64,000 bases of DNA from Candidatus Latescibacterota bacterium (lineage in GTDB: Bacteria; Latescibacterota; UBA2968). The DNA lies in assembly GCA_965116885.1 (NCBI GenBank), contig OZ220741.1:832001-896000 (forward strand), in the 5' to 3' direction. Of this stretch, positions 1 through 64,000 are shown one piece after another. Position 1 is the first letter of the stretch. Each line of letters opens with the position of its first letter. The translations under genes and the position numbers were made by a program. The notes beneath the pieces were generated by a model. It was not told the origin of the DNA. It saw only the letters and a program-made list of their open reading frames with translations, and searched no databases.

Positions 1-1
1 A

Positions 2-1636
2 CAGATGTCGCCATCCGCGCTCGGGAATTGGCAAAGGAACAAAAGCCTCGCGGCGACGCGCAAGCTCTGCCTCATCGACCAGCAAATCAATGCGGCGCTC
101 TTTTGCATTCAACGCCACCATATCGCCATCGCGCACAAAAGCAAGCGGTCCCCCTGTCGCCGCCTCGGGAGAACAGTGCAACACCACCGTACCATAAGAC
201 GTCCCACTCATACGCGCATCGGAAATCCGCACCATATCTTTGACCCCTCTTTGCGCCAGATATTTGGGAATGGGAAGAGACCCCGCCTCTGGAAACCCAT
301 CCCCCACAGGACCGGCATTTCGCAAAATCATCACATGATCGGGCGTAATATTGAGAGACGGGTCATCAATCCGCGCAGATGCATCCTCAGCAGAATCAAA
401 AACAACCGCGGGACCCCGGTGCGCGAGCAATTCCGGAGACGCCGCAGCAACCTTCAGCACAGCCCCGTCCGGCGCCAGATTGCCGCGAACCACAATCAGC
501 GCGCCCGTAGCACCAAGAGGATCGTCCAGCGTGCGAATAGTACTTTGCCACGGTTGAGGAGGTTGAACCGTCTCCAAATAATCGCCCAGCGTCTGCCCCG
601 TAATCGTCGGCACAGAACAATCCAGCAAAGACGCCAGCGCCTTGAGCAACGCGGGAACACCGCCCGCATCGTGAAAATCCTCCATATAACCCACACCTGC
701 GGGCTTGCAATCCACCAGCAGTGGCACATGTTGCGACACATCGTGCATATCTTCCAGAGTCAGCCGAGTCCCCGCCCGCCGTGCAATAGCCAGAAGATGC
801 ACAATCGCATTCGTAGAACCACCCAGCGCGTGGAGCACTGCAAGCGCATTGAGAAAAGACCCCCGCGTGAGCAATTGCGCAGGACGCCGTTCTGCGCGAG
901 CTATCGCAACAGCCATGCGTCCAGACCGCACGCCCACGCGCAAGCGATCTCCCGTACCCGAAAGCGGAGTCGCCCCGCCAGAAACCATCAAACCCAGCGT
1001 CTCCACCACACTCGCCATCGTCGAAGCAGTCCCCATAACCATACACGTCCCCGGCGTACTGCAAAGCGACTGCGTCACACCTTCGATCTGCCAATCGCTC
1101 AGTTCCCCAGCACGATATTGCGCCCAATAGCGGCGACAATCTGTACACGCACCCAACCTCTCACCCTGCCACGAACCCGTTCGCATCGCACCAGACACCA
1201 CCTGAACAGCGGGAATATTAGCCGAAGCAGCCGCCATCAATTGCGCCGGCACAGTCTTATCGCACCCCCCCATCAGCACCACAGCATCCATAGGTTGCGC
1301 CCTGATCAGTTCCTCGGTCTCCATAGACAGCAAATTCCGAAAAAGCATCGTCGTAGGCGAAAAGAAAATTTCATTCAGCGAAATCGTGGGAAACACAAAC
1401 GGCAGGCCGCCGCCTTCGAAAACCCCGCGTTTGACCGCCTCGATCAAATCCGGCATATGCCCGTGGCAGGGGTTATAATCAGAAGCTGTCGATGCAATCC
1501 CAATAACGGGACGATCCACATCCTCACCATCATATCCCGCAGCCGCGAGAAACGCCCTGCGAATATACTTGCTAAATTCCGGATCGCCGTAGCTCGTCAA
1601 ATTCCGGTTAATACCGGTGTCTGTCGATTGGGTCAT
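2..1636 (-). CDS. Dihydroxy-acid dehydratase (IlvD/Edd family), 3' end runs off the window
   Basis: Not in the ORF track because there is no stop in the window. Manual minus-strand translation from ATG 1636 gives MTQSTDTGINRNLTSYGDPEFSKYIRRAFL..., with motifs NPCHGH, GGCDKT, GTCMVMGTASTM and GGSTNAIVHLLAIA. ATGA overlap with the upstream pgm stop. Confidence 0.9.
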   Translation of the reverse strand, partial: MTQSTDTGINRNLTSYGDPEFSKYIRRAFLAAAGYDGEDVDRPVIGIASTASDYNPCHGHMPDLIEAVKRGVFEGGGLPFVFPTISLNEIFFSPTTMLFRNLLSMETEELIRAQPMDAVVLMGGCDKTVPAQLMAAASANIPAVQVVSGAMRTGSWQGERLGACTDCRRYWAQYRAGELSDWQIEGVTQSLCSTPGTCMVMGTASTMASVVETLGLMVSGGATPLSGTGDRLRVGVRSGRMAVAIARAERRPAQLLTRGSFLNALAVLHALGGSTNAIVHLLAIARRAGTRLTLEDMHDVSQHVPLLVDCKPAGVGYMEDFHDAGGVPALLKALASLLDCSVPTITGQTLGDYLETVQPPQPWQSTIRTLDDPLGATGALIVVRGNLAPDGAVLKVAAASPELLAHRGPAVVFDSAEDASARIDDPSLNITPDHVMILRNAGPVGDGFPEAGSLPIPKYLAQRGVKDMVRISDARMSGTSYGTVVLHCSPEAATGGPLAFVRDGDMVALNAKERRIDLLVDEAELARRREAFVPLPIPERGWRHL

Positions 1637-3474
1637 GATGTCACCGCTTCCAGCGCGCACGCCGCTGAATCGAGCATCCCATTGACAATCTCCTCGGCGA
1701 ACTGATCGACATTTTCGCGCGTCTGCTCCAAATCATCCCCAGCCAGATCTGCGCGATCAGCCGAAGCCGCCGACACGTAATACTTGATCTTCGGTTCTGT
1801 GCCAGAAGGCCGAGCTGTTACCCGCGTGTACCCTTTCTCCGACAAAGTAAACGCGAGAACATTGCCTGTACTCCCCTCAATTGTGCGCGTATTCCCCGTC
1901 TGAACATTGTACACAGTATTCGTCTGGCGATCAATAACCTCAACCACCTTGTACCCGCCAATTGCAACAGGTGGATCCCGGCGCAGACCATTCATAATTT
2001 GGGCAATCTCCTCATTGCCCCGCGCGCCTTCTCGATACGTCGATCTCTGCACCTCGCAAAAATAACCGAACATGCGATAAATATCATCCAGATAATCCCG
2101 CAGCGTGCGACCTTGCCTCTTGAGTTTAGCCGCGCACTCCGCGATCAAAACCGCTGCAACAGCCGCATCCTTATCGCGCACAAAATCCGTAAACAAATAA
2201 CCGTGGCTCTCTTCCGTCCCAAACACAAAAGTCTCATCTTCTGCCAGACTATTGATCACATCGCCAATATATTTAAACCCAACGAGCAGATTGTCAACAG
2301 GCATCAAACCAAAATGCCTGGCAATAAGACTGATGAGATCTGTCGTAACAATCGTCTTACACACAATTCCCCTATTGGGCAATTTATCCTGCTCCCTGAG
2401 CGAAGTCAAAATATAATAACACAAAACAGCACCGATCTGATTGCCATTAATCGCGAGACCATCGGGAGCGGCATCCCAACCCTTCTGCGGATCGGGCAGC
2501 GCACACCCCAGACGATCGGCATCTGGATCGCTCGCCAGAACAACATCAGCCCGAACCTGTCTCGCCTCTTCAATAGCCAGAGCAAGCGCGCCCGGATCTT
2601 CGGGATTTGCCACACCCCTTGCCACCGTCGGAAAATTGCCATCCGGAACATCTTGCGCCTCCACCAGATGGAGAGAATACCCCAGATTCTGAAGCGCGGG
2701 CACAACACTCGTTGCACCAACGCCGTGTAGCGGCGTATATACAACACTTATATCGCGGGCATCGCAAAGGGAAAGATTCGCCAGACTTTTGACATATTGC
2801 GCGTCGAGCTTCTCATCGAGCACCTCAATCAGCCCCCGTTCCACCCCCTCCTCATAGCCAATTCTATTGAGGCTCTTAACACCACCAACCTCGGCAATAA
2901 TATTCTTATCGTGTGGCGGAACAACCTGCCCGCCATCTATCCAGTACGCCTTAAAACCATTATCCGAAGGCGGATTGTGACTCGCGCTAATAACCACCCC
3001 TGCAACAGCACCCACCTTGCGAAGCGCAAAAGAAAGATGAGGCGTTGCGCGAGGACCGTCAAACAGACGCGCAACAATACCATTGCCCGCAATAATCGAA
3101 GCCGTCTCCCGCGCAAAAACATCCGAATTATTGCGCGTATCATACGCGATCACCACACCCTTATCTCTAACATCTTCAATACCCGACTTGAGAATATACT
3201 GCGCCAAACCCTGTGCGGCTTCTCCAATCGTCCTCAAATTAATCCGATTGGGACCCGGCCCCATCTTGCCCCGAATACCCCCCGTACCAAACTCAATATG
3301 GGTGCGAAAAGCATCCTCAATCTCGTCCATATCTCCATCTTCAATAAACAATTGAATCTCCGGCACAAAATCGGCAAATTCCGGATCAATAAGCCATTGT
3401 GAAACGGCTCGAAATGCCGCGGCAGAAAGCCTGTTCTCCGCTGCCCAGTCTTTGATCTGCTGGTGTATCGTCAT
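1633..3474 (-). CDS. Phosphoglucomutase/phosphomannomutase (alpha-D-phosphohexomutase)
   Basis: FGTGGIRG, SASHNP (catalytic Ser), DPDADR metal loop, EESHG, RPSGTEPKIKYY. Confidence 0.95.
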   Translation of the reverse strand: MTIHQQIKDWAAENRLSAAAFRAVSQWLIDPEFADFVPEIQLFIEDGDMDEIEDAFRTHIEFGTGGIRGKMGPGPNRINLRTIGEAAQGLAQYILKSGIEDVRDKGVVIAYDTRNNSDVFARETASIIAGNGIVARLFDGPRATPHLSFALRKVGAVAGVVISASHNPPSDNGFKAYWIDGGQVVPPHDKNIIAEVGGVKSLNRIGYEEGVERGLIEVLDEKLDAQYVKSLANLSLCDARDISVVYTPLHGVGATSVVPALQNLGYSLHLVEAQDVPDGNFPTVARGVANPEDPGALALAIEEARQVRADVVLASDPDADRLGCALPDPQKGWDAAPDGLAINGNQIGAVLCYYILTSLREQDKLPNRGIVCKTIVTTDLISLIARHFGLMPVDNLLVGFKYIGDVINSLAEDETFVFGTEESHGYLFTDFVRDKDAAVAAVLIAECAAKLKRQGRTLRDYLDDIYRMFGYFCEVQRSTYREGARGNEEIAQIMNGLRRDPPVAIGGYKVVEVIDRQTNTVYNVQTGNTRTIEGSTGNVLAFTLSEKGYTRVTARPSGTEPKIKYYVSAASADRADLAGDDLEQTRENVDQFAEEIVNGMLDSAACALEAVTS

Positions 3475-3599
3475 AAATACTCCTGTCCATCGCGTTTACA
3501 TAACTATCTATTGCCAAATATTGCAATCTACACGCCACTGTGTCAAGTGCATAGGCAAAACTACTTGACTTTAACCCTCATTTATGCCCTATTTTGAAA

Positions 3600-4373
3600 A
3601 TGCTCACAACAATCCTCATCGCCATTGGCCTTGTGCTGGGTATTCCCCTGGCTATTATAGCACTTTTCTTATGCCTGCCAATCCGCATACGTGCAACGGG
3701 ATACTACCGCGAAAACGACTATAGTATATCCGGTTTTGCGCGCGGTTGTGCCGGGCTATGTGGTATTATCTGCGACATCGACAAAAAGGGGATACAACTA
3801 CGCGTCGTTATCGGACGCTGGACCGCGTGGCGACCCCGAGAAAAACCGCCATCATCAGAGCCGACAACAGAATCCGAAAGAGATACCGCCACTGAACCAC
3901 AACGGGACAGACCAGAATCATATCCGACAACAAAACCCTCCTATTGGTCGCGTTTGCAAACCCTGCGCGCAAAAACAAAACAATACCTGAACTACGCCGC
4001 GGATGCGCGTCCTATTCTGACGCGATTTATGAAACGGTTGCTGAAAACAATATCACTTCAACACGCGGAATTGAATCTGGAGTTAGGAACAGACGATCCC
4101 GCCTTCACCGGACGTCTATTTGGATATATCGAAGCGACCAAATGCATCTTTGGCAAACGCATCCACATCTCAATCACCCCTGATTTTTTGCAACCGCGCT
4201 TTGCCGGATCGGGATCCTTGAAACTCTCCATTTATCTTCACCGTTTGATATTCGCCGCACTCGCCCTGATCCTGCGCGGCGGACTCATGCGCGCAAAAAT
4301 CTGGTGGACAAAACGCAAAAACAGGCGCAAAGCAGGGACGGCACAGGGGCCGTCCCCTACGATGATATTGTGA
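3600..4373 (+). CDS. DUF2953/YtfI-like membrane-anchored protein
   Basis: N-terminal TM helix and a GTDDPAFTG motif; lies directly upstream of a YtfJ-like gene. Start is ATG 3600 or TTG 3594. Confidence 0.6.
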   Translation: MLTTILIAIGLVLGIPLAIIALFLCLPIRIRATGYYRENDYSISGFARGCAGLCGIICDIDKKGIQLRVVIGRWTAWRPREKPPSSEPTTESERDTATEPQRDRPESYPTTKPSYWSRLQTLRAKTKQYLNYAADARPILTRFMKRLLKTISLQHAELNLELGTDDPAFTGRLFGYIEATKCIFGKRIHISITPDFLQPRFAGSGSLKLSIYLHRLIFAALALILRGGLMRAKIWWTKRKNRRKAGTAQGPSPTMIL

Positions 4374-4441
4374 TTTTTGTAGGGGCGACCCCCCTGTGGT
4401 CGCCCGCTGACTGCTGGGACGGCACAGGGGCCGTCCCCTAC
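4335..4441. repeat. GTAG-type REP cluster (3 units: 4335-4360, 4379-4405, 4416-4441)
   Basis: GGGACGGCACAGGGGCCGTCCCCTAC twice and GTAGGGGCGACCCCCCTGTGGTCGCCC; hairpins with a GTAG foot that recur elsewhere in the window. Confidence 0.9.
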
Positions 4442-4477
4442 GGCTAATTATCGCGACTTTATTTATTGGGAGGAAAC

Positions 4478-4867
4478 ATGGCCATCGAAGACATGGTGCG
4501 AACGATGTTAAATGAACTGCGTGAAATCGTAAAAACCGAAACCGTAGTAGGCGAGCCTGTAATTGCGGGCGACATCACCATCATCCCCGTATCCAAAATA
4601 TCCTTTGGATTTGGTGCAGGAGGAGGACAGGGAAAAAAAGACGACGGAAGCAGTGGCACGGGTGGAGGCGGCTCTGTGCAACCCGTGGCATTCATCGTCA
4701 TACAAAAAGGCAAAGCACAGCTTCTGCCCATAGAAGACAAAAGCATGTCCATCGCCGACCTGCTCAAATACGCGCCCGATGTACTTGAAAAAATTAAAGC
4801 ATTTAAGGACAAGCGAAAACAGAAGAAAGATGACGAGGAAGCCGACAGCGAAAAAGAAAAAAAATAA
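4478..4867 (+). CDS. GerW/YtfJ family protein
   Basis: TETVVGEP...IIPVSKISFGFGAGGG...GGGGSVQPVAFIVI signature; GGAGG RBS before ATG 4478. Confidence 0.85.
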   Translation: MAIEDMVRTMLNELREIVKTETVVGEPVIAGDITIIPVSKISFGFGAGGGQGKKDDGSSGTGGGGSVQPVAFIVIQKGKAQLLPIEDKSMSIADLLKYAPDVLEKIKAFKDKRKQKKDDEEADSEKEKK

Positions 4868-4873
4868 AATAAT

Positions 4874-6967
4874 ATGCTCTCAAACTTAAACCAACCCTTG
4901 CGAACTCTGCCGGGTATTGGGCTAAAACGCGAAAAAGTATTGGAAAACGCAGGCATCGCCACCGTGGGCGATCTCCTATTGTATTTGCCCTATCGGTACA
5001 TAGATCGCTCTACCGAAGTCGGCATCGCACACCTGCCGCTGGATCGAGAAGTCACCGCAGTAGGCGAAATCGTGAGCATGCAGACAATCCCCGGCAAGCG
5101 TCGGCGATTCGTCATGACAGTCGAAGACCAGACCGGATCGGTCGCCTGTACGTGGTTCGGAGGCATTCAATACCTCAAAAATTCATATCGCGCGGGCGAC
5201 ATCGTAGCACTCGGAGGCAAATTGACGCGGTTTGGGCGCACATTGCAAATGGTACACCCCGAAATAGAAGTTCTCGCAAACGAAGACGACGACAATCAGC
5301 GGCTGCATACCGGACGCATCATCCCGCTGTATTCCACCACATCAAAAATGAAAGCAGACCGCCTCACAGCCCGCGCACTTCGCCGTCTCTTATTCGCCGC
5401 GCTACAAGCTATTGGAGATCAAATCGAAGACCCATTGGACGAAAACATACGCAAACGCTGTGGCCTGATGCGCCTGCGAGACGCAATTGAAAAAATCCAT
5501 TTCCCAGACACAACAACGGACATAGACACTGCGCGGCAGCGCCTATCTTTCGACGAGATCTTCTACATCCAGCTCTATCTGGGACACGCAAAAAAGCTGC
5601 GCCAGCGCACACCCGGACGCGTACTGGCATCCAGTGGCCCCCTGACGCAACAACTCGTGGCGAATCTACCCTTCAAACTAACGCATGCACAAACGCACGC
5701 TATAGCAGAAATCGGCCATGACCTGCAGCGACCCGTAGCCATGCACCGCCTGTTACAGGGCGACGTGGGATCTGGCAAAACCCTGGTCGCCCTTCACGCC
5801 ATGTTGTGTGCCGCAGACAGCGGCGCGCAAGCCGCCTTAATGGCACCCACAGAGATCCTCGCCGAGCAGCACGCCCATACCATTCGAGAACTCGTCGCCC
5901 CACTGGGCTTAGAAATAGCATTGGTAACAGGACGCATGCGAAAAGCGCAACGCACCAAAATACTGGACGGATTGCATTCTGGAAAAATAAAAATAGCAGT
6001 CGGCACACATGCCCTATTGCAAAACGACATCGCATTTGCCGACCTCGCACTCATCGTCGTCGATGAGCAACATCGCTTTGGCGTGGTCCAGCGCGCCATG
6101 CTGCGCGAAAAAGGCAACGCGCCCCATCTTCTGGTCATGACCGCCACCCCCATACCCAGATCCCTATCGCTGACCCTGTACGGCGACCTGGATGTCACCA
6201 TCATCGACGCCCTGCCGCCTGGTCGCATCCCTGTACGCACGGGATGGCGTTATGCACAGGACCGCGCTCGCGCACTGCAATTTCTGCGCAGCGAACTGCA
6301 ACAAGGACATCAGGCATATATCGTCTATCCACTCGTCTCCGAATCCGAAAAAAGCGACCTGCAAGCCGCCACCGCCGCCTTTGAAGACCTGCAAAAAGGC
6401 GCACTCTCCAACTCCCGGTTGGGCTTGCTTCACGGACGGCTAAAACGCGACGAAAAAGAAACCACAATGTCTGCCTTCAGGCGCGGCGATCTGGATGCGC
6501 TGGTCACGACAACAGTCATAGAAGTCGGCGTCGATGTTCCCAATGCCACAGTCATGATGGTCGAACACGCCGAGCGCTTTGGACTATCGCAATTGCACCA
6601 ATTGCGCGGGCGCGTGGGCCGCGGTCAACATCAATCCTACTGTATTTTAATCGCAGACCCCCAGGAAGGGCTATCGGATGACGCACATGAACGCCTCGAC
6701 GCCATGGCGCGAACAACGGACGGATTCGAAATCTCAGAAGCCGACTTGTGCATCCGGGGACCCGGACATATTTTTGGCACCCAACAAGCCGGCTTCCCCA
6801 AATTCCACTTTGCCGACCTCGTACGCGACGGCGCCTTAATCACCGCCGCGCGTAGAGAAGTACAGACACTCCTGGACCACGACCCTAATTTGACCGCGCA
6901 CACTGTTTTGAGACGAGAATTGGACGCAACCGCACTTCACGACATGCAAATTGTGGAAGCGGGGTGA
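4874..6967 (+). CDS. recG: ATP-dependent DNA helicase RecG
   Basis: Wedge/OB N-terminus, LLQGDVGSGKT, DEQHRFG, MTATPIPRSL, QLHQLRGRVGRG, RGPG. Confidence 0.98.
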   Translation: MLSNLNQPLRTLPGIGLKREKVLENAGIATVGDLLLYLPYRYIDRSTEVGIAHLPLDREVTAVGEIVSMQTIPGKRRRFVMTVEDQTGSVACTWFGGIQYLKNSYRAGDIVALGGKLTRFGRTLQMVHPEIEVLANEDDDNQRLHTGRIIPLYSTTSKMKADRLTARALRRLLFAALQAIGDQIEDPLDENIRKRCGLMRLRDAIEKIHFPDTTTDIDTARQRLSFDEIFYIQLYLGHAKKLRQRTPGRVLASSGPLTQQLVANLPFKLTHAQTHAIAEIGHDLQRPVAMHRLLQGDVGSGKTLVALHAMLCAADSGAQAALMAPTEILAEQHAHTIRELVAPLGLEIALVTGRMRKAQRTKILDGLHSGKIKIAVGTHALLQNDIAFADLALIVVDEQHRFGVVQRAMLREKGNAPHLLVMTATPIPRSLSLTLYGDLDVTIIDALPPGRIPVRTGWRYAQDRARALQFLRSELQQGHQAYIVYPLVSESEKSDLQAATAAFEDLQKGALSNSRLGLLHGRLKRDEKETTMSAFRRGDLDALVTTTVIEVGVDVPNATVMMVEHAERFGLSQLHQLRGRVGRGQHQSYCILIADPQEGLSDDAHERLDAMARTTDGFEISEADLCIRGPGHIFGTQQAGFPKFHFADLVRDGALITAARREVQTLLDHDPNLTAHTVLRRELDATALHDMQIVEAG

Positions 6968-6973
6968 CTGACC

Positions 6974-7045
6974 GGGACGGCACAGGGGCCGTCCCCTACG
7001 GAGGATTGTTACATGTGTTGTAGGGGCGACCCCCTGTGGTCGCCC
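6974..7045. repeat. REPIN-like pair of inverted GTAG REPs (6974-6999, 7020-7045)
   Basis: Same two units as at 4335-4405, separated by a 20-nt spacer. Confidence 0.9.
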
Positions 7046-7060
7046 GCTGACCGCTAATAG

Positions 7061-7089
7061 TTGACACCCCTATTGTATTATGGTAGATT
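7061..7089 (+). promoter_or_regulatory. Sigma70-type promoter for the pfkB-hflKC run
   Basis: TTGACA (7061-7066), 17-nt spacer, TAGATT (7084-7089) with an extended TG; ~50 nt upstream of ATG 7141. Confidence 0.7.
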
Positions 7090-7140
7090 GATTTGGTTTC
7101 ATCTGCGGATGATCTTTTTCACCATTACCGGAACTGACTG

Positions 7141-8151
7141 ATGAATCATAAGCTGCGCATTGCGTTGCTTGGCACGATTAACCGCGACACGATTTACACC
7201 GCCGATGGCGTGACAACCGAAAGCTACGGCGGTTTGTTGTACAGCATCCTGGCACTGGCCGAGATCGCGTCTTCTCAAGTGGCGATTTATCCCGTCTGCA
7301 ATATAGGCGCAGACATGGAAACCGTGGTGCGAAAAAAACTCGCGCCATACCCACACGTCAAATTCGACGGCATCCGATTTGTATCGGGCAAAAATCCCCA
7401 CTGCTTTTTGGATTACGACGCAAACGGACGCAAACGCGAAACCCTGCACAATGACGTCCCGCAAATCTCTTTTTCACAAATTGAACCGTTCTTAGACTGC
7501 GACGCGATATGCTTTAATTTCATCACCGGAATGGAACTCGCCCTCGAAACCGCACAGCGCGTGCGTCGTTTCGCCACCGGTTTGCTATTGATGGATGTCC
7601 ACAGCTTAACCCTGGGCATGGATGAACAACGCCGCCGATTCTGGCGCGTGCCTCCGCAGTGGAAAAAATGGATGGGATGCGTAGATGTCGTACAAATGAA
7701 TGAGCAAGAAGGCGCTCTGCTCGCTGGCGAAACACTCGAGAGCAAAGATGCAACACGTCGTTTGGCAAAACAAGTATTGTGCGCGGGACCTTCGGTCTTG
7801 ATGATCACGCGCAGCAATCGCGGTTCTGAGACAATTTTTCAAAATGACCGCTCAGATATTGTAATCGACAAATTCGATCCCGCGCCCATAGCCGAACCCT
7901 GCGATGAAACCGGATGTGGCGACACCTTTTTAATGGGATATACCTGGGCCTTCTTGCAAACGGGCAATCGCGCATTTGCCAGTCGTTTTGCCAATCGGGT
8001 GGCGGGTATCAACGTGTGTTTGCGCGGCATTGAAGGCATAGCAAAAATAAGCCAATTCTTAAACCCCGAAGACCTGCCCGTGCAGGACACTCAGACAGGT
8101 CAACCTGCCGTATTAAACGGCATTCTCCCCGGTCCTGAAAGGAGGGCCTGA
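7141..8151 (+). CDS. PfkB/ribokinase-family carbohydrate kinase
   Basis: N-terminal G..N.D / YGG, QMNEQE, C-terminal DETGCGDTF anion-hole motif. Confidence 0.85.
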   Translation: MNHKLRIALLGTINRDTIYTADGVTTESYGGLLYSILALAEIASSQVAIYPVCNIGADMETVVRKKLAPYPHVKFDGIRFVSGKNPHCFLDYDANGRKRETLHNDVPQISFSQIEPFLDCDAICFNFITGMELALETAQRVRRFATGLLLMDVHSLTLGMDEQRRRFWRVPPQWKKWMGCVDVVQMNEQEGALLAGETLESKDATRRLAKQVLCAGPSVLMITRSNRGSETIFQNDRSDIVIDKFDPAPIAEPCDETGCGDTFLMGYTWAFLQTGNRAFASRFANRVAGINVCLRGIEGIAKISQFLNPEDLPVQDTQTGQPAVLNGILPGPERRA

Positions 8152-9125
8152 TGCAAGAATATCAATTTCCAAACCGTCCAAATTTCGACTTGCAATTCAA
8201 CCCCAAGTTCATCTATTACGGGTTAATTGTACTGGCATTGCTCTGGTTGGCCAGTGGCATCTATACAGTGCGGCAAGATGAGCAAGCAGTCGTATTTCGA
8301 TTCGGACAAGCGGTGCGCCTGGAAGATCCTGGCATCCACTACCACTGGCCCACACCCATCGAGCGCGTTGAAAAAGAGCGCGTATCAGAGGTAAAACGCC
8401 TCGAAGTCGGCTTTCGCACCATCAGCGTAACGCCCACGCCGAGATACCAGAAAGTCTCAGCCGAATCCGCCATGTTGACCGGCGACGAGAATATCGTCGA
8501 TGTAGAATTGATCGTTCAGTATCGCATCCGCGATTTGGAGAACTACTTGTTCCAGGTCAATGACCAGCGAAAAGCCATCAAAGACGTGACCGAGGCCGCA
8601 TTGCGTCAGGTCGTTGGGCAGCGCACCATCGATGAGGCTCTCACAGAAGGCAAGCTGGAAATACAGGAAGAGATACTGAAACAGGTTCAAGAAGTCCTGG
8701 ACCTCTACAAAATCGGCGTGCGCGTCGATCAGGCCAAATTGCAAACCGTATCTGTACCCCAGGAAGTCGATCACGCATTTAAGGACGTCGCCAACGCGCG
8801 AGAAGACAAAGAACGTCTCCGCAACGAAGCCGAAGCCTATCGCAACGACATCATCCCAAAAACGCGCGGTGAAGCCGAAAGAATGATCCGAGAAGCCGAA
8901 GCCTATAAAGTGGAGCGCGTCAAGCGCTCACAGGGCGATGCAGACCGCTTCGTCGAGGTACTCAAAGAATATCGCACCGCAAAAGACGTGACCGAAACGC
9001 GAATGTACCTCGAAACAATGGAAAAAATTCTGCCCGGCATACAAAAATACGTCGTCGAATCCGATGGCAAGGGCGGTATCCTCAACGTTCTCAACCTGCA
9101 AAAGCCATTAGGAGGAGGAAATTGA
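8151..9125 (+). CDS. hflK: FtsH protease modulator HflK
   Basis: TM plus SPFH domain, MLTGDENIV, VTETRMYLETMEKIL. Confidence 0.95.
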   Translation: MQEYQFPNRPNFDLQFNPKFIYYGLIVLALLWLASGIYTVRQDEQAVVFRFGQAVRLEDPGIHYHWPTPIERVEKERVSEVKRLEVGFRTISVTPTPRYQKVSAESAMLTGDENIVDVELIVQYRIRDLENYLFQVNDQRKAIKDVTEAALRQVVGQRTIDEALTEGKLEIQEEILKQVQEVLDLYKIGVRVDQAKLQTVSVPQEVDHAFKDVANAREDKERLRNEAEAYRNDIIPKTRGEAERMIREAEAYKVERVKRSQGDADRFVEVLKEYRTAKDVTETRMYLETMEKILPGIQKYVVESDGKGGILNVLNLQKPLGGGN

Positions 9126-9126
9126 C

Positions 9127-9987
9127 ATGCGCAACCTCGTAACCCTGGTGGTCATTGTGATAGCAGCCACCATTTTATTGCAATCATCGTGTTATCTCGT
9201 GGATGAACGCGAACAGGTCGTCGTCACAGAATTTGGGCAACCCGTACGCACTGTACAGTCTCCGGGCCTGCATTTTAAGATCCCATTTATCCAGCAATTG
9301 CATACCTTCGAAGATCGCCTGCTGTACAGCGATGCCGATCCCAGACAAATTTACACACAGGACAAGAAAAATCTCATCGTCGATAATTTCGCCCGCTGGC
9401 GCATCACAGACCCACTCAAGTTTCTGGTATCTGTGCAAAATGTCTCTTACGCACAATCGCGCCTGGACGACATCATTTTTTCAGCAGTGCGCGAAGAACT
9501 CGGCCAACGCACGCTGGTCGAGATCGTAGCTACGCACCGCGAGGAAATCATGAAAAAAGTGACAGAGCGCTCCCACGAGGCAGCACTCGGACTCGGCATT
9601 GATATTGTCGATGTGCGGATCAAGCGCGCAGATTTGCCGCGGGAAAACAAAAACAACGTATTTGAACGCATGCGCGCCGAACGCGCGCGACAGGCCGCAG
9701 AGTACCGCGCCGAGGGCGAAGAAGCGGCCCTGAAAATCCGCGCGGAAACCGACCTTGAAGTCACGCGCCTCACATCCGAAGCCCTGCAAAAATCGCAGTT
9801 GATCCGCGGCGAGGGCGATGCCGAAGCATTGCGTATCTATGCCGATGCCTTTGAACAAGACCCTCGTTTTTTTCAATTCTGGCGCACCCTCGAAGCCTAT
9901 GAAAAAACCCTGGGTGAAGGAACCACCGTCGTGATGCCACCCACCAGCGATTTCTTCAAGTACCTGACCAAAAAGCGTCCGCGGTAG
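9127..9987 (+). CDS. hflC: FtsH protease modulator HflC
   Basis: PGLHFKIPF, DVRIKRADLP, RMRAER, FWRTLEAYEK; follows hflK. Confidence 0.95.
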   Translation: MRNLVTLVVIVIAATILLQSSCYLVDEREQVVVTEFGQPVRTVQSPGLHFKIPFIQQLHTFEDRLLYSDADPRQIYTQDKKNLIVDNFARWRITDPLKFLVSVQNVSYAQSRLDDIIFSAVREELGQRTLVEIVATHREEIMKKVTERSHEAALGLGIDIVDVRIKRADLPRENKNNVFERMRAERARQAAEYRAEGEEAALKIRAETDLEVTRLTSEALQKSQLIRGEGDAEALRIYADAFEQDPRFFQFWRTLEAYEKTLGEGTTVVMPPTSDFFKYLTKKRPR

Positions 9988-9995
9988 AAATGGAC

Positions 9996-10026
9996 CGTAG
10001 GTGCGGGTCTAAAACCCGCACCTACG
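9996..10026. repeat. GTAG-footed palindrome (REP variant or hairpin)
   Basis: CGTAGGTGCGGGT-ctaaa-ACCCGCACCTACG, a perfect 13-bp inverted repeat. Confidence 0.7.
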
Positions 10027-10044
10027 CCTCAACGAGGCAATCCC

Positions 10045-10977
10045 ATGTCTGCCCGTTCAACAAAAATCTCGTATCTCTGCTTTCTCCTCCTCTTCTCTTT
10101 TTCCGCAGCAAACGCGACAGAATGGCACAGATTTGAACGCGATGACCTCGCCTTATACCTCGCGCATAACGATACGGTTCGGGCACAGACATTCTTGAAC
10201 GCGCTCCTGATTGGGCGCAATGAAATCCGGCGCAAACTGGGCGGCACGCCCGCAATTCCCATAGCGGTTTATCTCGCACCGAACGAAGCTATTTTTCGAG
10301 AATTGACACACGGGCGCTTGCCGCATTGGAGCGCAGGAGTTGCATTTCTCGAATCGCGCACCATTGTTCTACAAGCCAGCGCCGACAACTTGCTACAGGT
10401 TGCGCGGCACGAATTTGCCCATATATTTTTGCATGCCATTGCACCATCGCGCGTGCCCGTCTGGTTTCACGAAGGCGTGGCAATGTGGGCATCGCACGAG
10501 TGGCGCTTGCGACAAAGCGCGGCTGTTTTTTACGCGGTCTTTTCGGAAAATTTAATCCCGCTCTCCGAAATCGATGAAGTCCTTTCTTTCCCGTCGGCAA
10601 AAGCCGACCTGGCCTACACGGAAAGTTTGCTGGCAGTCTCGTTTTTGATCCGTTTGGGCGGTCCCAATGCCGTGGTCGTCATGCTCTCCGAACTGGAAGC
10701 AGACGCACCCTTTGAAGTCGCATTATTTCGCGTAACTGGCGAAACGCCCCGCGAATTTGAACGGCGATGGCGCGATGATGTACAGGCGCGATTCAGTCTG
10801 ATGACACTACTCTTTTCACCCGATTTGATCTGGCTGTATCTCACCTTGCTCTTGCTGCTCGCCTATATATGCGTGAGACTGCGGAATCGCGCGACCTTGC
10901 GGCGGTGGGAAGCCGAAGACGCAGCCGAGGAATTGACCTTACAATTGCGCGTATATCGCCGAGAGGACGAGCAGTGA
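10045..10977 (+). CDS. Peptidase MA-like zinc metallopeptidase, secreted and C-terminally anchored
   Basis: Signal peptide, HEFAH (HExxH), PVWFHEGVA, LAYTES, C-terminal TM. Confidence 0.8.
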   Translation: MSARSTKISYLCFLLLFSFSAANATEWHRFERDDLALYLAHNDTVRAQTFLNALLIGRNEIRRKLGGTPAIPIAVYLAPNEAIFRELTHGRLPHWSAGVAFLESRTIVLQASADNLLQVARHEFAHIFLHAIAPSRVPVWFHEGVAMWASHEWRLRQSAAVFYAVFSENLIPLSEIDEVLSFPSAKADLAYTESLLAVSFLIRLGGPNAVVVMLSELEADAPFEVALFRVTGETPREFERRWRDDVQARFSLMTLLFSPDLIWLYLTLLLLLAYICVRLRNRATLRRWEAEDAAEELTLQLRVYRREDEQ

Positions 10978-11576
10978 TCATAGGCGTAACAGGAGGCATT
11001 GGCGCGGGAAAAAGCACCGTATGCGCAGTATTTAAAAAAGCTGGCGCGCGCGTAATCGACGCCGATGCAACAGGTCACGAAGTACTCCGCGATCCAATTG
11101 TAATTCGCAACCTGACCAACGTGTTCGGACGAGAGATTCTGGATTCCGACGGACAAATCGCACGCCGGAAATTGGGCAAACGGGCCTTCGCCTCTGACAA
11201 AAACCGCGAAAAACTCAACGCCATCGTATGGCAACCACTTCGGCAGTTGTTGCTGGACAAAATTCACGCGGCTCTGGACAGAGAACCCACACGCCCCGTA
11301 GTCGTGGATGCGGCCCTGCTGGTCGAGCGCGGCGATCCAAAAAAAATCGTCGATGTACTCGTAGTAGTAACAGCCCCCGAAGCCTTGCGGATTCAGCGCA
11401 CAATGGCGCGATTGGGCATCTCCAAAGCCGAAGTTGTGGCGCGACTATCCGCACAGTTGCCCGAAGAAGACAAAGTCGCGGTCGCGGATTTTGTCGTAGT
11501 CAATGACAAAACACCCGCCGTGTGTCGCCAGCGCGCGCGGGCTATCTGGAACAAATTGCAATGTGAGGAACAATGA
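10974..11576 (+). CDS. coaE: Dephospho-CoA kinase
   Basis: GVTGGIGAGKST, VIDAD; GTG 10974 overlaps the upstream stop. Confidence 0.93.
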   Translation: MIIGVTGGIGAGKSTVCAVFKKAGARVIDADATGHEVLRDPIVIRNLTNVFGREILDSDGQIARRKLGKRAFASDKNREKLNAIVWQPLRQLLLDKIHAALDREPTRPVVVDAALLVERGDPKKIVDVLVVVTAPEALRIQRTMARLGISKAEVVARLSAQLPEEDKVAVADFVVVNDKTPAVCRQRARAIWNKLQCEEQ

Positions 11577-12904
11577 ATTACACGCCGCATACAGAACGCG
11601 ATATTCAGCACATGCTCAATGTGATCGGAGTAGCATCCACAGATGATCTGTTTGCACCCGTTCCCGAATCGCTCCGTCTGAACGCGCTCAATTTGCCCCC
11701 TGGAATCAGTGAAATGGAGGCGACGGCTTTTGCACAAACCCTGACCGATCAAGGGCGCGAGACAACCCTATCATTTTTGGGGGGAGGTGCTTACGATCAC
11801 TTTTCGCCCAGCGTGGTCGATGCCATCATTTCGCGAGGTGAATTTTTTACAGCCTATACGCCCTATCAGCCCGAGGTGAGCCAGGGAACCCTCCGGGCTA
11901 TTTTTGAATTTCAATCCATGATTTGTGAACTGACCAACATGGAAGTCGCCAATGCGTCCATGTACGACGGCGCTTCTGCACTGGCCGAAGCCGTACTTAT
12001 GTCAGTCCGTCTGAACAACCGTACACGCGTCTTATTGCCGCGCAGCCTGCACCCGTTTTACCGCCAGGTGGTAGCGACCTATGTGCGGGGTATAGATCTC
12101 GAACTCGTGGATATTCCCTGGTCCGACTCCGGCACACTGGATATCGCCGCTTTGAAGCGCGAATTAAACGACAACACCGCCGCCGTAGTCGTACAAAATC
12201 CAAATTTTTTGGGCGTGCTCGAATCCTTAGACGAAATTGGCGACCTGATCAACAATACCAGAACAGCTTTTATAGCCTGCGTCAACCCCATATCCCTGAG
12301 CGCAATTCGTCCACCGGGCGACTTCGGCGCCGATATAGTCGTAGGCGATGGGCAGCCACTGGGCTTGCCCTTGTCTTACGGCGGACCTTATGTCGGCTTT
12401 TTTGCATCGCGGGAAGCACACATGCGAAAAATGCCCGGTCGCATCTGCGGCCAGACCACAGATGTAGATGGCAAACGCGGCTTTGTACTGACATTGCAAA
12501 CCCGCGAGCAACACATCCGACGCGAACGCGCCACATCGAACATCTGCACCAACCAGACCCTTTGCGCAACCGCAGCAACCGTGTACCTATCCTCGGTCGG
12601 ACCGCAGGGCTTCCGCGAAGTTGGCGAATTGAACTGGCATCAAAGCCATCGCGCATTGCAGGCATTGACCGCATTAGACAGTGTGCGCCAAAAATTCTCC
12701 GGTCCAGTATTTAACGAATTTGTTCTGGAAACAGACCGCAAAGCATCCGATGTTCTAACAGCTTTGCAACATCAGGGCATCGAAGCCGGCATAGACCTGA
12801 GCCAATTTTATCCCGAACTCGAAAATTGTATTCTCACATGTATCACAGAAAAACGCACAGACGCCGACATTGATCGCCTGATCGATGCATGGAGGACATT
12901 GTAA
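11573..12904 (+). CDS. gcvPA: Glycine dehydrogenase (decarboxylating) subunit 1
   Basis: TAYTPYQPEVSQG, NASMYDGASA, TREQHIRRERATSNICTNQ. Confidence 0.97.
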   Translation: MNYTPHTERDIQHMLNVIGVASTDDLFAPVPESLRLNALNLPPGISEMEATAFAQTLTDQGRETTLSFLGGGAYDHFSPSVVDAIISRGEFFTAYTPYQPEVSQGTLRAIFEFQSMICELTNMEVANASMYDGASALAEAVLMSVRLNNRTRVLLPRSLHPFYRQVVATYVRGIDLELVDIPWSDSGTLDIAALKRELNDNTAAVVVQNPNFLGVLESLDEIGDLINNTRTAFIACVNPISLSAIRPPGDFGADIVVGDGQPLGLPLSYGGPYVGFFASREAHMRKMPGRICGQTTDVDGKRGFVLTLQTREQHIRRERATSNICTNQTLCATAATVYLSSVGPQGFREVGELNWHQSHRALQALTALDSVRQKFSGPVFNEFVLETDRKASDVLTALQHQGIEAGIDLSQFYPELENCILTCITEKRTDADIDRLIDAWRTL

Positions 12905-14343
12905 TGGATCGCGATAAGTTGATTTTTGAACGCGGCGCGCCAGACCGTCGCTGTGTCGCATTTCCCGCGGCCGTGGATTCCGGAACAGCAATACCCGAAA
13001 CCATGCGCCGCGACATCCCACCCGGTCTCCCCGAAGTAAGCGAACTGGAACTCGTGCGCCACTACACCGCGCTCTCGCAGATGAACTTCAGCATCGACAC
13101 GCACTTTTATCCCCTGGGATCCTGTACCATGAAATACAATCCCAGAGTACACGAAAAAGCTGCGCGCATCCCACAGATCGCGGGATTGCATCCCCTATCG
13201 GAAAATGCCCAACCCGCCCTGCAAATCTTATGGGAAATGGAACAAGTGCTCAAAGCCGTCAGCGGAATGGATGGATTCACCTTTCAACCCACAGCCGGAG
13301 CGCAGGGCGAATTTGTGGGCATCTCACTGATCGCCGCCTATCACAGAGCACAGGGCAACGCGAAAAAAGTAGTCCTTATCCCCGACTCTGCCCACGGCAC
13401 AAACCCGGCAACCGCGGCAATCTGTGGATACGCAGTACAGGCAATTAAATCAACAGAACGCGGCACAGTCGATGTAGAAGATCTCAAAACGCACTTGACC
13501 GAAGACGTAGCCGGATTGATGTTGACCAACCCCAACACATTTGGCGTATTTGAAGACGAAATTGAAGACATCGCCGCGTTAGTACACGACGCGGGTGGCC
13601 TCTTGTATTACGACGGCGCGAACCTGAATGCCTTTCTGGGTCAATGCCGCCCTGGCGACATGGGCTTTGACGTCGTACACATCAACCTGCACAAAACATT
13701 TACCACGCCCCACGGAGGCGGGGGACCCGGCTCTGGTCCAGTAGGCGTAACAAAAGCCCTCTTGCCATTCTTGCCCCTGCCCGTAGTCCTGAAAGAAGGG
13801 GATACATTCAAACTCGACTTTGACCGCCCGGAATCCATCGGCAAAGTGAGTTCATTCTACGGCAATTTTGGCATGGTAATACGCGCTCTAATCTATGCCA
13901 AAATGCTCGGTGCTGAAGGCATGCGCCGCACCAGTGAAATGGCGGTCTTGAATGCCAATTATATCGCGGCAAAACTCGACCCCCACTACGACCGCCCCAA
14001 AAATGCACAACCCATGCACGAAATGGTATTCTCGGCATCGCGACAAAAAAAGGCGAACGGAATCACCGCAACCGACATCGCCAAACGGCTGATCGATTAC
14101 GGCGTCCATCCGCCCACGATCTACTTTCCTCTCCCCAATGTCGCGCCCGAAACCATGCTCATCGAACCGACCGAAACCGAAAGCCTCGAACAGGTTGACG
14201 ACTTTATCGAAGCCATGATTCAAATCGCAAAAGAAGCCGAAGAAAATCCCGACCTCCTCAAAGAAGCCCCCCACGCAACACCCGTGCGAAGACTGGACGA
14301 AGCAACCGCCGCGCGAAAGCCCATCCTGCGCTGGAAATTGTAA
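12904..14343 (+). CDS. gcvPB: Glycine dehydrogenase (decarboxylating) subunit 2
   Basis: YPLGSCTMKYNP, SAHGTNPATA, HINLHKTFTTPHGGGGPG (PLP lysine), IEPTETES. Confidence 0.97.
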   Translation: MDRDKLIFERGAPDRRCVAFPAAVDSGTAIPETMRRDIPPGLPEVSELELVRHYTALSQMNFSIDTHFYPLGSCTMKYNPRVHEKAARIPQIAGLHPLSENAQPALQILWEMEQVLKAVSGMDGFTFQPTAGAQGEFVGISLIAAYHRAQGNAKKVVLIPDSAHGTNPATAAICGYAVQAIKSTERGTVDVEDLKTHLTEDVAGLMLTNPNTFGVFEDEIEDIAALVHDAGGLLYYDGANLNAFLGQCRPGDMGFDVVHINLHKTFTTPHGGGGPGSGPVGVTKALLPFLPLPVVLKEGDTFKLDFDRPESIGKVSSFYGNFGMVIRALIYAKMLGAEGMRRTSEMAVLNANYIAAKLDPHYDRPKNAQPMHEMVFSASRQKKANGITATDIAKRLIDYGVHPPTIYFPLPNVAPETMLIEPTETESLEQVDDFIEAMIQIAKEAEENPDLLKEAPHATPVRRLDEATAARKPILRWKL

Positions 14344-14371
14344 AACACCACACCAAAAGGCAGGTGCTATC

Positions 14372-15190
14372 ATGTCCTTCCAATTCACAGAAAAACACAT
14401 CGCCGATTACCATACCCTCGGCTACACCATTTTCCAGGACATCATACCCACATCCTTACTCACAGACCTGCGCAACGTCACCGACAACGCCAGAGAAATA
14501 GCGCGCAAAGTCACCGGCCCACAGGCACAGCGCCTCCAGCCCATCGCCAAATACGACCTCGACCAGCGCCCCTTCAAAAACTACGGTGAATTGCCAGAAC
14601 TCAACGACGCCATCCATCGGGTCCTCACCCCGCATCACTACCACGCCGACCTCGACCGCACCGGCATCCTCCTCGAACCCGCCGAATACCCCTGGTGTAC
14701 GGACTGGCACCGCGACTGGCGCGATCACATGCCCCGGGAAGTATTCGAATCCGAATTTCGCGAAGAATGGCAATGGCAATCCTTCCACATCGACTACCAG
14801 AACCAGATCAACTGCGCCCTGTACGAAGACCCCGCCACCTGGATCGTACCCGGCAGCCACTATCGCCAGCGCAACCTCCCCGGCGAAATCGCCGCCAAAA
14901 ACGCCTATGATCGCGACAAATTCCGCAACCAGAAACCCGTATCCAACGAACAACAAGAACGCGACTGCCTCGACTACACGCGCAACATGCCCGGTGCTAT
15001 TCAACTGCGCCTCAACGCGGGCGACTTCGCCCTCTACCGCTCCAGTGCCTGGCACCTTGGCAATTACGTCCCCTACCGCAAACGCGCCACCATCCACGAC
15101 TTCTGCGGCACACCTGAATATTCCCAACACATTAACGACCGCGTTGAAAGAAAAGAAACCGCCATCAAACGCCTTGCATCTGCGACATAA
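14372..15190 (+). CDS. Phytanoyl-CoA dioxygenase (PhyH)-family Fe(II)/2OG oxygenase
   Basis: Y..LGY N-terminus, WHRD, VPGSH, AGD...WH. Confidence 0.8.
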   Translation: MSFQFTEKHIADYHTLGYTIFQDIIPTSLLTDLRNVTDNAREIARKVTGPQAQRLQPIAKYDLDQRPFKNYGELPELNDAIHRVLTPHHYHADLDRTGILLEPAEYPWCTDWHRDWRDHMPREVFESEFREEWQWQSFHIDYQNQINCALYEDPATWIVPGSHYRQRNLPGEIAAKNAYDRDKFRNQKPVSNEQQERDCLDYTRNMPGAIQLRLNAGDFALYRSSAWHLGNYVPYRKRATIHDFCGTPEYSQHINDRVERKETAIKRLASAT

Positions 15191-15343
15191 ACCGTCATGC
15201 ACATAACTATTGTCTCTGAATTTTTCTATTCGTAAATTGAGCACTACTGCGATAACAGTTCATCGGGACTTGTCCCGCCTTTGGGTGGCGGGGCAGGGTT
15301 CGTCTATTCGTTGATTCGTCTATTCGCATTAAGGAGCCACGCT

Positions 15344-16114
15344 ATGCAACTCACACCCGAACAAATCCGCGAATTTTACGACCGCGGCTACGTCAAAATA
15401 CCCGGAGCCATATCAAAAGCCATGGTCGATACCGCGCGTCAGGCCGTCAACCACTCCATCGGCACTCTGGGGCCAAATGGCGAAGACATGTCCAAACATC
15501 GCGCAGCGCAATTCTGTCGCGACTTGAATGGCGCCCCGGTTATCATGGACCTGTTCAACGCCAGCCCGGTCATCTCCCTCGCCGAATCCCTCATGGGTGA
15601 AGGCAACCTGCAAAAACCCATCAGAGGCGCGCAAGTCGCCCCGCGCTTTCCCACAGTAATCGGCGAAGTCCCACCCGAACCCCGCGGCCATCTCGACGGC
15701 ATGGGCACAGGCACAAACGGCATGCCAAAAGGCGTGTACCGCCGCGGATTCACGGCCTTCGCCGTCATCTATCTCGCCGACGTACCCGAACCCTACAGCG
15801 GCAACTTCACCGTCTGGCCAGGCTCTCATCGCTTCTTCGAAAACTACCTCAAACGCGAGGGCCTCGAAACACTCTCCAACGGCACCCCGCGCGTTGACCT
15901 GCCCGAAGGACCGGACATGGTCACCGGAAACGCCGGCGACCTCATCATCGCACACCATCAGATGATCCACACTGGTGGCCCCAATGCCTCGCCCAACATA
16001 CGCTACGCCGCCATCGCGCGCCTGCGCCACATCGACTGCGAGAAAAATGGCAACGAGGGCTTCCAGGACATCTGGCGCGAATTTCCCTGCGTGCGCGAAG
16101 CCATACCGGCGTAA
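15344..16114 (+). CDS. PhyH-family dioxygenase
   Basis: LTPEQIREFYDRGY, GHLDG, VWPGSH, AGDLIIAHHQMIH; AAGGAG RBS before ATG 15344. Confidence 0.85.
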   Translation: MQLTPEQIREFYDRGYVKIPGAISKAMVDTARQAVNHSIGTLGPNGEDMSKHRAAQFCRDLNGAPVIMDLFNASPVISLAESLMGEGNLQKPIRGAQVAPRFPTVIGEVPPEPRGHLDGMGTGTNGMPKGVYRRGFTAFAVIYLADVPEPYSGNFTVWPGSHRFFENYLKREGLETLSNGTPRVDLPEGPDMVTGNAGDLIIAHHQMIHTGGPNASPNIRYAAIARLRHIDCEKNGNEGFQDIWREFPCVREAIPA

Positions 16115-16247
16115 AGGGATCCGCAGAAAAAAACGCGAATAATTTGAGCGTTTTTCGCAGATGGACGCAGATAAAAGGCGAGAAGCGATGGAGAATAGAG
16201 TCTGGCGGGTTGAGGGACTGACAACTAACAACTAACAGAGGTTTACT

Positions 16248-17015
16248 ATGTCTATGACCATTACTGACGCGCAAAAACGCCAATTCGCCGAAGAAGGCTA
16301 CCTCAAAATCCCGGGGGCTGTCCCCAAAAACATGATCGAAACGTCACTTCGCGCCGTCAACCATTCCATCGGCAACGTCGGCATTGGCGGCGAAGACCCC
16401 TCCAGACACCGATCGGGATTCTTTTGCGCCGAACTCCTCGACGCACCCTTCATCCTCGACATGTACAACAAAACCCCGGTCATGCAAATCGCCGAATCAC
16501 TCATGGGCAAAGGCAATGTCCTCCCCGTTGAACGCGCCAAAACCTATCCGCGCTTTCCCCTCCCCCTCGGGCAAGAACCATCGCCACCGCGCGGACACAT
16601 CGACGGCATTGGCAGCGGCACCAACGGCACGGCCAAAGGCGATTACAAACGCTCATTCACCGCCTTCGCCGTCGTCTATCTCGTCGATGTCCCCGAACCC
16701 TACAGCGGCAACTTCACCGTCTGGCCCCAATCCCATCGCTTCTTTGCCTCCTACTTCACAGAACACGGCCACGAAGTACTCGCCAACGGCATGCCCCGGC
16801 CCAACCTGCCCAAAGACCCCATCATGATCACCGGCAACGCGGGCGACCTCATCATCGCGCATCATCAAGTCGTCCACGGAGCCTGTCTCAACGCATCGCC
16901 CAACGTGCGCCTCGCCACCATCACCCGCCTCAAACACAAAGACACCGACGAAATCGGCAAAGACGCGTACACAGACATCTGGCGCGAATGGTCAGGTGTC
17001 CGCGAGGTCCTGTAA
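16248..17015 (+). CDS. PhyH-family dioxygenase, close paralogue of the preceding gene
   Basis: QFAEEGY, GHIDG, VWPQSH, AGDLIIAHHQVVH. Confidence 0.85.
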   Translation: MSMTITDAQKRQFAEEGYLKIPGAVPKNMIETSLRAVNHSIGNVGIGGEDPSRHRSGFFCAELLDAPFILDMYNKTPVMQIAESLMGKGNVLPVERAKTYPRFPLPLGQEPSPPRGHIDGIGSGTNGTAKGDYKRSFTAFAVVYLVDVPEPYSGNFTVWPQSHRFFASYFTEHGHEVLANGMPRPNLPKDPIMITGNAGDLIIAHHQVVHGACLNASPNVRLATITRLKHKDTDEIGKDAYTDIWREWSGVREVL

Positions 17016-17027
17016 ATCAGGTTGACC

Positions 17028-17804
17028 ATGACCATCACCGAAGCGCAAAAACAACAATACAAAGACGAAGGCTATTTCATTCTCGAATCCGTCATACCCG
17101 AGCACCACCTCGAACTCCTGCGCGATGAATGCCAGACCTTCATCGACACCATGCACGCGCGCATGGACGAGCAGGGTACAGACACCATCGGCATCAACCA
17201 CCGCAACAAACGCTACTTTGTCTCCAACTGCTTTCGCCAGCAACCCAAACTCCGCGCCTTCCTCTTCAGCGACCTCATGGCCGAAATATGCCGAGCCACC
17301 CTCGGCGAAAACGCATACCTCTTCTGGGAACAATACGTCGTCAAAGGCGCGGAAACCGGCATGAAATTCTCCTGGCATCAGGACTCGGGCTACGTCGGTT
17401 ATCCCGACCACAAACCGTACCTCACCTGCTGGTGCGCGCTCGACGACATGAGCGAAGAAAACGGCACCGTCCATCTCCTGCCCTATTCCCGCAGTGGCAT
17501 TCGCTCGTGGGTACACCACATCGTCGAAGAAGGCAGCAACGACAAAGTCGGCTACTTTGGCAAAGACCCCGGCCTCATTGCAGAAGTTCCCGCAGGCAGC
17601 ATTGTCGCCTTCTCCAGTATCGTCTTCCACAGCAGCAGCACCAACACCACCCCAAAACTGCGCCGCGCTTACCTGGGTCAATACTCCTGCGAACCCATCC
17701 TATCCCCCGACGGCAGCAAACTCTGGGGCAACGCCGAACCCTTCCTCCGCAATGGCAAGTCCACAGTCGGCGAACCCCCACCCGACCTGCCATCGAGATT
17801 GTAA
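17028..17804 (+). CDS. PhyH-family dioxygenase
   Basis: QQYKDEGY, WHQD, WCALDD..EENG, FHSSSTNTT..RR. Confidence 0.9.
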   Translation: MTITEAQKQQYKDEGYFILESVIPEHHLELLRDECQTFIDTMHARMDEQGTDTIGINHRNKRYFVSNCFRQQPKLRAFLFSDLMAEICRATLGENAYLFWEQYVVKGAETGMKFSWHQDSGYVGYPDHKPYLTCWCALDDMSEENGTVHLLPYSRSGIRSWVHHIVEEGSNDKVGYFGKDPGLIAEVPAGSIVAFSSIVFHSSSTNTTPKLRRAYLGQYSCEPILSPDGSKLWGNAEPFLRNGKSTVGEPPPDLPSRL

Positions 17805-17805
17805 A

Positions 17806-19155
17806 CTAAAACTCCCGCCACCAGTACGGATTGGACAACTCCCCCGGATAATTGGAATGCACCAATTCGTAAACCCCCGTACCCCGCCGATCTCTAAACA
17901 CAAATTCGTAGCGCCGCGCGATCTCGTAAAACCACACCTCCGAAGGCTTCTGACCCGCAGCAGAAGTCCGATAATCAATATCATCGGGCGGCCCATATTG
18001 AATATAAACCCGTCCACGGTCCGTATCCGACCCCCTTACGCCAGCCCCAAAATGCGTCTCCACATAATGCATACGCATCAAATGCTGTAACAGACGCTCA
18101 TTAGTCGGCGTATCCGGCGCGTCGTCCAACTGCTTCCAGAAAACCTTCAAAAACGCCAGCCTCGCGGGCCAACTCTCCAGCGCGTCATAAGTCCGCCGCG
18201 TCTTCTCATCGGCGACATACCGGATATCTGCATAATACCCGATCAAATCCCTCTGTACCTGCGTAAGCCCCTCGGGCAAATCTTTTGACACCAGAAAAAT
18301 GGGACGTCTCGTCTTAAAATACTGCCGACTGCTCCCATCAAACGCCTCCACCTGAAGATCATAAGTCCCCTCCCGCAAACCCTCTGTATCCAGAACCTCT
18401 GCCCTCACACAACTCTCCCCCGGCTTTAAGAACCGCTTAGCGGGATAAGTACGCACAACCACCCCCTCCGCATCGATCAGACGGTACCCCATAATAAAAC
18501 TCTCTCCCGACGACGACAAATTATACACCTCAAAATAAATCTGCAGCGGCTCTCCGATAACATAATTTCGGGTAATATTCGGCACGACCTTCCAGCCCTG
18601 CTTGACAAACCGATGCACTTCCCCGCTTCGCGCCACATGAGAAGCCAATTGCAAATCGCTGAACACCAGCCCCACACGACGCTCGTAATCCGGTATCTGA
18701 AGCGGCGCAGTACAACGTCCACTCGCCTCCGCATGGATATCCTTAATCTGCACAATCAGCCGATAAACACCCGGCTTCAAATCAAAAAAAACAGCATCCT
18801 TAAACGGCGCTCCGATCCCCACATCCAGCTCCGGTACAGCAACCTGCTGTACCCATGTCCGATGAGCCACCCGATTATCCAGCGTATCCAGCACCACAGC
18901 AACCAGAGAAATCTTCCCAACGGACTCACCCCCCTGTTCCCGCAGCTCAAGCTGACTCGCATCCAGCAACAGTGCCACCTCCTGTCGGGTATATCCCTCA
19001 GGACCTCGAAAAGCCGACAAATCCACAAAAAAACGCAGGTTGCCCACACTCTTCAAAGGCAAATCCTGCGTCTCAGTATCATCGCGAACCTGTGCTGGCA
19101 AGTCTGTTATCCAAAAACAAACGAGTATCATCGCGATGCGACTGGTCCATTTCAT
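17806..19155 (-). CDS. GWxTD-domain exported protein
   Basis: Signal peptide; C-terminal FWKQLD..PDT..NE and GSDTDRGRVYIQYGPPD (the motif W is replaced by S). Confidence 0.75.
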   Translation of the reverse strand: MKWTSRIAMILVCFWITDLPAQVRDDTETQDLPLKSVGNLRFFVDLSAFRGPEGYTRQEVALLLDASQLELREQGGESVGKISLVAVVLDTLDNRVAHRTWVQQVAVPELDVGIGAPFKDAVFFDLKPGVYRLIVQIKDIHAEASGRCTAPLQIPDYERRVGLVFSDLQLASHVARSGEVHRFVKQGWKVVPNITRNYVIGEPLQIYFEVYNLSSSGESFIMGYRLIDAEGVVVRTYPAKRFLKPGESCVRAEVLDTEGLREGTYDLQVEAFDGSSRQYFKTRRPIFLVSKDLPEGLTQVQRDLIGYYADIRYVADEKTRRTYDALESWPARLAFLKVFWKQLDDAPDTPTNERLLQHLMRMHYVETHFGAGVRGSDTDRGRVYIQYGPPDDIDYRTSAAGQKPSEVWFYEIARRYEFVFRDRRGTGVYELVHSNYPGELSNPYWWREF

Positions 19156-19198
19156 GGGTTATCCTATCGTTAAAACCCATACATTTCGGGTGCTGGAT

Positions 19199-19806
19199 TT
19201 AGCAATATTGCGCGTGGGGATCCGGTATGCTTTGGAAGCGTTGGCAGTAATCCCATAAAACAAAATCAACCATCCGTTTTTCCATATCGTATTCATTGGC
19301 AAGATACGCAACAAGTTCATCAACTGTAGTTGAGCACGCTTCAGCACAACTTTCAAGCCAAACATCTGGCTTGGCCGTGTCTTGCAAGCCAATGTTCATT
19401 GCGAGGTGATACTTCGTCACATCTCCGATCCAAGGAAGCTCTTGTAGCACATCCATACCACCTCCGCTTACCCTCGATTTGAAACCGTCAAACCCTTCCT
19501 TGGCAATCATTTTGCAGCCTTTGAGGAAGTTATCCGCTTTAAGTTTATTCTGTATGGGAAGGGCGTCTCTCTTGATCGGCTTGAGATCGGCCAGGGCGTC
19601 GAGATCGAAATTTTTGAAGACAACAGTAATCGCCGGGAACTTGGCCTTAACAATCTTATTCCTGAAGCCGCTTGCAAAAACGACCCAACAGTATTTTTCT
19701 AAAAGTCAGTCGCGCTGAGTTTATCAAAGTCGAGAAATGTCCGTGCATTAACATCAACTTTAACGCGAGCAACTTCGAACATTCTTTTAGCTTTTTCCTT
19801 GTCCAT
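19199..19806 (-). pseudogene. Frameshifted Tag/HhH-GPD-like DNA glycosylase homologue (~202 aa if repaired)
   Basis: GAGGAG RBS and ATG 19806 read MDKEKAKRMF...ATDF-stop. One extra T in the T4 run (plus-strand AAAA 19701-19704) joins it to LEKYCWVVFASGFRNKIVKAKF..., which is in frame with the 19199-19510 ORF containing LQELPWIGDVTKYHLAMNIG and KPDVWL. Confidence 0.6.
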
Positions 19807-19927
19807 AACCTGCTTACTCTCCTCAATAGCTAATGCTGTGTGGTGAAATTGTACTCCATTTGTACTCCATAGCGATTGTCTTCACTCCTGCGCCCTGCAA
19901 TTACCTTTTCGCCCAGGCTAGTGTCTT

Positions 19928-21106
19928 TTATTTTTCTTTCCCTACCGTCAACGTCACATCGGGGATCGAAGTCCTTATTTCGTACGAGGCACGCAAGTTT
20001 ATCACTTGTCGCGTGCGGTCAATCTCTGCAGCCAGGAGTTCAGCGTCGGGCAGTGTAGTTCGATACTCGGCTGGCATTACATTGTTCGTCAACCCTCCGA
20101 GCGCGTACCGGGCAACGGCTTCGTTTTTCTCCGAGCAGAGAATTAGTCCTACGGGCGGGTTTTCATCCTCGTGCGTCCAGTGTTCCCGTGCATAGTTAAG
20201 ATAGAGGTTCATTTGTCCAGCGTCGGCGTGAGTGAATTTTCCGAGTTTCAAGTCAATGACCACCAGACACCGCAGACGACGATGATAAAACAGCAAATCT
20301 ACCCGATACCACTCGTCGCCAACACGCAGACGTTTTTGCCTGCCCATGAAGCAGAAATCCCCGCCCAATTCCATAAGAAAAGTCTCCAGGTGAGAGATTA
20401 ACGCTTCTTCCAGGTCGCTTTCAGAGTATTCGTCCTTGAGATCGAGAAATTCGAGAACGAATGGATCTTTGATTTCCTCTTCGGGGAGAACGCGGTCTTC
20501 AGATTGTGCCTTCTGGCCTTTGGTCAGCATGGCGGCTTTGTTCTTTGAGAGAGCCGTGCGCTCGTAGAACTGGGAATTGATCTGCCGGTTGAGCTGGCGA
20601 ACCGACCATCCTCCGCGCAGGGCCTCGGTTTCGTAGAACTCACGGGCGTTTATATTCTTCACAGAAAGCAATCGCACATAAGCGGACCACGAAAGAGGAA
20701 AGCGTGAGGCGATACTGGCCAAAGAAGATTCCGTTGATGTCGCTGGCAGCAGATTTTCGCTGGATTCAGATTCTCCAGACAGTGTCTGGAGAATTTGCTC
20801 AGGTGGATACGATTGGTAGAACAGACGCATCTGCCAGATATTCTGACGAGAAAACCCACGACCGAATCTTTCTGTGAGATCAACGGCCAGTCTTTCAACA
20901 AGTGCAGTTCCGTATTCGGCTCTCTCCTCACCTGACTGCTCAAATTCCACGACGTGCTGCCCGATCATCCAATACGCAGCCGTCATAACAGCGTTTACTG
21001 AACGAGCAGCAGTTCGCCTCGCCTCGTCGATAATACTGGATACATCACCAAAGATGGACTGGTACTGGACCTCAAGCTCGTCAGCTTTGACCATTGGCTT
21101 TTTCAT
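19928..21106 (-). CDS. YhcG/DUF1016 PD-(D/E)XK nuclease-domain protein
   Basis: YWMIG, GFSRQNIWQMRLFY, LSWSAY, IKDPFVLEFL, VDLLFYHRRLRCLVVIDLK, GQMNLYLNY. Confidence 0.93.
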   Translation of the reverse strand: MKKPMVKADELEVQYQSIFGDVSSIIDEARRTAARSVNAVMTAAYWMIGQHVVEFEQSGEERAEYGTALVERLAVDLTERFGRGFSRQNIWQMRLFYQSYPPEQILQTLSGESESSENLLPATSTESSLASIASRFPLSWSAYVRLLSVKNINAREFYETEALRGGWSVRQLNRQINSQFYERTALSKNKAAMLTKGQKAQSEDRVLPEEEIKDPFVLEFLDLKDEYSESDLEEALISHLETFLMELGGDFCFMGRQKRLRVGDEWYRVDLLFYHRRLRCLVVIDLKLGKFTHADAGQMNLYLNYAREHWTHEDENPPVGLILCSEKNEAVARYALGGLTNNVMPAEYRTTLPDAELLAAEIDRTRQVINLRASYEIRTSIPDVTLTVGKEK

Positions 21107-21255
21107 TTCGTCGTGTCTCCATGAATGTGCTGTCGAACCGGACGAATCGCCCCATCCACTTTTTGAATATAATGATAAATGCCTATTTGCAATTTACTCG
21201 AAAAAACAGGGGGTTTCAAGGTCATTTTTGAGTATAAAGATTATTTGCAAAATTT

Positions 21256-21288
21256 AAGACCAATCAGACAATGATGCTGATTGGTCTT
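21256..21288. terminator. 12-bp perfect hairpin downstream of the CBASS/Abi-like genes, possibly a terminator
   Basis: AAGACCAATCAG-N9-CTGATTGGTCTT; the U-tract is weak. Confidence 0.45.
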
Positions 21289-21342
21289 TGTACGACAAAA
21301 TAAGGCCCTATCTCCACCTTTTACCGTAGATTTCCCTTAACT

Positions 21343-22038
21343 CTAATATGGCAGTTCAATACCTGTCTCTTTCAGCAACATTCGGCCCAGAGATGAAATA
21401 TCTATCCGAGCCTTGAACTCGCCTGCCTGCAAATCGAATGGAGGGTACTCTCCTCTTTTTACACCGTCGTATTTGCGTCGAAGGAGTCCTAGCCTGAGTA
21501 GGTTTTGCTTGCCGAGGTTATAGAGTTCCGCTCTATCTACTTCTTCCCGAGACGATCCTGAGGTAACCGGTGGTGGTTGGTCAATGTTGTCCCAAGCGTT
21601 GGAACCAAGATCCGGGTATGATTGACCGTAGGCATTGAGCAGAAGGAATTCGTCGTCATCGATTTCGCCGAACAGATCAAGTAGTCGTTTTCTTCTTATG
21701 AGGTCCACCTCATCTTCCCTCAACCCGCGAAACACGATCTCCGCAATTTTTGTAATGCGATCAGATGTTGTTGCCCGTGCCGCAAAGAATCCGCCGGATT
21801 CAATCAGATCAATTTTCTCGACGTCAGCCAAGATGTGTTCGACTTTCTCTTTTTCCAGCGTCTCAAGTCTCGCATTAAGCTGCCGAAGATACTCGACGAT
21901 GCGGTCCTGCCTCAGCCGAGGAATTGCTTCGGTAATCAGTTCGGCCAGCGGCCCACCAATGACAGGCACAAGGCTTGCCGCGGTCTTCGTGACGGATGCA
22001 ATGTTGTCACGCAAGTTTTTATCCAATTGATCAGACAT
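21343..22038 (-). CDS. Hypothetical protein, Abi-alpha/DUF4393-like
   Basis: N-terminal SLVPVIGGPLAEL, helical core with LLDLFGEIDDDEFLLL, C-terminal ISSLGRMLL; GAGG RBS. The family call is by resemblance only. Confidence 0.5.
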   Translation of the reverse strand: MSDQLDKNLRDNIASVTKTAASLVPVIGGPLAELITEAIPRLRQDRIVEYLRQLNARLETLEKEKVEHILADVEKIDLIESGGFFAARATTSDRITKIAEIVFRGLREDEVDLIRRKRLLDLFGEIDDDEFLLLNAYGQSYPDLGSNAWDNIDQPPPVTSGSSREEVDRAELYNLGKQNLLRLGLLRRKYDGVKRGEYPPFDLQAGEFKARIDISSLGRMLLKETGIELPY

Positions 22039-22215
22039 GCAAGGTCCCTCTTATTGGTCTAAATATCGACAAGAGTGCATTACTGTAATAGCCTACACTA
22101 TGGATGGTTTACAACTGGCTGTATCTCAAGCCTGTTCACCTTCTTGCGGACTCGACAAGGCAGGTATGCGTTATAGACATGGACGAAATTTTCCAAATTA
22201 GTTTCAACAAGCCAT

Positions 22216-22950
22216 TCACCGCTTAATCATTTTGTTGAGAATGCGCCGAATTTGACGTTCAAGCGGCTCAGGAATTTGTAGATTTTCCGACTTGATCATA
22301 GCAATACAAACATCAAGTACCGCAACAAAATCGTTCTGTAAGATACGTGCCGTGTGTAGCTTGTGGAGATCTCGCAGAGCTTGACCGTGGCATTTGCGGA
22401 CTTTTTTGCCGCTACCGCACGGACAGGGATGGTGCCCGCGATAACCATACTCAATAAGGAAGGCAATGACAGCCAATGCCGCTCGTTCGTCGGTCAATTC
22501 AAGAGTATCCATATAGTGCTGAACGATGCCTACTGCACCGTGTTCTGCCTCACCAAAGGGATGCGTACCATATTTCTTGTAATAGCAGTATCCGAAGAAG
22601 TACGGAATGAGGAGACGGTTTACAAATCCCAAGAGTGAGGGTTGTTGCCAGAAGATGCGGTGTTTTTCGATGGGGATTCCAAGGCATAACGTACCGTCCC
22701 CGTTCAGGTGATCATAATCGCTATCGATCTTCCCACCGGTTTCACGGACGTACGGAAGATTCTCTGGGTAAATATCGGGGATGGTGAGTTCGATTTCGAA
22801 GCACTCTACGATTGTGCTATGTCCATTAGCCGATGCCTCAAACGGCAATGGACCTGATAATATTGTCGCGTTTTCTGCTCTCGTGATTGCCGTCAGCCCA
22901 CGGTGTACACATTGCAATTCGGCAATCTCGGCAACAAGTTCTTCTTTCAT
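22216..22950 (-). CDS. CBASS-associated E2/UBC-like protein with a C-terminal SEC-C zinc motif
   Basis: IPDIYPENLP, HLNGDGTLCLG (UBC active-site-like Cys), CPCGSGKKVRKCH; ATG abuts the CD-NTase stop. Confidence 0.8.
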   Translation of the reverse strand: MKEELVAEIAELQCVHRGLTAITRAENATILSGPLPFEASANGHSTIVECFEIELTIPDIYPENLPYVRETGGKIDSDYDHLNGDGTLCLGIPIEKHRIFWQQPSLLGFVNRLLIPYFFGYCYYKKYGTHPFGEAEHGAVGIVQHYMDTLELTDERAALAVIAFLIEYGYRGHHPCPCGSGKKVRKCHGQALRDLHKLHTARILQNDFVAVLDVCIAMIKSENLQIPEPLERQIRRILNKMIKR

Positions 22951-24156
22951 TTATGCTCTCCACGGCCTCGTCGACGTCGACTTTGAGATATGGATTCTCG
23001 GAACGCTACTTTCCGCAGCCACGCCAGATGCGATCAGGTCAAAATGTTTGGAGACAACCGCCGCACCGAGCGTCGCAGAAAGCCGTTCGCGCAGAATATT
23101 GAGGTGTGGCTCTTCCAAAATATCGAAAAGGGTTTCTTTTAACGCTGCAACCCAACGAAAAAAGGCTCTTGCACGCGCATGATTATTCTCATGCCAACGA
23201 TCAGCGAAATTCTCTTTGGAATTAACCGGATTACCAATATACCACCCACCGTCGGGCATGCGTTTAATGGGACTGTGGGGTGCCAAGCTTCTGTTCACAG
23301 TTCCGTTTTCAACGAGAACTGCATGTGCATGGAGCTGAGTGACAATACTGTGGAGTGCCGAGTAGATGTCAGGCTCGTCTTGGTAGAACTGCGCGGCGAG
23401 CGTAGTGATGATGATCGAGATAGGTGCGTATTTATTGTTCTGTTCATTGTCGAACATTATATCCCGATGTCGCTTCATGAGCTGAATCGAACGCTGGAGT
23501 GGCGTGCGGACGAGCGCGTCTGGAACATCGTCAATGCTCGCATAGATATGGGAACTCTGCGCCAGAATGGCCCGCTTCTGATCGGTTCGTGCGAATTCAA
23601 ATGCTGCTTGGTTCTGGCGGTCAAACCAAAGTCCGTAGCCTTTGGGATCGCTGGCCGACCAGATATAAACATTTTCTTTTTTGTTCGTAATGGCGATGGC
23701 TGTATCGAGAAGTTGTTGGGGGTCAGGAACCGACGGTAGGACGTCAAGGTGAAATCCAATATCATCCTGTTCGGCATACTCAAGTGTCCAGCACCGTTTG
23801 CCTTCTTCATCCAGCAACTTGCGGTACGTGCCGTGTTCCTTGAGGCGATTACCAACCATCAATTTCACAGATTGGGGAGTTGTCCAATGCTTTTCTATCG
23901 GCAATTCACATACAAGATCAATGTCGTAGCTAGCTTCGATACCGTCTCTTATGGGCCTGACGACGGTGCCAAGGCGAAAGGACCCTTGTGGATAAATGCT
24001 GGGTTCACCGGCGCAACCCGGATACTCACCACCCTCAAGATATTTGCCAACAGCCTGATAGCGATCAACCGCGTCTTGATATTTGCTCGGCGGAATGTCG
24101 ATAGTTTCCGCAACCTTCTCTAAAAATCTTGAATATCTATTTTTATCAACCATCAT
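22951..24156 (-). CDS. cGAS/DncV-like nucleotidyltransferase (CD-NTase)
   Basis: YPQGSFRLGT, YDIDLV, FHLDVLP catalytic acidic triad, LMKRHRD, PISIIITTLAA, NPVN.KENFADRW. Confidence 0.93.
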   Translation of the reverse strand: MMVDKNRYSRFLEKVAETIDIPPSKYQDAVDRYQAVGKYLEGGEYPGCAGEPSIYPQGSFRLGTVVRPIRDGIEASYDIDLVCELPIEKHWTTPQSVKLMVGNRLKEHGTYRKLLDEEGKRCWTLEYAEQDDIGFHLDVLPSVPDPQQLLDTAIAITNKKENVYIWSASDPKGYGLWFDRQNQAAFEFARTDQKRAILAQSSHIYASIDDVPDALVRTPLQRSIQLMKRHRDIMFDNEQNNKYAPISIIITTLAAQFYQDEPDIYSALHSIVTQLHAHAVLVENGTVNRSLAPHSPIKRMPDGGWYIGNPVNSKENFADRWHENNHARARAFFRWVAALKETLFDILEEPHLNILRERLSATLGAAVVSKHFDLIASGVAAESSVPRIHISKSTSTRPWRA

Positions 24157-24158
24157 TA

Positions 24159-25166
24159 TTACTCCTTGTTAAGTTGGTAAACCGGCGTGAATGCATCCGC
24201 CGGCTGATCAAAGAAAACGAGATCAAGAATGGGTTGTCGGTCACGAGCTTTCGTATGGCCGAGACCTTTCAATTTTTGGATAACCCGCGTGTCGTCCATC
24301 TTGTAAGTATCCTTGGAGACGGTGTGATCGATCCGATGTATGGCAGTTCGATCGTGTTCGTCCCCGGTGAGTAATTTGGCGATGCCCATCGCACCATGCG
24401 ACTGGCCATCCATGAACAACTTTACGATATTTGTACCAAGGGTCCCGATCCCGGCCCTCTCGGGAATGGTGTAGGTCTCTGCCAGACACCCCAAGCTCAG
24501 GATGTGAAGGGAGTCTCTTGGCCAGTCTAGCACGGTTGTGGCTTCAACCGCGGCAATGCCGATCGGATTGTTCGCCCAGACCCCGCCGTCAAGGAGCCCA
24601 ACATCGTGCTGTGTGATGTGGTGTTGGAAATAGGTTGGCGCAGCGGATGTGGCAAGGGCGGCATCGACGGCCGGGGATCGATAATCATTCTTCAGACGAG
24701 GATGATGGGCTGTCTTGTAGATATAAACGCACCGCGCAACCGGATTCCAGGCAGGAACCATAAGGCGGGTCGTTGCTTCGCCAATGCGCTTGTTGCCGAA
24801 AACGTCCTGAAGTGCACTACGTAGCGCATTAGAATCGTACTTCCGTCGGTAGAGCCATTGGATACCACGAAGTTTTCTATAGGCAAAACCTTGTAGCGCG
24901 TCATGATTCTGTCCGAAGACGTCAGGCCCGCATTTTTCGTAAAGGTCAAGGAGTTTTGTGGCGGGAAGGCCCATAGCCAGTCCGATGGCGAGAATTCCGC
25001 CGGTTGATGTACCGGCGATCAGGTCGAAATACGCACCAATTGGATATTTGAGATGTTGTTCCAGTGCCGCAAGAAAGGCCGCCGGAAAGGTGCCGAGAAT
25101 ACCCCCACCGTCAATAGAGAGAATGCGGCGTTTCGGTTCTTGTTGATATTGTTTTTCCTCTATCAT
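24159..25166 (-). CDS. capV: Patatin-like phospholipase, CBASS effector (CapV-like)
   Basis: DGGGILG, GTSTG (GxSxG), TSAAPTYF, DGGVWANNP; adjacent to the CD-NTase; GAGG RBS before ATG 25166. Confidence 0.88.
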   Translation of the reverse strand: MIEEKQYQQEPKRRILSIDGGGILGTFPAAFLAALEQHLKYPIGAYFDLIAGTSTGGILAIGLAMGLPATKLLDLYEKCGPDVFGQNHDALQGFAYRKLRGIQWLYRRKYDSNALRSALQDVFGNKRIGEATTRLMVPAWNPVARCVYIYKTAHHPRLKNDYRSPAVDAALATSAAPTYFQHHITQHDVGLLDGGVWANNPIGIAAVEATTVLDWPRDSLHILSLGCLAETYTIPERAGIGTLGTNIVKLFMDGQSHGAMGIAKLLTGDEHDRTAIHRIDHTVSKDTYKMDDTRVIQKLKGLGHTKARDRQPILDLVFFDQPADAFTPVYQLNKE

Positions 25167-25291
25167 TATTTTCCTCAACAGGGTAATGCCGGTTGTTATC
25201 AAGTAAGCAGATCGCCATGGAGTTCTTCTGCACGTCGTTAATGCAACTTCGAGCATATTACCGGCAGGAATTATATTATCAGACTCTTTGC

Positions 25292-25350
25292 ATGTTAAAT
25301 GTTTTGCAACACTAAACAATTAACATAAAAAAAACGGAGACAAATGTCAA
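25292..25350 (-). promoter_or_regulatory. CBASS promoter with an overlapping operator-like inverted repeat
   Basis: Minus strand TTGACA (25350-25345), 17 nt, TATGTT (25327-25322). A 13-bp inverted repeat (25292-25304 / 25314-25326, 1 mismatch) covers the -10 and start region. Confidence 0.65.
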
Positions 25351-25528
25351 GGTCAATCATGCGTCACTCCTGTCAGTCACCGCCGACAGCCTACGGGTCC
25401 TTATTCCACTAACTTGAGGACAAGATATACAACCAAGGGTGGGATGTCTAAGATACGGTATTATCACGGATTGATAAGGCATGTATAGTCGGTTAGTCGT
25501 AGCATACTTCTTACCCGTTTTTTAATCC

Positions 25529-26197
25529 TTAATTTACATATAGATTTAACCTATCTATCATATCCCCTGTGGTATCGCGCACCAGTTGTGTCTGCTTTAA
25601 CCGAATCATCATCGCCTGTATGGACACGCCAAAAGTTTTATTGAAATTTCTAGCCACATGGTTGAGGCAGTCTTCATATTGGCTAAACCGTGTGCCCCGC
25701 TTAAACGAATAGGCTTCTTTTCCGTAATATTCACGTACTGCTTGAGCCAGAAGATTACGAGGCATTAATATACACGCAGCAGTGAAATCAGCCTGTAATT
25801 CTTCTCTTTTTTTCTTTTGGGAATCTCGGCAGATAATATTTGCGCTCGTGGTACCAAAGAAATTTATTTGATTGGGATTGGGCATAAAAAACTCTCTGTG
25901 TAGCTCCCAGTGTGCTACTTCATGAGCCGCAGTAAAATTAAATCTTCCGACTTCTCTTTCAAGGGAACTGTCAATCACGATTCGACGTTCTAAGAAGTAA
26001 ATTCCACCTAAAATATCCGAACATTCCAGTTCATCTCTAAGATTGTCAATCTCAAGAGATAATTTTAGGTGGCTTTCGATAATGTCATCTATAGGGATTG
26101 GTAGGCCCAGTTGACCCCGATCTTGTTTGTATTCAAGCAAAAGTTTTTGGGCTACTGCCTCCATCTCATCGTATGTTAAGTAAGGGACGACAACCAC
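25529..26197 (-). CDS. ImmA/IrrE-family metallopeptidase (CapP-like)
   Basis: PIPIDDI, RFNFTAAHEVAHWELH (HExxH), IICR insert, ELQADFTAACILMP, FGVSIQAMMIRL; GTG start with AGGAG RBS. Confidence 0.85.
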   Translation of the reverse strand: MVVVPYLTYDEMEAVAQKLLLEYKQDRGQLGLPIPIDDIIESHLKLSLEIDNLRDELECSDILGGIYFLERRIVIDSSLEREVGRFNFTAAHEVAHWELHREFFMPNPNQINFFGTTSANIICRDSQKKKREELQADFTAACILMPRNLLAQAVREYYGKEAYSFKRGTRFSQYEDCLNHVARNFNKTFGVSIQAMMIRLKQTQLVRDTTGDMIDRLNLYVN

Positions 26198-26215
26198 AAG
26201 TACACTCCTAAACCA

Positions 26216-26575
26216 TTATTGTTTACGCCGATTTCTTGTATCGTCTATTAACTGATCCCATTCGGTGGACGAAAGATTCTGTTGAGCAATTGTTCGCATC
26301 AATTCTGGTAACTTTTCTTTGTAAATTTTATTTTTTTTATAGGTTTCTTCGATATCGGGGTGCACCCGATGATCCACAAGACTAAAAATTTCATCTTTGT
26401 CTTTATCATAAACTTTTGCGATCTGTAAAAGTTTATCAGCTTGGGGTGAATTCTCCTTGTTATTTTCAAGTCGGCTCAGATAGGTTGCTGAAATTCCAAT
26501 CCTTTTAGCGGACTCTCGCAAACCAAGACGCAAATCAAGCCGCCACTGTTTGATAGTTTCTCCAAATGTAGCCAT
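26216..26575 (-). CDS. XRE-family HTH repressor (CapH-like)
   Basis: TFGETIKQWR...LRESAKRIGISATYLSRLENN HTH plus a ~50-aa C-terminal extension; GGAGG RBS. Confidence 0.85.
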   Translation of the reverse strand: MATFGETIKQWRLDLRLGLRESAKRIGISATYLSRLENNKENSPQADKLLQIAKVYDKDKDEIFSLVDHRVHPDIEETYKKNKIYKEKLPELMRTIAQQNLSSTEWDQLIDDTRNRRKQ

Positions 26576-26596
26576 GCTTTATCCTCCACAGCTTGC

Positions 26597-26630
26597 AGTG
26601 TAATGTAACACTAAACAAATATAAAGTCAA
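26597..26630 (-). promoter_or_regulatory. Promoter of the HTH-peptidase pair with the shared operator box
   Basis: Minus strand TTGACT (26630-26625), 17 nt, TACATT (26607-26602). Plus-strand TGTAACACTAAACAA (26604-26618) matches 25305-25319 at 14/15 positions. Confidence 0.65.
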
Positions 26631-26718
26631 GATATTTTCAGAAAAATACTGCGGATAGTGAACTTGCCGGAGTTGTTTGGCACCACAAGCACATTGAACC
26701 TCTGAAGACTGACCGAAT

Positions 26719-26848
26719 TGGACTTAATCCGTTTTAGTGGACAACTTATCTTTTTCAGAGAAAGGAGTCCACAATCACAATAAAAAGAAAAAGATCATAT
26801 CCAACAGCATTTCGTCAGCAAGTTGTGAGCTTCAAACCGCCTTGTTGA
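26719..26848 (+). mobile_element. IS3-family left-end remnant (IR plus dead OrfA N-terminus)
   Basis: TGGACTTAATCCGTTTTAGTGGACA resembles IS3-type terminal IRs (TG...TAGTGGACA). It is followed by an AAAGGAG RBS and ATC (a decayed ATG) reading TIKRKRSYPTAFRQQVV, then an early stop. Confidence 0.6.
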
Positions 26849-26987
26849 GATTCACACCGACCCTATTGACTTGTTCAAGAAAGAAATCCAAAAGATTGAT
26901 CCTCCCTGAGCCTTTAAGTCTCTGTGCACAAATTTTTTACTCGAAAACGCATTCTGGCAACGCCGCTACATCACCCGCCGCGTAGAA

Positions 26988-27836
26988 TTAAGAAATTAGA
27001 TGACCAGCCTCCTCCATCAACCGCAGCCAATCCTCATGACCGCTTGCCACCCGATCCGGGTCTATCTCACTTCTCGCAACAAAGCCCGGCACCTCCTCAC
27101 GCCCGGTTGGCAACCTGTAATCGCTATATCGAATATCCAGACTCCAGCGAATATGATCGGACGCATTGGGAAACGAGCGATGTATTGTCTTATGCTGAAT
27201 CAACGCGGCGCCCCCGGCCGGTAGCACAGACAAAACGCGATCCCCCCGCGGCAACTGATCCTCGGGAATCTCCTTCTCTGAATCCGCCGGATCGTGTGGA
27301 AGAATACCGTGCTTGTGACTCCCCGCCAAAATCTCCAGGCAGCCATTCTCCACATCCGTATCCACCAGCGGCACCCAGAAATTGACCATAAAAGTCTCCT
27401 CCACCTCCGGATCCAGAAACGCGATATCCTGATGCCACAACACCTCTTCCTCACCGGGCATCTTTGCGCGGATATTAAACTGCGGATGCACCAGAATTTC
27501 CGGCCCAATAATCGACTCCACCACATCCAGAATAGCCGGATGTGTCAGGAAAAAAAACAACCCCGCAGTCTTGTGAGCCTTGCCCAAAATCTCACCCACA
27601 AAACGCTTATCCGTCCCCAAAGCCTCGCACAAATACGCCAATCGGCACTCAAAAGGCGCGTCCTCAAAAAGACGCTCCAATTGACCCAGGGCATAAGCCT
27701 CTCTCGCCTTTTGTCCAATCACCGCATCAAACTCATCCACAAGCGGCTGATATGCCTCTGGGGGCAAACACTCGTCCAGCAACAAATACCCCTCATCCTT
27801 GTAAAAAGCAATCTGCTCACCAGTCAAACCACCCAT
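26988..27836 (-). CDS. PhyH-family dioxygenase
   Basis: LTGEQIAFYKDEGY, WHQD, WVPLVD..VENGCLEILAGSH, IHRSFPN.SDHIRWSLD. Confidence 0.9.
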   Translation of the reverse strand: MGGLTGEQIAFYKDEGYLLLDECLPPEAYQPLVDEFDAVIGQKAREAYALGQLERLFEDAPFECRLAYLCEALGTDKRFVGEILGKAHKTAGLFFFLTHPAILDVVESIIGPEILVHPQFNIRAKMPGEEEVLWHQDIAFLDPEVEETFMVNFWVPLVDTDVENGCLEILAGSHKHGILPHDPADSEKEIPEDQLPRGDRVLSVLPAGGAALIQHKTIHRSFPNASDHIRWSLDIRYSDYRLPTGREEVPGFVARSEIDPDRVASGHEDWLRLMEEAGHLIS

Positions 27837-27846
27837 GATTTATCTC

Positions 27847-28626
27847 CTATTTCTTCCATTCCTCACAGCCCCCAAACGGCATAGTCTCCCCCGGAACATA
27901 TCGTGGGCGTGCCGCATACACATTCGCAACATCCGGAGAGGCTTTGCCGCGCACGAGAATATTCTCGTGACCTTCTCTATTTACCCACGTCGTCGTCGGA
28001 ATATACCGCAACGTAAGCCCAACGCGCCACTGATCCGAAGTATTGGCATTCGAACCGTGGATAATATTCGGATTGTGGATCGAAACATCGCCCGCGTTGA
28101 GCTCCAGATCAACCGCATCGGAATCGTCAATCTGATCCGGATGAATACCCACGCCGAGCACGTACTTTTCCTGGTCCAGATCAATGAGATCGCGGCGCTT
28201 GAGCAAATGCTTATTATGCGTCCCCGGCAACACCCGCATACAGCCATTCTCAACCGTCGAAGGCGTCCCCGCAACCCACAAAGTCGTCACCTCCATCGGC
28301 TCGAGGGGCCAATAAGACCCGTCTTGGTGCCACTGCACAGCCTGACCATCGCCCGGGGGTTTGGCGATGTAATGTGCGGCAAACATCGCAACATCGGGCC
28401 CGAGAAATTGCTCGGCAATATCCACAAGGCGCTCATCGCCCACGAGCCGGTGCATAAAAGGATCGCGGGCGAGCAAATGATGATGCAAACGCTCTGGACG
28501 CACGCCGGGATTCCGCTCAATAAGCCAGTGGACGTGTTGCACCGTCTCCTCTGCGAGCGCCGCATCAATCGCCTTACGCGCGATAGCATAGCCATTTTGA
28601 TCGTATTCAAATCGCAAATTTTTCAT
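27847..28626 (-). CDS. PhyH-family dioxygenase
   Basis: YDQNGY, WHQD, ENGCMRVLPGTH, IHGSNANTS. Confidence 0.9.
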   Translation of the reverse strand: MKNLRFEYDQNGYAIARKAIDAALAEETVQHVHWLIERNPGVRPERLHHHLLARDPFMHRLVGDERLVDIAEQFLGPDVAMFAAHYIAKPPGDGQAVQWHQDGSYWPLEPMEVTTLWVAGTPSTVENGCMRVLPGTHNKHLLKRRDLIDLDQEKYVLGVGIHPDQIDDSDAVDLELNAGDVSIHNPNIIHGSNANTSDQWRVGLTLRYIPTTTWVNREGHENILVRGKASPDVANVYAARPRYVPGETMPFGGCEEWKK

Positions 28627-28644
28627 AATACACTTTCAGGACAC

Positions 28645-28671
28645 GGGCGGGCACAGGGGCACCGCCCCTAC
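28645..28671. repeat. Degenerate GTAG REP
   Basis: GGGCGGGCACAGGGGCACCGCCCCTAC. Confidence 0.7.
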
Positions 28672-28719
28672 ATACGTTTCTTACTACCGCTCACCATCCT
28701 GATCATCCTTTCATCCTGA

Positions 28720-30177
28720 TTATCCTGATCTGATCTCTCGCAACCTATCCGCCATCCGCTCGGCAACATCGGGATGGATTGACGCCACATTCTCAATCTG
28801 CCCAATATCGCCCGAAAGATTATAAAGTTGCGAAACTGGGGAATTACCAGTCTCAATATTCACATTCGTATTCACAGGCGGACCCTGATGCGGCGGAATA
28901 AACACCCAATCCCCCTGCCGCAAAACCGTCTTTGCCTGAACACCCTCCAGAACAATCTCCGCCCGACCCTCATCGCTTTGCCCCAGCAGAGCATCGAGCA
29001 CATCCACGCTATCGGGACCCGCATCTGCATCCAGCGAAACACCCGCAAGCGCGGCAAAAGACGCGAGAAAATCGACCTGACTAACCAGGGCATCAGACTC
29101 CCCGATTTCCACAGCACCGGGCCAGGAAACGATAAAAGGCACGCGGGTACCCCCGTCGTACATACTGTATTTTCCCCCGCGCAACGGACCTGCCGGCCGG
29201 TGATCGCCACACAGCTCAACCGCCTCGTCGTAATAACCATCATTCAGCACCGGACCGTTATCGCTGGAAAAAACCACAATCGTATCTTCTTTCAAACCAC
29301 ACCGATCGAGCGCATCGAGCATCTCGCCCACACACCAATCCATCTCGGCAATCGCATCGCCACGCGGACCCAATCCAGTACTCCCCACAAATCTGGGATG
29401 CGGCAACCGCGGAACATGGGGCTGGTGGAACGCGTAATACAGAAAAAACGGACCCTCCTTGTTCTTCTCGACAAATGAAACGGCCTTTTCCAAAAACACA
29501 TCGGCCATATCTTCATCCACCCAAAGCGCTGCCTCGCCCCCTCTCATATACCCGATCCGACTCACGCCATTGACAATACTCATATCGTGCCCGTGGTGGA
29601 ACATCATCTTCAGCAACTCGGGATTGTCTTTCCCGGTCGGCAAACCCGGAAACGGCTTATTCTTATCGTACTCCACCTCAATCGGATCGGACAGATCGAG
29701 ACCCACCACATCTCTGCCATCCAGATACACACACGGCACGCGATCATTGGTCGCGGCCATGATATAAGAATAGTCAAACCCAATATCCAGAGGCGTCAGC
29801 GGAAGCGGCTCATTCCAATTTTGATTCCCCTCGCCAATACCCAGATGCCACTTGCCAACAACACTCGTTTTATAACCCGCCTCCTTGAGCACGGAAGGCA
29901 AAGTAGAAGTACCCGGATCTATAATAAGCGGCGCATCACCGGGCAAAATATGCGCGCGTTCATTGCGCCAGGAATAAGACCCCGTAAGCAAGCTATAGCG
30001 CGAAGGCGTACACGTCGCCGCCGTGGCATATCCCTGATAAAATATTACACCCTCAGAAGCCAAACGGTCAATATTGGGCGTATCGAGTACCGTAGCACCG
30101 TAACAACCCACATCTCCAAAACCGAGATCATCTGCGTACATAACGATAATATTGGGGTGCTTTGCCGAATCTGCCAT
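28720..30177 (-). CDS. Arylsulfatase (Cys-type, formylglycine-dependent)
   Basis: PNII..YADDLG, CTPSRYSLLTG, GKWHLG, PHVP, SSDNG, RGGKYS.YDGGTRVP. Confidence 0.95.
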   Translation of the reverse strand: MADSAKHPNIIVMYADDLGFGDVGCYGATVLDTPNIDRLASEGVIFYQGYATAATCTPSRYSLLTGSYSWRNERAHILPGDAPLIIDPGTSTLPSVLKEAGYKTSVVGKWHLGIGEGNQNWNEPLPLTPLDIGFDYSYIMAATNDRVPCVYLDGRDVVGLDLSDPIEVEYDKNKPFPGLPTGKDNPELLKMMFHHGHDMSIVNGVSRIGYMRGGEAALWVDEDMADVFLEKAVSFVEKNKEGPFFLYYAFHQPHVPRLPHPRFVGSTGLGPRGDAIAEMDWCVGEMLDALDRCGLKEDTIVVFSSDNGPVLNDGYYDEAVELCGDHRPAGPLRGGKYSMYDGGTRVPFIVSWPGAVEIGESDALVSQVDFLASFAALAGVSLDADAGPDSVDVLDALLGQSDEGRAEIVLEGVQAKTVLRQGDWVFIPPHQGPPVNTNVNIETGNSPVSQLYNLSGDIGQIENVASIHPDVAERMADRLREIRSG

Positions 30178-30307
30178 ATTTATCCTTTCGTTTAACTACT
30201 GGCGCAATTGTACCTCGTTGCGTAAATTACAGGTTTGCAATATAGGGCGTTATCCAAACCACAAGCAAGCGGAAACGATTACCACACCCATTTACAAAGG
30301 AGAATAC

Positions 30308-31090
30308 ATGATTACTCGATTAACGATTCTCGCGTTATTGTTGACCCTGGTCCCAAAAGCCATCGCAGAAACCAATCCCCCAGCCGAAGGATTCAACCAG
30401 TCAGAATCAGATACAAAAGCAATTGAAATTGCCGATGCAGTCATGGAAAAAATGGGCGGATGGGAAAATTGGAATCAGACCCGGTACATCACATGGCGTT
30501 TCTTTGGACGACGCCTGCACGTATGGGACAAATGGACGGGCAACCTGCGGCATGAAGACGGGGACATGCTCATCTTGACGAACATAAACACCAAAAAAGG
30601 CCGCGTCTGGTTCGGCGGAACAGAGCAAACAAACCCCGACTCTGTAAAAAAATATATGAATCAGGGTTACAGGCGGTGGATCAACGACGCCTACTGGCTC
30701 GTCATGCCCTATAAATTGAAAGACACGGGCGTCACCTTAAAATACAGCGGCGAAGACAAAACCCTGGACGACCGCCCCGCGCACAAATTGACCCTCACCT
30801 TTCAAAACACCGGCGTCACGCCGCGAAACAAATACGATGTATGGGTAGATAAAGAGCACAACCTGGTCACAGAATGGGCTTTTTATCGCAACGCATCGGA
30901 CGCAGAACCGCGATTTCGCAACCCGTGGACAAACTGGACAAAACACGGCAACATCCTGATCTCCGACGGACGCGGATCAACGCGTAGAGGCGAACGCAAG
31001 CATACGGATATAGCCGTCTTTGATACATTACCCGCTTCGGTATTCGAAAGCCCCGATCCCGTAGATATGATGGCGTTGAAGAATCGGTAA
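30308..31090 (+). CDS. Secreted hypothetical protein (possibly DUF6503/LolA-like fold)
   Basis: AAAGGAG RBS, signal peptide, MGGWENW and NDAYWLVMPYKLKD; family uncertain. Confidence 0.55.
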   Translation: MITRLTILALLLTLVPKAIAETNPPAEGFNQSESDTKAIEIADAVMEKMGGWENWNQTRYITWRFFGRRLHVWDKWTGNLRHEDGDMLILTNINTKKGRVWFGGTEQTNPDSVKKYMNQGYRRWINDAYWLVMPYKLKDTGVTLKYSGEDKTLDDRPAHKLTLTFQNTGVTPRNKYDVWVDKEHNLVTEWAFYRNASDAEPRFRNPWTNWTKHGNILISDGRGSTRRGERKHTDIAVFDTLPASVFESPDPVDMMALKNR

Positions 31091-31184
31091 AAGTATCCGC
31101 AGATGGACGCAGATAGACACAGATAAAAAAATCAAATGCAGGGGCCTGTCCAAAGTGAATTACTGGTTCGGCCTATAGTCATTG

Positions 31185-31216
31185 AAAAATCCCGTTAGAA
31201 CTTTAACGGGATTTTT
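31185..31216. terminator. Bidirectional intrinsic terminator
   Basis: AAAAATCCCGTTA-N6-TAACGGGATTTTT between convergent genes. Confidence 0.75.
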
Positions 31217-31659
31217 TATTTTTCCAAGATACGCTTCAGCGAATCAAAACCGCCCTGAAAAACCCCGTTACCGACAAAATCGACCAGTTCCTCTTCTTCA
31301 TCGGCTGGACAGCCGAATTCTGCGGTCCACTGAATATACGTTCGATTGCCATCCGTAATAGGCGTCAAACTCAGCGTTGCCACATAGTCTTCAACCGACA
31401 TAGGCGACTCGAGAATAGAATACGTACATGTAAAAGTAACATCGCTCAACGTCAGCAATTGTTCGCGAATATTCCCGCCATCATGCAAATTAAAATTGCG
31501 AATACAGCCCACGCTATCGCTGGATTCACCACCTTCAATACGGCTATCTGCAATCGCGGGATGCCATTCGGGCAACGCATTAAAATCGCGGATCTTTTCC
31601 CACACAGCATCTACTGAAGCGTCGAGCACTGAACTGACAAAAACATTGGCTTTAGCCAT
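31216..31659 (-). CDS. SRPBCC/polyketide cyclase-dehydrase family protein
   Basis: VWEKIRDFNALPEWHP, VGCIR, IREQL, TYSILESP. Confidence 0.88.
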   Translation of the reverse strand: MAKANVFVSSVLDASVDAVWEKIRDFNALPEWHPAIADSRIEGGESSDSVGCIRNFNLHDGGNIREQLLTLSDVTFTCTYSILESPMSVEDYVATLSLTPITDGNRTYIQWTAEFGCPADEEEELVDFVGNGVFQGGFDSLKRILEK

Positions 31660-31717
31660 CTCATCCTCCTCTATGTGTTATTGTTTGAATAGCGCAGCAA
31701 GTTGGTATAAGTACAGT

Positions 31718-32815
31718 TTAAGATGCCACCTCTTTCCATTCCAGGCGGACTTTAAGTCCATTCAACTCCCTCCAGGGAAGATGGCCTTCATGTTGAAGCC
31801 TCCCGACGACGATACCTGGGGCAATACCCTGTTCATCAGCGAATGCACAAACCACCTCCTCTTCGCACGGACAACTTGCAACAAACCGCTCCCACTCGCG
31901 CTTCGGCACCAGCCTGTTTGTCGCCCATTCATTCGCTTCAGCTTCAAGGTCTGCGATCTCACCCTGTTTCAGGCCATCAATAAATACGCTCTTCTTGCTG
32001 TGGAGAAGAACATGTGCGGCCTCGTGGAACAGGCTGAACCACAAATGGTCGTCTGTCTTATAGCGTGCGCTCAACTGGATTATAGCCTTCCGGGGGGAAA
32101 GCCACCACGCTGCCCCGCTAAGGGCTGTTCTCGATAGGGGCTTAATCAGGGCCAGGGCAACACCAGCTTGATTGCAGAGTTGTTGTGCGTCGGATAGCCC
32201 TTTTTCTATCGGTACTCGCGTCAGTTTGCGAATTTCTTGCAACGCCAGCTTAAAACGCATCTCATTGTAGTCGGCGCAATCCTGTTGTTCTGCATCAAGC
32301 TCTCCGAGTCGGAGCCATGTTGCCAGCGCAATCTCATCGCTCTTAAAACTCGGCGAATGTCGATATGCCACATTCGCCAAACTATACTTCATGTGCCAAG
32401 CCTTAATCGAACCGATGCCGAAAAATGAGAGCAACCCAGATACAGACTCCACATCTGACTTCGACTTGCGAAGAACACCCCGTTTCACGAGTTCATTAAC
32501 CGGAAATTGTTTCAACCACTCAGCAGATTTGGCGGCTTCTGCCGCCTCGGATTCTCGGGCGCATTGAAGGCGATAGTCGGTCTCAATGCCGAGCCATAAG
32601 CTCGCATCAACGCCCAGCACCCTTTCAAACTGTAATGCCGTCGCTGGCTCAAGGGAGGCTTTCCCAGAGATAATCTCGCTGATCAGCTTCGGAGAGCGCC
32701 CACACCGCCGCGCAAACTCGGCCTGGGATATACCTTGCGCTTCCAAACGTTCCTCCAAAACCCAGCCCGGCGGGACCGCATAGTCCGGACGGTACTCATT
32801 AGTCTCCACTGCCAT
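31718..32815 (-). CDS. HigA-type HTH antitoxin fused to an ImmA/IrrE peptidase domain
   Basis: PPGWVLEERL..SQAEFARR HTH; WFSLFHEAAHVLLH; EAEANEWA. Confidence 0.88.
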   Translation of the reverse strand: MAVETNEYRPDYAVPPGWVLEERLEAQGISQAEFARRCGRSPKLISEIISGKASLEPATALQFERVLGVDASLWLGIETDYRLQCARESEAAEAAKSAEWLKQFPVNELVKRGVLRKSKSDVESVSGLLSFFGIGSIKAWHMKYSLANVAYRHSPSFKSDEIALATWLRLGELDAEQQDCADYNEMRFKLALQEIRKLTRVPIEKGLSDAQQLCNQAGVALALIKPLSRTALSGAAWWLSPRKAIIQLSARYKTDDHLWFSLFHEAAHVLLHSKKSVFIDGLKQGEIADLEAEANEWATNRLVPKREWERFVASCPCEEEVVCAFADEQGIAPGIVVGRLQHEGHLPWRELNGLKVRLEWKEVAS

Positions 32816-32829
32816 TTCTCGCTCCTTGT

Positions 32830-33165
32830 TCAGTGGTAGTCGATCACCTCAATGATCGTGATTGCACTCACTTTCTTTGCATCTATTCCTCCATCCTCCT
32901 TCCGTGGTATAGGATTGTGATCAGGCTTAAAAATTAGCCGATAGGGATAGACAAGATTAACGGCATATTGCTCGTCGCGGTCTCCCTGAAGTTGGTGCCG
33001 CCGATCTGGCGGAGTCGTGGGCACCTGCTCTAATGTCTCGGCGGCCTTTAGAATAGCAAGGCGGCTCATTATCACCTTCGCCATGCGAGATCCATAAGTC
33101 CTTTGGAGTAAACGAGAGGAGTTAAAAATTCTCGCGATCTTACTTGTTCGAAAGGTGATGTCCAA
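32830..33165 (-). CDS. HigB-like (RelE superfamily, plasmid-maintenance killer) toxin
   Basis: HQLQGDR..YAVNL..PYRLIF, C-terminal IDYH; sits upstream of the HigA-like gene. Confidence 0.88.
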   Translation of the reverse strand: MDITFRTSKIARIFNSSRLLQRTYGSRMAKVIMSRLAILKAAETLEQVPTTPPDRRHQLQGDRDEQYAVNLVYPYRLIFKPDHNPIPRKEDGGIDAKKVSAITIIEVIDYH

Positions 33166-33366
33166 TACCCCGGCTCCTATTAATCGCTTTTTTCGTTACC
33201 TAATAGGTAATATATTATCAGATTTTATTCAGAGAGGCAAGAATAATCTGGTAGCAATAGTATCGCTGTCTGGCGAACAGTGTAAAAAGCCCCTTTGCCA
33301 GACCATATTAACCTGCTATATTCCTGAACCTACTATTCATTGCCTAATCAATAACAGGAGATCAGC

Positions 33367-34416
33367 ATGGAACTATTAAAAGAATTGTGTGAATGTTCGG
33401 GAGTACCCGGGCGTGAAGAGCGGTTGCGCGAAATCGTGCGGCGAGAGTTGGAACCCATCGCAGATGAACTTCGCGTAGATGGAATGGGCAACTTAATCAT
33501 CAAAAAGAACGCAAGCGCGGGCGAAAACCCTAAAAAACTGATGCTGGCCGCGCACATGGACGAAATAGGCTTTGTCGTATCCCACATCGACAAACAGGGC
33601 CTCTTGCGCCTCGTACCTCTGGGCGGTCACGATCCCCGCAACATGGTCGCACAGCGCGTCACCGTCGCCGGCACCGAAAAAGACTACACGGGCCTGCTCT
33701 ATCCCGGCGTAAAACCCCCGCATATCCAGACCGAAGCCGACCGCAACAAAAAATTAGACGTCAGCGACTTTGTCGTAGATCTCTACATGTCAGCCGACGA
33801 CGTCAAAGAAGAAATCGAAATCGGCGCAATGGTAACACTACAACGCGATTTCGCCGAAATCGGCAACGGCGTAAGTTGCAAAGCCATGGACAACCGGCTC
33901 GCCGTATATGTCATGATCGAAGCCGTAAAACGGGCCGACTCCTTCGCCTTTGAAACATATCCCGTAGCCACAGTACAGGAAGAAATTGGCCTGCGAGGGG
34001 CAACCGCGAGTGCCTTTGGCGTAAATCCAGATGTAGGCGTGGCCCTGGACATCACACTGGCGGCCGACATACCGGGCATCCCCGACCACGAACAGGTAAC
34101 GCGCCTGGGAGATGGCGCTGCGATAAAAATTCAGGATTCCAGTTCAATTTCACACCCGGGATTGGTCGCACACATGAAAACCCTCGCAAAAGAGCGCGAC
34201 ATCAAATACCAGATGGAAATACTACCCCGGGGCGGCACAGACGCAGGTGGCATACAGCGGATTCGAGCCGGAGTACCCGTAATCACACTATCCATCCCCA
34301 CGCGGTACGTACACACATCCATCGAATTAGCCGACAAAGACGACATCGAAGCCACCATTCAACTACTGGCAGCCTTTCTCGAAGAAGGCCACCGCACGGA
34401 TTGGGACATGGTGTGA
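33367..34416 (+). CDS. M42-family aminopeptidase
   Basis: AAHMDEIG, KAMDNR, VQEEIGLRGA, GGTDAG, RYVHT. Confidence 0.95.
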   Translation: MELLKELCECSGVPGREERLREIVRRELEPIADELRVDGMGNLIIKKNASAGENPKKLMLAAHMDEIGFVVSHIDKQGLLRLVPLGGHDPRNMVAQRVTVAGTEKDYTGLLYPGVKPPHIQTEADRNKKLDVSDFVVDLYMSADDVKEEIEIGAMVTLQRDFAEIGNGVSCKAMDNRLAVYVMIEAVKRADSFAFETYPVATVQEEIGLRGATASAFGVNPDVGVALDITLAADIPGIPDHEQVTRLGDGAAIKIQDSSSISHPGLVAHMKTLAKERDIKYQMEILPRGGTDAGGIQRIRAGVPVITLSIPTRYVHTSIELADKDDIEATIQLLAAFLEEGHRTDWDMV

Positions 34417-34422
34417 GTTTCG

Positions 34423-35373
34423 CTACCGCCTCTGCTCCTCATGAAACAAAAACGACAGCAACGTAAAACGGCGGCCCTGAGTCACCGGCTGGACCTCGTG
34501 GAGAAAAGAACTGGAAAACGCGACAGCATCGCCTGCTGACGGGCGATAGCGATGGGGACCAAACTCGGGAAAAATCAGATGACCGCCTGTATAATCGTCA
34601 TTGAGATTGAGCGTAAGCGCAAAGCGGCGATGGGCAGTTGAGGGACTGAGATTGTCGCGATGGGCGCGAAAAAAACCGCCACTATCCGAGTCATAACACG
34701 CGATCTTAAAACCCTCGAAACGCGTCGCCCGGTAGTGGAAAGCGCGTTGCACCTCGGGCATAACCCGCCGCCCCACCGTAGAAGTAAGCAAGCGCAAAAG
34801 TCGGGCATCGATAACCTCGTGGTCTCGCCGCTTTTTGTTCTGGTAGTCAACAACATCGCGTCGAACGCCAGATTTAGAGCTCTCAACACCAGTCTCCGTA
34901 TTGCCCTTTGTCGCCCATACATTGATAAGCGCCTGGCAGATATCCGGAGTCAGAACATTGGGAATGAGGAGAACGGGCGCCTGGACATCAATATCAATAG
35001 ACCCATGAGAAGGCAGGCTCTTAAACGCGCGATACATCTGATCAAACGCATTCGGATCCTCAATCCCCGACAGAACGCGCAGATTGGCATCCAGCGCGAA
35101 CGCGGCAAAATCTCCCTCGAGACCATAGGCTTTGCCAACCGCGTTTTCACCGTCGATAAATACGGTAACACCCGCCTTCGCAAGCTCCGATGGGCTAATA
35201 ACAAAAACATCTACCTCTCCCGAAACCTCTAAACCTTCTAAAACCTGCTCTTCCCCTGTAAAAACCAAAAGAGTCGGACGACCGCCTGCGCGGGAATAAA
35301 AGCGCGTTTGAGGGCCGTCTATTGTCGAAAGAACAAAGTCGGGAGCGCGTTCGCCCCGGTTGAGGATACTCAT
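34423..35373 (-). CDS. 2OG-Fe(II) oxygenase with an N-terminal peroxiredoxin-like domain
   Basis: GERAPDFVL N-terminus; HRDN, LNLNDDYTGG, LHEVQPVTQGRR. Confidence 0.85.
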   Translation of the reverse strand: MSILNRGERAPDFVLSTIDGPQTRFYSRAGGRPTLLVFTGEEQVLEGLEVSGEVDVFVISPSELAKAGVTVFIDGENAVGKAYGLEGDFAAFALDANLRVLSGIEDPNAFDQMYRAFKSLPSHGSIDIDVQAPVLLIPNVLTPDICQALINVWATKGNTETGVESSKSGVRRDVVDYQNKKRRDHEVIDARLLRLLTSTVGRRVMPEVQRAFHYRATRFEGFKIACYDSDSGGFFRAHRDNLSPSTAHRRFALTLNLNDDYTGGHLIFPEFGPHRYRPSAGDAVAFSSSFLHEVQPVTQGRRFTLLSFLFHEEQRR

Positions 35374-35395
35374 AGTGAGCCTCTTGGCATTTAAC

Positions 35396-37315
35396 ATGAA
35401 TCATCATCTACATTGCATTTATCTATTTCTCTTCTTCCTCGGATGCCTCGTCCCCGACCCGGGCCAGAACATATCCACCACATCCATATCCAGCACGCAA
35501 AAACAAGCACCTCAAACCCGTGCCCCCCTCAAAATCGACCCCGCCATACTCCAGAACCGCACCTTTAACGAAGCCCCCATGTTCACCGAACAGGTCAACC
35601 AGGGCAAACTCCCACCCGTCTCTGATCGACTGCCCGAAAATCCCCTCGTCATCGTGCCCCTTGAAGAAATTGGCACCTACGGCGGCACGCTCAGACGCGC
35701 CCTCACCGGCGACATCGTACAAACCCCGGGACCCAACAAAACCCTCAACGAAAACCTCATGGGCTATGAACGCCCCTTTCCAAACAGCATCCAATACAAC
35801 CTATGCGAGCACTTCACTTATGAGGACAGTGGCAAAGTCGCAATTTTCAAAATCCGCAAAGGCGTCAAATGGTCCGACGGCCACCCATTCACCGTTGACG
35901 ACATCCTCTTCTGGTATTACGACATGACCTTTGATGACGACGCACGTCAAAACCCCTTTCCCCCAGCGGGATGGATGGTAGATGGCAAACCCATGCGGCT
36001 CAAAAAAATCGACCCTCACACCCTCGAAATCTCATCACCCAAACCCCTGGGACGCGTACTCCACGAACTCAGCCGCGCTCTAATCGCCGCGCCAAAACAC
36101 GTCCTGTCTCCCCTGCACCCCAAATACAATCCCAAAACCGATTACAACGCCTTTCGCGAAGCCACCACCAGCGCGCAATTGCTCATGCAGCCCGGCATTC
36201 CACGCATCTCTGCCTGGATCCCCGTCGAATGGATTCGGGGTCAGCGCATTATCTATGAGCGCAACCCCTACTACTGGAAAATAGATACAGCGGGCAATCA
36301 ACTCCCTTATGCCGACCGCATCATCTTCAACGTCATCCAGGACCCCCAGGTAATCCTGCTAAAATTCATCAACGGCGAACTCGACCTGATCGGACGTTAT
36401 ACCCGCATCGACATGTTCCCCACCCTCAAAGTAAAAGAGAAAACCGGGAAATTCAATCTCCGAATCACCGGACCCAACAGAGGCCCTGCCTACCACCTCA
36501 ACTGGGACGCGCCCAACCCCGCATTGCGAGAAGCTTTTCGCAACAAAAACGTCCGCATCGCGCTCTCACACGCTGTGAACCGCGAAGAAATTGACGAAAT
36601 AGTCTTCCACGGCCTTCTCGATCCCTCGGGCTATTCATTTGGGCCTATAAGCCCTTATTTTTCTCCAGAAGCCTACAAAAAATACGCCGAATACGACCCC
36701 GACAAAGCCAGACATCTTCTCGAACTCGAAGGCTATATCGACACCGATGGCGATGGCATCCGCGAATTCCGAAACGGCTCTCGCTTTGAACTCACCATCG
36801 ACTTCGTGCATCCCGGCGGCATGTTCAACGGCCAACCCGTCTCTGAACTGGTTGCCGATCACTGGCGAGCCGTGGGGATCAAAGTCAACCTCAACGGCGG
36901 CCTGCGCGACATCATTGTCCCTCGCCGCTACAACTGCGAATACGACGTTCACTACTGGGGCCTCGAAGGACCCAACGCCCCCTTAACCTATCCCATTGGC
37001 TGGGCTATTCTGGCTAAAAACGTACCCTACTGGCATCAAAAAGCCTATGACGAAGGTCCTCCCTGGCTGCGCGAAGCCACCAAATACGTCCGACTGGCGA
37101 TGACCACCGTCGATACGGCGCAACTCCGCACATACATGACCCGCGTGCGCGACCTCCACACGGAAAACGTCCCCATCATCACCATCGGTTCCGCGTACCA
37201 CGTCTGGGGAGCCAGCAGTCGCCTGGGCAATATCCCATATCAAAACGTGGCCGACAACGCCTTTCTGGGCTGGAGCCGGCCGGTATTTCACGAGCAGATA
37301 TTTGTGAAAAAATGA
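35396..37315 (+). CDS. ABC transporter substrate-binding lipoprotein, family 5
   Basis: Lipobox-like FLGC, GKLPPVSDRLP, KWSDGHPFTVDD, RNPYYWKID..GNQLPY. Confidence 0.9.
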   Translation: MNHHLHCIYLFLFFLGCLVPDPGQNISTTSISSTQKQAPQTRAPLKIDPAILQNRTFNEAPMFTEQVNQGKLPPVSDRLPENPLVIVPLEEIGTYGGTLRRALTGDIVQTPGPNKTLNENLMGYERPFPNSIQYNLCEHFTYEDSGKVAIFKIRKGVKWSDGHPFTVDDILFWYYDMTFDDDARQNPFPPAGWMVDGKPMRLKKIDPHTLEISSPKPLGRVLHELSRALIAAPKHVLSPLHPKYNPKTDYNAFREATTSAQLLMQPGIPRISAWIPVEWIRGQRIIYERNPYYWKIDTAGNQLPYADRIIFNVIQDPQVILLKFINGELDLIGRYTRIDMFPTLKVKEKTGKFNLRITGPNRGPAYHLNWDAPNPALREAFRNKNVRIALSHAVNREEIDEIVFHGLLDPSGYSFGPISPYFSPEAYKKYAEYDPDKARHLLELEGYIDTDGDGIREFRNGSRFELTIDFVHPGGMFNGQPVSELVADHWRAVGIKVNLNGGLRDIIVPRRYNCEYDVHYWGLEGPNAPLTYPIGWAILAKNVPYWHQKAYDEGPPWLREATKYVRLAMTTVDTAQLRTYMTRVRDLHTENVPIITIGSAYHVWGASSRLGNIPYQNVADNAFLGWSRPVFHEQIFVKK

Positions 37316-37353
37316 CACACGGGACGGCCCCCGTGCCCGCCCACTGATCGTAA

Positions 37354-38175
37354 TTACAAAAAAGACCTCAGAAAATTCGCCGACCGGATCGCGGCTTCAT
37401 CGGGTGGCAGATCGCCGCCAAAGGCGTGATGCAGCGTTACATAACCGCGGTAATCGATGCTGTGCAACCCATCAAAAACTTTCTGAAAATCTATGCCGCC
37501 AGATTCATCGAGTGGTCGCAAAGTGGAATAAACCGTACCGCGCACCCAGGTAGTCATAGGCATATCGCCATTGGGATCCGGGACGTGATTTTGCAAATAA
37601 ACATTAAAGAGATACGGTGCAAAGCATTTGAGGGTATCGGAACCGTAGTCTTCCCCACACAGAGCCAGATTAGCAGGCTCGTAAATAATCCCAAAATTCG
37701 GTCGGTCAATACTCTGAAGTGCCTCAATCGATCCCGCAACAGTCTCAAAAAGACTCTGGGTATGAGATTGATGTGCCAGACGTATATCCCGCTCGGCTGC
37801 CTCGTCGGCTGCGCGCTGGGCGTGCGCGATATCTGCATCGGTCTTAATACAGATGCGCAGCAAATCGCAACCAAGTGCATCTGCCAGATCGAGATGCGGG
37901 GTAATATTGCGCAAACTCTCCGGTCCCTCGGCGCCATTCTCGGGTATGGCAAAATCGCCGGTTGCCATTGAAACCGCGAGATTGTGCCGCTTCAAAATAC
38001 GTTGCACTTCAACAATGCGTTCGGGTGGACTGTGCGCACCCACGCCCGATGCGCGCATGCAAAGTGCTTTATAACCTGCGCTTTGGGCAATCTCCGCGAG
38101 ATCGGGCAGAGCAATTGTCAAATTGCGTTTATTGCGAAAGCTTTCTGCCACGCGGACTGAAAGAGAAAGTTGCAT
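37354..38175 (-). CDS. Sugar phosphate isomerase/epimerase (xylose-isomerase-like TIM barrel)
   Basis: AGYKALCMR, NFGIIYEPANL, GGIDF..VF..L..IDYRGYVT; several metal-ligand positions look atypical. Confidence 0.75.
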   Translation of the reverse strand: MQLSLSVRVAESFRNKRNLTIALPDLAEIAQSAGYKALCMRASGVGAHSPPERIVEVQRILKRHNLAVSMATGDFAIPENGAEGPESLRNITPHLDLADALGCDLLRICIKTDADIAHAQRAADEAAERDIRLAHQSHTQSLFETVAGSIEALQSIDRPNFGIIYEPANLALCGEDYGSDTLKCFAPYLFNVYLQNHVPDPNGDMPMTTWVRGTVYSTLRPLDESGGIDFQKVFDGLHSIDYRGYVTLHHAFGGDLPPDEAAIRSANFLRSFL

Positions 38176-38273
38176 CGCAATCCCCAAACGAGTACGAGGT
38201 AAAAATTTCAACTTGCATCCGATAAAATTTTAACTATTCTTACCCTTATCACATATTTTTCCTTGCCGCTGCG

Positions 38274-38945
38274 ATGGAAGGTAATATCATGATAGAAATG
38301 CAGGTTGTAGATTTGCGTCAAGAGCATTCAAACCAGAACGTGGTATGGCTGCAAAGTGTTGAGGGCAGTGTAATGGTACCCATTGAAATTGGACATACCG
38401 AATATCGATCTATTCAGGCAGAACTGGCAGGTGAATCCATGCCGCGACCTCTTGCTTATGATTTGATGTGTGCAGTGTTGGCACATTTTGATGCCGAAAT
38501 TGAACAGGTGCAGATTGTCGAATTGAAAGATCAGATTTTCTACGCCGAACTCATCCTCTTTGCCCGGGGTGAACAAGTGCGTTTAGACGCCCGTCCCAGT
38601 GATAGCATCGTACTCGCACTCAAATTTGGCGCACCCATCTACATGGATCCCAAAATTATTCAACAAGTGGGATTCAAAGTCCGCCGCACCGAATACGGTT
38701 ATGAACTTGAGCAATTGAATCCACCCCAGGAACAAGACATTCTTGAAGAACCTGTTCTGGACATCGCGCAAGCAGCCGATCAGCCACTGGAAGGCGTTGA
38801 TTTTCAGGGACAGGATATCGATCCGGAAGAACTGTTAAAAATTTTGAAAGAGCAGATGAACAAAGCGGTTAAAGAAGAGCGGTATGAAGATGCGGGAATA
38901 ATTCGAGATGAAATTGAGCGGATAGAAGAGAAAAGTGAGATGTAG
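38274..38945 (+). CDS. Bifunctional nuclease (DUF151) with a C-terminal UVR domain
   Basis: PIEIG, RPLAYDL, FYAEL, DARPSDSIVLAL; AVKEERYEDAGIIRDEI. Confidence 0.9.
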   Translation: MEGNIMIEMQVVDLRQEHSNQNVVWLQSVEGSVMVPIEIGHTEYRSIQAELAGESMPRPLAYDLMCAVLAHFDAEIEQVQIVELKDQIFYAELILFARGEQVRLDARPSDSIVLALKFGAPIYMDPKIIQQVGFKVRRTEYGYELEQLNPPQEQDILEEPVLDIAQAADQPLEGVDFQGQDIDPEELLKILKEQMNKAVKEERYEDAGIIRDEIERIEEKSEM

Positions 38946-39002
38946 GGGCGAGGCATGCCTCGCCCGCCAATTTCCCGTAGGGGCGACCCCCTGTGGTCGC
39001 CC
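38942..39002. repeat. Two tandem GTAG REPs (38942-38965, 38977-39002)
   Basis: GTAGGGGCGAGGCATGCCTCGCCC and GTAGGGGCGACCCCCTGTGGTCGCCC. Confidence 0.85.
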
Positions 39003-39034
39003 GCGCTCGGGTAGGGTGGTCATCTCGCCGCCTT

Positions 39035-39799
39035 TTAAACAGGCAGCAACACGGTGCTGTGCGCCTCGACATGACCGATGTTCTCGTCAATTTCGCCGCA
39101 GTTCATCATCCCAACAGTAATGGCGTCAATCGCTGGAATATCGAGAACGTAGTGGATGGCATCGCGTGCGGGCAAGTCGCCGCGGCCCACGACTTTCATC
39201 CCATAAACACCGATATCATTGGCATCCATCTCTTCCAGAATGGGAACGACGCGCTCGGGCGGACCATCCATATTCTTCCCGGCGTAATTGATCCGCGCCA
39301 AAACAACATCGACCCATGGGGTAATAGCTGCTTGCTCGAAGGCATCGATATCGTGACAGGAAACACCATGTGCGCGAATGATGCCTTTTTGCTTTTTATC
39401 GGCGAGAACATCCATAACGCCTCGATAGGAACTGGGCCAGTCTTCATCTGTCAGGCAGTGCATAAGAACAACATCGATATAATCCGTGTTTAATTCGCTC
39501 AAAATGCGATCCATATCGCGCTCTGCCTCCCGTGCTGTTGTCGCGCGAATTTTGGATGTAATAACAACCCGCTCGCGATCGATATGCTCCAATGCACCTG
39601 CAAGATGGACATGACTGCCGTATTGATCGGCACTATCCCAAAATGTGATGCCTCGTTCAAAGCCATAGATAAGCAAGTCAGTAAGCGCTTGTGTTCCCAG
39701 ATCCGTCTGATTGGAACGCCCGCCCCAGCCATTGGTACCAGTACCAAAACTGAGTTGCGAGACCAATATACCGGTGGTGCCGAGTTCGACGGTTTTCAC
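39035..39799 (-). CDS. Aldo/keto reductase
   Basis: LGTTGILVSQLSFGT, WDSADQYG, ITSK, LNTDYIDVVLMH, GVSCH. Confidence 0.92.
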   Translation of the reverse strand: MKTVELGTTGILVSQLSFGTGTNGWGGRSNQTDLGTQALTDLLIYGFERGITFWDSADQYGSHVHLAGALEHIDRERVVITSKIRATTAREAERDMDRILSELNTDYIDVVLMHCLTDEDWPSSYRGVMDVLADKKQKGIIRAHGVSCHDIDAFEQAAITPWVDVVLARINYAGKNMDGPPERVVPILEEMDANDIGVYGMKVVGRGDLPARDAIHYVLDIPAIDAITVGMMNCGEIDENIGHVEAHSTVLLPV

Positions 39800-39921
39800 G
39801 GTAAGCTCCTTTCCCTTCTTCTGTATTTTCTCCTACAATTTTTAGTATATTAAAGCACAGTTTTACATCCGTCAATGGATTTTGGTCCCTCTCCCTTGAG
39901 GGAGAAAGGAATATTACCACC

Positions 39922-40962
39922 ATGAGATTGGGGCTAATTGGATTGCCGCAGGTCGGTAAAAAAACGCTATTCCGCTTACTAACCGGGCACACAGGTGAAA
40001 TGGGTCAGGCAAAGGTGCGGGATGAGCGGTTTGACCGGCTCGTGGAAATGTACAAACCCGCACGCGAAGTACCTGCGGAAATGGCATTTGTGCTATTGCC
40101 CGACCTGGACACACAGGCCGACCGCAACATATCTGTCTTTCAAGACCTCGAGCGAGTAGATGTCATCTGCTTCCTCGCCCGGGTATTTGAAAACGACACC
40201 GTCTTTCACATTGCGGGCGACATAGATGCCAAACGCGACATACGGACTTTCTGGGAAGAATTATTGCTCGCCGACCTGATCTTTGTAGAAAAGCGACTGG
40301 AGCGAATAGCACAAGACCGGCACACAAAAGACAGGCTGCGAATAGAGCAAGAAAAGGACTTAATGACGCGCATGCAGGCGCATCTGGAAGCCGGAAACCC
40401 CCTGCGCCAGTTTCCCCTGGCCTCGGACGAAGTAAAACTGACATCCAGTTATCCCTTCTTAACCACCAAAGCAGTGATCGTAGTACTGAACACGGGTGAA
40501 GACCAGATCGGCGACGATGCGATCGTAGATGAAATAGCTGCTGATTTTGCCGACTGTGGTTTTGAATGGATCGCGATCTCCGCTCAAATCGAAGAAGAAA
40601 TCTCCCTGCTCGACGACGAAACACGCGAAGAATTTCTCGCCGATCTCGGCATTGAACAACCCGCACTGGATCGGCTCACCTTATTGTGTTATGAAACCCT
40701 CGGATTGATCTCATTTTTCACAGTGATCAACGACGAAGTACACGCCTGGACGATTCCGAGAGGCACCCTATCACCGCAGGCGGGCGGCGCAGTTCACGGA
40801 GACATCGAGCGGGGCTTCATCCGGGCTGAAGTCATGCGCTACGAAGACTTAATCGCATTGGGAGACGAGCAAAAAGTAAAAGCGGCGGGCAAGCTCATGG
40901 TCAAAGGAAAAGACGCAGAGATCTTTGATGGCGATGTAATACACTTCTTGTTCAAGGTTTGA
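39922..40962 (+). CDS. YchF/Obg-like protein with a degenerate G-domain
   Basis: C-terminal LGLISFFT..EVHAWT, HGDIERGFIRAEV, DGDVIHFLF; P-loop GLPQVGKKT. Confidence 0.85.
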   Translation: MRLGLIGLPQVGKKTLFRLLTGHTGEMGQAKVRDERFDRLVEMYKPAREVPAEMAFVLLPDLDTQADRNISVFQDLERVDVICFLARVFENDTVFHIAGDIDAKRDIRTFWEELLLADLIFVEKRLERIAQDRHTKDRLRIEQEKDLMTRMQAHLEAGNPLRQFPLASDEVKLTSSYPFLTTKAVIVVLNTGEDQIGDDAIVDEIAADFADCGFEWIAISAQIEEEISLLDDETREEFLADLGIEQPALDRLTLLCYETLGLISFFTVINDEVHAWTIPRGTLSPQAGGAVHGDIERGFIRAEVMRYEDLIALGDEQKVKAAGKLMVKGKDAEIFDGDVIHFLFKV

Positions 40963-41070
40963 AGCTACGTGCGCAGCGTTTTAGTCGTTATTTTCTTTAC
41001 ACGCAAAGCCTTTTTACATATTATTTTACGCTCTATAAAGATCCGTTTCACCACAACAGGAGATCGCATT

Positions 41071-41355
41071 ATGGCCGCTAAAATCTCGGAAATATTCACC
41101 GAATACGAAGAAGCGAACAAAGACCTGGAGCCTACGACCAGTAAGTTTGATACCGAACAAGAAATCCCAGTAGAAAAATATTGCTGTATCACGGGCGAAG
41201 CGGTAAAATCGAGCTTTTGCCGTTATCCCGACGAAAAAGAAGACACCATGATGGTCATGTCAAAAGAGCAGATGCTATTGCACTCCCGCAATGGTGGAAA
41301 TATTTCAGAAATATTTAAACAAGTACTGGCACTTCGCAGAAAACGAGAAAAGTAG
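41071..41355 (+). CDS. Small hypothetical protein (94 aa)
   Basis: CAGGAG RBS before ATG 41071; fills the intergenic gap; contains CCITG. Confidence 0.65.
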   Translation: MAAKISEIFTEYEEANKDLEPTTSKFDTEQEIPVEKYCCITGEAVKSSFCRYPDEKEDTMMVMSKEQMLLHSRNGGNISEIFKQVLALRRKREK

Positions 41356-41398
41356 GCGACGCCCCATCGCGGTATCCATCCCTCTATCCCTTTCGAGA

Positions 41399-42283
41399 AT
41401 GCGCGTGAAAGACGGCGTTTTGAAATACGGCTTTGTGGGTCCGGCACTGATCTTTCTGATCGCGTTCAACATCTTTCCCCTCTTCTACAACATCTACCTC
41501 AGCTTCACCGATGCCGAACTCAGTGGTGGTGTGGCACAGCTCATAGGGGGGCGCAACTACGGCGTCATCTTTGACGACACCCGCTATGGCACAGCCCTTC
41601 GCACAACCGGCCTATTCGTAGTTCTGGCAGTCGCAACTGAACTCCTTCTCGGCTTCGCCCTTGCCCTCGCCCTTCAAAAACCCTTCTGGGGCAAACCCGC
41701 CATCACCACCATACTCCTGGTACCCATGATGCTATCCCCCGCAGTCATGGGCCTGTACTGGAACTTTATTCTCAATGGTCATTACGGCGTCGTCAATCAA
41801 GCACTATCTGTCTTTGGCCTCTACCAACCGCAATGGCTAACCGACCCCGACTTAAAACTCTTCTCCATCCTGATGATCGACATCTGGATGTGGACACCAT
41901 TTATGATGCTCATCGCACTCGCCGGCCTCAACGCCATACCCAATCACCTCTACGAAGCCGCGGCCATTGATCGAGCATCCAGATGGACCGTCTTTCGGCG
42001 CATTACCCTTCCCCTGTGCTCACCCCTCCTCTTTCTCGCAGTCCTGCTGCGCACCACAGATGCCCTCAAACAATTTGACCTCGTCATGGCTGTCACGGGA
42101 CCCAATGACCGCGCGACCCAAACATTGAGTGCCCTCCTCTATCAAGTCATGTTTCGCGGATATAAAATTGGGCTGGGCAGCTCTTATAGCATCGTCATTC
42201 TCCTCATCGTCATCGCGCTCGCAACTATTTTCATCCGATACATCGCTGGCATCCAGGCAAAACAGGGGAGGGAAAGCGCGTGA
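41399..42283 (+). CDS. Carbohydrate ABC transporter permease (MalF-like)
   Basis: WMWTPFMMLIALAGL, LYEAAAIDRAS EAA loop. Confidence 0.92.
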   Translation: MRVKDGVLKYGFVGPALIFLIAFNIFPLFYNIYLSFTDAELSGGVAQLIGGRNYGVIFDDTRYGTALRTTGLFVVLAVATELLLGFALALALQKPFWGKPAITTILLVPMMLSPAVMGLYWNFILNGHYGVVNQALSVFGLYQPQWLTDPDLKLFSILMIDIWMWTPFMMLIALAGLNAIPNHLYEAAAIDRASRWTVFRRITLPLCSPLLFLAVLLRTTDALKQFDLVMAVTGPNDRATQTLSALLYQVMFRGYKIGLGSSYSIVILLIVIALATIFIRYIAGIQAKQGRESA

Positions 42284-43143
42284 AGAACTTGAGATGGCTC
42301 GTCATCATCCCGTATTTTTGTCTCGCCACACTCCCCCTGTGCTGGCTATTTCTCACCTCCCTGAAAACGCAGGAAGCGGCGATCAGCGCCACAGCCTCTC
42401 TCATACCAACCCCCGCAGAAAACATCGCCCCCGGAGGCCTGAGTTTCTCAGCCACATTGGACGCCTATCGCAAACTGGCAACACCACATACGGGCAAAGC
42501 ACACGCATTTTTTCACTACCTCTTAAACAGCGTCATCATCGGCCTGCTCAGCACCCTGACATCGGTCGTCCTCGGAACGGGCTGCGCGTATGGATTTAGC
42601 CGATTTCGCATCGCAGGTGCGCGGGATTGGCTATTCTTCATCCTCTCGACCCGCTTCCTGCCCCCGCTTGCCGTCGTGGTCCCCGTACTGATGATGTACC
42701 GCGTCTTTGATCTGCCCAATACACACCTGGGCCTCATCCTCCTCTACACGGCATTTAACCTCTCCCTCGCGGTCTGGCTAATGAAGGGATTCATAGACGA
42801 AATCCCCCGAGCGTATGAAGAGGCCGCGCTCGTCGATGGATACAGCCCATTTCAAGCATTTTACAAAATCATCTTACCCCACTCTGCAACCGGCATGGCT
42901 GTTACCGCCGTCTTCTGCCTCATATCCGCCTGGAATGAATACGGCTTCGCGCTCGCGCTCAACAACGCCGAAGCCGTAACCGTACCCGTCTATTTTGCCG
43001 GACTTCAGGGCAATATCCAGGGCATCCCCTGGCCGCAAATTGCCGCAGGCGTCCTCATCTTTGTCGTGCCAATAGTAATCTTCACAGTACTCGTCCGCAA
43101 CCATCTGCTGCGGGGCGTGACATTTGGAACGATTAAACAGTAA
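42280..43143 (+). CDS. Carbohydrate ABC transporter permease (MalG-like)
   Basis: YEEAALVDG, AWNEY. Confidence 0.92.
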   Translation: MKNLRWLVIIPYFCLATLPLCWLFLTSLKTQEAAISATASLIPTPAENIAPGGLSFSATLDAYRKLATPHTGKAHAFFHYLLNSVIIGLLSTLTSVVLGTGCAYGFSRFRIAGARDWLFFILSTRFLPPLAVVVPVLMMYRVFDLPNTHLGLILLYTAFNLSLAVWLMKGFIDEIPRAYEEAALVDGYSPFQAFYKIILPHSATGMAVTAVFCLISAWNEYGFALALNNAEAVTVPVYFAGLQGNIQGIPWPQIAAGVLIFVVPIVIFTVLVRNHLLRGVTFGTIKQ

Positions 43144-44204
43144 TGATGCCATTTCTCGAACTTCAAAACCTCCAGAAAACCTACCCCGACGGCACGCGGG
43201 CAGTCAGGGGTATTGACCTGCGTGTTGACAAAGGGGAATTTATCGTCCTCCTGGGTCCCTCGGGATGTGGAAAAACAACCACATTGCGGATGATCGCGGG
43301 ACTGGAGGATCCAACGGGCGGACGGATCACATTCGACAATCAAAACGTCACGCACCTGCCGCCATCTCAACGCGACATAGGATTTGTCTTCCAGTTTTAC
43401 GCCCTCTACCCGCACATGACCGTCCGCAAAAACATCGCATTTCCACTCGAGAACATCGGCACATCCTCCGCAGATACCGAAGCGGCAATAGACCGCGTAG
43501 CGCACGCCCTAAGTATCGAAACATTGCTCGACCAATACCCCAGACAACTTTCAGGTGGCGATCAACAGCGCGTCTCCCTCGCCCGGGCAATGGTACGCAC
43601 ACCGGATATCTATCTCATGGACGAACCCCTGGGCACACTCGACGCAGAACACCGACTGGAACTCAGAGCATTTATACGCCGCCAACAACTGGCCCTCTCC
43701 ATAACCGCCATCTACGTCACACACGACCAGGAAGAAGCCATGAGCCTGGCGGATCGCATTGCCGTCATGGACAACGGCAAAATCAGACAAATCGGATCCC
43801 CATCAGAAATTTACAACCATCCCGCAGACCTCTTTGTCGCAAACTTCGTCGGCAGCCCGGGCATGAATCTATTAACCGGACAAATCGTGCAAAACGGGGA
43901 CAATCTAACTTTCACCCACCCGGATACAGACATTCACATCCCCATCCGCGCGAACATCGCGCCCGCGCAAGTCATCTTTGGCATGCGCCCGGAATTTATC
44001 CGCCCCGCCAACCGCGGCATCCCGGGCAAAGTCATCCTCAGCGAATACCTCGGCAGCCACGGTTACGTACATGTCGATACCCCAATAGGCGAACTAATCA
44101 TGCGCTCAACCGACCGCTTCGCCATCGGAGAAAAAATCCATCTACACCTGAATGAGACACATATCCGTCTGTTCGATCCAGATACGGAAACCGCCCTCGT
44201 ATGA
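43143..44204 (+). CDS. Carbohydrate ABC transporter ATPase (MalK-like)
   Basis: GPSGCGKT, LSGGDQQR, LMDEP, YVTHDQ. Confidence 0.95.
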   Translation: MMPFLELQNLQKTYPDGTRAVRGIDLRVDKGEFIVLLGPSGCGKTTTLRMIAGLEDPTGGRITFDNQNVTHLPPSQRDIGFVFQFYALYPHMTVRKNIAFPLENIGTSSADTEAAIDRVAHALSIETLLDQYPRQLSGGDQQRVSLARAMVRTPDIYLMDEPLGTLDAEHRLELRAFIRRQQLALSITAIYVTHDQEEAMSLADRIAVMDNGKIRQIGSPSEIYNHPADLFVANFVGSPGMNLLTGQIVQNGDNLTFTHPDTDIHIPIRANIAPAQVIFGMRPEFIRPANRGIPGKVILSEYLGSHGYVHVDTPIGELIMRSTDRFAIGEKIHLHLNETHIRLFDPDTETALV

Positions 44205-45253
44205 ACAACTCATTCCTCAAAATCGACAACCTGTCCAAAAACTACGGCGAAACCCGGGCACTCTCGGAAATCTCACTCTCTCTTCACGCCGAAGAACTCC
44301 TCGTCATCCTGGGCCCAACAGGTGCGGGCAAAACGACGCTACTGCGCATCATCTCGGGCCTCGAAGCAGCGGATACCGGGCGTATAACCGTCGATGGCAC
44401 AGACATAACCCATCAGCTACCCGCAGAACGCGATATCGCCCTCGTCTTTCAGAACTTCTCACTCTACCCCAACAAAACCGTGCGCCAAAATCTCGCATTT
44501 CCACTCCAGGCACCCGGACGCAACCTCTCCAAAGTAGAAATAGCAAACAGAATTTCCCACACCGCCGACCTGCTTCGCATCACCCCGCTTCTATCCCGAC
44601 CCGCCACGCACCTGTCCGGCGGCGAAATGCAACGCGTCGCAATCGGACGCGCCATCGTGCGCCAACCCCGACTCTTTCTCCTGGACGAACCCCTCACCAA
44701 CCTGGATGCAAAATTGCGCGAAGTATTGCGCGTCGAACTCATCCGCCTCCAGCGCGACCTGGGCACACCCATGATTTACGTCACCCACGACCGGGTTGAA
44801 GCCCTCTCAATGGGCGACCGGATCGCCGTATTGTCCGAAGGTAAAATCCTGCAAATCGGTTCCCCCGAAGAAATCTACCAACAGCCCAATTCTCCGACCG
44901 TCGCCCGTCAACTCGGCTACCCCCCCATCAATACCATAGACGTCCACAAACAGCAAAACCAATGGTTCACCGCCACGAACCAGGCCATCCTTGCCGCGGA
45001 TCACAACGCCCCCTCAAACGCCACCCTCGGCATCCGCGCGGAAGATATATCTCCACAGGGAGGCGAAATTCCCGCGACCATCGAAGTCATCGAAGACCTC
45101 GGTGCATCGACCATCTTGCTCGCCGACTGGGCGGGGCAACCCATCCAGATCTCGGTCTCCGGTGAACAACAGTGGCATGTCGGAGATGAGATATACCCGT
45201 CTATTGATCCGGACCGCATTTTGGTGTGGGAAACCATCGATGAACAGGGATAA
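44201..45253 (+). CDS. Carbohydrate ABC transporter ATPase (second MalK-like)
   Basis: GPTGAGKT, LSGGEMQR, LLDEPLTNLDAKLR. Confidence 0.95.
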   Translation: MNNSFLKIDNLSKNYGETRALSEISLSLHAEELLVILGPTGAGKTTLLRIISGLEAADTGRITVDGTDITHQLPAERDIALVFQNFSLYPNKTVRQNLAFPLQAPGRNLSKVEIANRISHTADLLRITPLLSRPATHLSGGEMQRVAIGRAIVRQPRLFLLDEPLTNLDAKLREVLRVELIRLQRDLGTPMIYVTHDRVEALSMGDRIAVLSEGKILQIGSPEEIYQQPNSPTVARQLGYPPINTIDVHKQQNQWFTATNQAILAADHNAPSNATLGIRAEDISPQGGEIPATIEVIEDLGASTILLADWAGQPIQISVSGEQQWHVGDEIYPSIDPDRILVWETIDEQG

Positions 45254-45291
45254 AAACCCGTAGGACACAGGGACGCCACCCCTACAAAACA

Positions 45292-45329
45292 AAAAAGCCG
45301 ACGCACAAACGTCGGCTTTTTATTTTTTT
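45292..45329. terminator. Bidirectional intrinsic terminator
   Basis: AAAAAGCCGACG-cacaaa-CGTCGGCTTTTT followed by a T-run, between convergent genes. Confidence 0.8.
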
Positions 45330-45340
45330 CAGTCCACTAC

Positions 45341-47506
45341 TCAAGACGAACTTTCCGGAGGGGCTTCGAGGCGATAAACCGAGGTAATATTGGGAATCTT
45401 GCGGAGGTTTTGCAGGAGTTCTTCGAGATGGTCGGCATCTTTGATCTCTACCTGGAATTGGTCGTTAATCTCCTCGCGCCTCGTCTCGATACTGGCACCC
45501 ACAATGGGAACACCGAGATTGGACATAACCCGTGTCATATCGGACAACAAATTGGTGCGATCCTGACCCATAACCTGAATGGTAGCAGTAAAAGTCTCTG
45601 TCTGATCGGTTTCCCAATCGAGCGCGACCACGCGACCGGGGTCAGAAGACAAATTGGGCAAATTGGAACACCCCCGGCGATGGACAGATATACCGCGTCC
45701 GCGCGTGACAATACCAATAACCGGATCGCCCGCAATGGGATTGCAGCACCGGGCATACTGGATCATCAAATCGTTCAACCCGTGAATGCGCAACGCATCC
45801 GTATTTTTTTTTCGGCTCTCCTCTTGAACATCCCCAAGAGGCTTGCGCGCCGTGGGAAAGAGCTGATTGATAAACTTGCCAATTGAAATATCGCCATTGC
45901 CTATCGCGGCAAAAAGATGATCTGTATCTTCTTGTTCAAATGCGTCGGCTACGCTTTTCAGTTCCTCATTACTCGCGCGTTTGCGCCGCTGTCGCAACTC
46001 GCGCTCCACCATATCGCGCCCCAATCGAACGCTCTGATTAAAAGCCTCCTCGCGCAGAACCCTTCGAATACAACTTCGCGCTTTGGCACTCTTGACAAAA
46101 TCGAGCCAATCGCGATGCGGATGCTGGTGCGGCGACGTGATAATCTCAACCGTCTGCCCTGTTTCAAGCGGCGTAGAAAGTGGCGCCATCCGGTCGTCAA
46201 TGCGGGCACCCACGCAGCGATTGCCAATTTCGGTATGCACTGCAAAGGCAAAATCGACGGGTGTGGCCTCATCGGGAAGCTGAATCAGATCGCCCTGAGG
46301 CGTAAAAACATAAATCTCGTTTGAAAAGAGATCGACCTTGAGTTCTTCGATAATTTCTTGAGGATCTGATGTCTCCCCCTGCCATTCGAGCATATTGCGA
46401 AGCCCATCTATTTGTTGATCGAGTTCCGACCTTTCTGGAGAACCCTCTTTGTAAAGCCAGTGTGCTGCAATACCCACTTCTGCTGTTTGGTGCATCTCAT
46501 GGGTGCGTATCTGCACCTCGATCATCAACCCGCGCGGGCCTATCACCGTCGTGTGCAAAGACTGATACATATTGCTCTTGGGCGTCGCAATAAAATCCTT
46601 AAACCGGGGCATAACCGGTGTATAGAGCGAGTGAATCATACCCAGAACGTGATAACATTCCTGGACCGTATCGACCAGTATGCGGATGGCTAACAAATCG
46701 TAGATATCTTCAAAAGCTTTGCTCCGCGTCTGCATCTTCCGGTTAATACTGAAGAAATTTTTGGGCCGTCCCGTGATCTCCCCTCGAATATTTGCTTCCT
46801 TGAGCATTTTTTGCAGTGGCACGCGCATCTCTTCGATATAGGCCTCGCGTTCTCGTCTCTTAAGACGGATCTTTTTGCTAATCGCGCGATAGGCTTCCGG
46901 CTCGAGCCATTTGAGAGCCAGGTCTTCAAGCTCCCATCGAATACGCGCAATCCCCAAACGGTGTGCCAGAGGCGCGTAAATATCGAGACTCTCACGCGCC
47001 ATGCGCTCGCGCGTTTCAGGAGGCAGGGGATCCAGCGTACGCATATTGTGCAGACGTTCGCAAAACTTAACAAGAACGACGCGCAAGTCATTGATCAAAG
47101 ACAGAAACATCTTGCGAAAATTCTCGGCTTGCTCGGCCTCTTGTGATTGGAAGGACAGATCTTTAATCCTGGTCACACCGTCAACCAGATCGGCAATATG
47201 AGAACCAAAATGACGCGCGATTTGTGCGTGGGTTGCTGTGCCGTGCGCTATGGTATCGTGCAAAATACCGGCCACCAGAGTTACAGTATCCTGCTTGAGA
47301 TCTATCAGGATGCGCCCAACCTCAAGCGCGTGTACAATATACGGCTGGCCCGACTTGCGAAAATGATCCTGATGTGCCTTCCTCGCAAAATGAAAGGCAC
47401 GGGTCAAGAGTTTTACATTGTAATCGGAACGGCTTTGAAGAGCATCTTGGAGAAATGCGTCAAAGATGGGATCATCTACGAGGGATTTTGGGGAGAGATT
47501 GGTCAT
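45341..47506 (-). CDS. rel: Long RSH (p)ppGpp synthetase, RelA/SpoT family (HD-SYNTH-TGS-ZFD-ACT)
   Basis: RFKDFIATPK, YQSLHTTV, EVQIRT, GIAAHWLYKE, TPVDFAFAVHT, CCNPIAGD. Confidence 0.93.
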   Translation of the reverse strand: MTNLSPKSLVDDPIFDAFLQDALQSRSDYNVKLLTRAFHFARKAHQDHFRKSGQPYIVHALEVGRILIDLKQDTVTLVAGILHDTIAHGTATHAQIARHFGSHIADLVDGVTRIKDLSFQSQEAEQAENFRKMFLSLINDLRVVLVKFCERLHNMRTLDPLPPETRERMARESLDIYAPLAHRLGIARIRWELEDLALKWLEPEAYRAISKKIRLKRREREAYIEEMRVPLQKMLKEANIRGEITGRPKNFFSINRKMQTRSKAFEDIYDLLAIRILVDTVQECYHVLGMIHSLYTPVMPRFKDFIATPKSNMYQSLHTTVIGPRGLMIEVQIRTHEMHQTAEVGIAAHWLYKEGSPERSELDQQIDGLRNMLEWQGETSDPQEIIEELKVDLFSNEIYVFTPQGDLIQLPDEATPVDFAFAVHTEIGNRCVGARIDDRMAPLSTPLETGQTVEIITSPHQHPHRDWLDFVKSAKARSCIRRVLREEAFNQSVRLGRDMVERELRQRRKRASNEELKSVADAFEQEDTDHLFAAIGNGDISIGKFINQLFPTARKPLGDVQEESRKKNTDALRIHGLNDLMIQYARCCNPIAGDPVIGIVTRGRGISVHRRGCSNLPNLSSDPGRVVALDWETDQTETFTATIQVMGQDRTNLLSDMTRVMSNLGVPIVGASIETRREEINDQFQVEIKDADHLEELLQNLRKIPNITSVYRLEAPPESSS

Positions 47507-47510
47507 AGTA

Positions 47511-50054
47511 TCACGCCCAGGTAATTAACCCTGTATCACATATCGAATTGAGGTCCTGATGGTGCGGGCGAACGCGAACTGTATAGCCCCATCGGCCGCT
47601 TTTTTGCAAAGGCAGGTGCCCCACAAAAGTATGGGAATCCACAAGTACCATAGGCAGCGACTCACCCTGGACAATCTGCCCCTCTGCGCCGACCTGCCCG
47701 TGAAAAATTTCGACAGCCACATCCTCTACACTCAAGTCGCCCAACGCGACATCCGCGCGAATTTCGACCTTGTCGCCCACATGTGATGTCTGCGCCTGGC
47801 TCGACGCTACAGAACGGACCGCGACATCCTTCCACCCCTGGCGAACTCTATCTTTCCATTCGGCCAGAGCACTGGCTCTCGCGCCATTGTTATCCGAGAG
47901 GTCTTTTGATCGCGCATGCGCCTTCAAATAGAACCGCTCGGTATATTCCTGCACCATGCGGTGGGTATTGAACTTTGGACACAACACGCGCATAGCATTC
48001 TTCATCCGGGCGATCCATCCTCTGGGCAATCCATCCACACCGCGATTATAAAAAAGCGGCACCGCTTCTTTCTCGAGAATATTGTAAATCGCCCGCGCTT
48101 CAATCTGGTTTTGATACGCCGGATCGTCGTATTCTTTACCGTGACCGATCTCCCAGCCCAATTCCGGTTGATACGCTTCGTCCCACCAGCCATCGAGCAC
48201 GCTGAGATTTAACGCGCCATTGGCAACGGCTTTCATGCCACTGGTACCGCTGGCTTCCTGCGGTCTCATCGGCGTATTCAGCCAGATATCGACCCCTTGC
48301 ACGAGATAACGCGCCACACACATATCGTAATTCTCGATAAAAACCAGACGCCGATGGAGATACTCGCGCTGCGTAAGACTGAAAATTTCCTGAATAAATT
48401 CTTTTCCCGCATGGTCCTGCGGATGCGCCTTGCCCGCAAAAATAACCTGAACGGGACGTTCTTCATTGCACAAAATACGCGTGAGCCTCTCGAGATCGTG
48501 AAACAAAAGCGTTGCGCGTTTATAAGTCGCAAAACGCCTGGCAAATCCAATTGTAAGCGCATCGGAAGTCAGAACCTCGTCGGCGCGCGCCATATCGATT
48601 GACGACGCTATTTCTCGCTGCAACTGCTTTCTAAGACGCTGCCGCGCAAATGCAACGAGGCGTTCTCTTCTGCGCTCGTGGACGCGCCAGAGTTCCTCGG
48701 GCGGAATGTGGTCTATCGTCTCCCACACACTCTGATCGTGTGGTTCCTCCAGGCGTCGAGACCCCATGTAATTATCCTCAAGGGCGCGCATTTGTTGCGA
48801 GATATGGGAAGCAATATGAACGCCGTTGGTAATGGATTCGACGGGTATTTCATTTTTTGGCAGCCCGGGCCACAGCGACTGCCACATATTGCGCGAGACC
48901 TCGCCGTGGAGTTTGCTAACGCCATTGCGATAGGACGACAGCCTGAACGCGAGCACTGTCATATTAAAACCCTCGCTGACATTATGGGGATTCTCGCGCC
49001 CCAAAGCGAGGAATGCAGACATGGAAAGACCGAGATCCTGCGCGTAGGATCTGAAGTATTTTTCTATCAGAGAAACGGGAAAAACATCGTGCCCGGCCGG
49101 AACGGGGGTATGGGTCGTAAAAACGTGGCCTGACGACGTGTACTCTGCCGCCTGATCAAATGTGGCACCACTGTTGTGCATCGCCTGCAGTATGCGCTCC
49201 AGCCCCAGAAAAGCCGAATGCCCTTCATTCATGTGGCATACCGTGGGCTGTATGCCCAATGCGTTGAGCGCGCGCACACCGCCAATACCCAGCAGAATTT
49301 CCTGCCGGATGCGCGTCTCACTATCGCCACCGTAGAGCTGTGCTGTAATCTCGCGGATAGATGGCGGATTTTCCATCAAATTGGTATCGAGCAAGTACAG
49401 GGGAATGCGTCCAACCTGCACTTTCCATATCCGCACCCGCGCTTCTGCTTCGGGATATGAGAGCGTAATAGTGATATCCCGACCGCGCTCATCGCGAACA
49501 ATCTGGACGGGTAGTGCGTAATAGTCATTTTCGATATATTCTTCTTGTTGCCAACCGTCATTAGTGAGATACTGATTGAAATATCCGTGTTGATACAGCA
49601 GACCCACAGCAGAAAAGGGCAACCCCAGAGTACTCGCAGATTTGAGATGATCCCCAGCCAACACCCCCAGACCACCCGAATAAATCGGCAGACTTTCGGT
49701 GAGACCAAACTCCGCAGAAAAATAGGCGATTTGAATATCGGACGCTGTTTTGCCGTGGGCGGAGTGAAAATAGGTCTCGCCATCCATAAACGCGCGGAAA
49801 GACTCTGACACGCGCTTAAAATGCGCCATGAATCCCGGATTTTCAGAGAGTTGATTCAGGCGTTCCTGGCTGATATCATTGAGCATACGCACCGGATTGT
49901 GATAAACGGTTTCCCAGAGAATGGGATCAATGCGTCGAAACAGATCCATCGTATCCGGATCCCACGCCCAGCGCAGATTATACGCCAGTGCTTCCAGGCC
50001 CTGAAGGGATTTGGGCAATGAGGGTTTGACCACAAATGTAGAAATTGGTTTCAC
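47511..50054 (-). CDS. glgP: Alpha-glucan (glycogen) phosphorylase
   Basis: YSGGLGVLAGD, HMNEGH, ARRFATYKR, EASGTSGMK. Confidence 0.96.
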   Translation of the reverse strand: MKPISTFVVKPSLPKSLQGLEALAYNLRWAWDPDTMDLFRRIDPILWETVYHNPVRMLNDISQERLNQLSENPGFMAHFKRVSESFRAFMDGETYFHSAHGKTASDIQIAYFSAEFGLTESLPIYSGGLGVLAGDHLKSASTLGLPFSAVGLLYQHGYFNQYLTNDGWQQEEYIENDYYALPVQIVRDERGRDITITLSYPEAEARVRIWKVQVGRIPLYLLDTNLMENPPSIREITAQLYGGDSETRIRQEILLGIGGVRALNALGIQPTVCHMNEGHSAFLGLERILQAMHNSGATFDQAAEYTSSGHVFTTHTPVPAGHDVFPVSLIEKYFRSYAQDLGLSMSAFLALGRENPHNVSEGFNMTVLAFRLSSYRNGVSKLHGEVSRNMWQSLWPGLPKNEIPVESITNGVHIASHISQQMRALEDNYMGSRRLEEPHDQSVWETIDHIPPEELWRVHERRRERLVAFARQRLRKQLQREIASSIDMARADEVLTSDALTIGFARRFATYKRATLLFHDLERLTRILCNEERPVQVIFAGKAHPQDHAGKEFIQEIFSLTQREYLHRRLVFIENYDMCVARYLVQGVDIWLNTPMRPQEASGTSGMKAVANGALNLSVLDGWWDEAYQPELGWEIGHGKEYDDPAYQNQIEARAIYNILEKEAVPLFYNRGVDGLPRGWIARMKNAMRVLCPKFNTHRMVQEYTERFYLKAHARSKDLSDNNGARASALAEWKDRVRQGWKDVAVRSVASSQAQTSHVGDKVEIRADVALGDLSVEDVAVEIFHGQVGAEGQIVQGESLPMVLVDSHTFVGHLPLQKSGRWGYTVRVRPHHQDLNSICDTGLITWA

Positions 50055-50072
50055 AGAGTTTTCTCCTGAACG

Positions 50073-51095
50073 TCACACATCTGCAACAGCGACGACTGCA
50101 TCTGTTTCCCACGATTTTATCGCCGCTTCAATAACCATCTGTGCTTTGAGTGCTTCTTCACCCGAACCTTCGATATCTTCGGGAGATGCGTCTTCAAGAT
50201 TTTGCTCTATCCACCGCCCAATGCGGCTTTGAAATGTTTCGTTGAACCCCATCATACCGCCGATATAGTCATAGCGTTCGAGTTCCATTGAACGGCGGGG
50301 GTGAAAATGCAGGCGTTCACAGGCTTCTTCCAGCACAAAGCGAGCGTCTGATCCGGCAACTTCGAGACGTTCGAGACCATAAGACCCTCCCGGTCCCGTG
50401 GCATCGTAACTTCCGGTGAGATTACCCACCGTACCGTCTGAAAAGCGCATGTTGAGTTGCATATTTGACCAGCACACGCGGCGATTGCCATCTCGATCCA
50501 GGCCGCGCTTAAAAAAGGCACTCACCTTTTCAATATCGCCGCAAAAGTAGCGCATAACATCGATAGAGTGCGGGTGCAAGGCGCGAATGTGGAACCACGG
50601 CGACGTTTCTCGGGGATTATTGATCCACATAGTCATATTGATAATATTGATCTCGCCCAGCCTACCCTGATCAACCCAATCTTTGGCACGCGCAGCAGCA
50701 GGCGTAAAACGGTGATTGAGGTCAATACCATAGCGCAGATTTTTATCTTTTGCTCTGGCAACCATCTCTTTTGCCTCGTCAATATTATTCGAAATCGGTT
50801 TTTCTCCGAGTACATGAACACCCGCTTCGAGGAGTTCCATCGTAGGTTTATAGTGATCGCCACCATTTTCATGACCGGCAGTCGCAACACTTGCCACCGC
50901 GATATCCAGCCCCCCGTCGAGCATATCTTGCACAGAGTAAAATGCCCTAACACCGTATTGCGACGCCGCGGCGTCTGCGCGTTTTCGGTCTATATCGCAA
51001 ACAGCAGCGAGATTGCACTGATCGTGACCATTATAAATAGTGGCGTGTCGGTTGCCAATACCCCCCAAACCGACCACGGCGACATTTAATCCCAT
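50073..51095 (-). CDS. Gfo/Idh/MocA oxidoreductase
   Basis: GLGGIG Rossmann motif, HVLGEKP, NHRFTP, HSID. Confidence 0.92.
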   Translation of the reverse strand: MGLNVAVVGLGGIGNRHATIYNGHDQCNLAAVCDIDRKRADAAASQYGVRAFYSVQDMLDGGLDIAVASVATAGHENGGDHYKPTMELLEAGVHVLGEKPISNNIDEAKEMVARAKDKNLRYGIDLNHRFTPAAARAKDWVDQGRLGEINIINMTMWINNPRETSPWFHIRALHPHSIDVMRYFCGDIEKVSAFFKRGLDRDGNRRVCWSNMQLNMRFSDGTVGNLTGSYDATGPGGSYGLERLEVAGSDARFVLEEACERLHFHPRRSMELERYDYIGGMMGFNETFQSRIGRWIEQNLEDASPEDIEGSGEEALKAQMVIEAAIKSWETDAVVAVADV

Positions 51096-51108
51096 TGAAA
51101 ACTCCTTT

Positions 51109-51798
51109 CTACCAGTTACTGAGTATCCGACCTACAAATGCCGGGACTTCGTCTGTAAAAAAGTACATGACGGCAAAGATCGCGAAGATAATATAGATCC
51201 CGATTATGGTGAACATGATCGTCTTTTTGCGCTTGCTCATTTTGGTGCTCGACGAAGCTCTGAGATCGCGCGATTGCCTGAGAAAAGGCTCTGCTTTATC
51301 TTCCTCCTCAGAGGACGCTTCCGATGGTGCTTCCTCCTCTTCTCCTTCTTCAGTAATCTCCTCCGACACGTCTTCCTCAGCCTCGGATTCCTCCGCGTCT
51401 GCAGGCGTGTCCGATTCTGTCTCTCCCTCTAATTTGGCTATATCGAACACATGCTCTATTTTTTCGATAAGCGTTTTGTCTTCAAATGGTTTTTCAACAA
51501 TACCGTAAACACCCTGTTCCAGAAGCGCTTTGGCTTCTGCTTCCTCAACGGGAAAGGATACCACAATCACCGGCATCTCAAAGCCTTCTTCGCGAATAAA
51601 TTCGATCAACACATCGCCGTGAACAACCGGCATCTCGAGATTGAGCAACACCAGATCGGGTTGTCCGTGCGCGATTGCGTCAACCCCTTCGACCCACGTA
51701 GTCGCGCGCTGTGCCTGATAATTATTGGATTCGAGAATCTTGACAATCCGTTCAACAACGGCTTCTTCACTGTCAATAGTTAAAATTTTTGTCATCAT
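51109..51798 (-). CDS. Pseudo-receiver domain protein with an acidic linker and a C-terminal TM anchor
   Basis: KILTID, PDLVLLNLEMP, PVIVVS, EKPF; Glu-rich linker; KRKK followed by a hydrophobic helix. Confidence 0.8.
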   Translation of the reverse strand: MMTKILTIDSEEAVVERIVKILESNNYQAQRATTWVEGVDAIAHGQPDLVLLNLEMPVVHGDVLIEFIREEGFEMPVIVVSFPVEEAEAKALLEQGVYGIVEKPFEDKTLIEKIEHVFDIAKLEGETESDTPADAEESEAEEDVSEEITEEGEEEEAPSEASSEEEDKAEPFLRQSRDLRASSSTKMSKRKKTIMFTIIGIYIIFAIFAVMYFFTDEVPAFVGRILSNW

Positions 51799-51973
51799 GT
51801 CCCCCTGTGGGTAGTAGGGAAAATATTGGCAATTGGAAGTATAAAACGAATAAAGTCCAATGACAAGGATTTTCCCTGTGCATGTCACCCGGTGAGTTCT
51901 CTCTTGATGGGTGAACGTGTGTGTAGTATATTGCAATGTCAATGGAAGTTAAAAATTAAAAATTGGGAGTCTT

Positions 51974-54900
51974 ATGGAAACAAAAAGCATCGTCGTAAAA
52001 GGTGCGCGGGTACACAACCTGCAAAATGTAGATCTGACATTGCCCCGACACGCGCTAATATGTTTTACCGGCGTTTCCGGTTCGGGCAAGTCGTCAATGG
52101 CTTTCGACACCATCTATGCCGAAGGTCAGCGGCGTTACGTGGAATCCCTATCCGCGTACGCGCGTCAATTTTTGGGACAGATGGAAAAACCCGAAGTCGA
52201 TCACATTACGGGATTGTCGCCAACGATTTCCATCGAACAAAAGACCGCCGGGCGCAACCCCCGCTCAACCGTGGGCACAATGACCGAAATCTACGACTAT
52301 TTGCGCGTATTATTTGCGCGAATTGGCACCCCCCATTGCATACATGACGACACGCCAATTGGGGCGCAAACGCGCGACGGCATCGTAGATCAAATCATGG
52401 CACTGGGTGAAGGCACGCGCATTCACATACTCTCTTCTCTCGTACAGGGGCGAAAAGGAGAGTATCACGACCTGTTTGAAAATTTGCAAAAAGAGGGCTA
52501 TATCCGCGCGCGCGTGGATGGACAGATTGTAACATTGACCCAGACTCCGAAATTGGAGCGCTACAAAAGACACGACATCGAAGTCGTAATTGATCGGATT
52601 ATCGCAAAAAAAACCATGCGAGGGCGCATAGGCGAAGCCGTCGATGCCGGTCTCATAATGGGCAAAGGGGCGATCATTGTCAGCGCAGAGGGCGAAGATG
52701 ATCTCCTCCTGAGTACCCACTTTTCCTGTCCCACCTGTGGACGCAGCGCGCAGGAACCTGTGCCGCAATTATTCTCATTCAACAGCCCGCAGGGCATGTG
52801 CCCCGGCTGTCGCGGTTTGGGCACGCGCTTTGCAATGGATCTGGCAAAAGCCATCCCCAATCCCGAATTATCTGTAATAGAGGGCGCTATTGCGCCGTTG
52901 GGCGTACCAAAAAACCGGTGGAAAGCTCACTATTACGCGGGCGTTTTGAAGCGCCATGGCGCAGATTTGCAAACGCCGTGGAAGCGCATCTCACCAGAGG
53001 GCCAACAAGCATTATTATACGGCATAGACGGCAAAATGACCTTTGAATGGCGCCGCAGCAACGGCAGCATAAAACGCCATCGCGATGGGTTTGAGGGCAT
53101 CCTGCCCCCAATGGAGCGACAGTACGCCGAGGGACGGAGCCAGATAGTACGCAAACGCCTCGCACCCTTCATGCGCGTGGGTATTTGTCCCGTATGCGAA
53201 GGCACGCGCTTGAAACCCGAAGCTCTCTCCGTCAAAATCGAAGGACAGACCCTGCCCGATGTCACCGCGATGACAGTCGATCGCGCACACGCCTTTTTTC
53301 AAAGCCTCAAATTGACCGAGACCCAGGCGCGAATCGCCGAAGACGCCTTAAAAGAAATTCGCGGGCGATTGAAATTTCTCCTCGATGTGGGCCTCGACTA
53401 TCTCACACTCAATCGCACGGCACCGACACTATCGGGCGGAGAGGCGCAACGCATTCGCCTCGCCAGCCAGATCGGATCCGGATTGGTAGGCGTAACATAC
53501 GTGCTGGACGAACCGTCAATTGGTCTGCACCACCGCGACAATCGGCGATTGCTCGACGCCTTGTGCCACCTGCGGGACGTGGGCAATACCGTAATCGTCG
53601 TCGAACACGACGAAGACACCATGCGGCGCGCGGATCGCGTAATAGATTTTGGACCCGGTCCCGGGCATCTCGGTGGTCGGATAGTCGCCGAGGGATCGTG
53701 GAAACAGATAGCGAGAAGAACCCGCTCAGTAACGGGAGCTTATCTCTCGGGAAAAGAAAAAATAGCAGTACCCGAAAGGCGCTCCGTATCGCATCGCGGC
53801 TTATGGATTCGGGGTGCTCGCCACAATAATCTAAAAAATATCGACGTAAAAATTCCCATCGGCGTATTTACCTGTATCACGGGCGTATCCGGATCGGGAA
53901 AATCATCGCTAATTGCCGATATCCTCTACCCCGCTCTCGCGCGAGAACTCAACCGCGCAGAAACGGAAACAGGCGCGCACCGCTGCATTGAAGGCATAGG
54001 TCTCCTGGACAAAGTCATCGAGATCAACCAGCAACCCATCGGGCGTACACCGCGCAGCAACGCAGCGACATATACGGGTGTATTTGATCCCATTCGAAAA
54101 TTATTTGCCGAGTTACCCGAGTCAAAAGTACGGGGATATAAACCCGGACGCTTCAGCTTTAACGTAAAGGGCGGGCGGTGCGAAGCGTGTAAGGGCAATG
54201 GCGCAAACCTCGTCGAAATGGACTTCCTCGCCGATGTGTGGGTAACGTGTCCCGTGTGTGAAGGGCGGCGTTTTAATCGCGAGACCCTGGACATAAAATA
54301 CAAGGGCAAATCCATCGCCGATGTGCTGGCGATGGAAGTCGAAGAAGCGCATCTGTTTTTTCAGGCAATCCCCGGCATTCACCGCATTCTCCAAACCCTG
54401 GTCGATGTGGGAATGGGCTACGTCAAATTGGGCCAGCCCGCACCAACGCTTTCCGGCGGTGAAGCACAACGGGTCAAGCTGTCAAAAGAACTGTGCCGCA
54501 GAAGCACGGGCAAAACCCTGTACATCCTGGACGAACCCACGACGGGCTTGCATTTTGCCGATATCCAGAATCTCTTGAATGTATTGCATCGGCTTGCGGA
54601 TATGGGCAATTCTGTGGTGGTCATCGAGCACAACCTGGACGTAATCAAAACCGCGGATTGGGTAATCGATCTGGGACCTGAAGGCGGCGAAGACGGGGGG
54701 CAAATTATAGCAGAAGGCACCCCCGAGCACCTGACGCAATCTCCCAATTCTCACACGGGACGCGCGCTTGGCGAAGTGTTGACCCACACGCCACTCATAT
54801 CTGGAAAAAACGGTAAACGAATCGCCAATGGCCAGGTGCGCACGATTGACGTTGTGGGCGCGAGAGAGAACAACTTGCAAAATGTGGATGTATCCATTCC

Positions 54901-57625
54901 CCGCGAAAAAATGACCGTGATTTCCGGCGTATCGGGTTCGGGAAAATCTTCCCTAACACTCGACACAATTTACGCCGAGGGACAGCGGCGATATGTCGAA
55001 TCCCTATCCGCTTATGCGCGACAATTTTTGGGACAAATGCCCAAACCAAAGGTCGATCGCGTGGTGGGCCTGTCGCCCGCGATTGCCATTGAACAAAAAG
55101 CCGCGAGCAAAAACCCGCGCTCAACCGTAGGCACCGTAACAGAGGTGTACGATTACCTGCGGGCACTCTACGCATTATTGGGCGATACCTATTGTCCAGA
55201 TTGCGATATATTAGCGGGCAGTCAGTCCGTGCAGGAAATTGTAGCGCGCGTACTGAAAATGAAACGACGCCTCTACCTTCTCGCACCCATAGAACTCGGC
55301 AAAGGCGAAGATTATACCAGCTTGATCAACCGCTTTCGCCGCAAAGGCTATTTGCGCGGCAGGCTCAATGGCGAAGTTTTCAACCTGTCAAACCCACCCG
55401 AGATCGATTACAGACAGACCCACAGGCTCGAAATCCTGATAGATCGCGTAATCGCAGCAAAAAAGAACCGCAAACGCATCGCGGACTCCATCGAAATCGC
55501 GCTGGATATTTCAGGGGGCATTTTGATCGTCGCATCGCCCGATGACAGCGAAGAAACGCGATTTAGCCAGCACCTCTCGTGTTCATCCTGCGGGCGCAGT
55601 TTTGAAACAATAACCCCTCAGCACCTATCATTCAACAGCTCTGAAGGCTGGTGTTTGTCGTGCGAAGGATTGGGCACACAGCGCGGCATGGGCATCCACA
55701 CATTAATCCCCGATATTCACAAATCACTATCTGAAGGCGCAGTACTCGCCTGGGGAAAAGTAGAACCGCACACACAAATAGGCGACATGCTATCTGCGGT
55801 CGGCGCAGCTGCGGGCTTTGACCTGCACACCCCTTTCGCGCAAATATCAACGGAAGGACAACACGCAATCTTATACGGCCTGGGCACACAGTGGCTAAAA
55901 ACCTCTAAAAATCTCTCATTCCAATTCAAGGGCCTGTTTCCCACAATCGAGACCCTCGTGCGACAAGCGCCGCGATTTCGGCGGCTAATGGGTGACTTTA
56001 TCCAGGACGTGCCGTGTCCCTCCTGCAAGGGATCCCGCCTGAAGCCAGAAAGTACTGCCATAAAACTATTTGGCAAAACAATGCCCCAACTGGTGGCAAT
56101 GCCCATCCGCGAAGTACGCACCTATTTTGACGCAATGGTATTGGAAGGGCAGGCGCGCGAAGCCGCCGCAGAGGTATTGCACGAAATCCAGAGCCGCCTG
56201 CGGTTTCTCGACGAAGTGGGCCTGGGATATTTGAACCTGGGACGGCGAGCACCCACGCTATCGGGCGGCGAAGCCCAGCGCATCCGCCTCGCCAGCCAGA
56301 TCGGCTCCGGTCTCACCGGGGTCCTCTACGTACTCGACGAACCGACAATTGGCCTGCACCAGCGCGACAACCACCAGTTACTGGCTGCACTGGCACAACT
56401 GCGCGACCTGGGCAATTCTCTACTCGTTGTCGAACACGACCGCGAGACCTTGAATCGGGCAGATCACATTCTGGACTTTGGGCCGGGCGCAGGTGTTGAA
56501 GGCGGACGCATTGTAGCCGCTGGCAATCCGCGCAAATTGAAAACCGAAAACGGCTCAATAACCGCGCATTATCTCGCGGGCGATTTACAAATCGAGATCC
56601 CCGATGAGCGGCGAAACCCCGAACGGGGATCGCTTTGCGTGGTAGGCGCTCGGCATAACAACTTAAAAAACGTCGATGTCTCATTTCCGCTGGGCACCTT
56701 GACCTGCGTAACCGGCGTATCGGGATCGGGCAAAAGTTCGCTCGTCAACGACGTACTTTTCGGCGCACTCGCCGCCCGCGTGAACCGCGCCCAAAAAGCC
56801 TGGGGAGAACACGACGAGGTCCTGGGATTGGAACGCATCGACAAAGTGATCAACATCGACCAGACGCCCATTGGCTATTCGCCGCGCAGCAATCCCGCGA
56901 CCTATGTCAAAGTGTTCGACAAAATACGCACCCTGTACGCCAGCTTACCAGACGCCCAGGTACGCGGATTTAAAACCGGGCATTTCAGCTTTAATCACAA
57001 ACGCGGGCGGTGCGATGCCTGTGCGGGTTTGGGCGCGCGCCGTATTGAAATGCACTTCTTGCCCGATGTGTGGATCACATGTGAAAATTGTGGCGGAAAG
57101 CGCTACAACCGCGACGTAATTGATATAACTTATAAGGGCGCGTCAATTGCCGATGTGCTAAAAATGACAGTAGCCGAAGCCCTATCGCATTTTACCCATA
57201 TACCCGGCATCCAGCGCTCACTCCAAACGCTATTTGACGTGGGCCTGGGCTATATCAAAATGGGACAGGCATCGACCACGCTCTCAGGCGGCGAAGCCCA
57301 GCGCGTGAAATTGGCGCGCGAATTGGCGCGACCGAGCACGGGCAAAACCGTATATATCCTCGACGAACCCACAACGGGATTGCACTTTGCTGACATCCAG
57401 AAACTACTCGACGTACTCAACCGCCTCGTCAACGCGGGCAACACCGCAATCGTAATCGAACACAACCTGGACGTAATCAAAACCGCCGATTGGGTCATCG
57501 ACCTGGGGCCAGAAGGCGGAGAAGATGGCGGCGATTTAATTGCTTGCGGAACGCCCGAAGATGTGGTATCTGTTACCGCTTCTCATACCGGACGATTTTT
57601 GAAGGATGCGCTGGAGGAAAAATGA
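51974..57625 (+). CDS. uvrA: Excinuclease ABC subunit A, double-length (tandem) form
   Basis: Two complete UvrA units; four GVSGSGKSS Walker A motifs, four LSGGEAQR signatures, Cys zinc modules. Confidence 0.96.
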   Translation: METKSIVVKGARVHNLQNVDLTLPRHALICFTGVSGSGKSSMAFDTIYAEGQRRYVESLSAYARQFLGQMEKPEVDHITGLSPTISIEQKTAGRNPRSTVGTMTEIYDYLRVLFARIGTPHCIHDDTPIGAQTRDGIVDQIMALGEGTRIHILSSLVQGRKGEYHDLFENLQKEGYIRARVDGQIVTLTQTPKLERYKRHDIEVVIDRIIAKKTMRGRIGEAVDAGLIMGKGAIIVSAEGEDDLLLSTHFSCPTCGRSAQEPVPQLFSFNSPQGMCPGCRGLGTRFAMDLAKAIPNPELSVIEGAIAPLGVPKNRWKAHYYAGVLKRHGADLQTPWKRISPEGQQALLYGIDGKMTFEWRRSNGSIKRHRDGFEGILPPMERQYAEGRSQIVRKRLAPFMRVGICPVCEGTRLKPEALSVKIEGQTLPDVTAMTVDRAHAFFQSLKLTETQARIAEDALKEIRGRLKFLLDVGLDYLTLNRTAPTLSGGEAQRIRLASQIGSGLVGVTYVLDEPSIGLHHRDNRRLLDALCHLRDVGNTVIVVEHDEDTMRRADRVIDFGPGPGHLGGRIVAEGSWKQIARRTRSVTGAYLSGKEKIAVPERRSVSHRGLWIRGARHNNLKNIDVKIPIGVFTCITGVSGSGKSSLIADILYPALARELNRAETETGAHRCIEGIGLLDKVIEINQQPIGRTPRSNAATYTGVFDPIRKLFAELPESKVRGYKPGRFSFNVKGGRCEACKGNGANLVEMDFLADVWVTCPVCEGRRFNRETLDIKYKGKSIADVLAMEVEEAHLFFQAIPGIHRILQTLVDVGMGYVKLGQPAPTLSGGEAQRVKLSKELCRRSTGKTLYILDEPTTGLHFADIQNLLNVLHRLADMGNSVVVIEHNLDVIKTADWVIDLGPEGGEDGGQIIAEGTPEHLTQSPNSHTGRALGEVLTHTPLISGKNGKRIANGQVRTIDVVGARENNLQNVDVSIPREKMTVISGVSGSGKSSLTLDTIYAEGQRRYVESLSAYARQFLGQMPKPKVDRVVGLSPAIAIEQKAASKNPRSTVGTVTEVYDYLRALYALLGDTYCPDCDILAGSQSVQEIVARVLKMKRRLYLLAPIELGKGEDYTSLINRFRRKGYLRGRLNGEVFNLSNPPEIDYRQTHRLEILIDRVIAAKKNRKRIADSIEIALDISGGILIVASPDDSEETRFSQHLSCSSCGRSFETITPQHLSFNSSEGWCLSCEGLGTQRGMGIHTLIPDIHKSLSEGAVLAWGKVEPHTQIGDMLSAVGAAAGFDLHTPFAQISTEGQHAILYGLGTQWLKTSKNLSFQFKGLFPTIETLVRQAPRFRRLMGDFIQDVPCPSCKGSRLKPESTAIKLFGKTMPQLVAMPIREVRTYFDAMVLEGQAREAAAEVLHEIQSRLRFLDEVGLGYLNLGRRAPTLSGGEAQRIRLASQIGSGLTGVLYVLDEPTIGLHQRDNHQLLAALAQLRDLGNSLLVVEHDRETLNRADHILDFGPGAGVEGGRIVAAGNPRKLKTENGSITAHYLAGDLQIEIPDERRNPERGSLCVVGARHNNLKNVDVSFPLGTLTCVTGVSGSGKSSLVNDVLFGALAARVNRAQKAWGEHDEVLGLERIDKVINIDQTPIGYSPRSNPATYVKVFDKIRTLYASLPDAQVRGFKTGHFSFNHKRGRCDACAGLGARRIEMHFLPDVWITCENCGGKRYNRDVIDITYKGASIADVLKMTVAEALSHFTHIPGIQRSLQTLFDVGLGYIKMGQASTTLSGGEAQRVKLARELARPSTGKTVYILDEPTTGLHFADIQKLLDVLNRLVNAGNTAIVIEHNLDVIKTADWVIDLGPEGGEDGGDLIACGTPEDVVSVTASHTGRFLKDALEEK

Positions 57626-58809
57626 TATCTCGCATATTGATATGCACAATTGTATTACTCTCTGCGAGCAGTGCCATAGCCGACCCTTCCAAAATCGACT
57701 TTTGGAGTACGCAGCGCAAGGGCGCCAATCAACAAAATGCGCAACACCGTCCCGAATGGTACGTTGCAGCGGGGGAATTGGGATTGGATTATGTACGCAT
57801 CTTGCCCGATGCCTGGCCCGCCGAGGGCAGGGACTTCCTGATAGGCAATGCGGACAACTTTGAAGCAATCAACGAAACCGATCTGTCCCTATTGATCAAA
57901 GCACTCGACGAAGCCGAACGCAACGGCATTAAAGTCGTCCTTACAATGGTCAGCCTACCCGGCGCCCGCTGGAAACAACTGAACAATGACAAGGATGATG
58001 CGCGGCTCTGGAAAGACAAAAAATATCATCTACAAGCCTTTGAATTCTGGCGTCAACTCGCCGCACGCCTGAAAACACACCCCGCCATTGTCGCCTACAA
58101 CCCCCTCAACGAACCACACCCGGACAAGGCCTTCGGCTTTGATGCGCCAGACGAAAACTTCGCCCAGTGGTTCAAGCACATCCAGAACACGGCAGCCGAC
58201 CTCAACCAATTCAACCGGGAAATGGTCAAAGCAATCCGCTCCGTAGATACACACACCCCCATCATCCTCGACGGCTGGTTCTATGCATCTCCCAGGGCAT
58301 TCGACTACAATCGACCCGTTGACGATGACAAGGTCTTGTACGCCTTTCACAACCCCGGTCCCTGGCAAATGGTAACCTATCGCGTCAATAAAGGCAGATA
58401 CGCCTATCCGGACCGCGTGCCCAAATCGTGGAACGGACCAACAGAATCCTGGACAATTGATCGCCTTGCGCAGCAAATGCACGCAGTTCAAAAATTCTCC
58501 GAACAATACAACATACCCGCACATCGAATCATCGCCTCTGAATTCTGGTACGACCGTCGCCTTGAAGGCGCGGCAGCATATATGGCCGACCTCATCGAAA
58601 TCTATAACCAGCGCGACTGGCACTGGGCTTTTTATGCCTTTCGCGGCAGTGGCACATGGACCGGACTCGATTACGAAATTCCGCCAGGTCAAAAAATGGG
58701 TTGGCGTTACTGGCAAGCCATTGAACAGGGCAAAGATCCCGAACCTCTCAAACCGAGAGGACCGAATCCCTTATGGGAAATACTGCGGCGGCAGTTTGAA
58801 AAAAAGTGA
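57622..58809 (+). CDS. Secreted glycoside hydrolase family 5 (cellulase-like)
   Basis: Signal peptide, YNPLNEP acid/base, YAFH, IIASEF nucleophile, WAFY; ATGA overlap with uvrA. Confidence 0.85.
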   Translation: MISRILICTIVLLSASSAIADPSKIDFWSTQRKGANQQNAQHRPEWYVAAGELGLDYVRILPDAWPAEGRDFLIGNADNFEAINETDLSLLIKALDEAERNGIKVVLTMVSLPGARWKQLNNDKDDARLWKDKKYHLQAFEFWRQLAARLKTHPAIVAYNPLNEPHPDKAFGFDAPDENFAQWFKHIQNTAADLNQFNREMVKAIRSVDTHTPIILDGWFYASPRAFDYNRPVDDDKVLYAFHNPGPWQMVTYRVNKGRYAYPDRVPKSWNGPTESWTIDRLAQQMHAVQKFSEQYNIPAHRIIASEFWYDRRLEGAAAYMADLIEIYNQRDWHWAFYAFRGSGTWTGLDYEIPPGQKMGWRYWQAIEQGKDPEPLKPRGPNPLWEILRRQFEKK

Positions 58810-58829
58810 ATCGGTTGTCCTGTCTTACT

Positions 58830-59180
58830 CTATCGTGTGATATACCTGGGACGATTGACGGCTTCTGCGACCTGAATATGTGCGCTATGTCCAATTTTTG
58901 GCCGAACGACAATATCGATGTCACGGTCTAATGCCCGCAAGAAAGACAACAGACGCTCGATAGAAAATCCGGCTAATCGTCCATTCTTAAGTGCAGAGAC
59001 TTTGGGTTGGTCAATACCGAGAACACCTGCGGCTTTTTTTTGCGTCCAACCCTTTTGTCCAATGATTTTATTAATTTGAATTGCCAAATCTGATTTTGCC
59101 AATTCTTCTTCTGGACGGTCAAATCCCAGGTCCTTGAATACGTTGCCCGACCCGACTGTGTAGTCTGCTTTTTCGCTCAT
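58830..59180 (-). CDS. XRE-family HTH antitoxin
   Basis: GSGNVFKDLG, TQKKAAGVLGIDQPKVSAL..G....FSIERL. Confidence 0.9.
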   Translation of the reverse strand: MSEKADYTVGSGNVFKDLGFDRPEEELAKSDLAIQINKIIGQKGWTQKKAAGVLGIDQPKVSALKNGRLAGFSIERLLSFLRALDRDIDIVVRPKIGHSAHIQVAEAVNRPRYITR

Positions 59181-59536
59181 GTTTTATTTTCCTTTGCAAT
59201 TTGTTCTGCCATTTTCAAACGTCTTTTTATCGTATCCAGATCGCGTTTTGTTGTTGCAATACCGCGTTTTGATTTTTTTTGAAAGACATGCAAGACATAG
59301 ATGTTGTCGTCAATTTTTATTGCATAAACTGCTCGATAAGTGTTTGTTGCATAATCGCTGACAATTTCAATGACGCCAGAAAAGCCCTTTAACGTCTTTG
59401 CTTTATGAGACCTTTCTCCAACTTCCTCCATGTGAAGCGCGTGTCCAATTTCTCGTCTCACTGCACCAGGAAGTTTCCGCAGGTCTCTTAGCGATGAACC
59501 GATCCAGATAATGGATCTTTGGAGTTTTGCATCCAT
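59177..59536 (-). CDS. RelE/ParE-superfamily toxin (Gp49/DUF891-like)
   Basis: WIGSSLRDL, TYRAVY, IYVLHVFQKKSKRG; overlaps the antitoxin start. Confidence 0.9.
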   Translation of the reverse strand: MDAKLQRSIIWIGSSLRDLRKLPGAVRREIGHALHMEEVGERSHKAKTLKGFSGVIEIVSDYATNTYRAVYAIKIDDNIYVLHVFQKKSKRGIATTKRDLDTIKRRLKMAEQIAKENKT

Positions 59537-59652
59537 AATAGATAATATGCTAAATTTAGTATATTTTTGCAAGTGGACTTGACCTGTTTTGGTGGTTACC
59601 TTATTAGTATTCTTAATTTTCAATTTCTAATTAGCATTCTCAGGAGGCATTA

Positions 59653-60432
59653 ATGTCATTGTTTTCACTCGAAGGTCGCGTCGCCATAGTAACTGGAGCG
59701 GGGCGTGGTATTGGACGTGGTATTGCAGAGGGATTGGCTACACAGGGCGCGAAAATTGTATGTGCTGCACGCACGCGGTCTCAACTGGATGAAGTCGTAG
59801 CCACAATTCGAAAAGCGGGAGGCGACGCCATCGCTTATGAAATGGACATGAAAGACCTGGATTCCGTGCGCGGAGGCGTCGATACAGCCCTTGAAACCTA
59901 TGGACAAATTGACATCCTCGTCAACAACGCGGGCATGAACATACGCGAGCCATTTGAAGACGTAACAGAAGAACACTACGACGAAATCATGGCCGTCAAC
60001 TTGAAGGGCCTCTACTTCTTAACACAGACCGCAGTCAAACACATGATCTCGCGCAAACAGGGCAAAATCATCCACATCGGCTCATTGACAACCGACTGGT
60101 CCTTATCGCAAATTTCTGTCTATACCGCCACCAAAGGCGCCGTTGGACAACTCGCCAAAGCCCAGGCATTAGAACTGGGCAAGCACAACATCCAGGTAAA
60201 CACAATATGCCCGGGCTTTGTGGTCACGCCATTGACCGAGCGGCTCTGGGAAAATGATACAATGCGCGAATGGGGCGAATCCCGTCTGCCCATAAAGCGA
60301 TTGGCAACACCCGAAGACCTCGTCGGCACAGCCGTATTCCTCGCCGCGCCCGCATCGGACTACGTCACCGGACAATCCATCTACGTAGATGGCGGCTTCA
60401 TGGCCGGCGAAGCCTGGCCCTTGCCGGAGTAA
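59653..60432 (+). CDS. Short-chain dehydrogenase/reductase (KduD/gluconate-5-dehydrogenase-like)
   Basis: TGAGRGIG, NNAG, YTATK, VDGG. Confidence 0.92.
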   Translation: MSLFSLEGRVAIVTGAGRGIGRGIAEGLATQGAKIVCAARTRSQLDEVVATIRKAGGDAIAYEMDMKDLDSVRGGVDTALETYGQIDILVNNAGMNIREPFEDVTEEHYDEIMAVNLKGLYFLTQTAVKHMISRKQGKIIHIGSLTTDWSLSQISVYTATKGAVGQLAKAQALELGKHNIQVNTICPGFVVTPLTERLWENDTMREWGESRLPIKRLATPEDLVGTAVFLAAPASDYVTGQSIYVDGGFMAGEAWPLPE

Positions 60433-60443
60433 GGGAGAAAACA

Positions 60444-61442
60444 ATGGCGCGATATGACATACAACAAGAAAACTTCCACGGACACGCACTCTACGTATTG
60501 CGGGATATTGAAACCAATCGTGAAGCCAGCATTTTGCCCTCGGTGGGCAACAATTGTATCTCGTACAAAATCCCAAAAGGCGATGACCTGCTGGAACTCA
60601 TTTACGCCCCACCCGATCCCGACACCCTGCAAGGCCGCGCAAGCGGGTACGGCACGCCCATATTATATCCCTGGCCCAACCGCATAGACAGCGGCAAATT
60701 CACATTTGACGGCGTGGAATACCAGCTCCAAACCCCTGCCCCGGGCGAACACGCCTCTCACGGCTACGTCCACGAACGCCCCTGGCGCGTAGTCGAATCC
60801 GGCACCTCAGAAAGCGCGTGGGTAACCAGCGTCTTCACATCGTCGGACTTCCCCGAAATCGGCACACACTTTCCCTTCCCCTTTGAAGCGCGGGTAACAT
60901 ATCGGCTGAAAAACGGCGTACTATCCCTCGAATTTGAAAGCACCAACGTAGGCGACAGCGACATGCCCGTCGGCCTCGGCATCCATCCCTATTTCCCCCT
61001 GCCCCTCACTGAAAGTGGCAACCGGGATATATGCACCGTACACATGCCCGCATCGACCTACTGGCCCTTGCGCGACGACCCGATACCCACAGGAGAAATA
61101 CTACCCGTTGACGGCACCGTATTTGACGTACGCAAAAACACGCCCTTAAAAGACCGGTATTACGACAACGTCTGGTCCGGCGTATCTCTGACCGACGGGT
61201 GGAGCCGATGTGAATACACCGACCCAACCGAAGGCGTAACCATCGCAATGGAAGCCAATGACGCATTCCGCGAACTCGTACTCTACGCCCCCGACACCCG
61301 TCCCATTATCTGCTTTGAACCCTACACCTGCGTCACCAACGCCTTCAACCTGCAAAACCAGGGCATCGACGCGGGCCTGATACGCCTCCAACCCGGCGAA
61401 AAGCTAACCGGAATAATGCGGATTGTAGGTGAATTATTGTAG
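60444..61442 (+). CDS. Aldose 1-epimerase family protein
   Basis: PILYPWPNRI, SHG, GIHPYF, CFEP. Confidence 0.9.
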   Translation: MARYDIQQENFHGHALYVLRDIETNREASILPSVGNNCISYKIPKGDDLLELIYAPPDPDTLQGRASGYGTPILYPWPNRIDSGKFTFDGVEYQLQTPAPGEHASHGYVHERPWRVVESGTSESAWVTSVFTSSDFPEIGTHFPFPFEARVTYRLKNGVLSLEFESTNVGDSDMPVGLGIHPYFPLPLTESGNRDICTVHMPASTYWPLRDDPIPTGEILPVDGTVFDVRKNTPLKDRYYDNVWSGVSLTDGWSRCEYTDPTEGVTIAMEANDAFRELVLYAPDTRPIICFEPYTCVTNAFNLQNQGIDAGLIRLQPGEKLTGIMRIVGELL

Positions 61443-61500
61443 GGGCGACCCCCTGTGGTCGCCCGCTGACCGCTGGGACGGCACAGGGGCCGTCCCCTAC
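61439..61500. repeat. Inverted GTAG REP doublet (61439-61464, 61475-61500)
   Basis: Nearly identical to block 4379-4441, including the GCTGACYGCT linker. Confidence 0.9.
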
Positions 61501-61524
61501 CGCTGATCGCTGAAAGCTTTTATT

Positions 61525-62118
61525 ATGACCGACCGATTACAACAACAAATTGAATTTCTCCTCGAAATCGATAAACTCAAACAAATCATTCGGCAAACCT
61601 ATTTGCTCGACGAAACGCGGAAAGAAAACGACGCTGAACACTCGTGGCATTTTGCCATGTTTGCGCTCATCCTCGCGGAATACGCGCCCGAGCCAGTGGA
61701 TATCCTAAAAGTAATCAAAATGGCACTGGTACACGACCTCGTGGAAATCGACGCGGGCGACACCTTTCTCTACGACGAAGCGGGCAATGCCAACAAAGCC
61801 GAACGCGAAGCAAAAGCCGCCGACCGCATCTTTGCGCTCTTGCCTGCAGAACAGGGCACAGAAATACGCGCATTGTGGGAAGAATTTGAAGCAAAAGAAA
61901 CGCCCGAGGCAAAATTCGCGGGCGCAATAGACCGCTTCCAACCTTTTCTGCACAATTGCAATACTCAGGGACGCGCCTGGCGAGAGCACGGAATCACAGC
62001 CGACCGCGTCTTGCAAAGCAACAGCCATATCTCAATCGGCGCGCCAGTTCTATGGAACCGCGTACAAGAATTGGTTGATGAAATGGTCAATGAAGGATAT
62101 ATTGATCCTGGGAAATAG
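61525..62118 (+). CDS. HD-domain phosphohydrolase (YfbR/HDDC2-like)
   Basis: ENDAEHSW, VHDLVEIDAGD, LWEEFE...TPEAKF...DR. Confidence 0.9.
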   Translation: MTDRLQQQIEFLLEIDKLKQIIRQTYLLDETRKENDAEHSWHFAMFALILAEYAPEPVDILKVIKMALVHDLVEIDAGDTFLYDEAGNANKAEREAKAADRIFALLPAEQGTEIRALWEEFEAKETPEAKFAGAIDRFQPFLHNCNTQGRAWREHGITADRVLQSNSHISIGAPVLWNRVQELVDEMVNEGYIDPGK

Positions 62119-62183
62119 AGGGACTAAGAAATCACACAGTACACTATAAAATCGTTAAACATGTGATACGAGGTGATCATAAA

Positions 62184-62417
62184 ATGAACTGGGATAAATG
62201 CACAGCCGTCGAACGACATCCGGCCAAAGTGAGCGGAGCCTGGGTATTTCGTGGAACGCGCGTCCCTGTATATGCCCTGTTCGAAAATCTTCGAGAAGGT
62301 GCTTCCGTCGAGCAATTTCTCGATTGGTTCCACGGCGTCGAAGAATGGCAGGTGAAAGCTGTTCTGGACCACGAAGCAAAGGCCCTGAAGGCTCTCTATT
62401 TGACAACACCAATTTGA
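62184..62417 (+). CDS. DUF433-domain protein (putative antitoxin)
   Basis: SGAWVFRGTRVPV..LFENL..G.SVEQFL. Confidence 0.85.
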   Translation: MNWDKCTAVERHPAKVSGAWVFRGTRVPVYALFENLREGASVEQFLDWFHGVEEWQVKAVLDHEAKALKALYLTTPI

Positions 62418-62447
62418 TTATCAGGCAAAAAAATGGGAGGACCAACC

Positions 62448-64000
62448 ATGAGCCAGACACTCAAAGACTTATTGAATGACAGTTTTGAACGGCATGCGGA
62501 TCGCACGGCGGTTCGCGTATTGCGCCAGCCAGAGGAGCCTGGCGAAAGGCGATTGCAATATGTGCCGTTGACATATATGCAATTGAAGGCACAGCGAGAC
62601 CGATTGGCATCGGGCCTGGCGCAAATAGGATTGGAAAAAGGACAGCGCATCGGGCTATTGACCGATGGCGGTCTGGAATCTGTCCTGGTCTTTCTATCCT
62701 GTGATATGCTGGGATTATCCGCAGTGCCAATCTGCAACAAATTGCCCGATGATCTGCTGGTACACAGCATCAACCACTCCGGCATTGCCTATTTGTTCAC
62801 AGACGCGAGAAGTTTGGAACAGGTCGAGCGCGTGCGCGGGCAACTGAACAACCCGCCTCAGATCATCTTGACAGAAGGGCAGGGCGATAACGTCATCCCA
62901 TTTTTTGAACTAAGTCAAAAAGGCGCGGAATCACCGCCCCCAGACATAGCAATAGAACCCGACGACGAATCGAAAATCGTGTACACATCGGGATCATCGG
63001 GATTGCCCAAAGGCGTGGTTCAAACCCATCGCAATCTCGTCGGCAATATCCTGTCCGTATGGGATACGATCAGCAACCGAGACCCGGTCATCTTATTCAA
63101 ATCCGCGCCCGACTATCACACCATGGGCATATTAAATATCTACTACCCCCTATCAAAAGGCTGGACATTAGACCTGGCGCGGTCACCGGATCGCGTACTC
63201 GTAGATATCCGATATTCGGAACCCCATGGATTTTTAACAGTTCCCCTAATTTTAGACAAAGTATTTGGCAACGTGCGAAAAGAAATCGAGGCAGGTGGTG
63301 CAAAAGGCGCATTGGTCGCCCGGTCAGTACGCGCCAAACAGCGCGTCGCACGCGGTGAAGCGTCAGTCATTGACCACCTCGTCAATGCCACACTGGGCAA
63401 AAAGGTCGTCGGACAAATCAAAGAAAAGCTCTCGCAGCGCGTGGGCAGCCATCTCGAATTGTTAATCGTCGGCTCGGCAAAAGCCGACCCCGAAGCCCTC
63501 GACTTTTTCCAGGACGTACTGGACATCACCTCGCTCGAAGGCTATGGCGTCACCGAATGCAGCCCCCTGATCGCGGCAAATGTCCTGAACGGACAAAAAA
63601 CAGGCACCGTTGGACAGCCATTACAAGAAGTAAAAATCATCGCCGAAACAGGCGAGGAAATCGCTCACGGTGATCCAAAAACAGGAACCTATAGCGGCAG
63701 CGGCGATGGCATTGGCGAATTGTGGGTACACGGCAACCACGTCATGACGGGGTACCTCAACGACCCCGAACGCACCGCCGAAGTACTCGTAACCGATGAA
63801 GACGGCAAAGTGTGGTATCGCACAGGTGATGTGTTCAGCATGGACGACGAGGGATTTTTGACATTCCAGGGGCGCGTTGGACGGCAATTTAAATTGAGCA
63901 ACGGCGAATTTGTCAACCCCGAACGTCTCGAACGCATATTCGCGCGCGCATCGCTCATCGAACACGTCTTAATCTGCGGCGACCAGACCCGCACCTTTCC
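62448..64000 (+). CDS. Long-chain acyl-CoA synthetase (AMP-binding), truncated by the window end
   Basis: Manual translation from ATG 62448 (GGAGG RBS): YTSGSSGLPKG, EGYGVTE, WYRTGD, GR...FKLSNGEFVNP. Confidence 0.9.
   Translation, partial: MSQTLKDLLNDSFERHADRTAVRVLRQPEEPGERRLQYVPLTYMQLKAQRDRLASGLAQIGLEKGQRIGLLTDGGLESVLVFLSCDMLGLSAVPICNKLPDDLLVHSINHSGIAYLFTDARSLEQVERVRGQLNNPPQIILTEGQGDNVIPFFELSQKGAESPPPDIAIEPDDESKIVYTSGSSGLPKGVVQTHRNLVGNILSVWDTISNRDPVILFKSAPDYHTMGILNIYYPLSKGWTLDLARSPDRVLVDIRYSEPHGFLTVPLILDKVFGNVRKEIEAGGAKGALVARSVRAKQRVARGEASVIDHLVNATLGKKVVGQIKEKLSQRVGSHLELLIVGSAKADPEALDFFQDVLDITSLEGYGVTECSPLIAANVLNGQKTGTVGQPLQEVKIIAETGEEIAHGDPKTGTYSGSGDGIGELWVHGNHVMTGYLNDPERTAEVLVTDEDGKVWYRTGDVFSMDDEGFLTFQGRVGRQFKLSNGEFVNPERLERIFARASLIEHVLICGDQTRTF

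Follow-up and report, generated by a model that had tools for sequence, protein, structure and literature searches.

An E2-only CBASS locus probably governed by a short, GAF-less, ImmA-type relative of the CapH/CapP switch

In the window analysed here (the whole stretch of DNA, 64,000 nucleotides), a CBASS-like gene set is preceded on the same strand by genes for a helix-turn-helix (HTH) protein and an HExxH peptidase. This raises the question of whether the pair controls the defence genes and, if so, whether it works as the CapH/CapP switch does. The features concerned are collected in Table 1.

Table 1. Genes, predicted promoters, and candidate operator boxes of the locus (window coordinates).
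Feature	Position	Strand	Details
HTH protein (capH-like)	26216-26575	minus	119 aa
HExxH peptidase (capP-like)	25529-26197	minus	222 aa, motif HEVAH
Patatin (CapV-type phospholipase effector)	24159-25166	minus	335 aa from likely start ATG at 25166
CD-NTase	22951-24156	minus	401 aa
E2/SEC-C protein	22216-22950	minus	244 aa
capH-like promoter (predicted)	-35 TTGACT 26630-26625, -10 TACATT 26607-26602	minus	promoter scan
Candidate operator box 1	26599-26621	minus	23 nt; AGTGT-N6-ACACT; fills 3' part of promoter spacer and -10
Regulatory spacer	25167-25528	minus	362 nt; two promoter-like sites and box 2
Promoter-like site	25350..25322	minus	TTGACA-17-TATGTT
Promoter-like site	25298..25270	minus	TTAACA-17-TATAAT
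Candidate operator box 2	25300-25322	minus	between the two promoter-like sites of the spacer

The open reading frames agree with the initial annotation, which had listed five minus-strand genes (22216-26575) in the order HTH, HExxH peptidase, patatin, CD-NTase, and E2/SEC-C. The tight spacing of the last three is also as it had described: only the 2 nt 'TA' separate the patatin stop codon TAA from the CD-NTase ATG, and the E2 ATG directly follows the CD-NTase stop codon TAA (a 0-nt gap). The proposed PADLOC check called capH, capP, a phospholipase effector, a cyclase (PDLC00780), and an E2 (PDLC00871). No E1 or JAB match was obtained with PADLOC or Pfam in the E2 protein or in the neighbours scanned from 7141 to 40962. 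The catalytic motifs are intact, namely DGGG/GTSTG/DGG in the patatin, GS, D78-x-D80, and D138 in the CD-NTase, and H81 and C89 in the E2. PADLOC, Pfam, and NCBIfam matches bear out the reading as E2-only ('type II short') CBASS whose effector is a patatin. The locus is almost certainly CBASS, with an ordinary E2-only core of patatin capV, cdnG-like CD-NTase, and E2/SEC-C. It lies within a low-GC island (19.2-27.0 kb) that holds several unrelated defence-type genes, and the neighbour scan found no integrase, recombinase, or tRNA gene in or beside this island.

The patatin matches the PADLOC phospholipase effector (8.2e-99), Pfam Patatin (1.9e-28), and NCBIfam NF041079, 'CBASS cGAMP-activated phospholipase' (240.8 bits; cut-off 200). 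Its longest open reading frame (24159-25319) begins with a TTG at 25319, inside box 2. The PADLOC alignments begin at residues 58-61 of that frame and the NCBIfam alignment at residue 14 of the 335-residue version, which favours the ATG at 25166, preceded 7 nt upstream by GAGG, as the likely true start. The CD-NTase matches the PDLC00780 cyclase (3.1e-118) and Pfam DncV-like NTFase, and is CdnG-like judging by its closest solved relatives (9woo, 3.8e-47; 8hsb SmCdnG, 5.5e-30; 7ljn, 3.4e-13). Homologues with E <= 1e-10 number 6822 among 8000 candidates scored. In an alignment of the window protein with 120 homologues (121 sequences), G58-S59, D78-x-D80, and D138 are each kept in at least 98% of the sequences. 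The C-terminal tail, ...IHI...KPWRA, is also conserved; the final residue is glycine in only 12 of the 120 homologues and alanine in 36.

The E2 protein matches PDLC00871 (5.6e-82) over positions 4-238 of the 241-position profile; a PADLOC model for the full-length 244-residue E2/SEC-C form already exists. H81-x-N and the predicted catalytic Cys89 lie in a UBC fold; behind it comes a C-terminal helical extension, which carries a SEC-C zinc knuckle (C176, C178, C187, and H188). The Pfam SEC-C score falls slightly below the cut-off (19.4 against 20.4 bits), and SEC-C peptides match at 3.8e-4. The protein has 337 homologous clusters, and H81 and C89 are invariant in 44 sequences (alignment A3). 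The AF2 model (pLDDT 91.9) has UFC1 and the TSG101 UEV as best Foldseek matches (prob 1.00, E 2.6e-3, about 130 columns). A Haliscomenobacter plasmid carries the same pair of CD-NTase and SEC-C protein, there with a 4-nt overlap. The initial annotation had gone on to call the system E1-independent, a step that is not supported as it stands for this locus. Its basis is another, short E2 subfamily (SmE2), and the window E2 has no BLASTP-detectable similarity to the short E2 encoded in Geobacter argillaceus (locus L014). The CD-NTase subfamily, ending in ...KPWRA, also lacks the C-terminal glycine reported to be highly conserved in CD-NTases of E2-CBASS (PMC12948482).

Since 362 nt separate the capP stop codon from the patatin ATG, tight coupling does not extend over all five genes. 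The candidate operator box found in this spacer is a second copy of the box at the capH-like promoter. The two are identical at 19 of 23 positions and form the top direct-repeat family (D1) of the region, linking both promoters. The 12-mer TTGTTTAGTGTT occurs in the 64 kb only at the two boxes (expected 0.18; a count of 2 in 1 of 100 shuffles). Box 2 sits within a palindrome of 18-nt arms (25287-25304 and 25314-25331), and a T8 run lies about 11 nt upstream of the box. No Rfam match was found in 19000-27100. No minus-strand terminator is predicted after capP, and read-through from the capH promoter is therefore possible. The protein that would bind these boxes has an N-terminal HTH and matches PADLOC capH (3.1e-8), HTH_VI (2.4e-10), and Pfam HTH_3.

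Of 80 related loci, 32 have a capH homologue directly upstream of the peptidase gene and in the same orientation. Same-strand downstream cargo was confirmed by homology or PADLOC at 19 of the 30 loci examined, including two other CBASS: L014, with a CD-NTase (again PDLC00780), a short E2, and a patatin, and L007, with a CD-NTase and a 2TM effector. In the published survey, 'the vast majority' of 408 CapH/CapP pairs, and all FlaGs examples, lie on the opposite strand to CBASS (bioRxiv 10.1101/2022.04.27.489752), in line with the earlier remark that the described pairs are divergent from the operon. The co-directional layout, which had been called unusual, is so against these published pairs but is normal for the short regulator subfamily.

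The box recurs in these relatives. Upstream of capH it keeps its offset in L001, L005, L007, L014, and L016, and it also lies just past the capP stop codon in L002, L003, L005, L007-L014, L016, L022, and L024. In both L007 and L014 the top direct repeat pairs the capH upstream region with a site after capP, and its core, GTTTAGTGTT, is that of the window. The half-sites co-vary and stay palindromic (ACCGTTCACTGAACGGT in L002 versus ACTGTTCACTGAACAGT in L022). The box 10-mer is not enriched overall, with 40 matches at no more than one mismatch in 1.10 Mb of loci against 29-59 in 20 shuffles; its position alone is non-random, the matches clustering at +703..+756 (8 loci) and -414..-473 (4 loci) from the start of the peptidase match. 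A profile built from 15 sites placed four of seven untrained matches (E <= 5) at those offsets (L012, L008, L002, and L016). The window boxes score weakly against this family profile (E 4.4 and 4.8, with 19 and 16 of 26 positions matched) because their right half-site is 1 nt closer. In relatives as in the window, one copy of the box lies at the capH promoter and another separates capP from the cargo. This gives good support to the view that the HTH protein represses CBASS through the box, which we regard as quite probable.

The comparison of related loci also bears on whether the HTH/peptidase pair could be an independent module, either a toxin-antitoxin-like Xre/COG2856 pair or a remnant of mobile-element immunity, that exerts no control over CBASS. 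Only 2 of the 30 loci examined carry CBASS and most relatives of the pair adjoin other cargo; look-alike clusters of the commonest cargo family are half viral, relatives of the peptidase occur in lysogeny regions of temperate phages, and the low-GC island with its unrelated defence-type genes fits such an origin. The repetition of the box in front of capV argues against this reading, as do the same duplication in the two other CBASS loci and the lack of integrase, recombinase, and tRNA genes in or beside the island, and we consider it very unlikely.

The peptidase gene has a GTG start 18 nt after the capH stop codon. Its product matches Pfam Peptidase_M78 and PADLOC capP (5.7e-18), the latter only at profile positions 12-150 of 242. 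The catalytic residues, by sequence, are H92, E93, H96, and E133. In 61 sequences (alignment A1) the HExxH motif and E133 are invariant or nearly so, Cys123 is nearly invariant, and R85, equivalent to CapP R90, is conserved; 122 of 150 family representatives have HExxH followed by C[RK] within 15-45 residues. Cys123 lies on a loop strand and may act as a cysteine switch. CapP (7t5t) is the best Foldseek match of the AF2 model (pLDDT 92; TMq 0.53), followed by PprI/IrrE (8sln and 3dti). Twenty-nine phage records align over about 90% of the length at 24-29% identity, and one carries the annotation 'ImmA/IrrE family metallo-endopeptidase'.

The PADLOC labels, the structural match to CapP, and the conserved R85 and loop cysteine would all suit a canonical CapH/CapP pair that senses damage-derived ssDNA just as the E. 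coli MS115-1 pair does and has only been turned onto the same strand. The C-terminal part of the protein argues otherwise. CapP, of 288 residues, is described as a peptidase (1-141), an HTH (142-182), and a GAF domain (182-288), with ssDNA bound in the groove between peptidase and GAF; mutating four DNA-contacting residues (W196, Y264, W280, and R90) weakened ssDNA binding (bioRxiv 10.64898/2026.05.16.725639). No GAF domain was found in the 222-residue window protein, by the extent of the PADLOC and A1 profile matches and by the AF2 model. The protein ends 89 residues past the third zinc ligand E133, and its model contains only helices and two three-residue strands after residue 146. The A1 profile matches the catalytic core of 7t5t (4.8e-13) at residues 86-152 only, and sequence similarity to CapP ends at about residue 152. 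Of the four DNA-contacting residues R90 alone is kept, as R85; W196, Y264, and W280 have no counterpart. The short form is the rule in the family, 139 of 150 representatives having at most 260 residues and 2 of 150 at least 280. The layout also differs, as does the operator position, the published CapH site lying upstream of the -35 in a shared divergent promoter (bioRxiv 10.1101/2022.04.27.489752). The canonical reading is thus unlikely. The initial annotation's CapH/CapP-like switch stands as a related HTH/Zn-peptidase pair in front of CBASS (PADLOC, Foldseek, and A1), not as canonical CapP. The whole reading, an E2-only CBASS under a short, GAF-less, ImmA-type relative of CapH/CapP, is probable. 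The damage induction proposed with it is here an extrapolation and not well supported, because the peptidase lacks the C-terminal GAF that helps to form the ssDNA-binding groove; DNA damage or ssDNA as the signal appears rather doubtful.

Structure prediction supports binding of the HTH protein by the peptidase. The complex model scored 0.81, and the best of three controls 0.00. Among solved complexes 116 of 157 attained this mark, as did 2 of 215 mismatched pairs, a calibration that is only rough here because the model was run on own alignments with a riding Zn. Contacts agree 100% across three runs, with partner pLDDT of at least 79. The predicted interface joins repressor residues 13-40, in the HTH domain, to peptidase residues 37-52 and 77-86. 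No cleavage-competent pose emerges from the model, in which the C-terminal tail of the repressor lies outside the active site. In an alignment of 29 sequences A2, G5, R12, R20, E37, and R94 of the HTH protein are invariant, and R94, in the C-terminal region, is preceded by L/M (ELM-R). Reported cleavage sites are F82|R83 in CapH (bioRxiv 10.64898/2026.05.16.725639) and L106|R107 in DdrO (PMC6868357). COG2856/XRE pairs apparently act either by cleavage or by blocking oligomerisation without it, according to the DdrO structure paper. The peptidase could accordingly be a non-cleaving anti-repressor that derepresses CBASS by covering the surface with which the HTH protein binds DNA or by stopping its oligomerisation, and an interface on the HTH domain that includes invariant R20 and E37, away from the active site, is what it would entail. 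The (near-)invariant HExxH, E133, and loop cysteine argue instead for regulated catalytic activity across the family, and the invariant hydrophobic-Arg motif agrees with the known cleavage sites, which makes this alternative rather unlikely. That the peptidase acts on the HTH protein seems fairly likely, most likely by cleavage in front of Arg94.

We propose that a dimer of the HTH protein binds the palindromic box AGTGT-N6-ACACT/ACATT, present twice. On box 1, over its own -10, it would autoregulate; on box 2, between the promoter-like sites before capV, it would repress CBASS. A signal would lead the peptidase to bind and inactivate the repressor, most likely by cutting before Arg94, and CBASS expression would rise. 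The E2 may restrain or prime the CD-NTase, which upon infection would make a cGAMP-type signal that activates the phospholipase, leading to membrane damage and abortive infection. In the canonical system capP was reported to be dispensable for phage protection (bioRxiv 10.1101/2022.04.27.489752), and therefore even a working switch may be dispensable for defence.

Among known systems, the core resembles the E2-CBASS SmCdnG-SmE2 of Serratia marcescens in its CdnG-kind CD-NTase beside a stand-alone E2 with a catalytic Cys, its lack of E1 and JAB, and the length of its CD-NTase, long as reported there (PMC12948482). SmE2 is an 18-kDa protein (PMC12948482), whereas the window E2, of 244 residues, has the zinc knuckle and helical extension, and the window effector is a patatin, first in the operon. 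ImmA is reported to respond through RecA or RapI (bioRxiv 10.1101/2022.04.27.489752). The ImmR/ImmA pairs of ICEBs1 and phi105, and phage ImmA/IrrE peptidases, share the size and GAF-less architecture of the peptidase and the order of repressor before peptidase gene on one strand; their cargo is excision or lytic genes, whereas here it is a defence operon, and the neighbour scan found no integrase or other mobile-element gene. IrrE of Deinococcus, which has an HTH and a GAF domain, governs a DNA-repair regulon on the chromosome. DdrO/IrrE (PprI) has the same peptidase fold (8sln and 3dti), and the cut of DdrO in front of an Arg has its parallel in the hydrophobic-Arg94 motif. With CapH/CapP of E. 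coli MS115-1 and Thauera sp. K11 the window shares an XRE-type HTH repressor and M78 Zn-metallopeptidase before CBASS, the HExxH...E active site, loop cysteine, and Arg equivalent to R90, and a hydrophobic-Arg motif in the C-terminal part of the repressor. It departs from the published descriptions of that switch in its shorter, GAF-less peptidase, in a pair co-directional with its cargo rather than divergent, and in two operator copies, at its own and the cargo promoter, in place of a single site preceding the -35 in a shared promoter region. The CBASS operon itself is of a known type, and its regulator is a variant of the known CapH/CapP switch that is shorter, lies on the strand of its cargo, and has a conserved DNA operator of its own.

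The five minus-strand open reading frames that the initial annotation had grouped into one CBASS locus were recovered with the sizes and order it gave. A capH-like gene encoding an HTH repressor is followed after 18 nt by a capP-like gene encoding an M78 peptidase, and then by genes for a patatin (capV), a CD-NTase and an E2-like protein with a SEC-C domain. The junction sequences bear out the tight coupling claimed for the last three genes: the patatin TAA is separated from the CD-NTase ATG by two bases (2-nt gap), and the CD-NTase TAA directly abuts the E2 ATG (0-nt gap). The peptidase stop (25529) lies 362 nt from the likeliest patatin start, an ATG at 25166 with GAGG 7 nt upstream. A longer, TTG-initiated patatin frame (to 25319) is not credible because the PADLOC alignments begin at its residues 58–61, the NCBIfam alignment runs from residue 14 of the 335-aa version, and the TTG itself lies inside an operator box. 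The G+C content is 0.39–0.52 across 19–27 kb and about 0.54 in the adjoining housekeeping genes. The island is flanked by ordinary chromosomal genes (GWxTD protein, PhyH dioxygenases, sulfatase), and no integrase, recombinase or tRNA gene was found among the neighbouring genes scanned.

Positions of the CBASS locus, its predicted regulatory sites, other genes of the window and features of related loci
Source	Feature	Position	Strand	Description
Window	HTH repressor gene	26216-26575	-	capH-like, 119 aa
Window	Peptidase gene	25529-26197	-	capP-like, M78, 222 aa
Window	Patatin gene	24159-25166	-	capV
Window	CD-NTase gene	22951-24156	-	
Window	CD-NTase tail	22951-23070	-	C-terminal 40 codons
Window	E2/SEC-C gene	22216-22950	-	
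Window	Box 1	26599-26621		capH side
Window	Box 2	25300-25322		cargo side, peptidase/patatin spacer
Window	T run	25331-25338		
Window	231-aa protein gene	21343-22038	-	177 nt downstream of E2 stop
Window	YhcG/DUF1016 nuclease gene	19928-21106	-	PD-(D/E)xK nuclease
Window	OGG-like frame	19199-19705	-	stop-to-stop frame
Window	Fused HTH and M78 peptidase gene, beside HigB-like toxin gene	31718-33165	-	365 aa
Window	Gp49/DUF891 and HTH_37 genes	58830-59623	-	HigB-like gene and HTH_37 gene
L081 (NC_015512.1)	CD-NTase and E2/SEC-C pair	3817-5651		Haliscomenobacter hydrossis plasmid
L051	Three box copies	6499, 8498, 10028	+	spaced ~1.5-2 kb
L012	Two-gene cassette	8745-9929 and 9919-10890		same strand, directly after operator box
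L002, L005, L008, L009, L011, L012, L015-L018, L022-L024, L033	First cargo protein			~400 aa
L007	Basic protein gene	8753-8923	+	56-57 aa
L014	Basic protein gene	8754-8927	+	56-57 aa
L077	Basic protein gene	7117-7263	-	56-57 aa

Several other genes in the window were considered separately. OGG is an accessory gene of type IV CBASS, and a frame at the island edge matches the PADLOC OGG model (PDLC00910, 7.6e-29) over profile positions 46–206 of 215. About 45 positions at the start of the profile have no counterpart, stop codons occur upstream of the frame, and it was rejected as a type IV accessory in favour of a truncated DNA-glycosylase-like remnant. The 231-aa protein encoded beyond E2 gave no PADLOC, Pfam or NCBIfam match and was treated as a separate gene and not as part of the CBASS system. 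Its Atlas look-alikes are labelled 'hypothetical', with one cluster carrying Abi_alpha on 25% of members, and it may be a separate abortive-infection gene. The same low-G+C island encodes a YhcG nuclease (Pfam YhcG_C, 3.2e-58; PADLOC candidate system PDC-S02, 8.2e-140), a homologue of which is found upstream of the regulator pair in L030, one of the related loci. Elsewhere in the window, a second HTH domain and M78 peptidase are fused into one protein whose gene adjoins a HigB-like toxin gene. The fusion resembles fused CapH-CapP/RmrA-type proteins, and PADLOC weakly matched such models to proteins of the locus. The Gp49/DUF891 and HTH_37 genes coincide with a local G+C dip (0.434 at 59–60 kb) and likely form a toxin–antitoxin pair.

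The CBASS assignment holds up in PADLOC, which identified a phospholipase effector (8.2e-99), a cyclase (PDLC00780, 3.1e-118) and an E2 (PDLC00871, 5.6e-82). The patatin passes the NCBIfam equivalog 'CBASS cGAMP-activated phospholipase' (240.8 bits, cut-off 200) and is the predicted cyclic-nucleotide-activated effector of the operon. The solved structures nearest to the CD-NTase are 9woo (3.8e-47), SmCdnG (8hsb, 5.5e-30) and 7ljn (3.4e-13), the last identified as BdCdnG in PMC12948482. On the basis of these nearest structures, which include SmCdnG and BdCdnG, the enzyme is called CdnG-like. Its active site is intact, as first proposed: G58, S59, D78, D80 and D138 are each at least 98% conserved in 121 sequences (the window protein and 120 homologues), and the catalytic residues align with QGSFRLGT, YDLDM and FHMD of 9woo. 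The family is large, with 6822 homologues at E ≤ 1e-10 among 8000 candidates scored.

The E2 protein has 244 aa, and its family comprises 337 clusters at E ≤ 1e-5. H81 and C89, in the HxN...C arrangement of UBC enzymes, and the SEC-C zinc ligands C176, C178, C187 and H188 are invariant in 44 aligned members. In the AlphaFold2 model (pLDDT 91.9), ~130 residues match UFC1 and the TSG101 UEV domain, with a modest Foldseek match to UBC-fold proteins (E 2.6e-3, probability 1.00), and the remaining 110 residues form a helical extension. The PDLC00871 match spans the whole profile, and the best E2 matches in PADLOC are E2-only models. Neither PADLOC nor Pfam detected an E1 domain or a JAB (Cap3) gene in the E2 protein or its scanned neighbours. 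The E2-only type proposed by the initial annotation is thus upheld: because a CD-NTase is accompanied by a stand-alone E2 (UBC fold, Cys89) at 0 nt distance with no E1 or JAB, the locus belongs by gene content to the 'type II short' or E2-CBASS class, for which PMC12948482 gives 616 genomes, mostly of clade G. The core is therefore of a known kind, consisting of three large families that are all already modelled in PADLOC. Surface-loop cleavage by phage prohead proteases can activate clade G CD-NTases, as described in PMC12991175.

Two features of this core depart from the characterized example, the first being the CD-NTase tail. In the E2-CBASS described in PMC12948482, a highly conserved C-terminal glycine links SmCdnG to SmE2, and within that account a covalent E1-independent CD-NTase–E2 adduct is demonstrated for SmCdnG–SmE2 only. 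In contrast to this glycine-linked enzyme, the window CD-NTase ends in ...TRPWRA with no terminal glycine, and its subfamily has a ...KPW tail instead. The conserved C-terminal glycine is absent from the subfamily: glycine is last in only 12 of 120 homologues, compared with alanine in 36, glutamate in 19 and valine in 17. The subfamily tail follows the pattern P-x-IHI...K-P-W-R-A, in which P398 and W399 are invariant in the 120 homologues, as are L363 and G364, the latter being the invariant glycine nearest to the C-terminus. The window protein also contains a 2-residue insertion common only to its three closest relatives (91–93% identical). The missing glycine bears on the chemistry of the subfamily and not on the gene-content definition of the type. 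Given this tail and the E2 divergence described next, 'E1-independent conjugation' is for this subfamily an extrapolation from SmCdnG–SmE2.

The second feature concerns the E2. No BLASTP similarity was found between the window E2 and the 154-aa E2 of Geobacter argillaceus (L014, a related locus), and the two are filed under different PADLOC E2 models. The same CD-NTase and E2/SEC-C pair, with a 4-nt overlap, is present on the H. hydrossis plasmid, where RefSeq labels the proteins 'nucleotidyltransferase' and 'SEC-C metal-binding domain-containing protein' and no patatin is annotated near the pair. A plasmid search with the window E2 returned distant matches alone (9 records, 27–32% identity).

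The more distinctive part of the locus is its regulator pair. An HTH repressor gene and a zinc-metallopeptidase gene do adjoin the defence operon, in agreement with the CapH/CapP-like arrangement recognized initially. The HTH protein matches PADLOC capH (3.1e-8) and Pfam HTH_3. The peptidase matches Pfam Peptidase_M78 and PADLOC capP (5.7e-18), the latter over profile positions 12–150 of 242 only. R85, H92, E93, H96, H100 and E133 are invariant in 61 aligned members, and at least 90% of these sequences share C123. In the AlphaFold2 model (pLDDT 92, pTM 0.87), which shows the peptidase domain, C123 lies on a predicted strand (residues 120–124) between the HExxH helix and the E133 helix. A cysteine-switch loop is reported for 33% of published CapP proteins. 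Beyond residue 146 the model contains helices and two three-residue strands only, with no GAF or β-sheet domain. In the Foldseek ranking Thauera CapP (7t5t; E 7.2e-6, TMq 0.53) leads, with PprI/IrrE next, and the peptidase family profile matches 7t5t at 4.8e-13 over residues 86–152 of that structure only.

The characterized CapP is a protein of 288 aa with a peptidase domain (1–141), an HTH (142–182) and a GAF domain (182–288), as laid out in bioRxiv 10.64898/2026.05.16.725639. The same account places an ssDNA groove between the peptidase and GAF domains, with contacts from R90, W196, Y264 and W280, and ssDNA is thought to move the cysteine-switch loop away from the zinc. The window peptidase keeps the arginine and a loop cysteine, whereas its 222 residues are too few to accommodate a GAF domain. 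HMMER, run in full against 1.84 billion representatives, yielded 1743 relatives at E ≤ 0.001; among the best 150 of these, the median length is 235.5 aa, with 139 of 260 aa or less and two of at least 280 aa. Close relatives (P0002–P0014, 76–92% identical) are known only from ENA, Logan and NCBI contigs. The peptidase also aligns over ~90% of its length, at 24–29% identity, with peptidases from 29 temperate-phage records, among which one carries the annotation 'ImmA/IrrE family metallo-endopeptidase'. Because of this near full-length alignment and the lack of room for a GAF domain, the protein is classified as an ImmA-sized, CapP-related peptidase outside the CapP family proper.

A profile search of genome contigs with the peptidase alignment identified 80 loci, which do not include the window's own genome, the best peptidase being 39% identical to that of the window. 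In 32 of these loci the peptidase gene is immediately preceded by a co-directional gene for an HTH homologue. Cargo was analysed in 30 loci from ranks 1–36 (leaving out L013, L021, L025, L029, L031, L035 and L037 onward), using a crude greedy ORF caller, PADLOC (116 downstream ORFs), Pfam (56 of those) and all-against-all BLAST. Same-strand CBASS genes follow the pair in two loci, namely L014, where a CD-NTase matching the PADLOC model of the window enzyme (PDLC00780) is joined by a short E2 and a patatin, and L007 from a Desulfatiglandales MAG, with a CD-NTase and a 2TM effector. Seventeen more loci carry same-strand proteins that recur between loci and have no Pfam or PADLOC match. Fourteen of the 30 share a first cargo protein; a second protein family of ~320–410 aa occurs in nine, with a variant in three. 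An alternative gene pair is the cargo in L003 and L027, and in L010 the second-gene family follows an unmatched first ORF. The first protein has Atlas look-alikes in clusters labelled 'hypothetical', of which two among the best three are half viral, and the two-gene cassette is a candidate for a new defence or mobile-element function. In L004, L034 and L036 the first downstream ORFs are on the other strand, and in the remaining eight loci the ORFs are on the same strand, their kinds being mixed or unknown.

The cargo strand across these 30 loci makes the same-strand layout the rule in this regulator subfamily. The initial annotation had called the co-directional layout unusual. This is correct with respect to published CapH/CapP pairs, for which bioRxiv 10.1101/2022.04.27.489752 gives a position 'upstream ... 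and on the opposite strand' that applies to the vast majority of 408 systems and to every FlaGs example, but the layout is normal for the subfamily. A small basic protein was also observed, encoded in L007, L014 and L077. It is 75% identical between the Desulfatiglandales MAG and G. argillaceus, where in both cases its gene is the first after the operator and precedes that of the CD-NTase; the protein belongs to no Pfam family, and the window lacks a counterpart.

The best direct repeat within 25100–26760 is a 23-nt box present upstream of the HTH gene (box 1) and in the peptidase/patatin spacer (box 2), with 19 of 23 positions identical. The 12-mer core of the box occurs at only these two sites in the 64-kb window (0.18 expected), a count of 2 being reached in one of 100 shuffles. 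Both copies read AGTGT-N6-ACACT/ACATT, half-sites of the kind expected for a dimeric HTH protein. Box 1 fills the spacer and the −10 element of a promoter-like site before the HTH gene (TTGACT-17-TACATT). Box 2 is found 3 nt downstream of the −10 in one promoter-like site (TTGACA-17-TATGTT), is contiguous with the −35 of another (TTAACA-17-TATAAT, 11 of 12 matches) and forms the centre of a palindrome with 18-nt arms.

Comparison with the related loci supports a shared operator. In L007 as well as in L014, one copy of the top-ranked direct repeat lies upstream of the HTH gene and the other just past the peptidase stop, and its core is GTTTAGTGTT, as in the window. A 10-mer search allowing one mismatch showed no overall enrichment across the 80 loci (40 matches, compared with 29–59 in 20 shuffles), so that its evidence lies in positional clustering only and not in the count. 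The positions are far from random: relative to the peptidase match start, sites fall at +703 to +756 in eight loci and at −414 to −473 in four, and all clustered sites are on the coding strand. An operator profile built from 15 sites gave 22 matches at E ≤ 5, seven of them outside the training set. Four of these seven are at the same two offsets (L012 +709, L008 +716, L002 +715, L016 −422) and the other three are all in L051. The half-sites covary and stay palindromic, as in ACCGTTCACTGAACGGT (L002) and ACTGTTCACTGAACAGT (L022). They are separated by N7 in most loci and by N6 in both window boxes, which accounts for the weak scores of the latter against the family profile (E 4.4 and 4.8). Recurrence at two fixed offsets, together with covarying palindromic half-sites, provides good comparative evidence for a single predicted operator that serves twice in each locus, for autoregulation and for control of the cargo. 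In L051, from a Bradymonadales MAG, three copies of the box were observed, suggesting a small regulon.

The capH-side boxes of related loci have TTGAC(A/T) 10–11 nt upstream, and no convincing σ70 −35/−10 pair was recognized by eye at the cargo-side boxes of other loci. A run of 7–8 T, often ending in G, was observed ~9 nt upstream of the cargo-side box in the window and in L003, L005, L007, L009, L010 and L014. It is preceded by a terminator-like GC hairpin in L009 and L005; the window, L007 and L014 lack such a hairpin (z-scores +0.8, −0.6 and +0.5). A terminator scan found no minus-strand terminator after capP, and an Rfam search of 19000–27100, covering the long leaders, gave no match at E ≤ 0.1.

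Whether the peptidase acts on the repressor was approached from conservation and modelling. R94, in the C-terminal part of the HTH protein, is invariant in 29 sequences and is preceded by Leu or Met. CapH is reported to be cut between F82 and R83 (bioRxiv 10.64898/2026.05.16.725639), and DdrO between L106 and R107 (PMC6868357); the predicted cut in the window protein would fall between M93 and R94. A model of the peptidase–HTH complex scored 0.81 (median of three runs), compared with 0.00 for the best of three controls. Solved complexes attain this mark in 116 of 157 cases and mismatched pairs in 2 of 215, a calibration that holds only roughly for the present set-up with its own alignments and a riding zinc. 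The runs share 100% of contacts, with a partner pLDDT of at least 79, and the model supports binding of the HTH protein by the peptidase. The confident contacts connect peptidase residues 37–52, 77, 80 and 86 to residues 13–40 of the HTH domain, and the model does not bring the scissile region into the active site. This placement leaves room for a mode in which the peptidase would sequester the HTH protein on its DNA-binding domain without cleavage, a known alternative for COG2856/XRE pairs according to PMC6868357.

DNA damage, the inducing signal put forward initially, is a possible but rather doubtful one. The one argument for it is family resemblance to CapH/CapP, and the CapP-type ssDNA groove is absent from the window peptidase. 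ImmA-type peptidases respond through RecA or RapI, and in the canonical CapH/CapP system capP is dispensable for protection against phage λ, both as presented in bioRxiv 10.1101/2022.04.27.489752.

A broader reading can be offered tentatively, although we think it rather unlikely to hold in all its parts. The HTH/peptidase pair would represent an undescribed, widespread branch of 'Cap' regulators that is GAF-less, ImmA-sized and on the same strand as an interchangeable cargo. It would be recognizable by a conserved palindromic operator, A[G/C]TGT-N6/7-ACA[C/G]T, at its own promoter and at the cargo promoter. Since the ssDNA groove is lacking, the sensed signal might be, for example, RecA filaments or a phage product and not free ssDNA. 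Its commonest cargo would be the two-gene cassette, which could be a new defence system, with CBASS taking that place in the window and in two further phyla. The long E2/SEC-C subfamily, in turn, may act on the CD-NTase by way of the ...KPW tail at its C-terminus instead of a terminal glycine. A literature search, with supplements and subscription papers outside its scope, returned no account of a CapH/CapP variant that lacks the GAF domain and shares the strand of its cargo, nor of this operator.

These observations would extend CapH/CapP-like control of abortive-infection operons to a minimal form that lies on the cargo strand and lacks the known sensor domain for ssDNA. The operator sequence can be searched directly in genomes, and the pair offers a simple system for testing which signal a GAF-less M78 peptidase reads and whether its repressor is cleaved or sequestered. 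The two-gene cargo, with its first gene in 14 of 30 loci and the main second-gene family in 9 of 30, is a candidate for function discovery. Automated labels such as PADLOC 'capP' and RefSeq 'SEC-C metal-binding domain-containing protein' mask features relevant to mechanism. The remaining interest thus centres on the minimal regulator with its searchable operator, the signal, the ...KPW tail of the CD-NTase and the two-gene cargo of the relatives.

With respect to known systems, neither the E2-only class nor the principle of CapH/CapP control is new, and orientation is a subfamily trait; the novelty sits in the regulator and not in the core. The pair resembles ImmR/ImmA in that a short, GAF-less M78 peptidase is encoded after its repressor. 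The targets of ImmR/ImmA are the excision or lytic genes in a mobile element, whereas the window pair has CBASS as its cargo and no integrase, recombinase or tRNA gene nearby. CapP has a C-terminal GAF domain that completes the ssDNA groove, which the window peptidase lacks. Finally, published CapH/CapP regulators are on the opposite strand and share a promoter region with their cargo, whereas in the window all five genes, from repressor to E2, are read from the minus strand.
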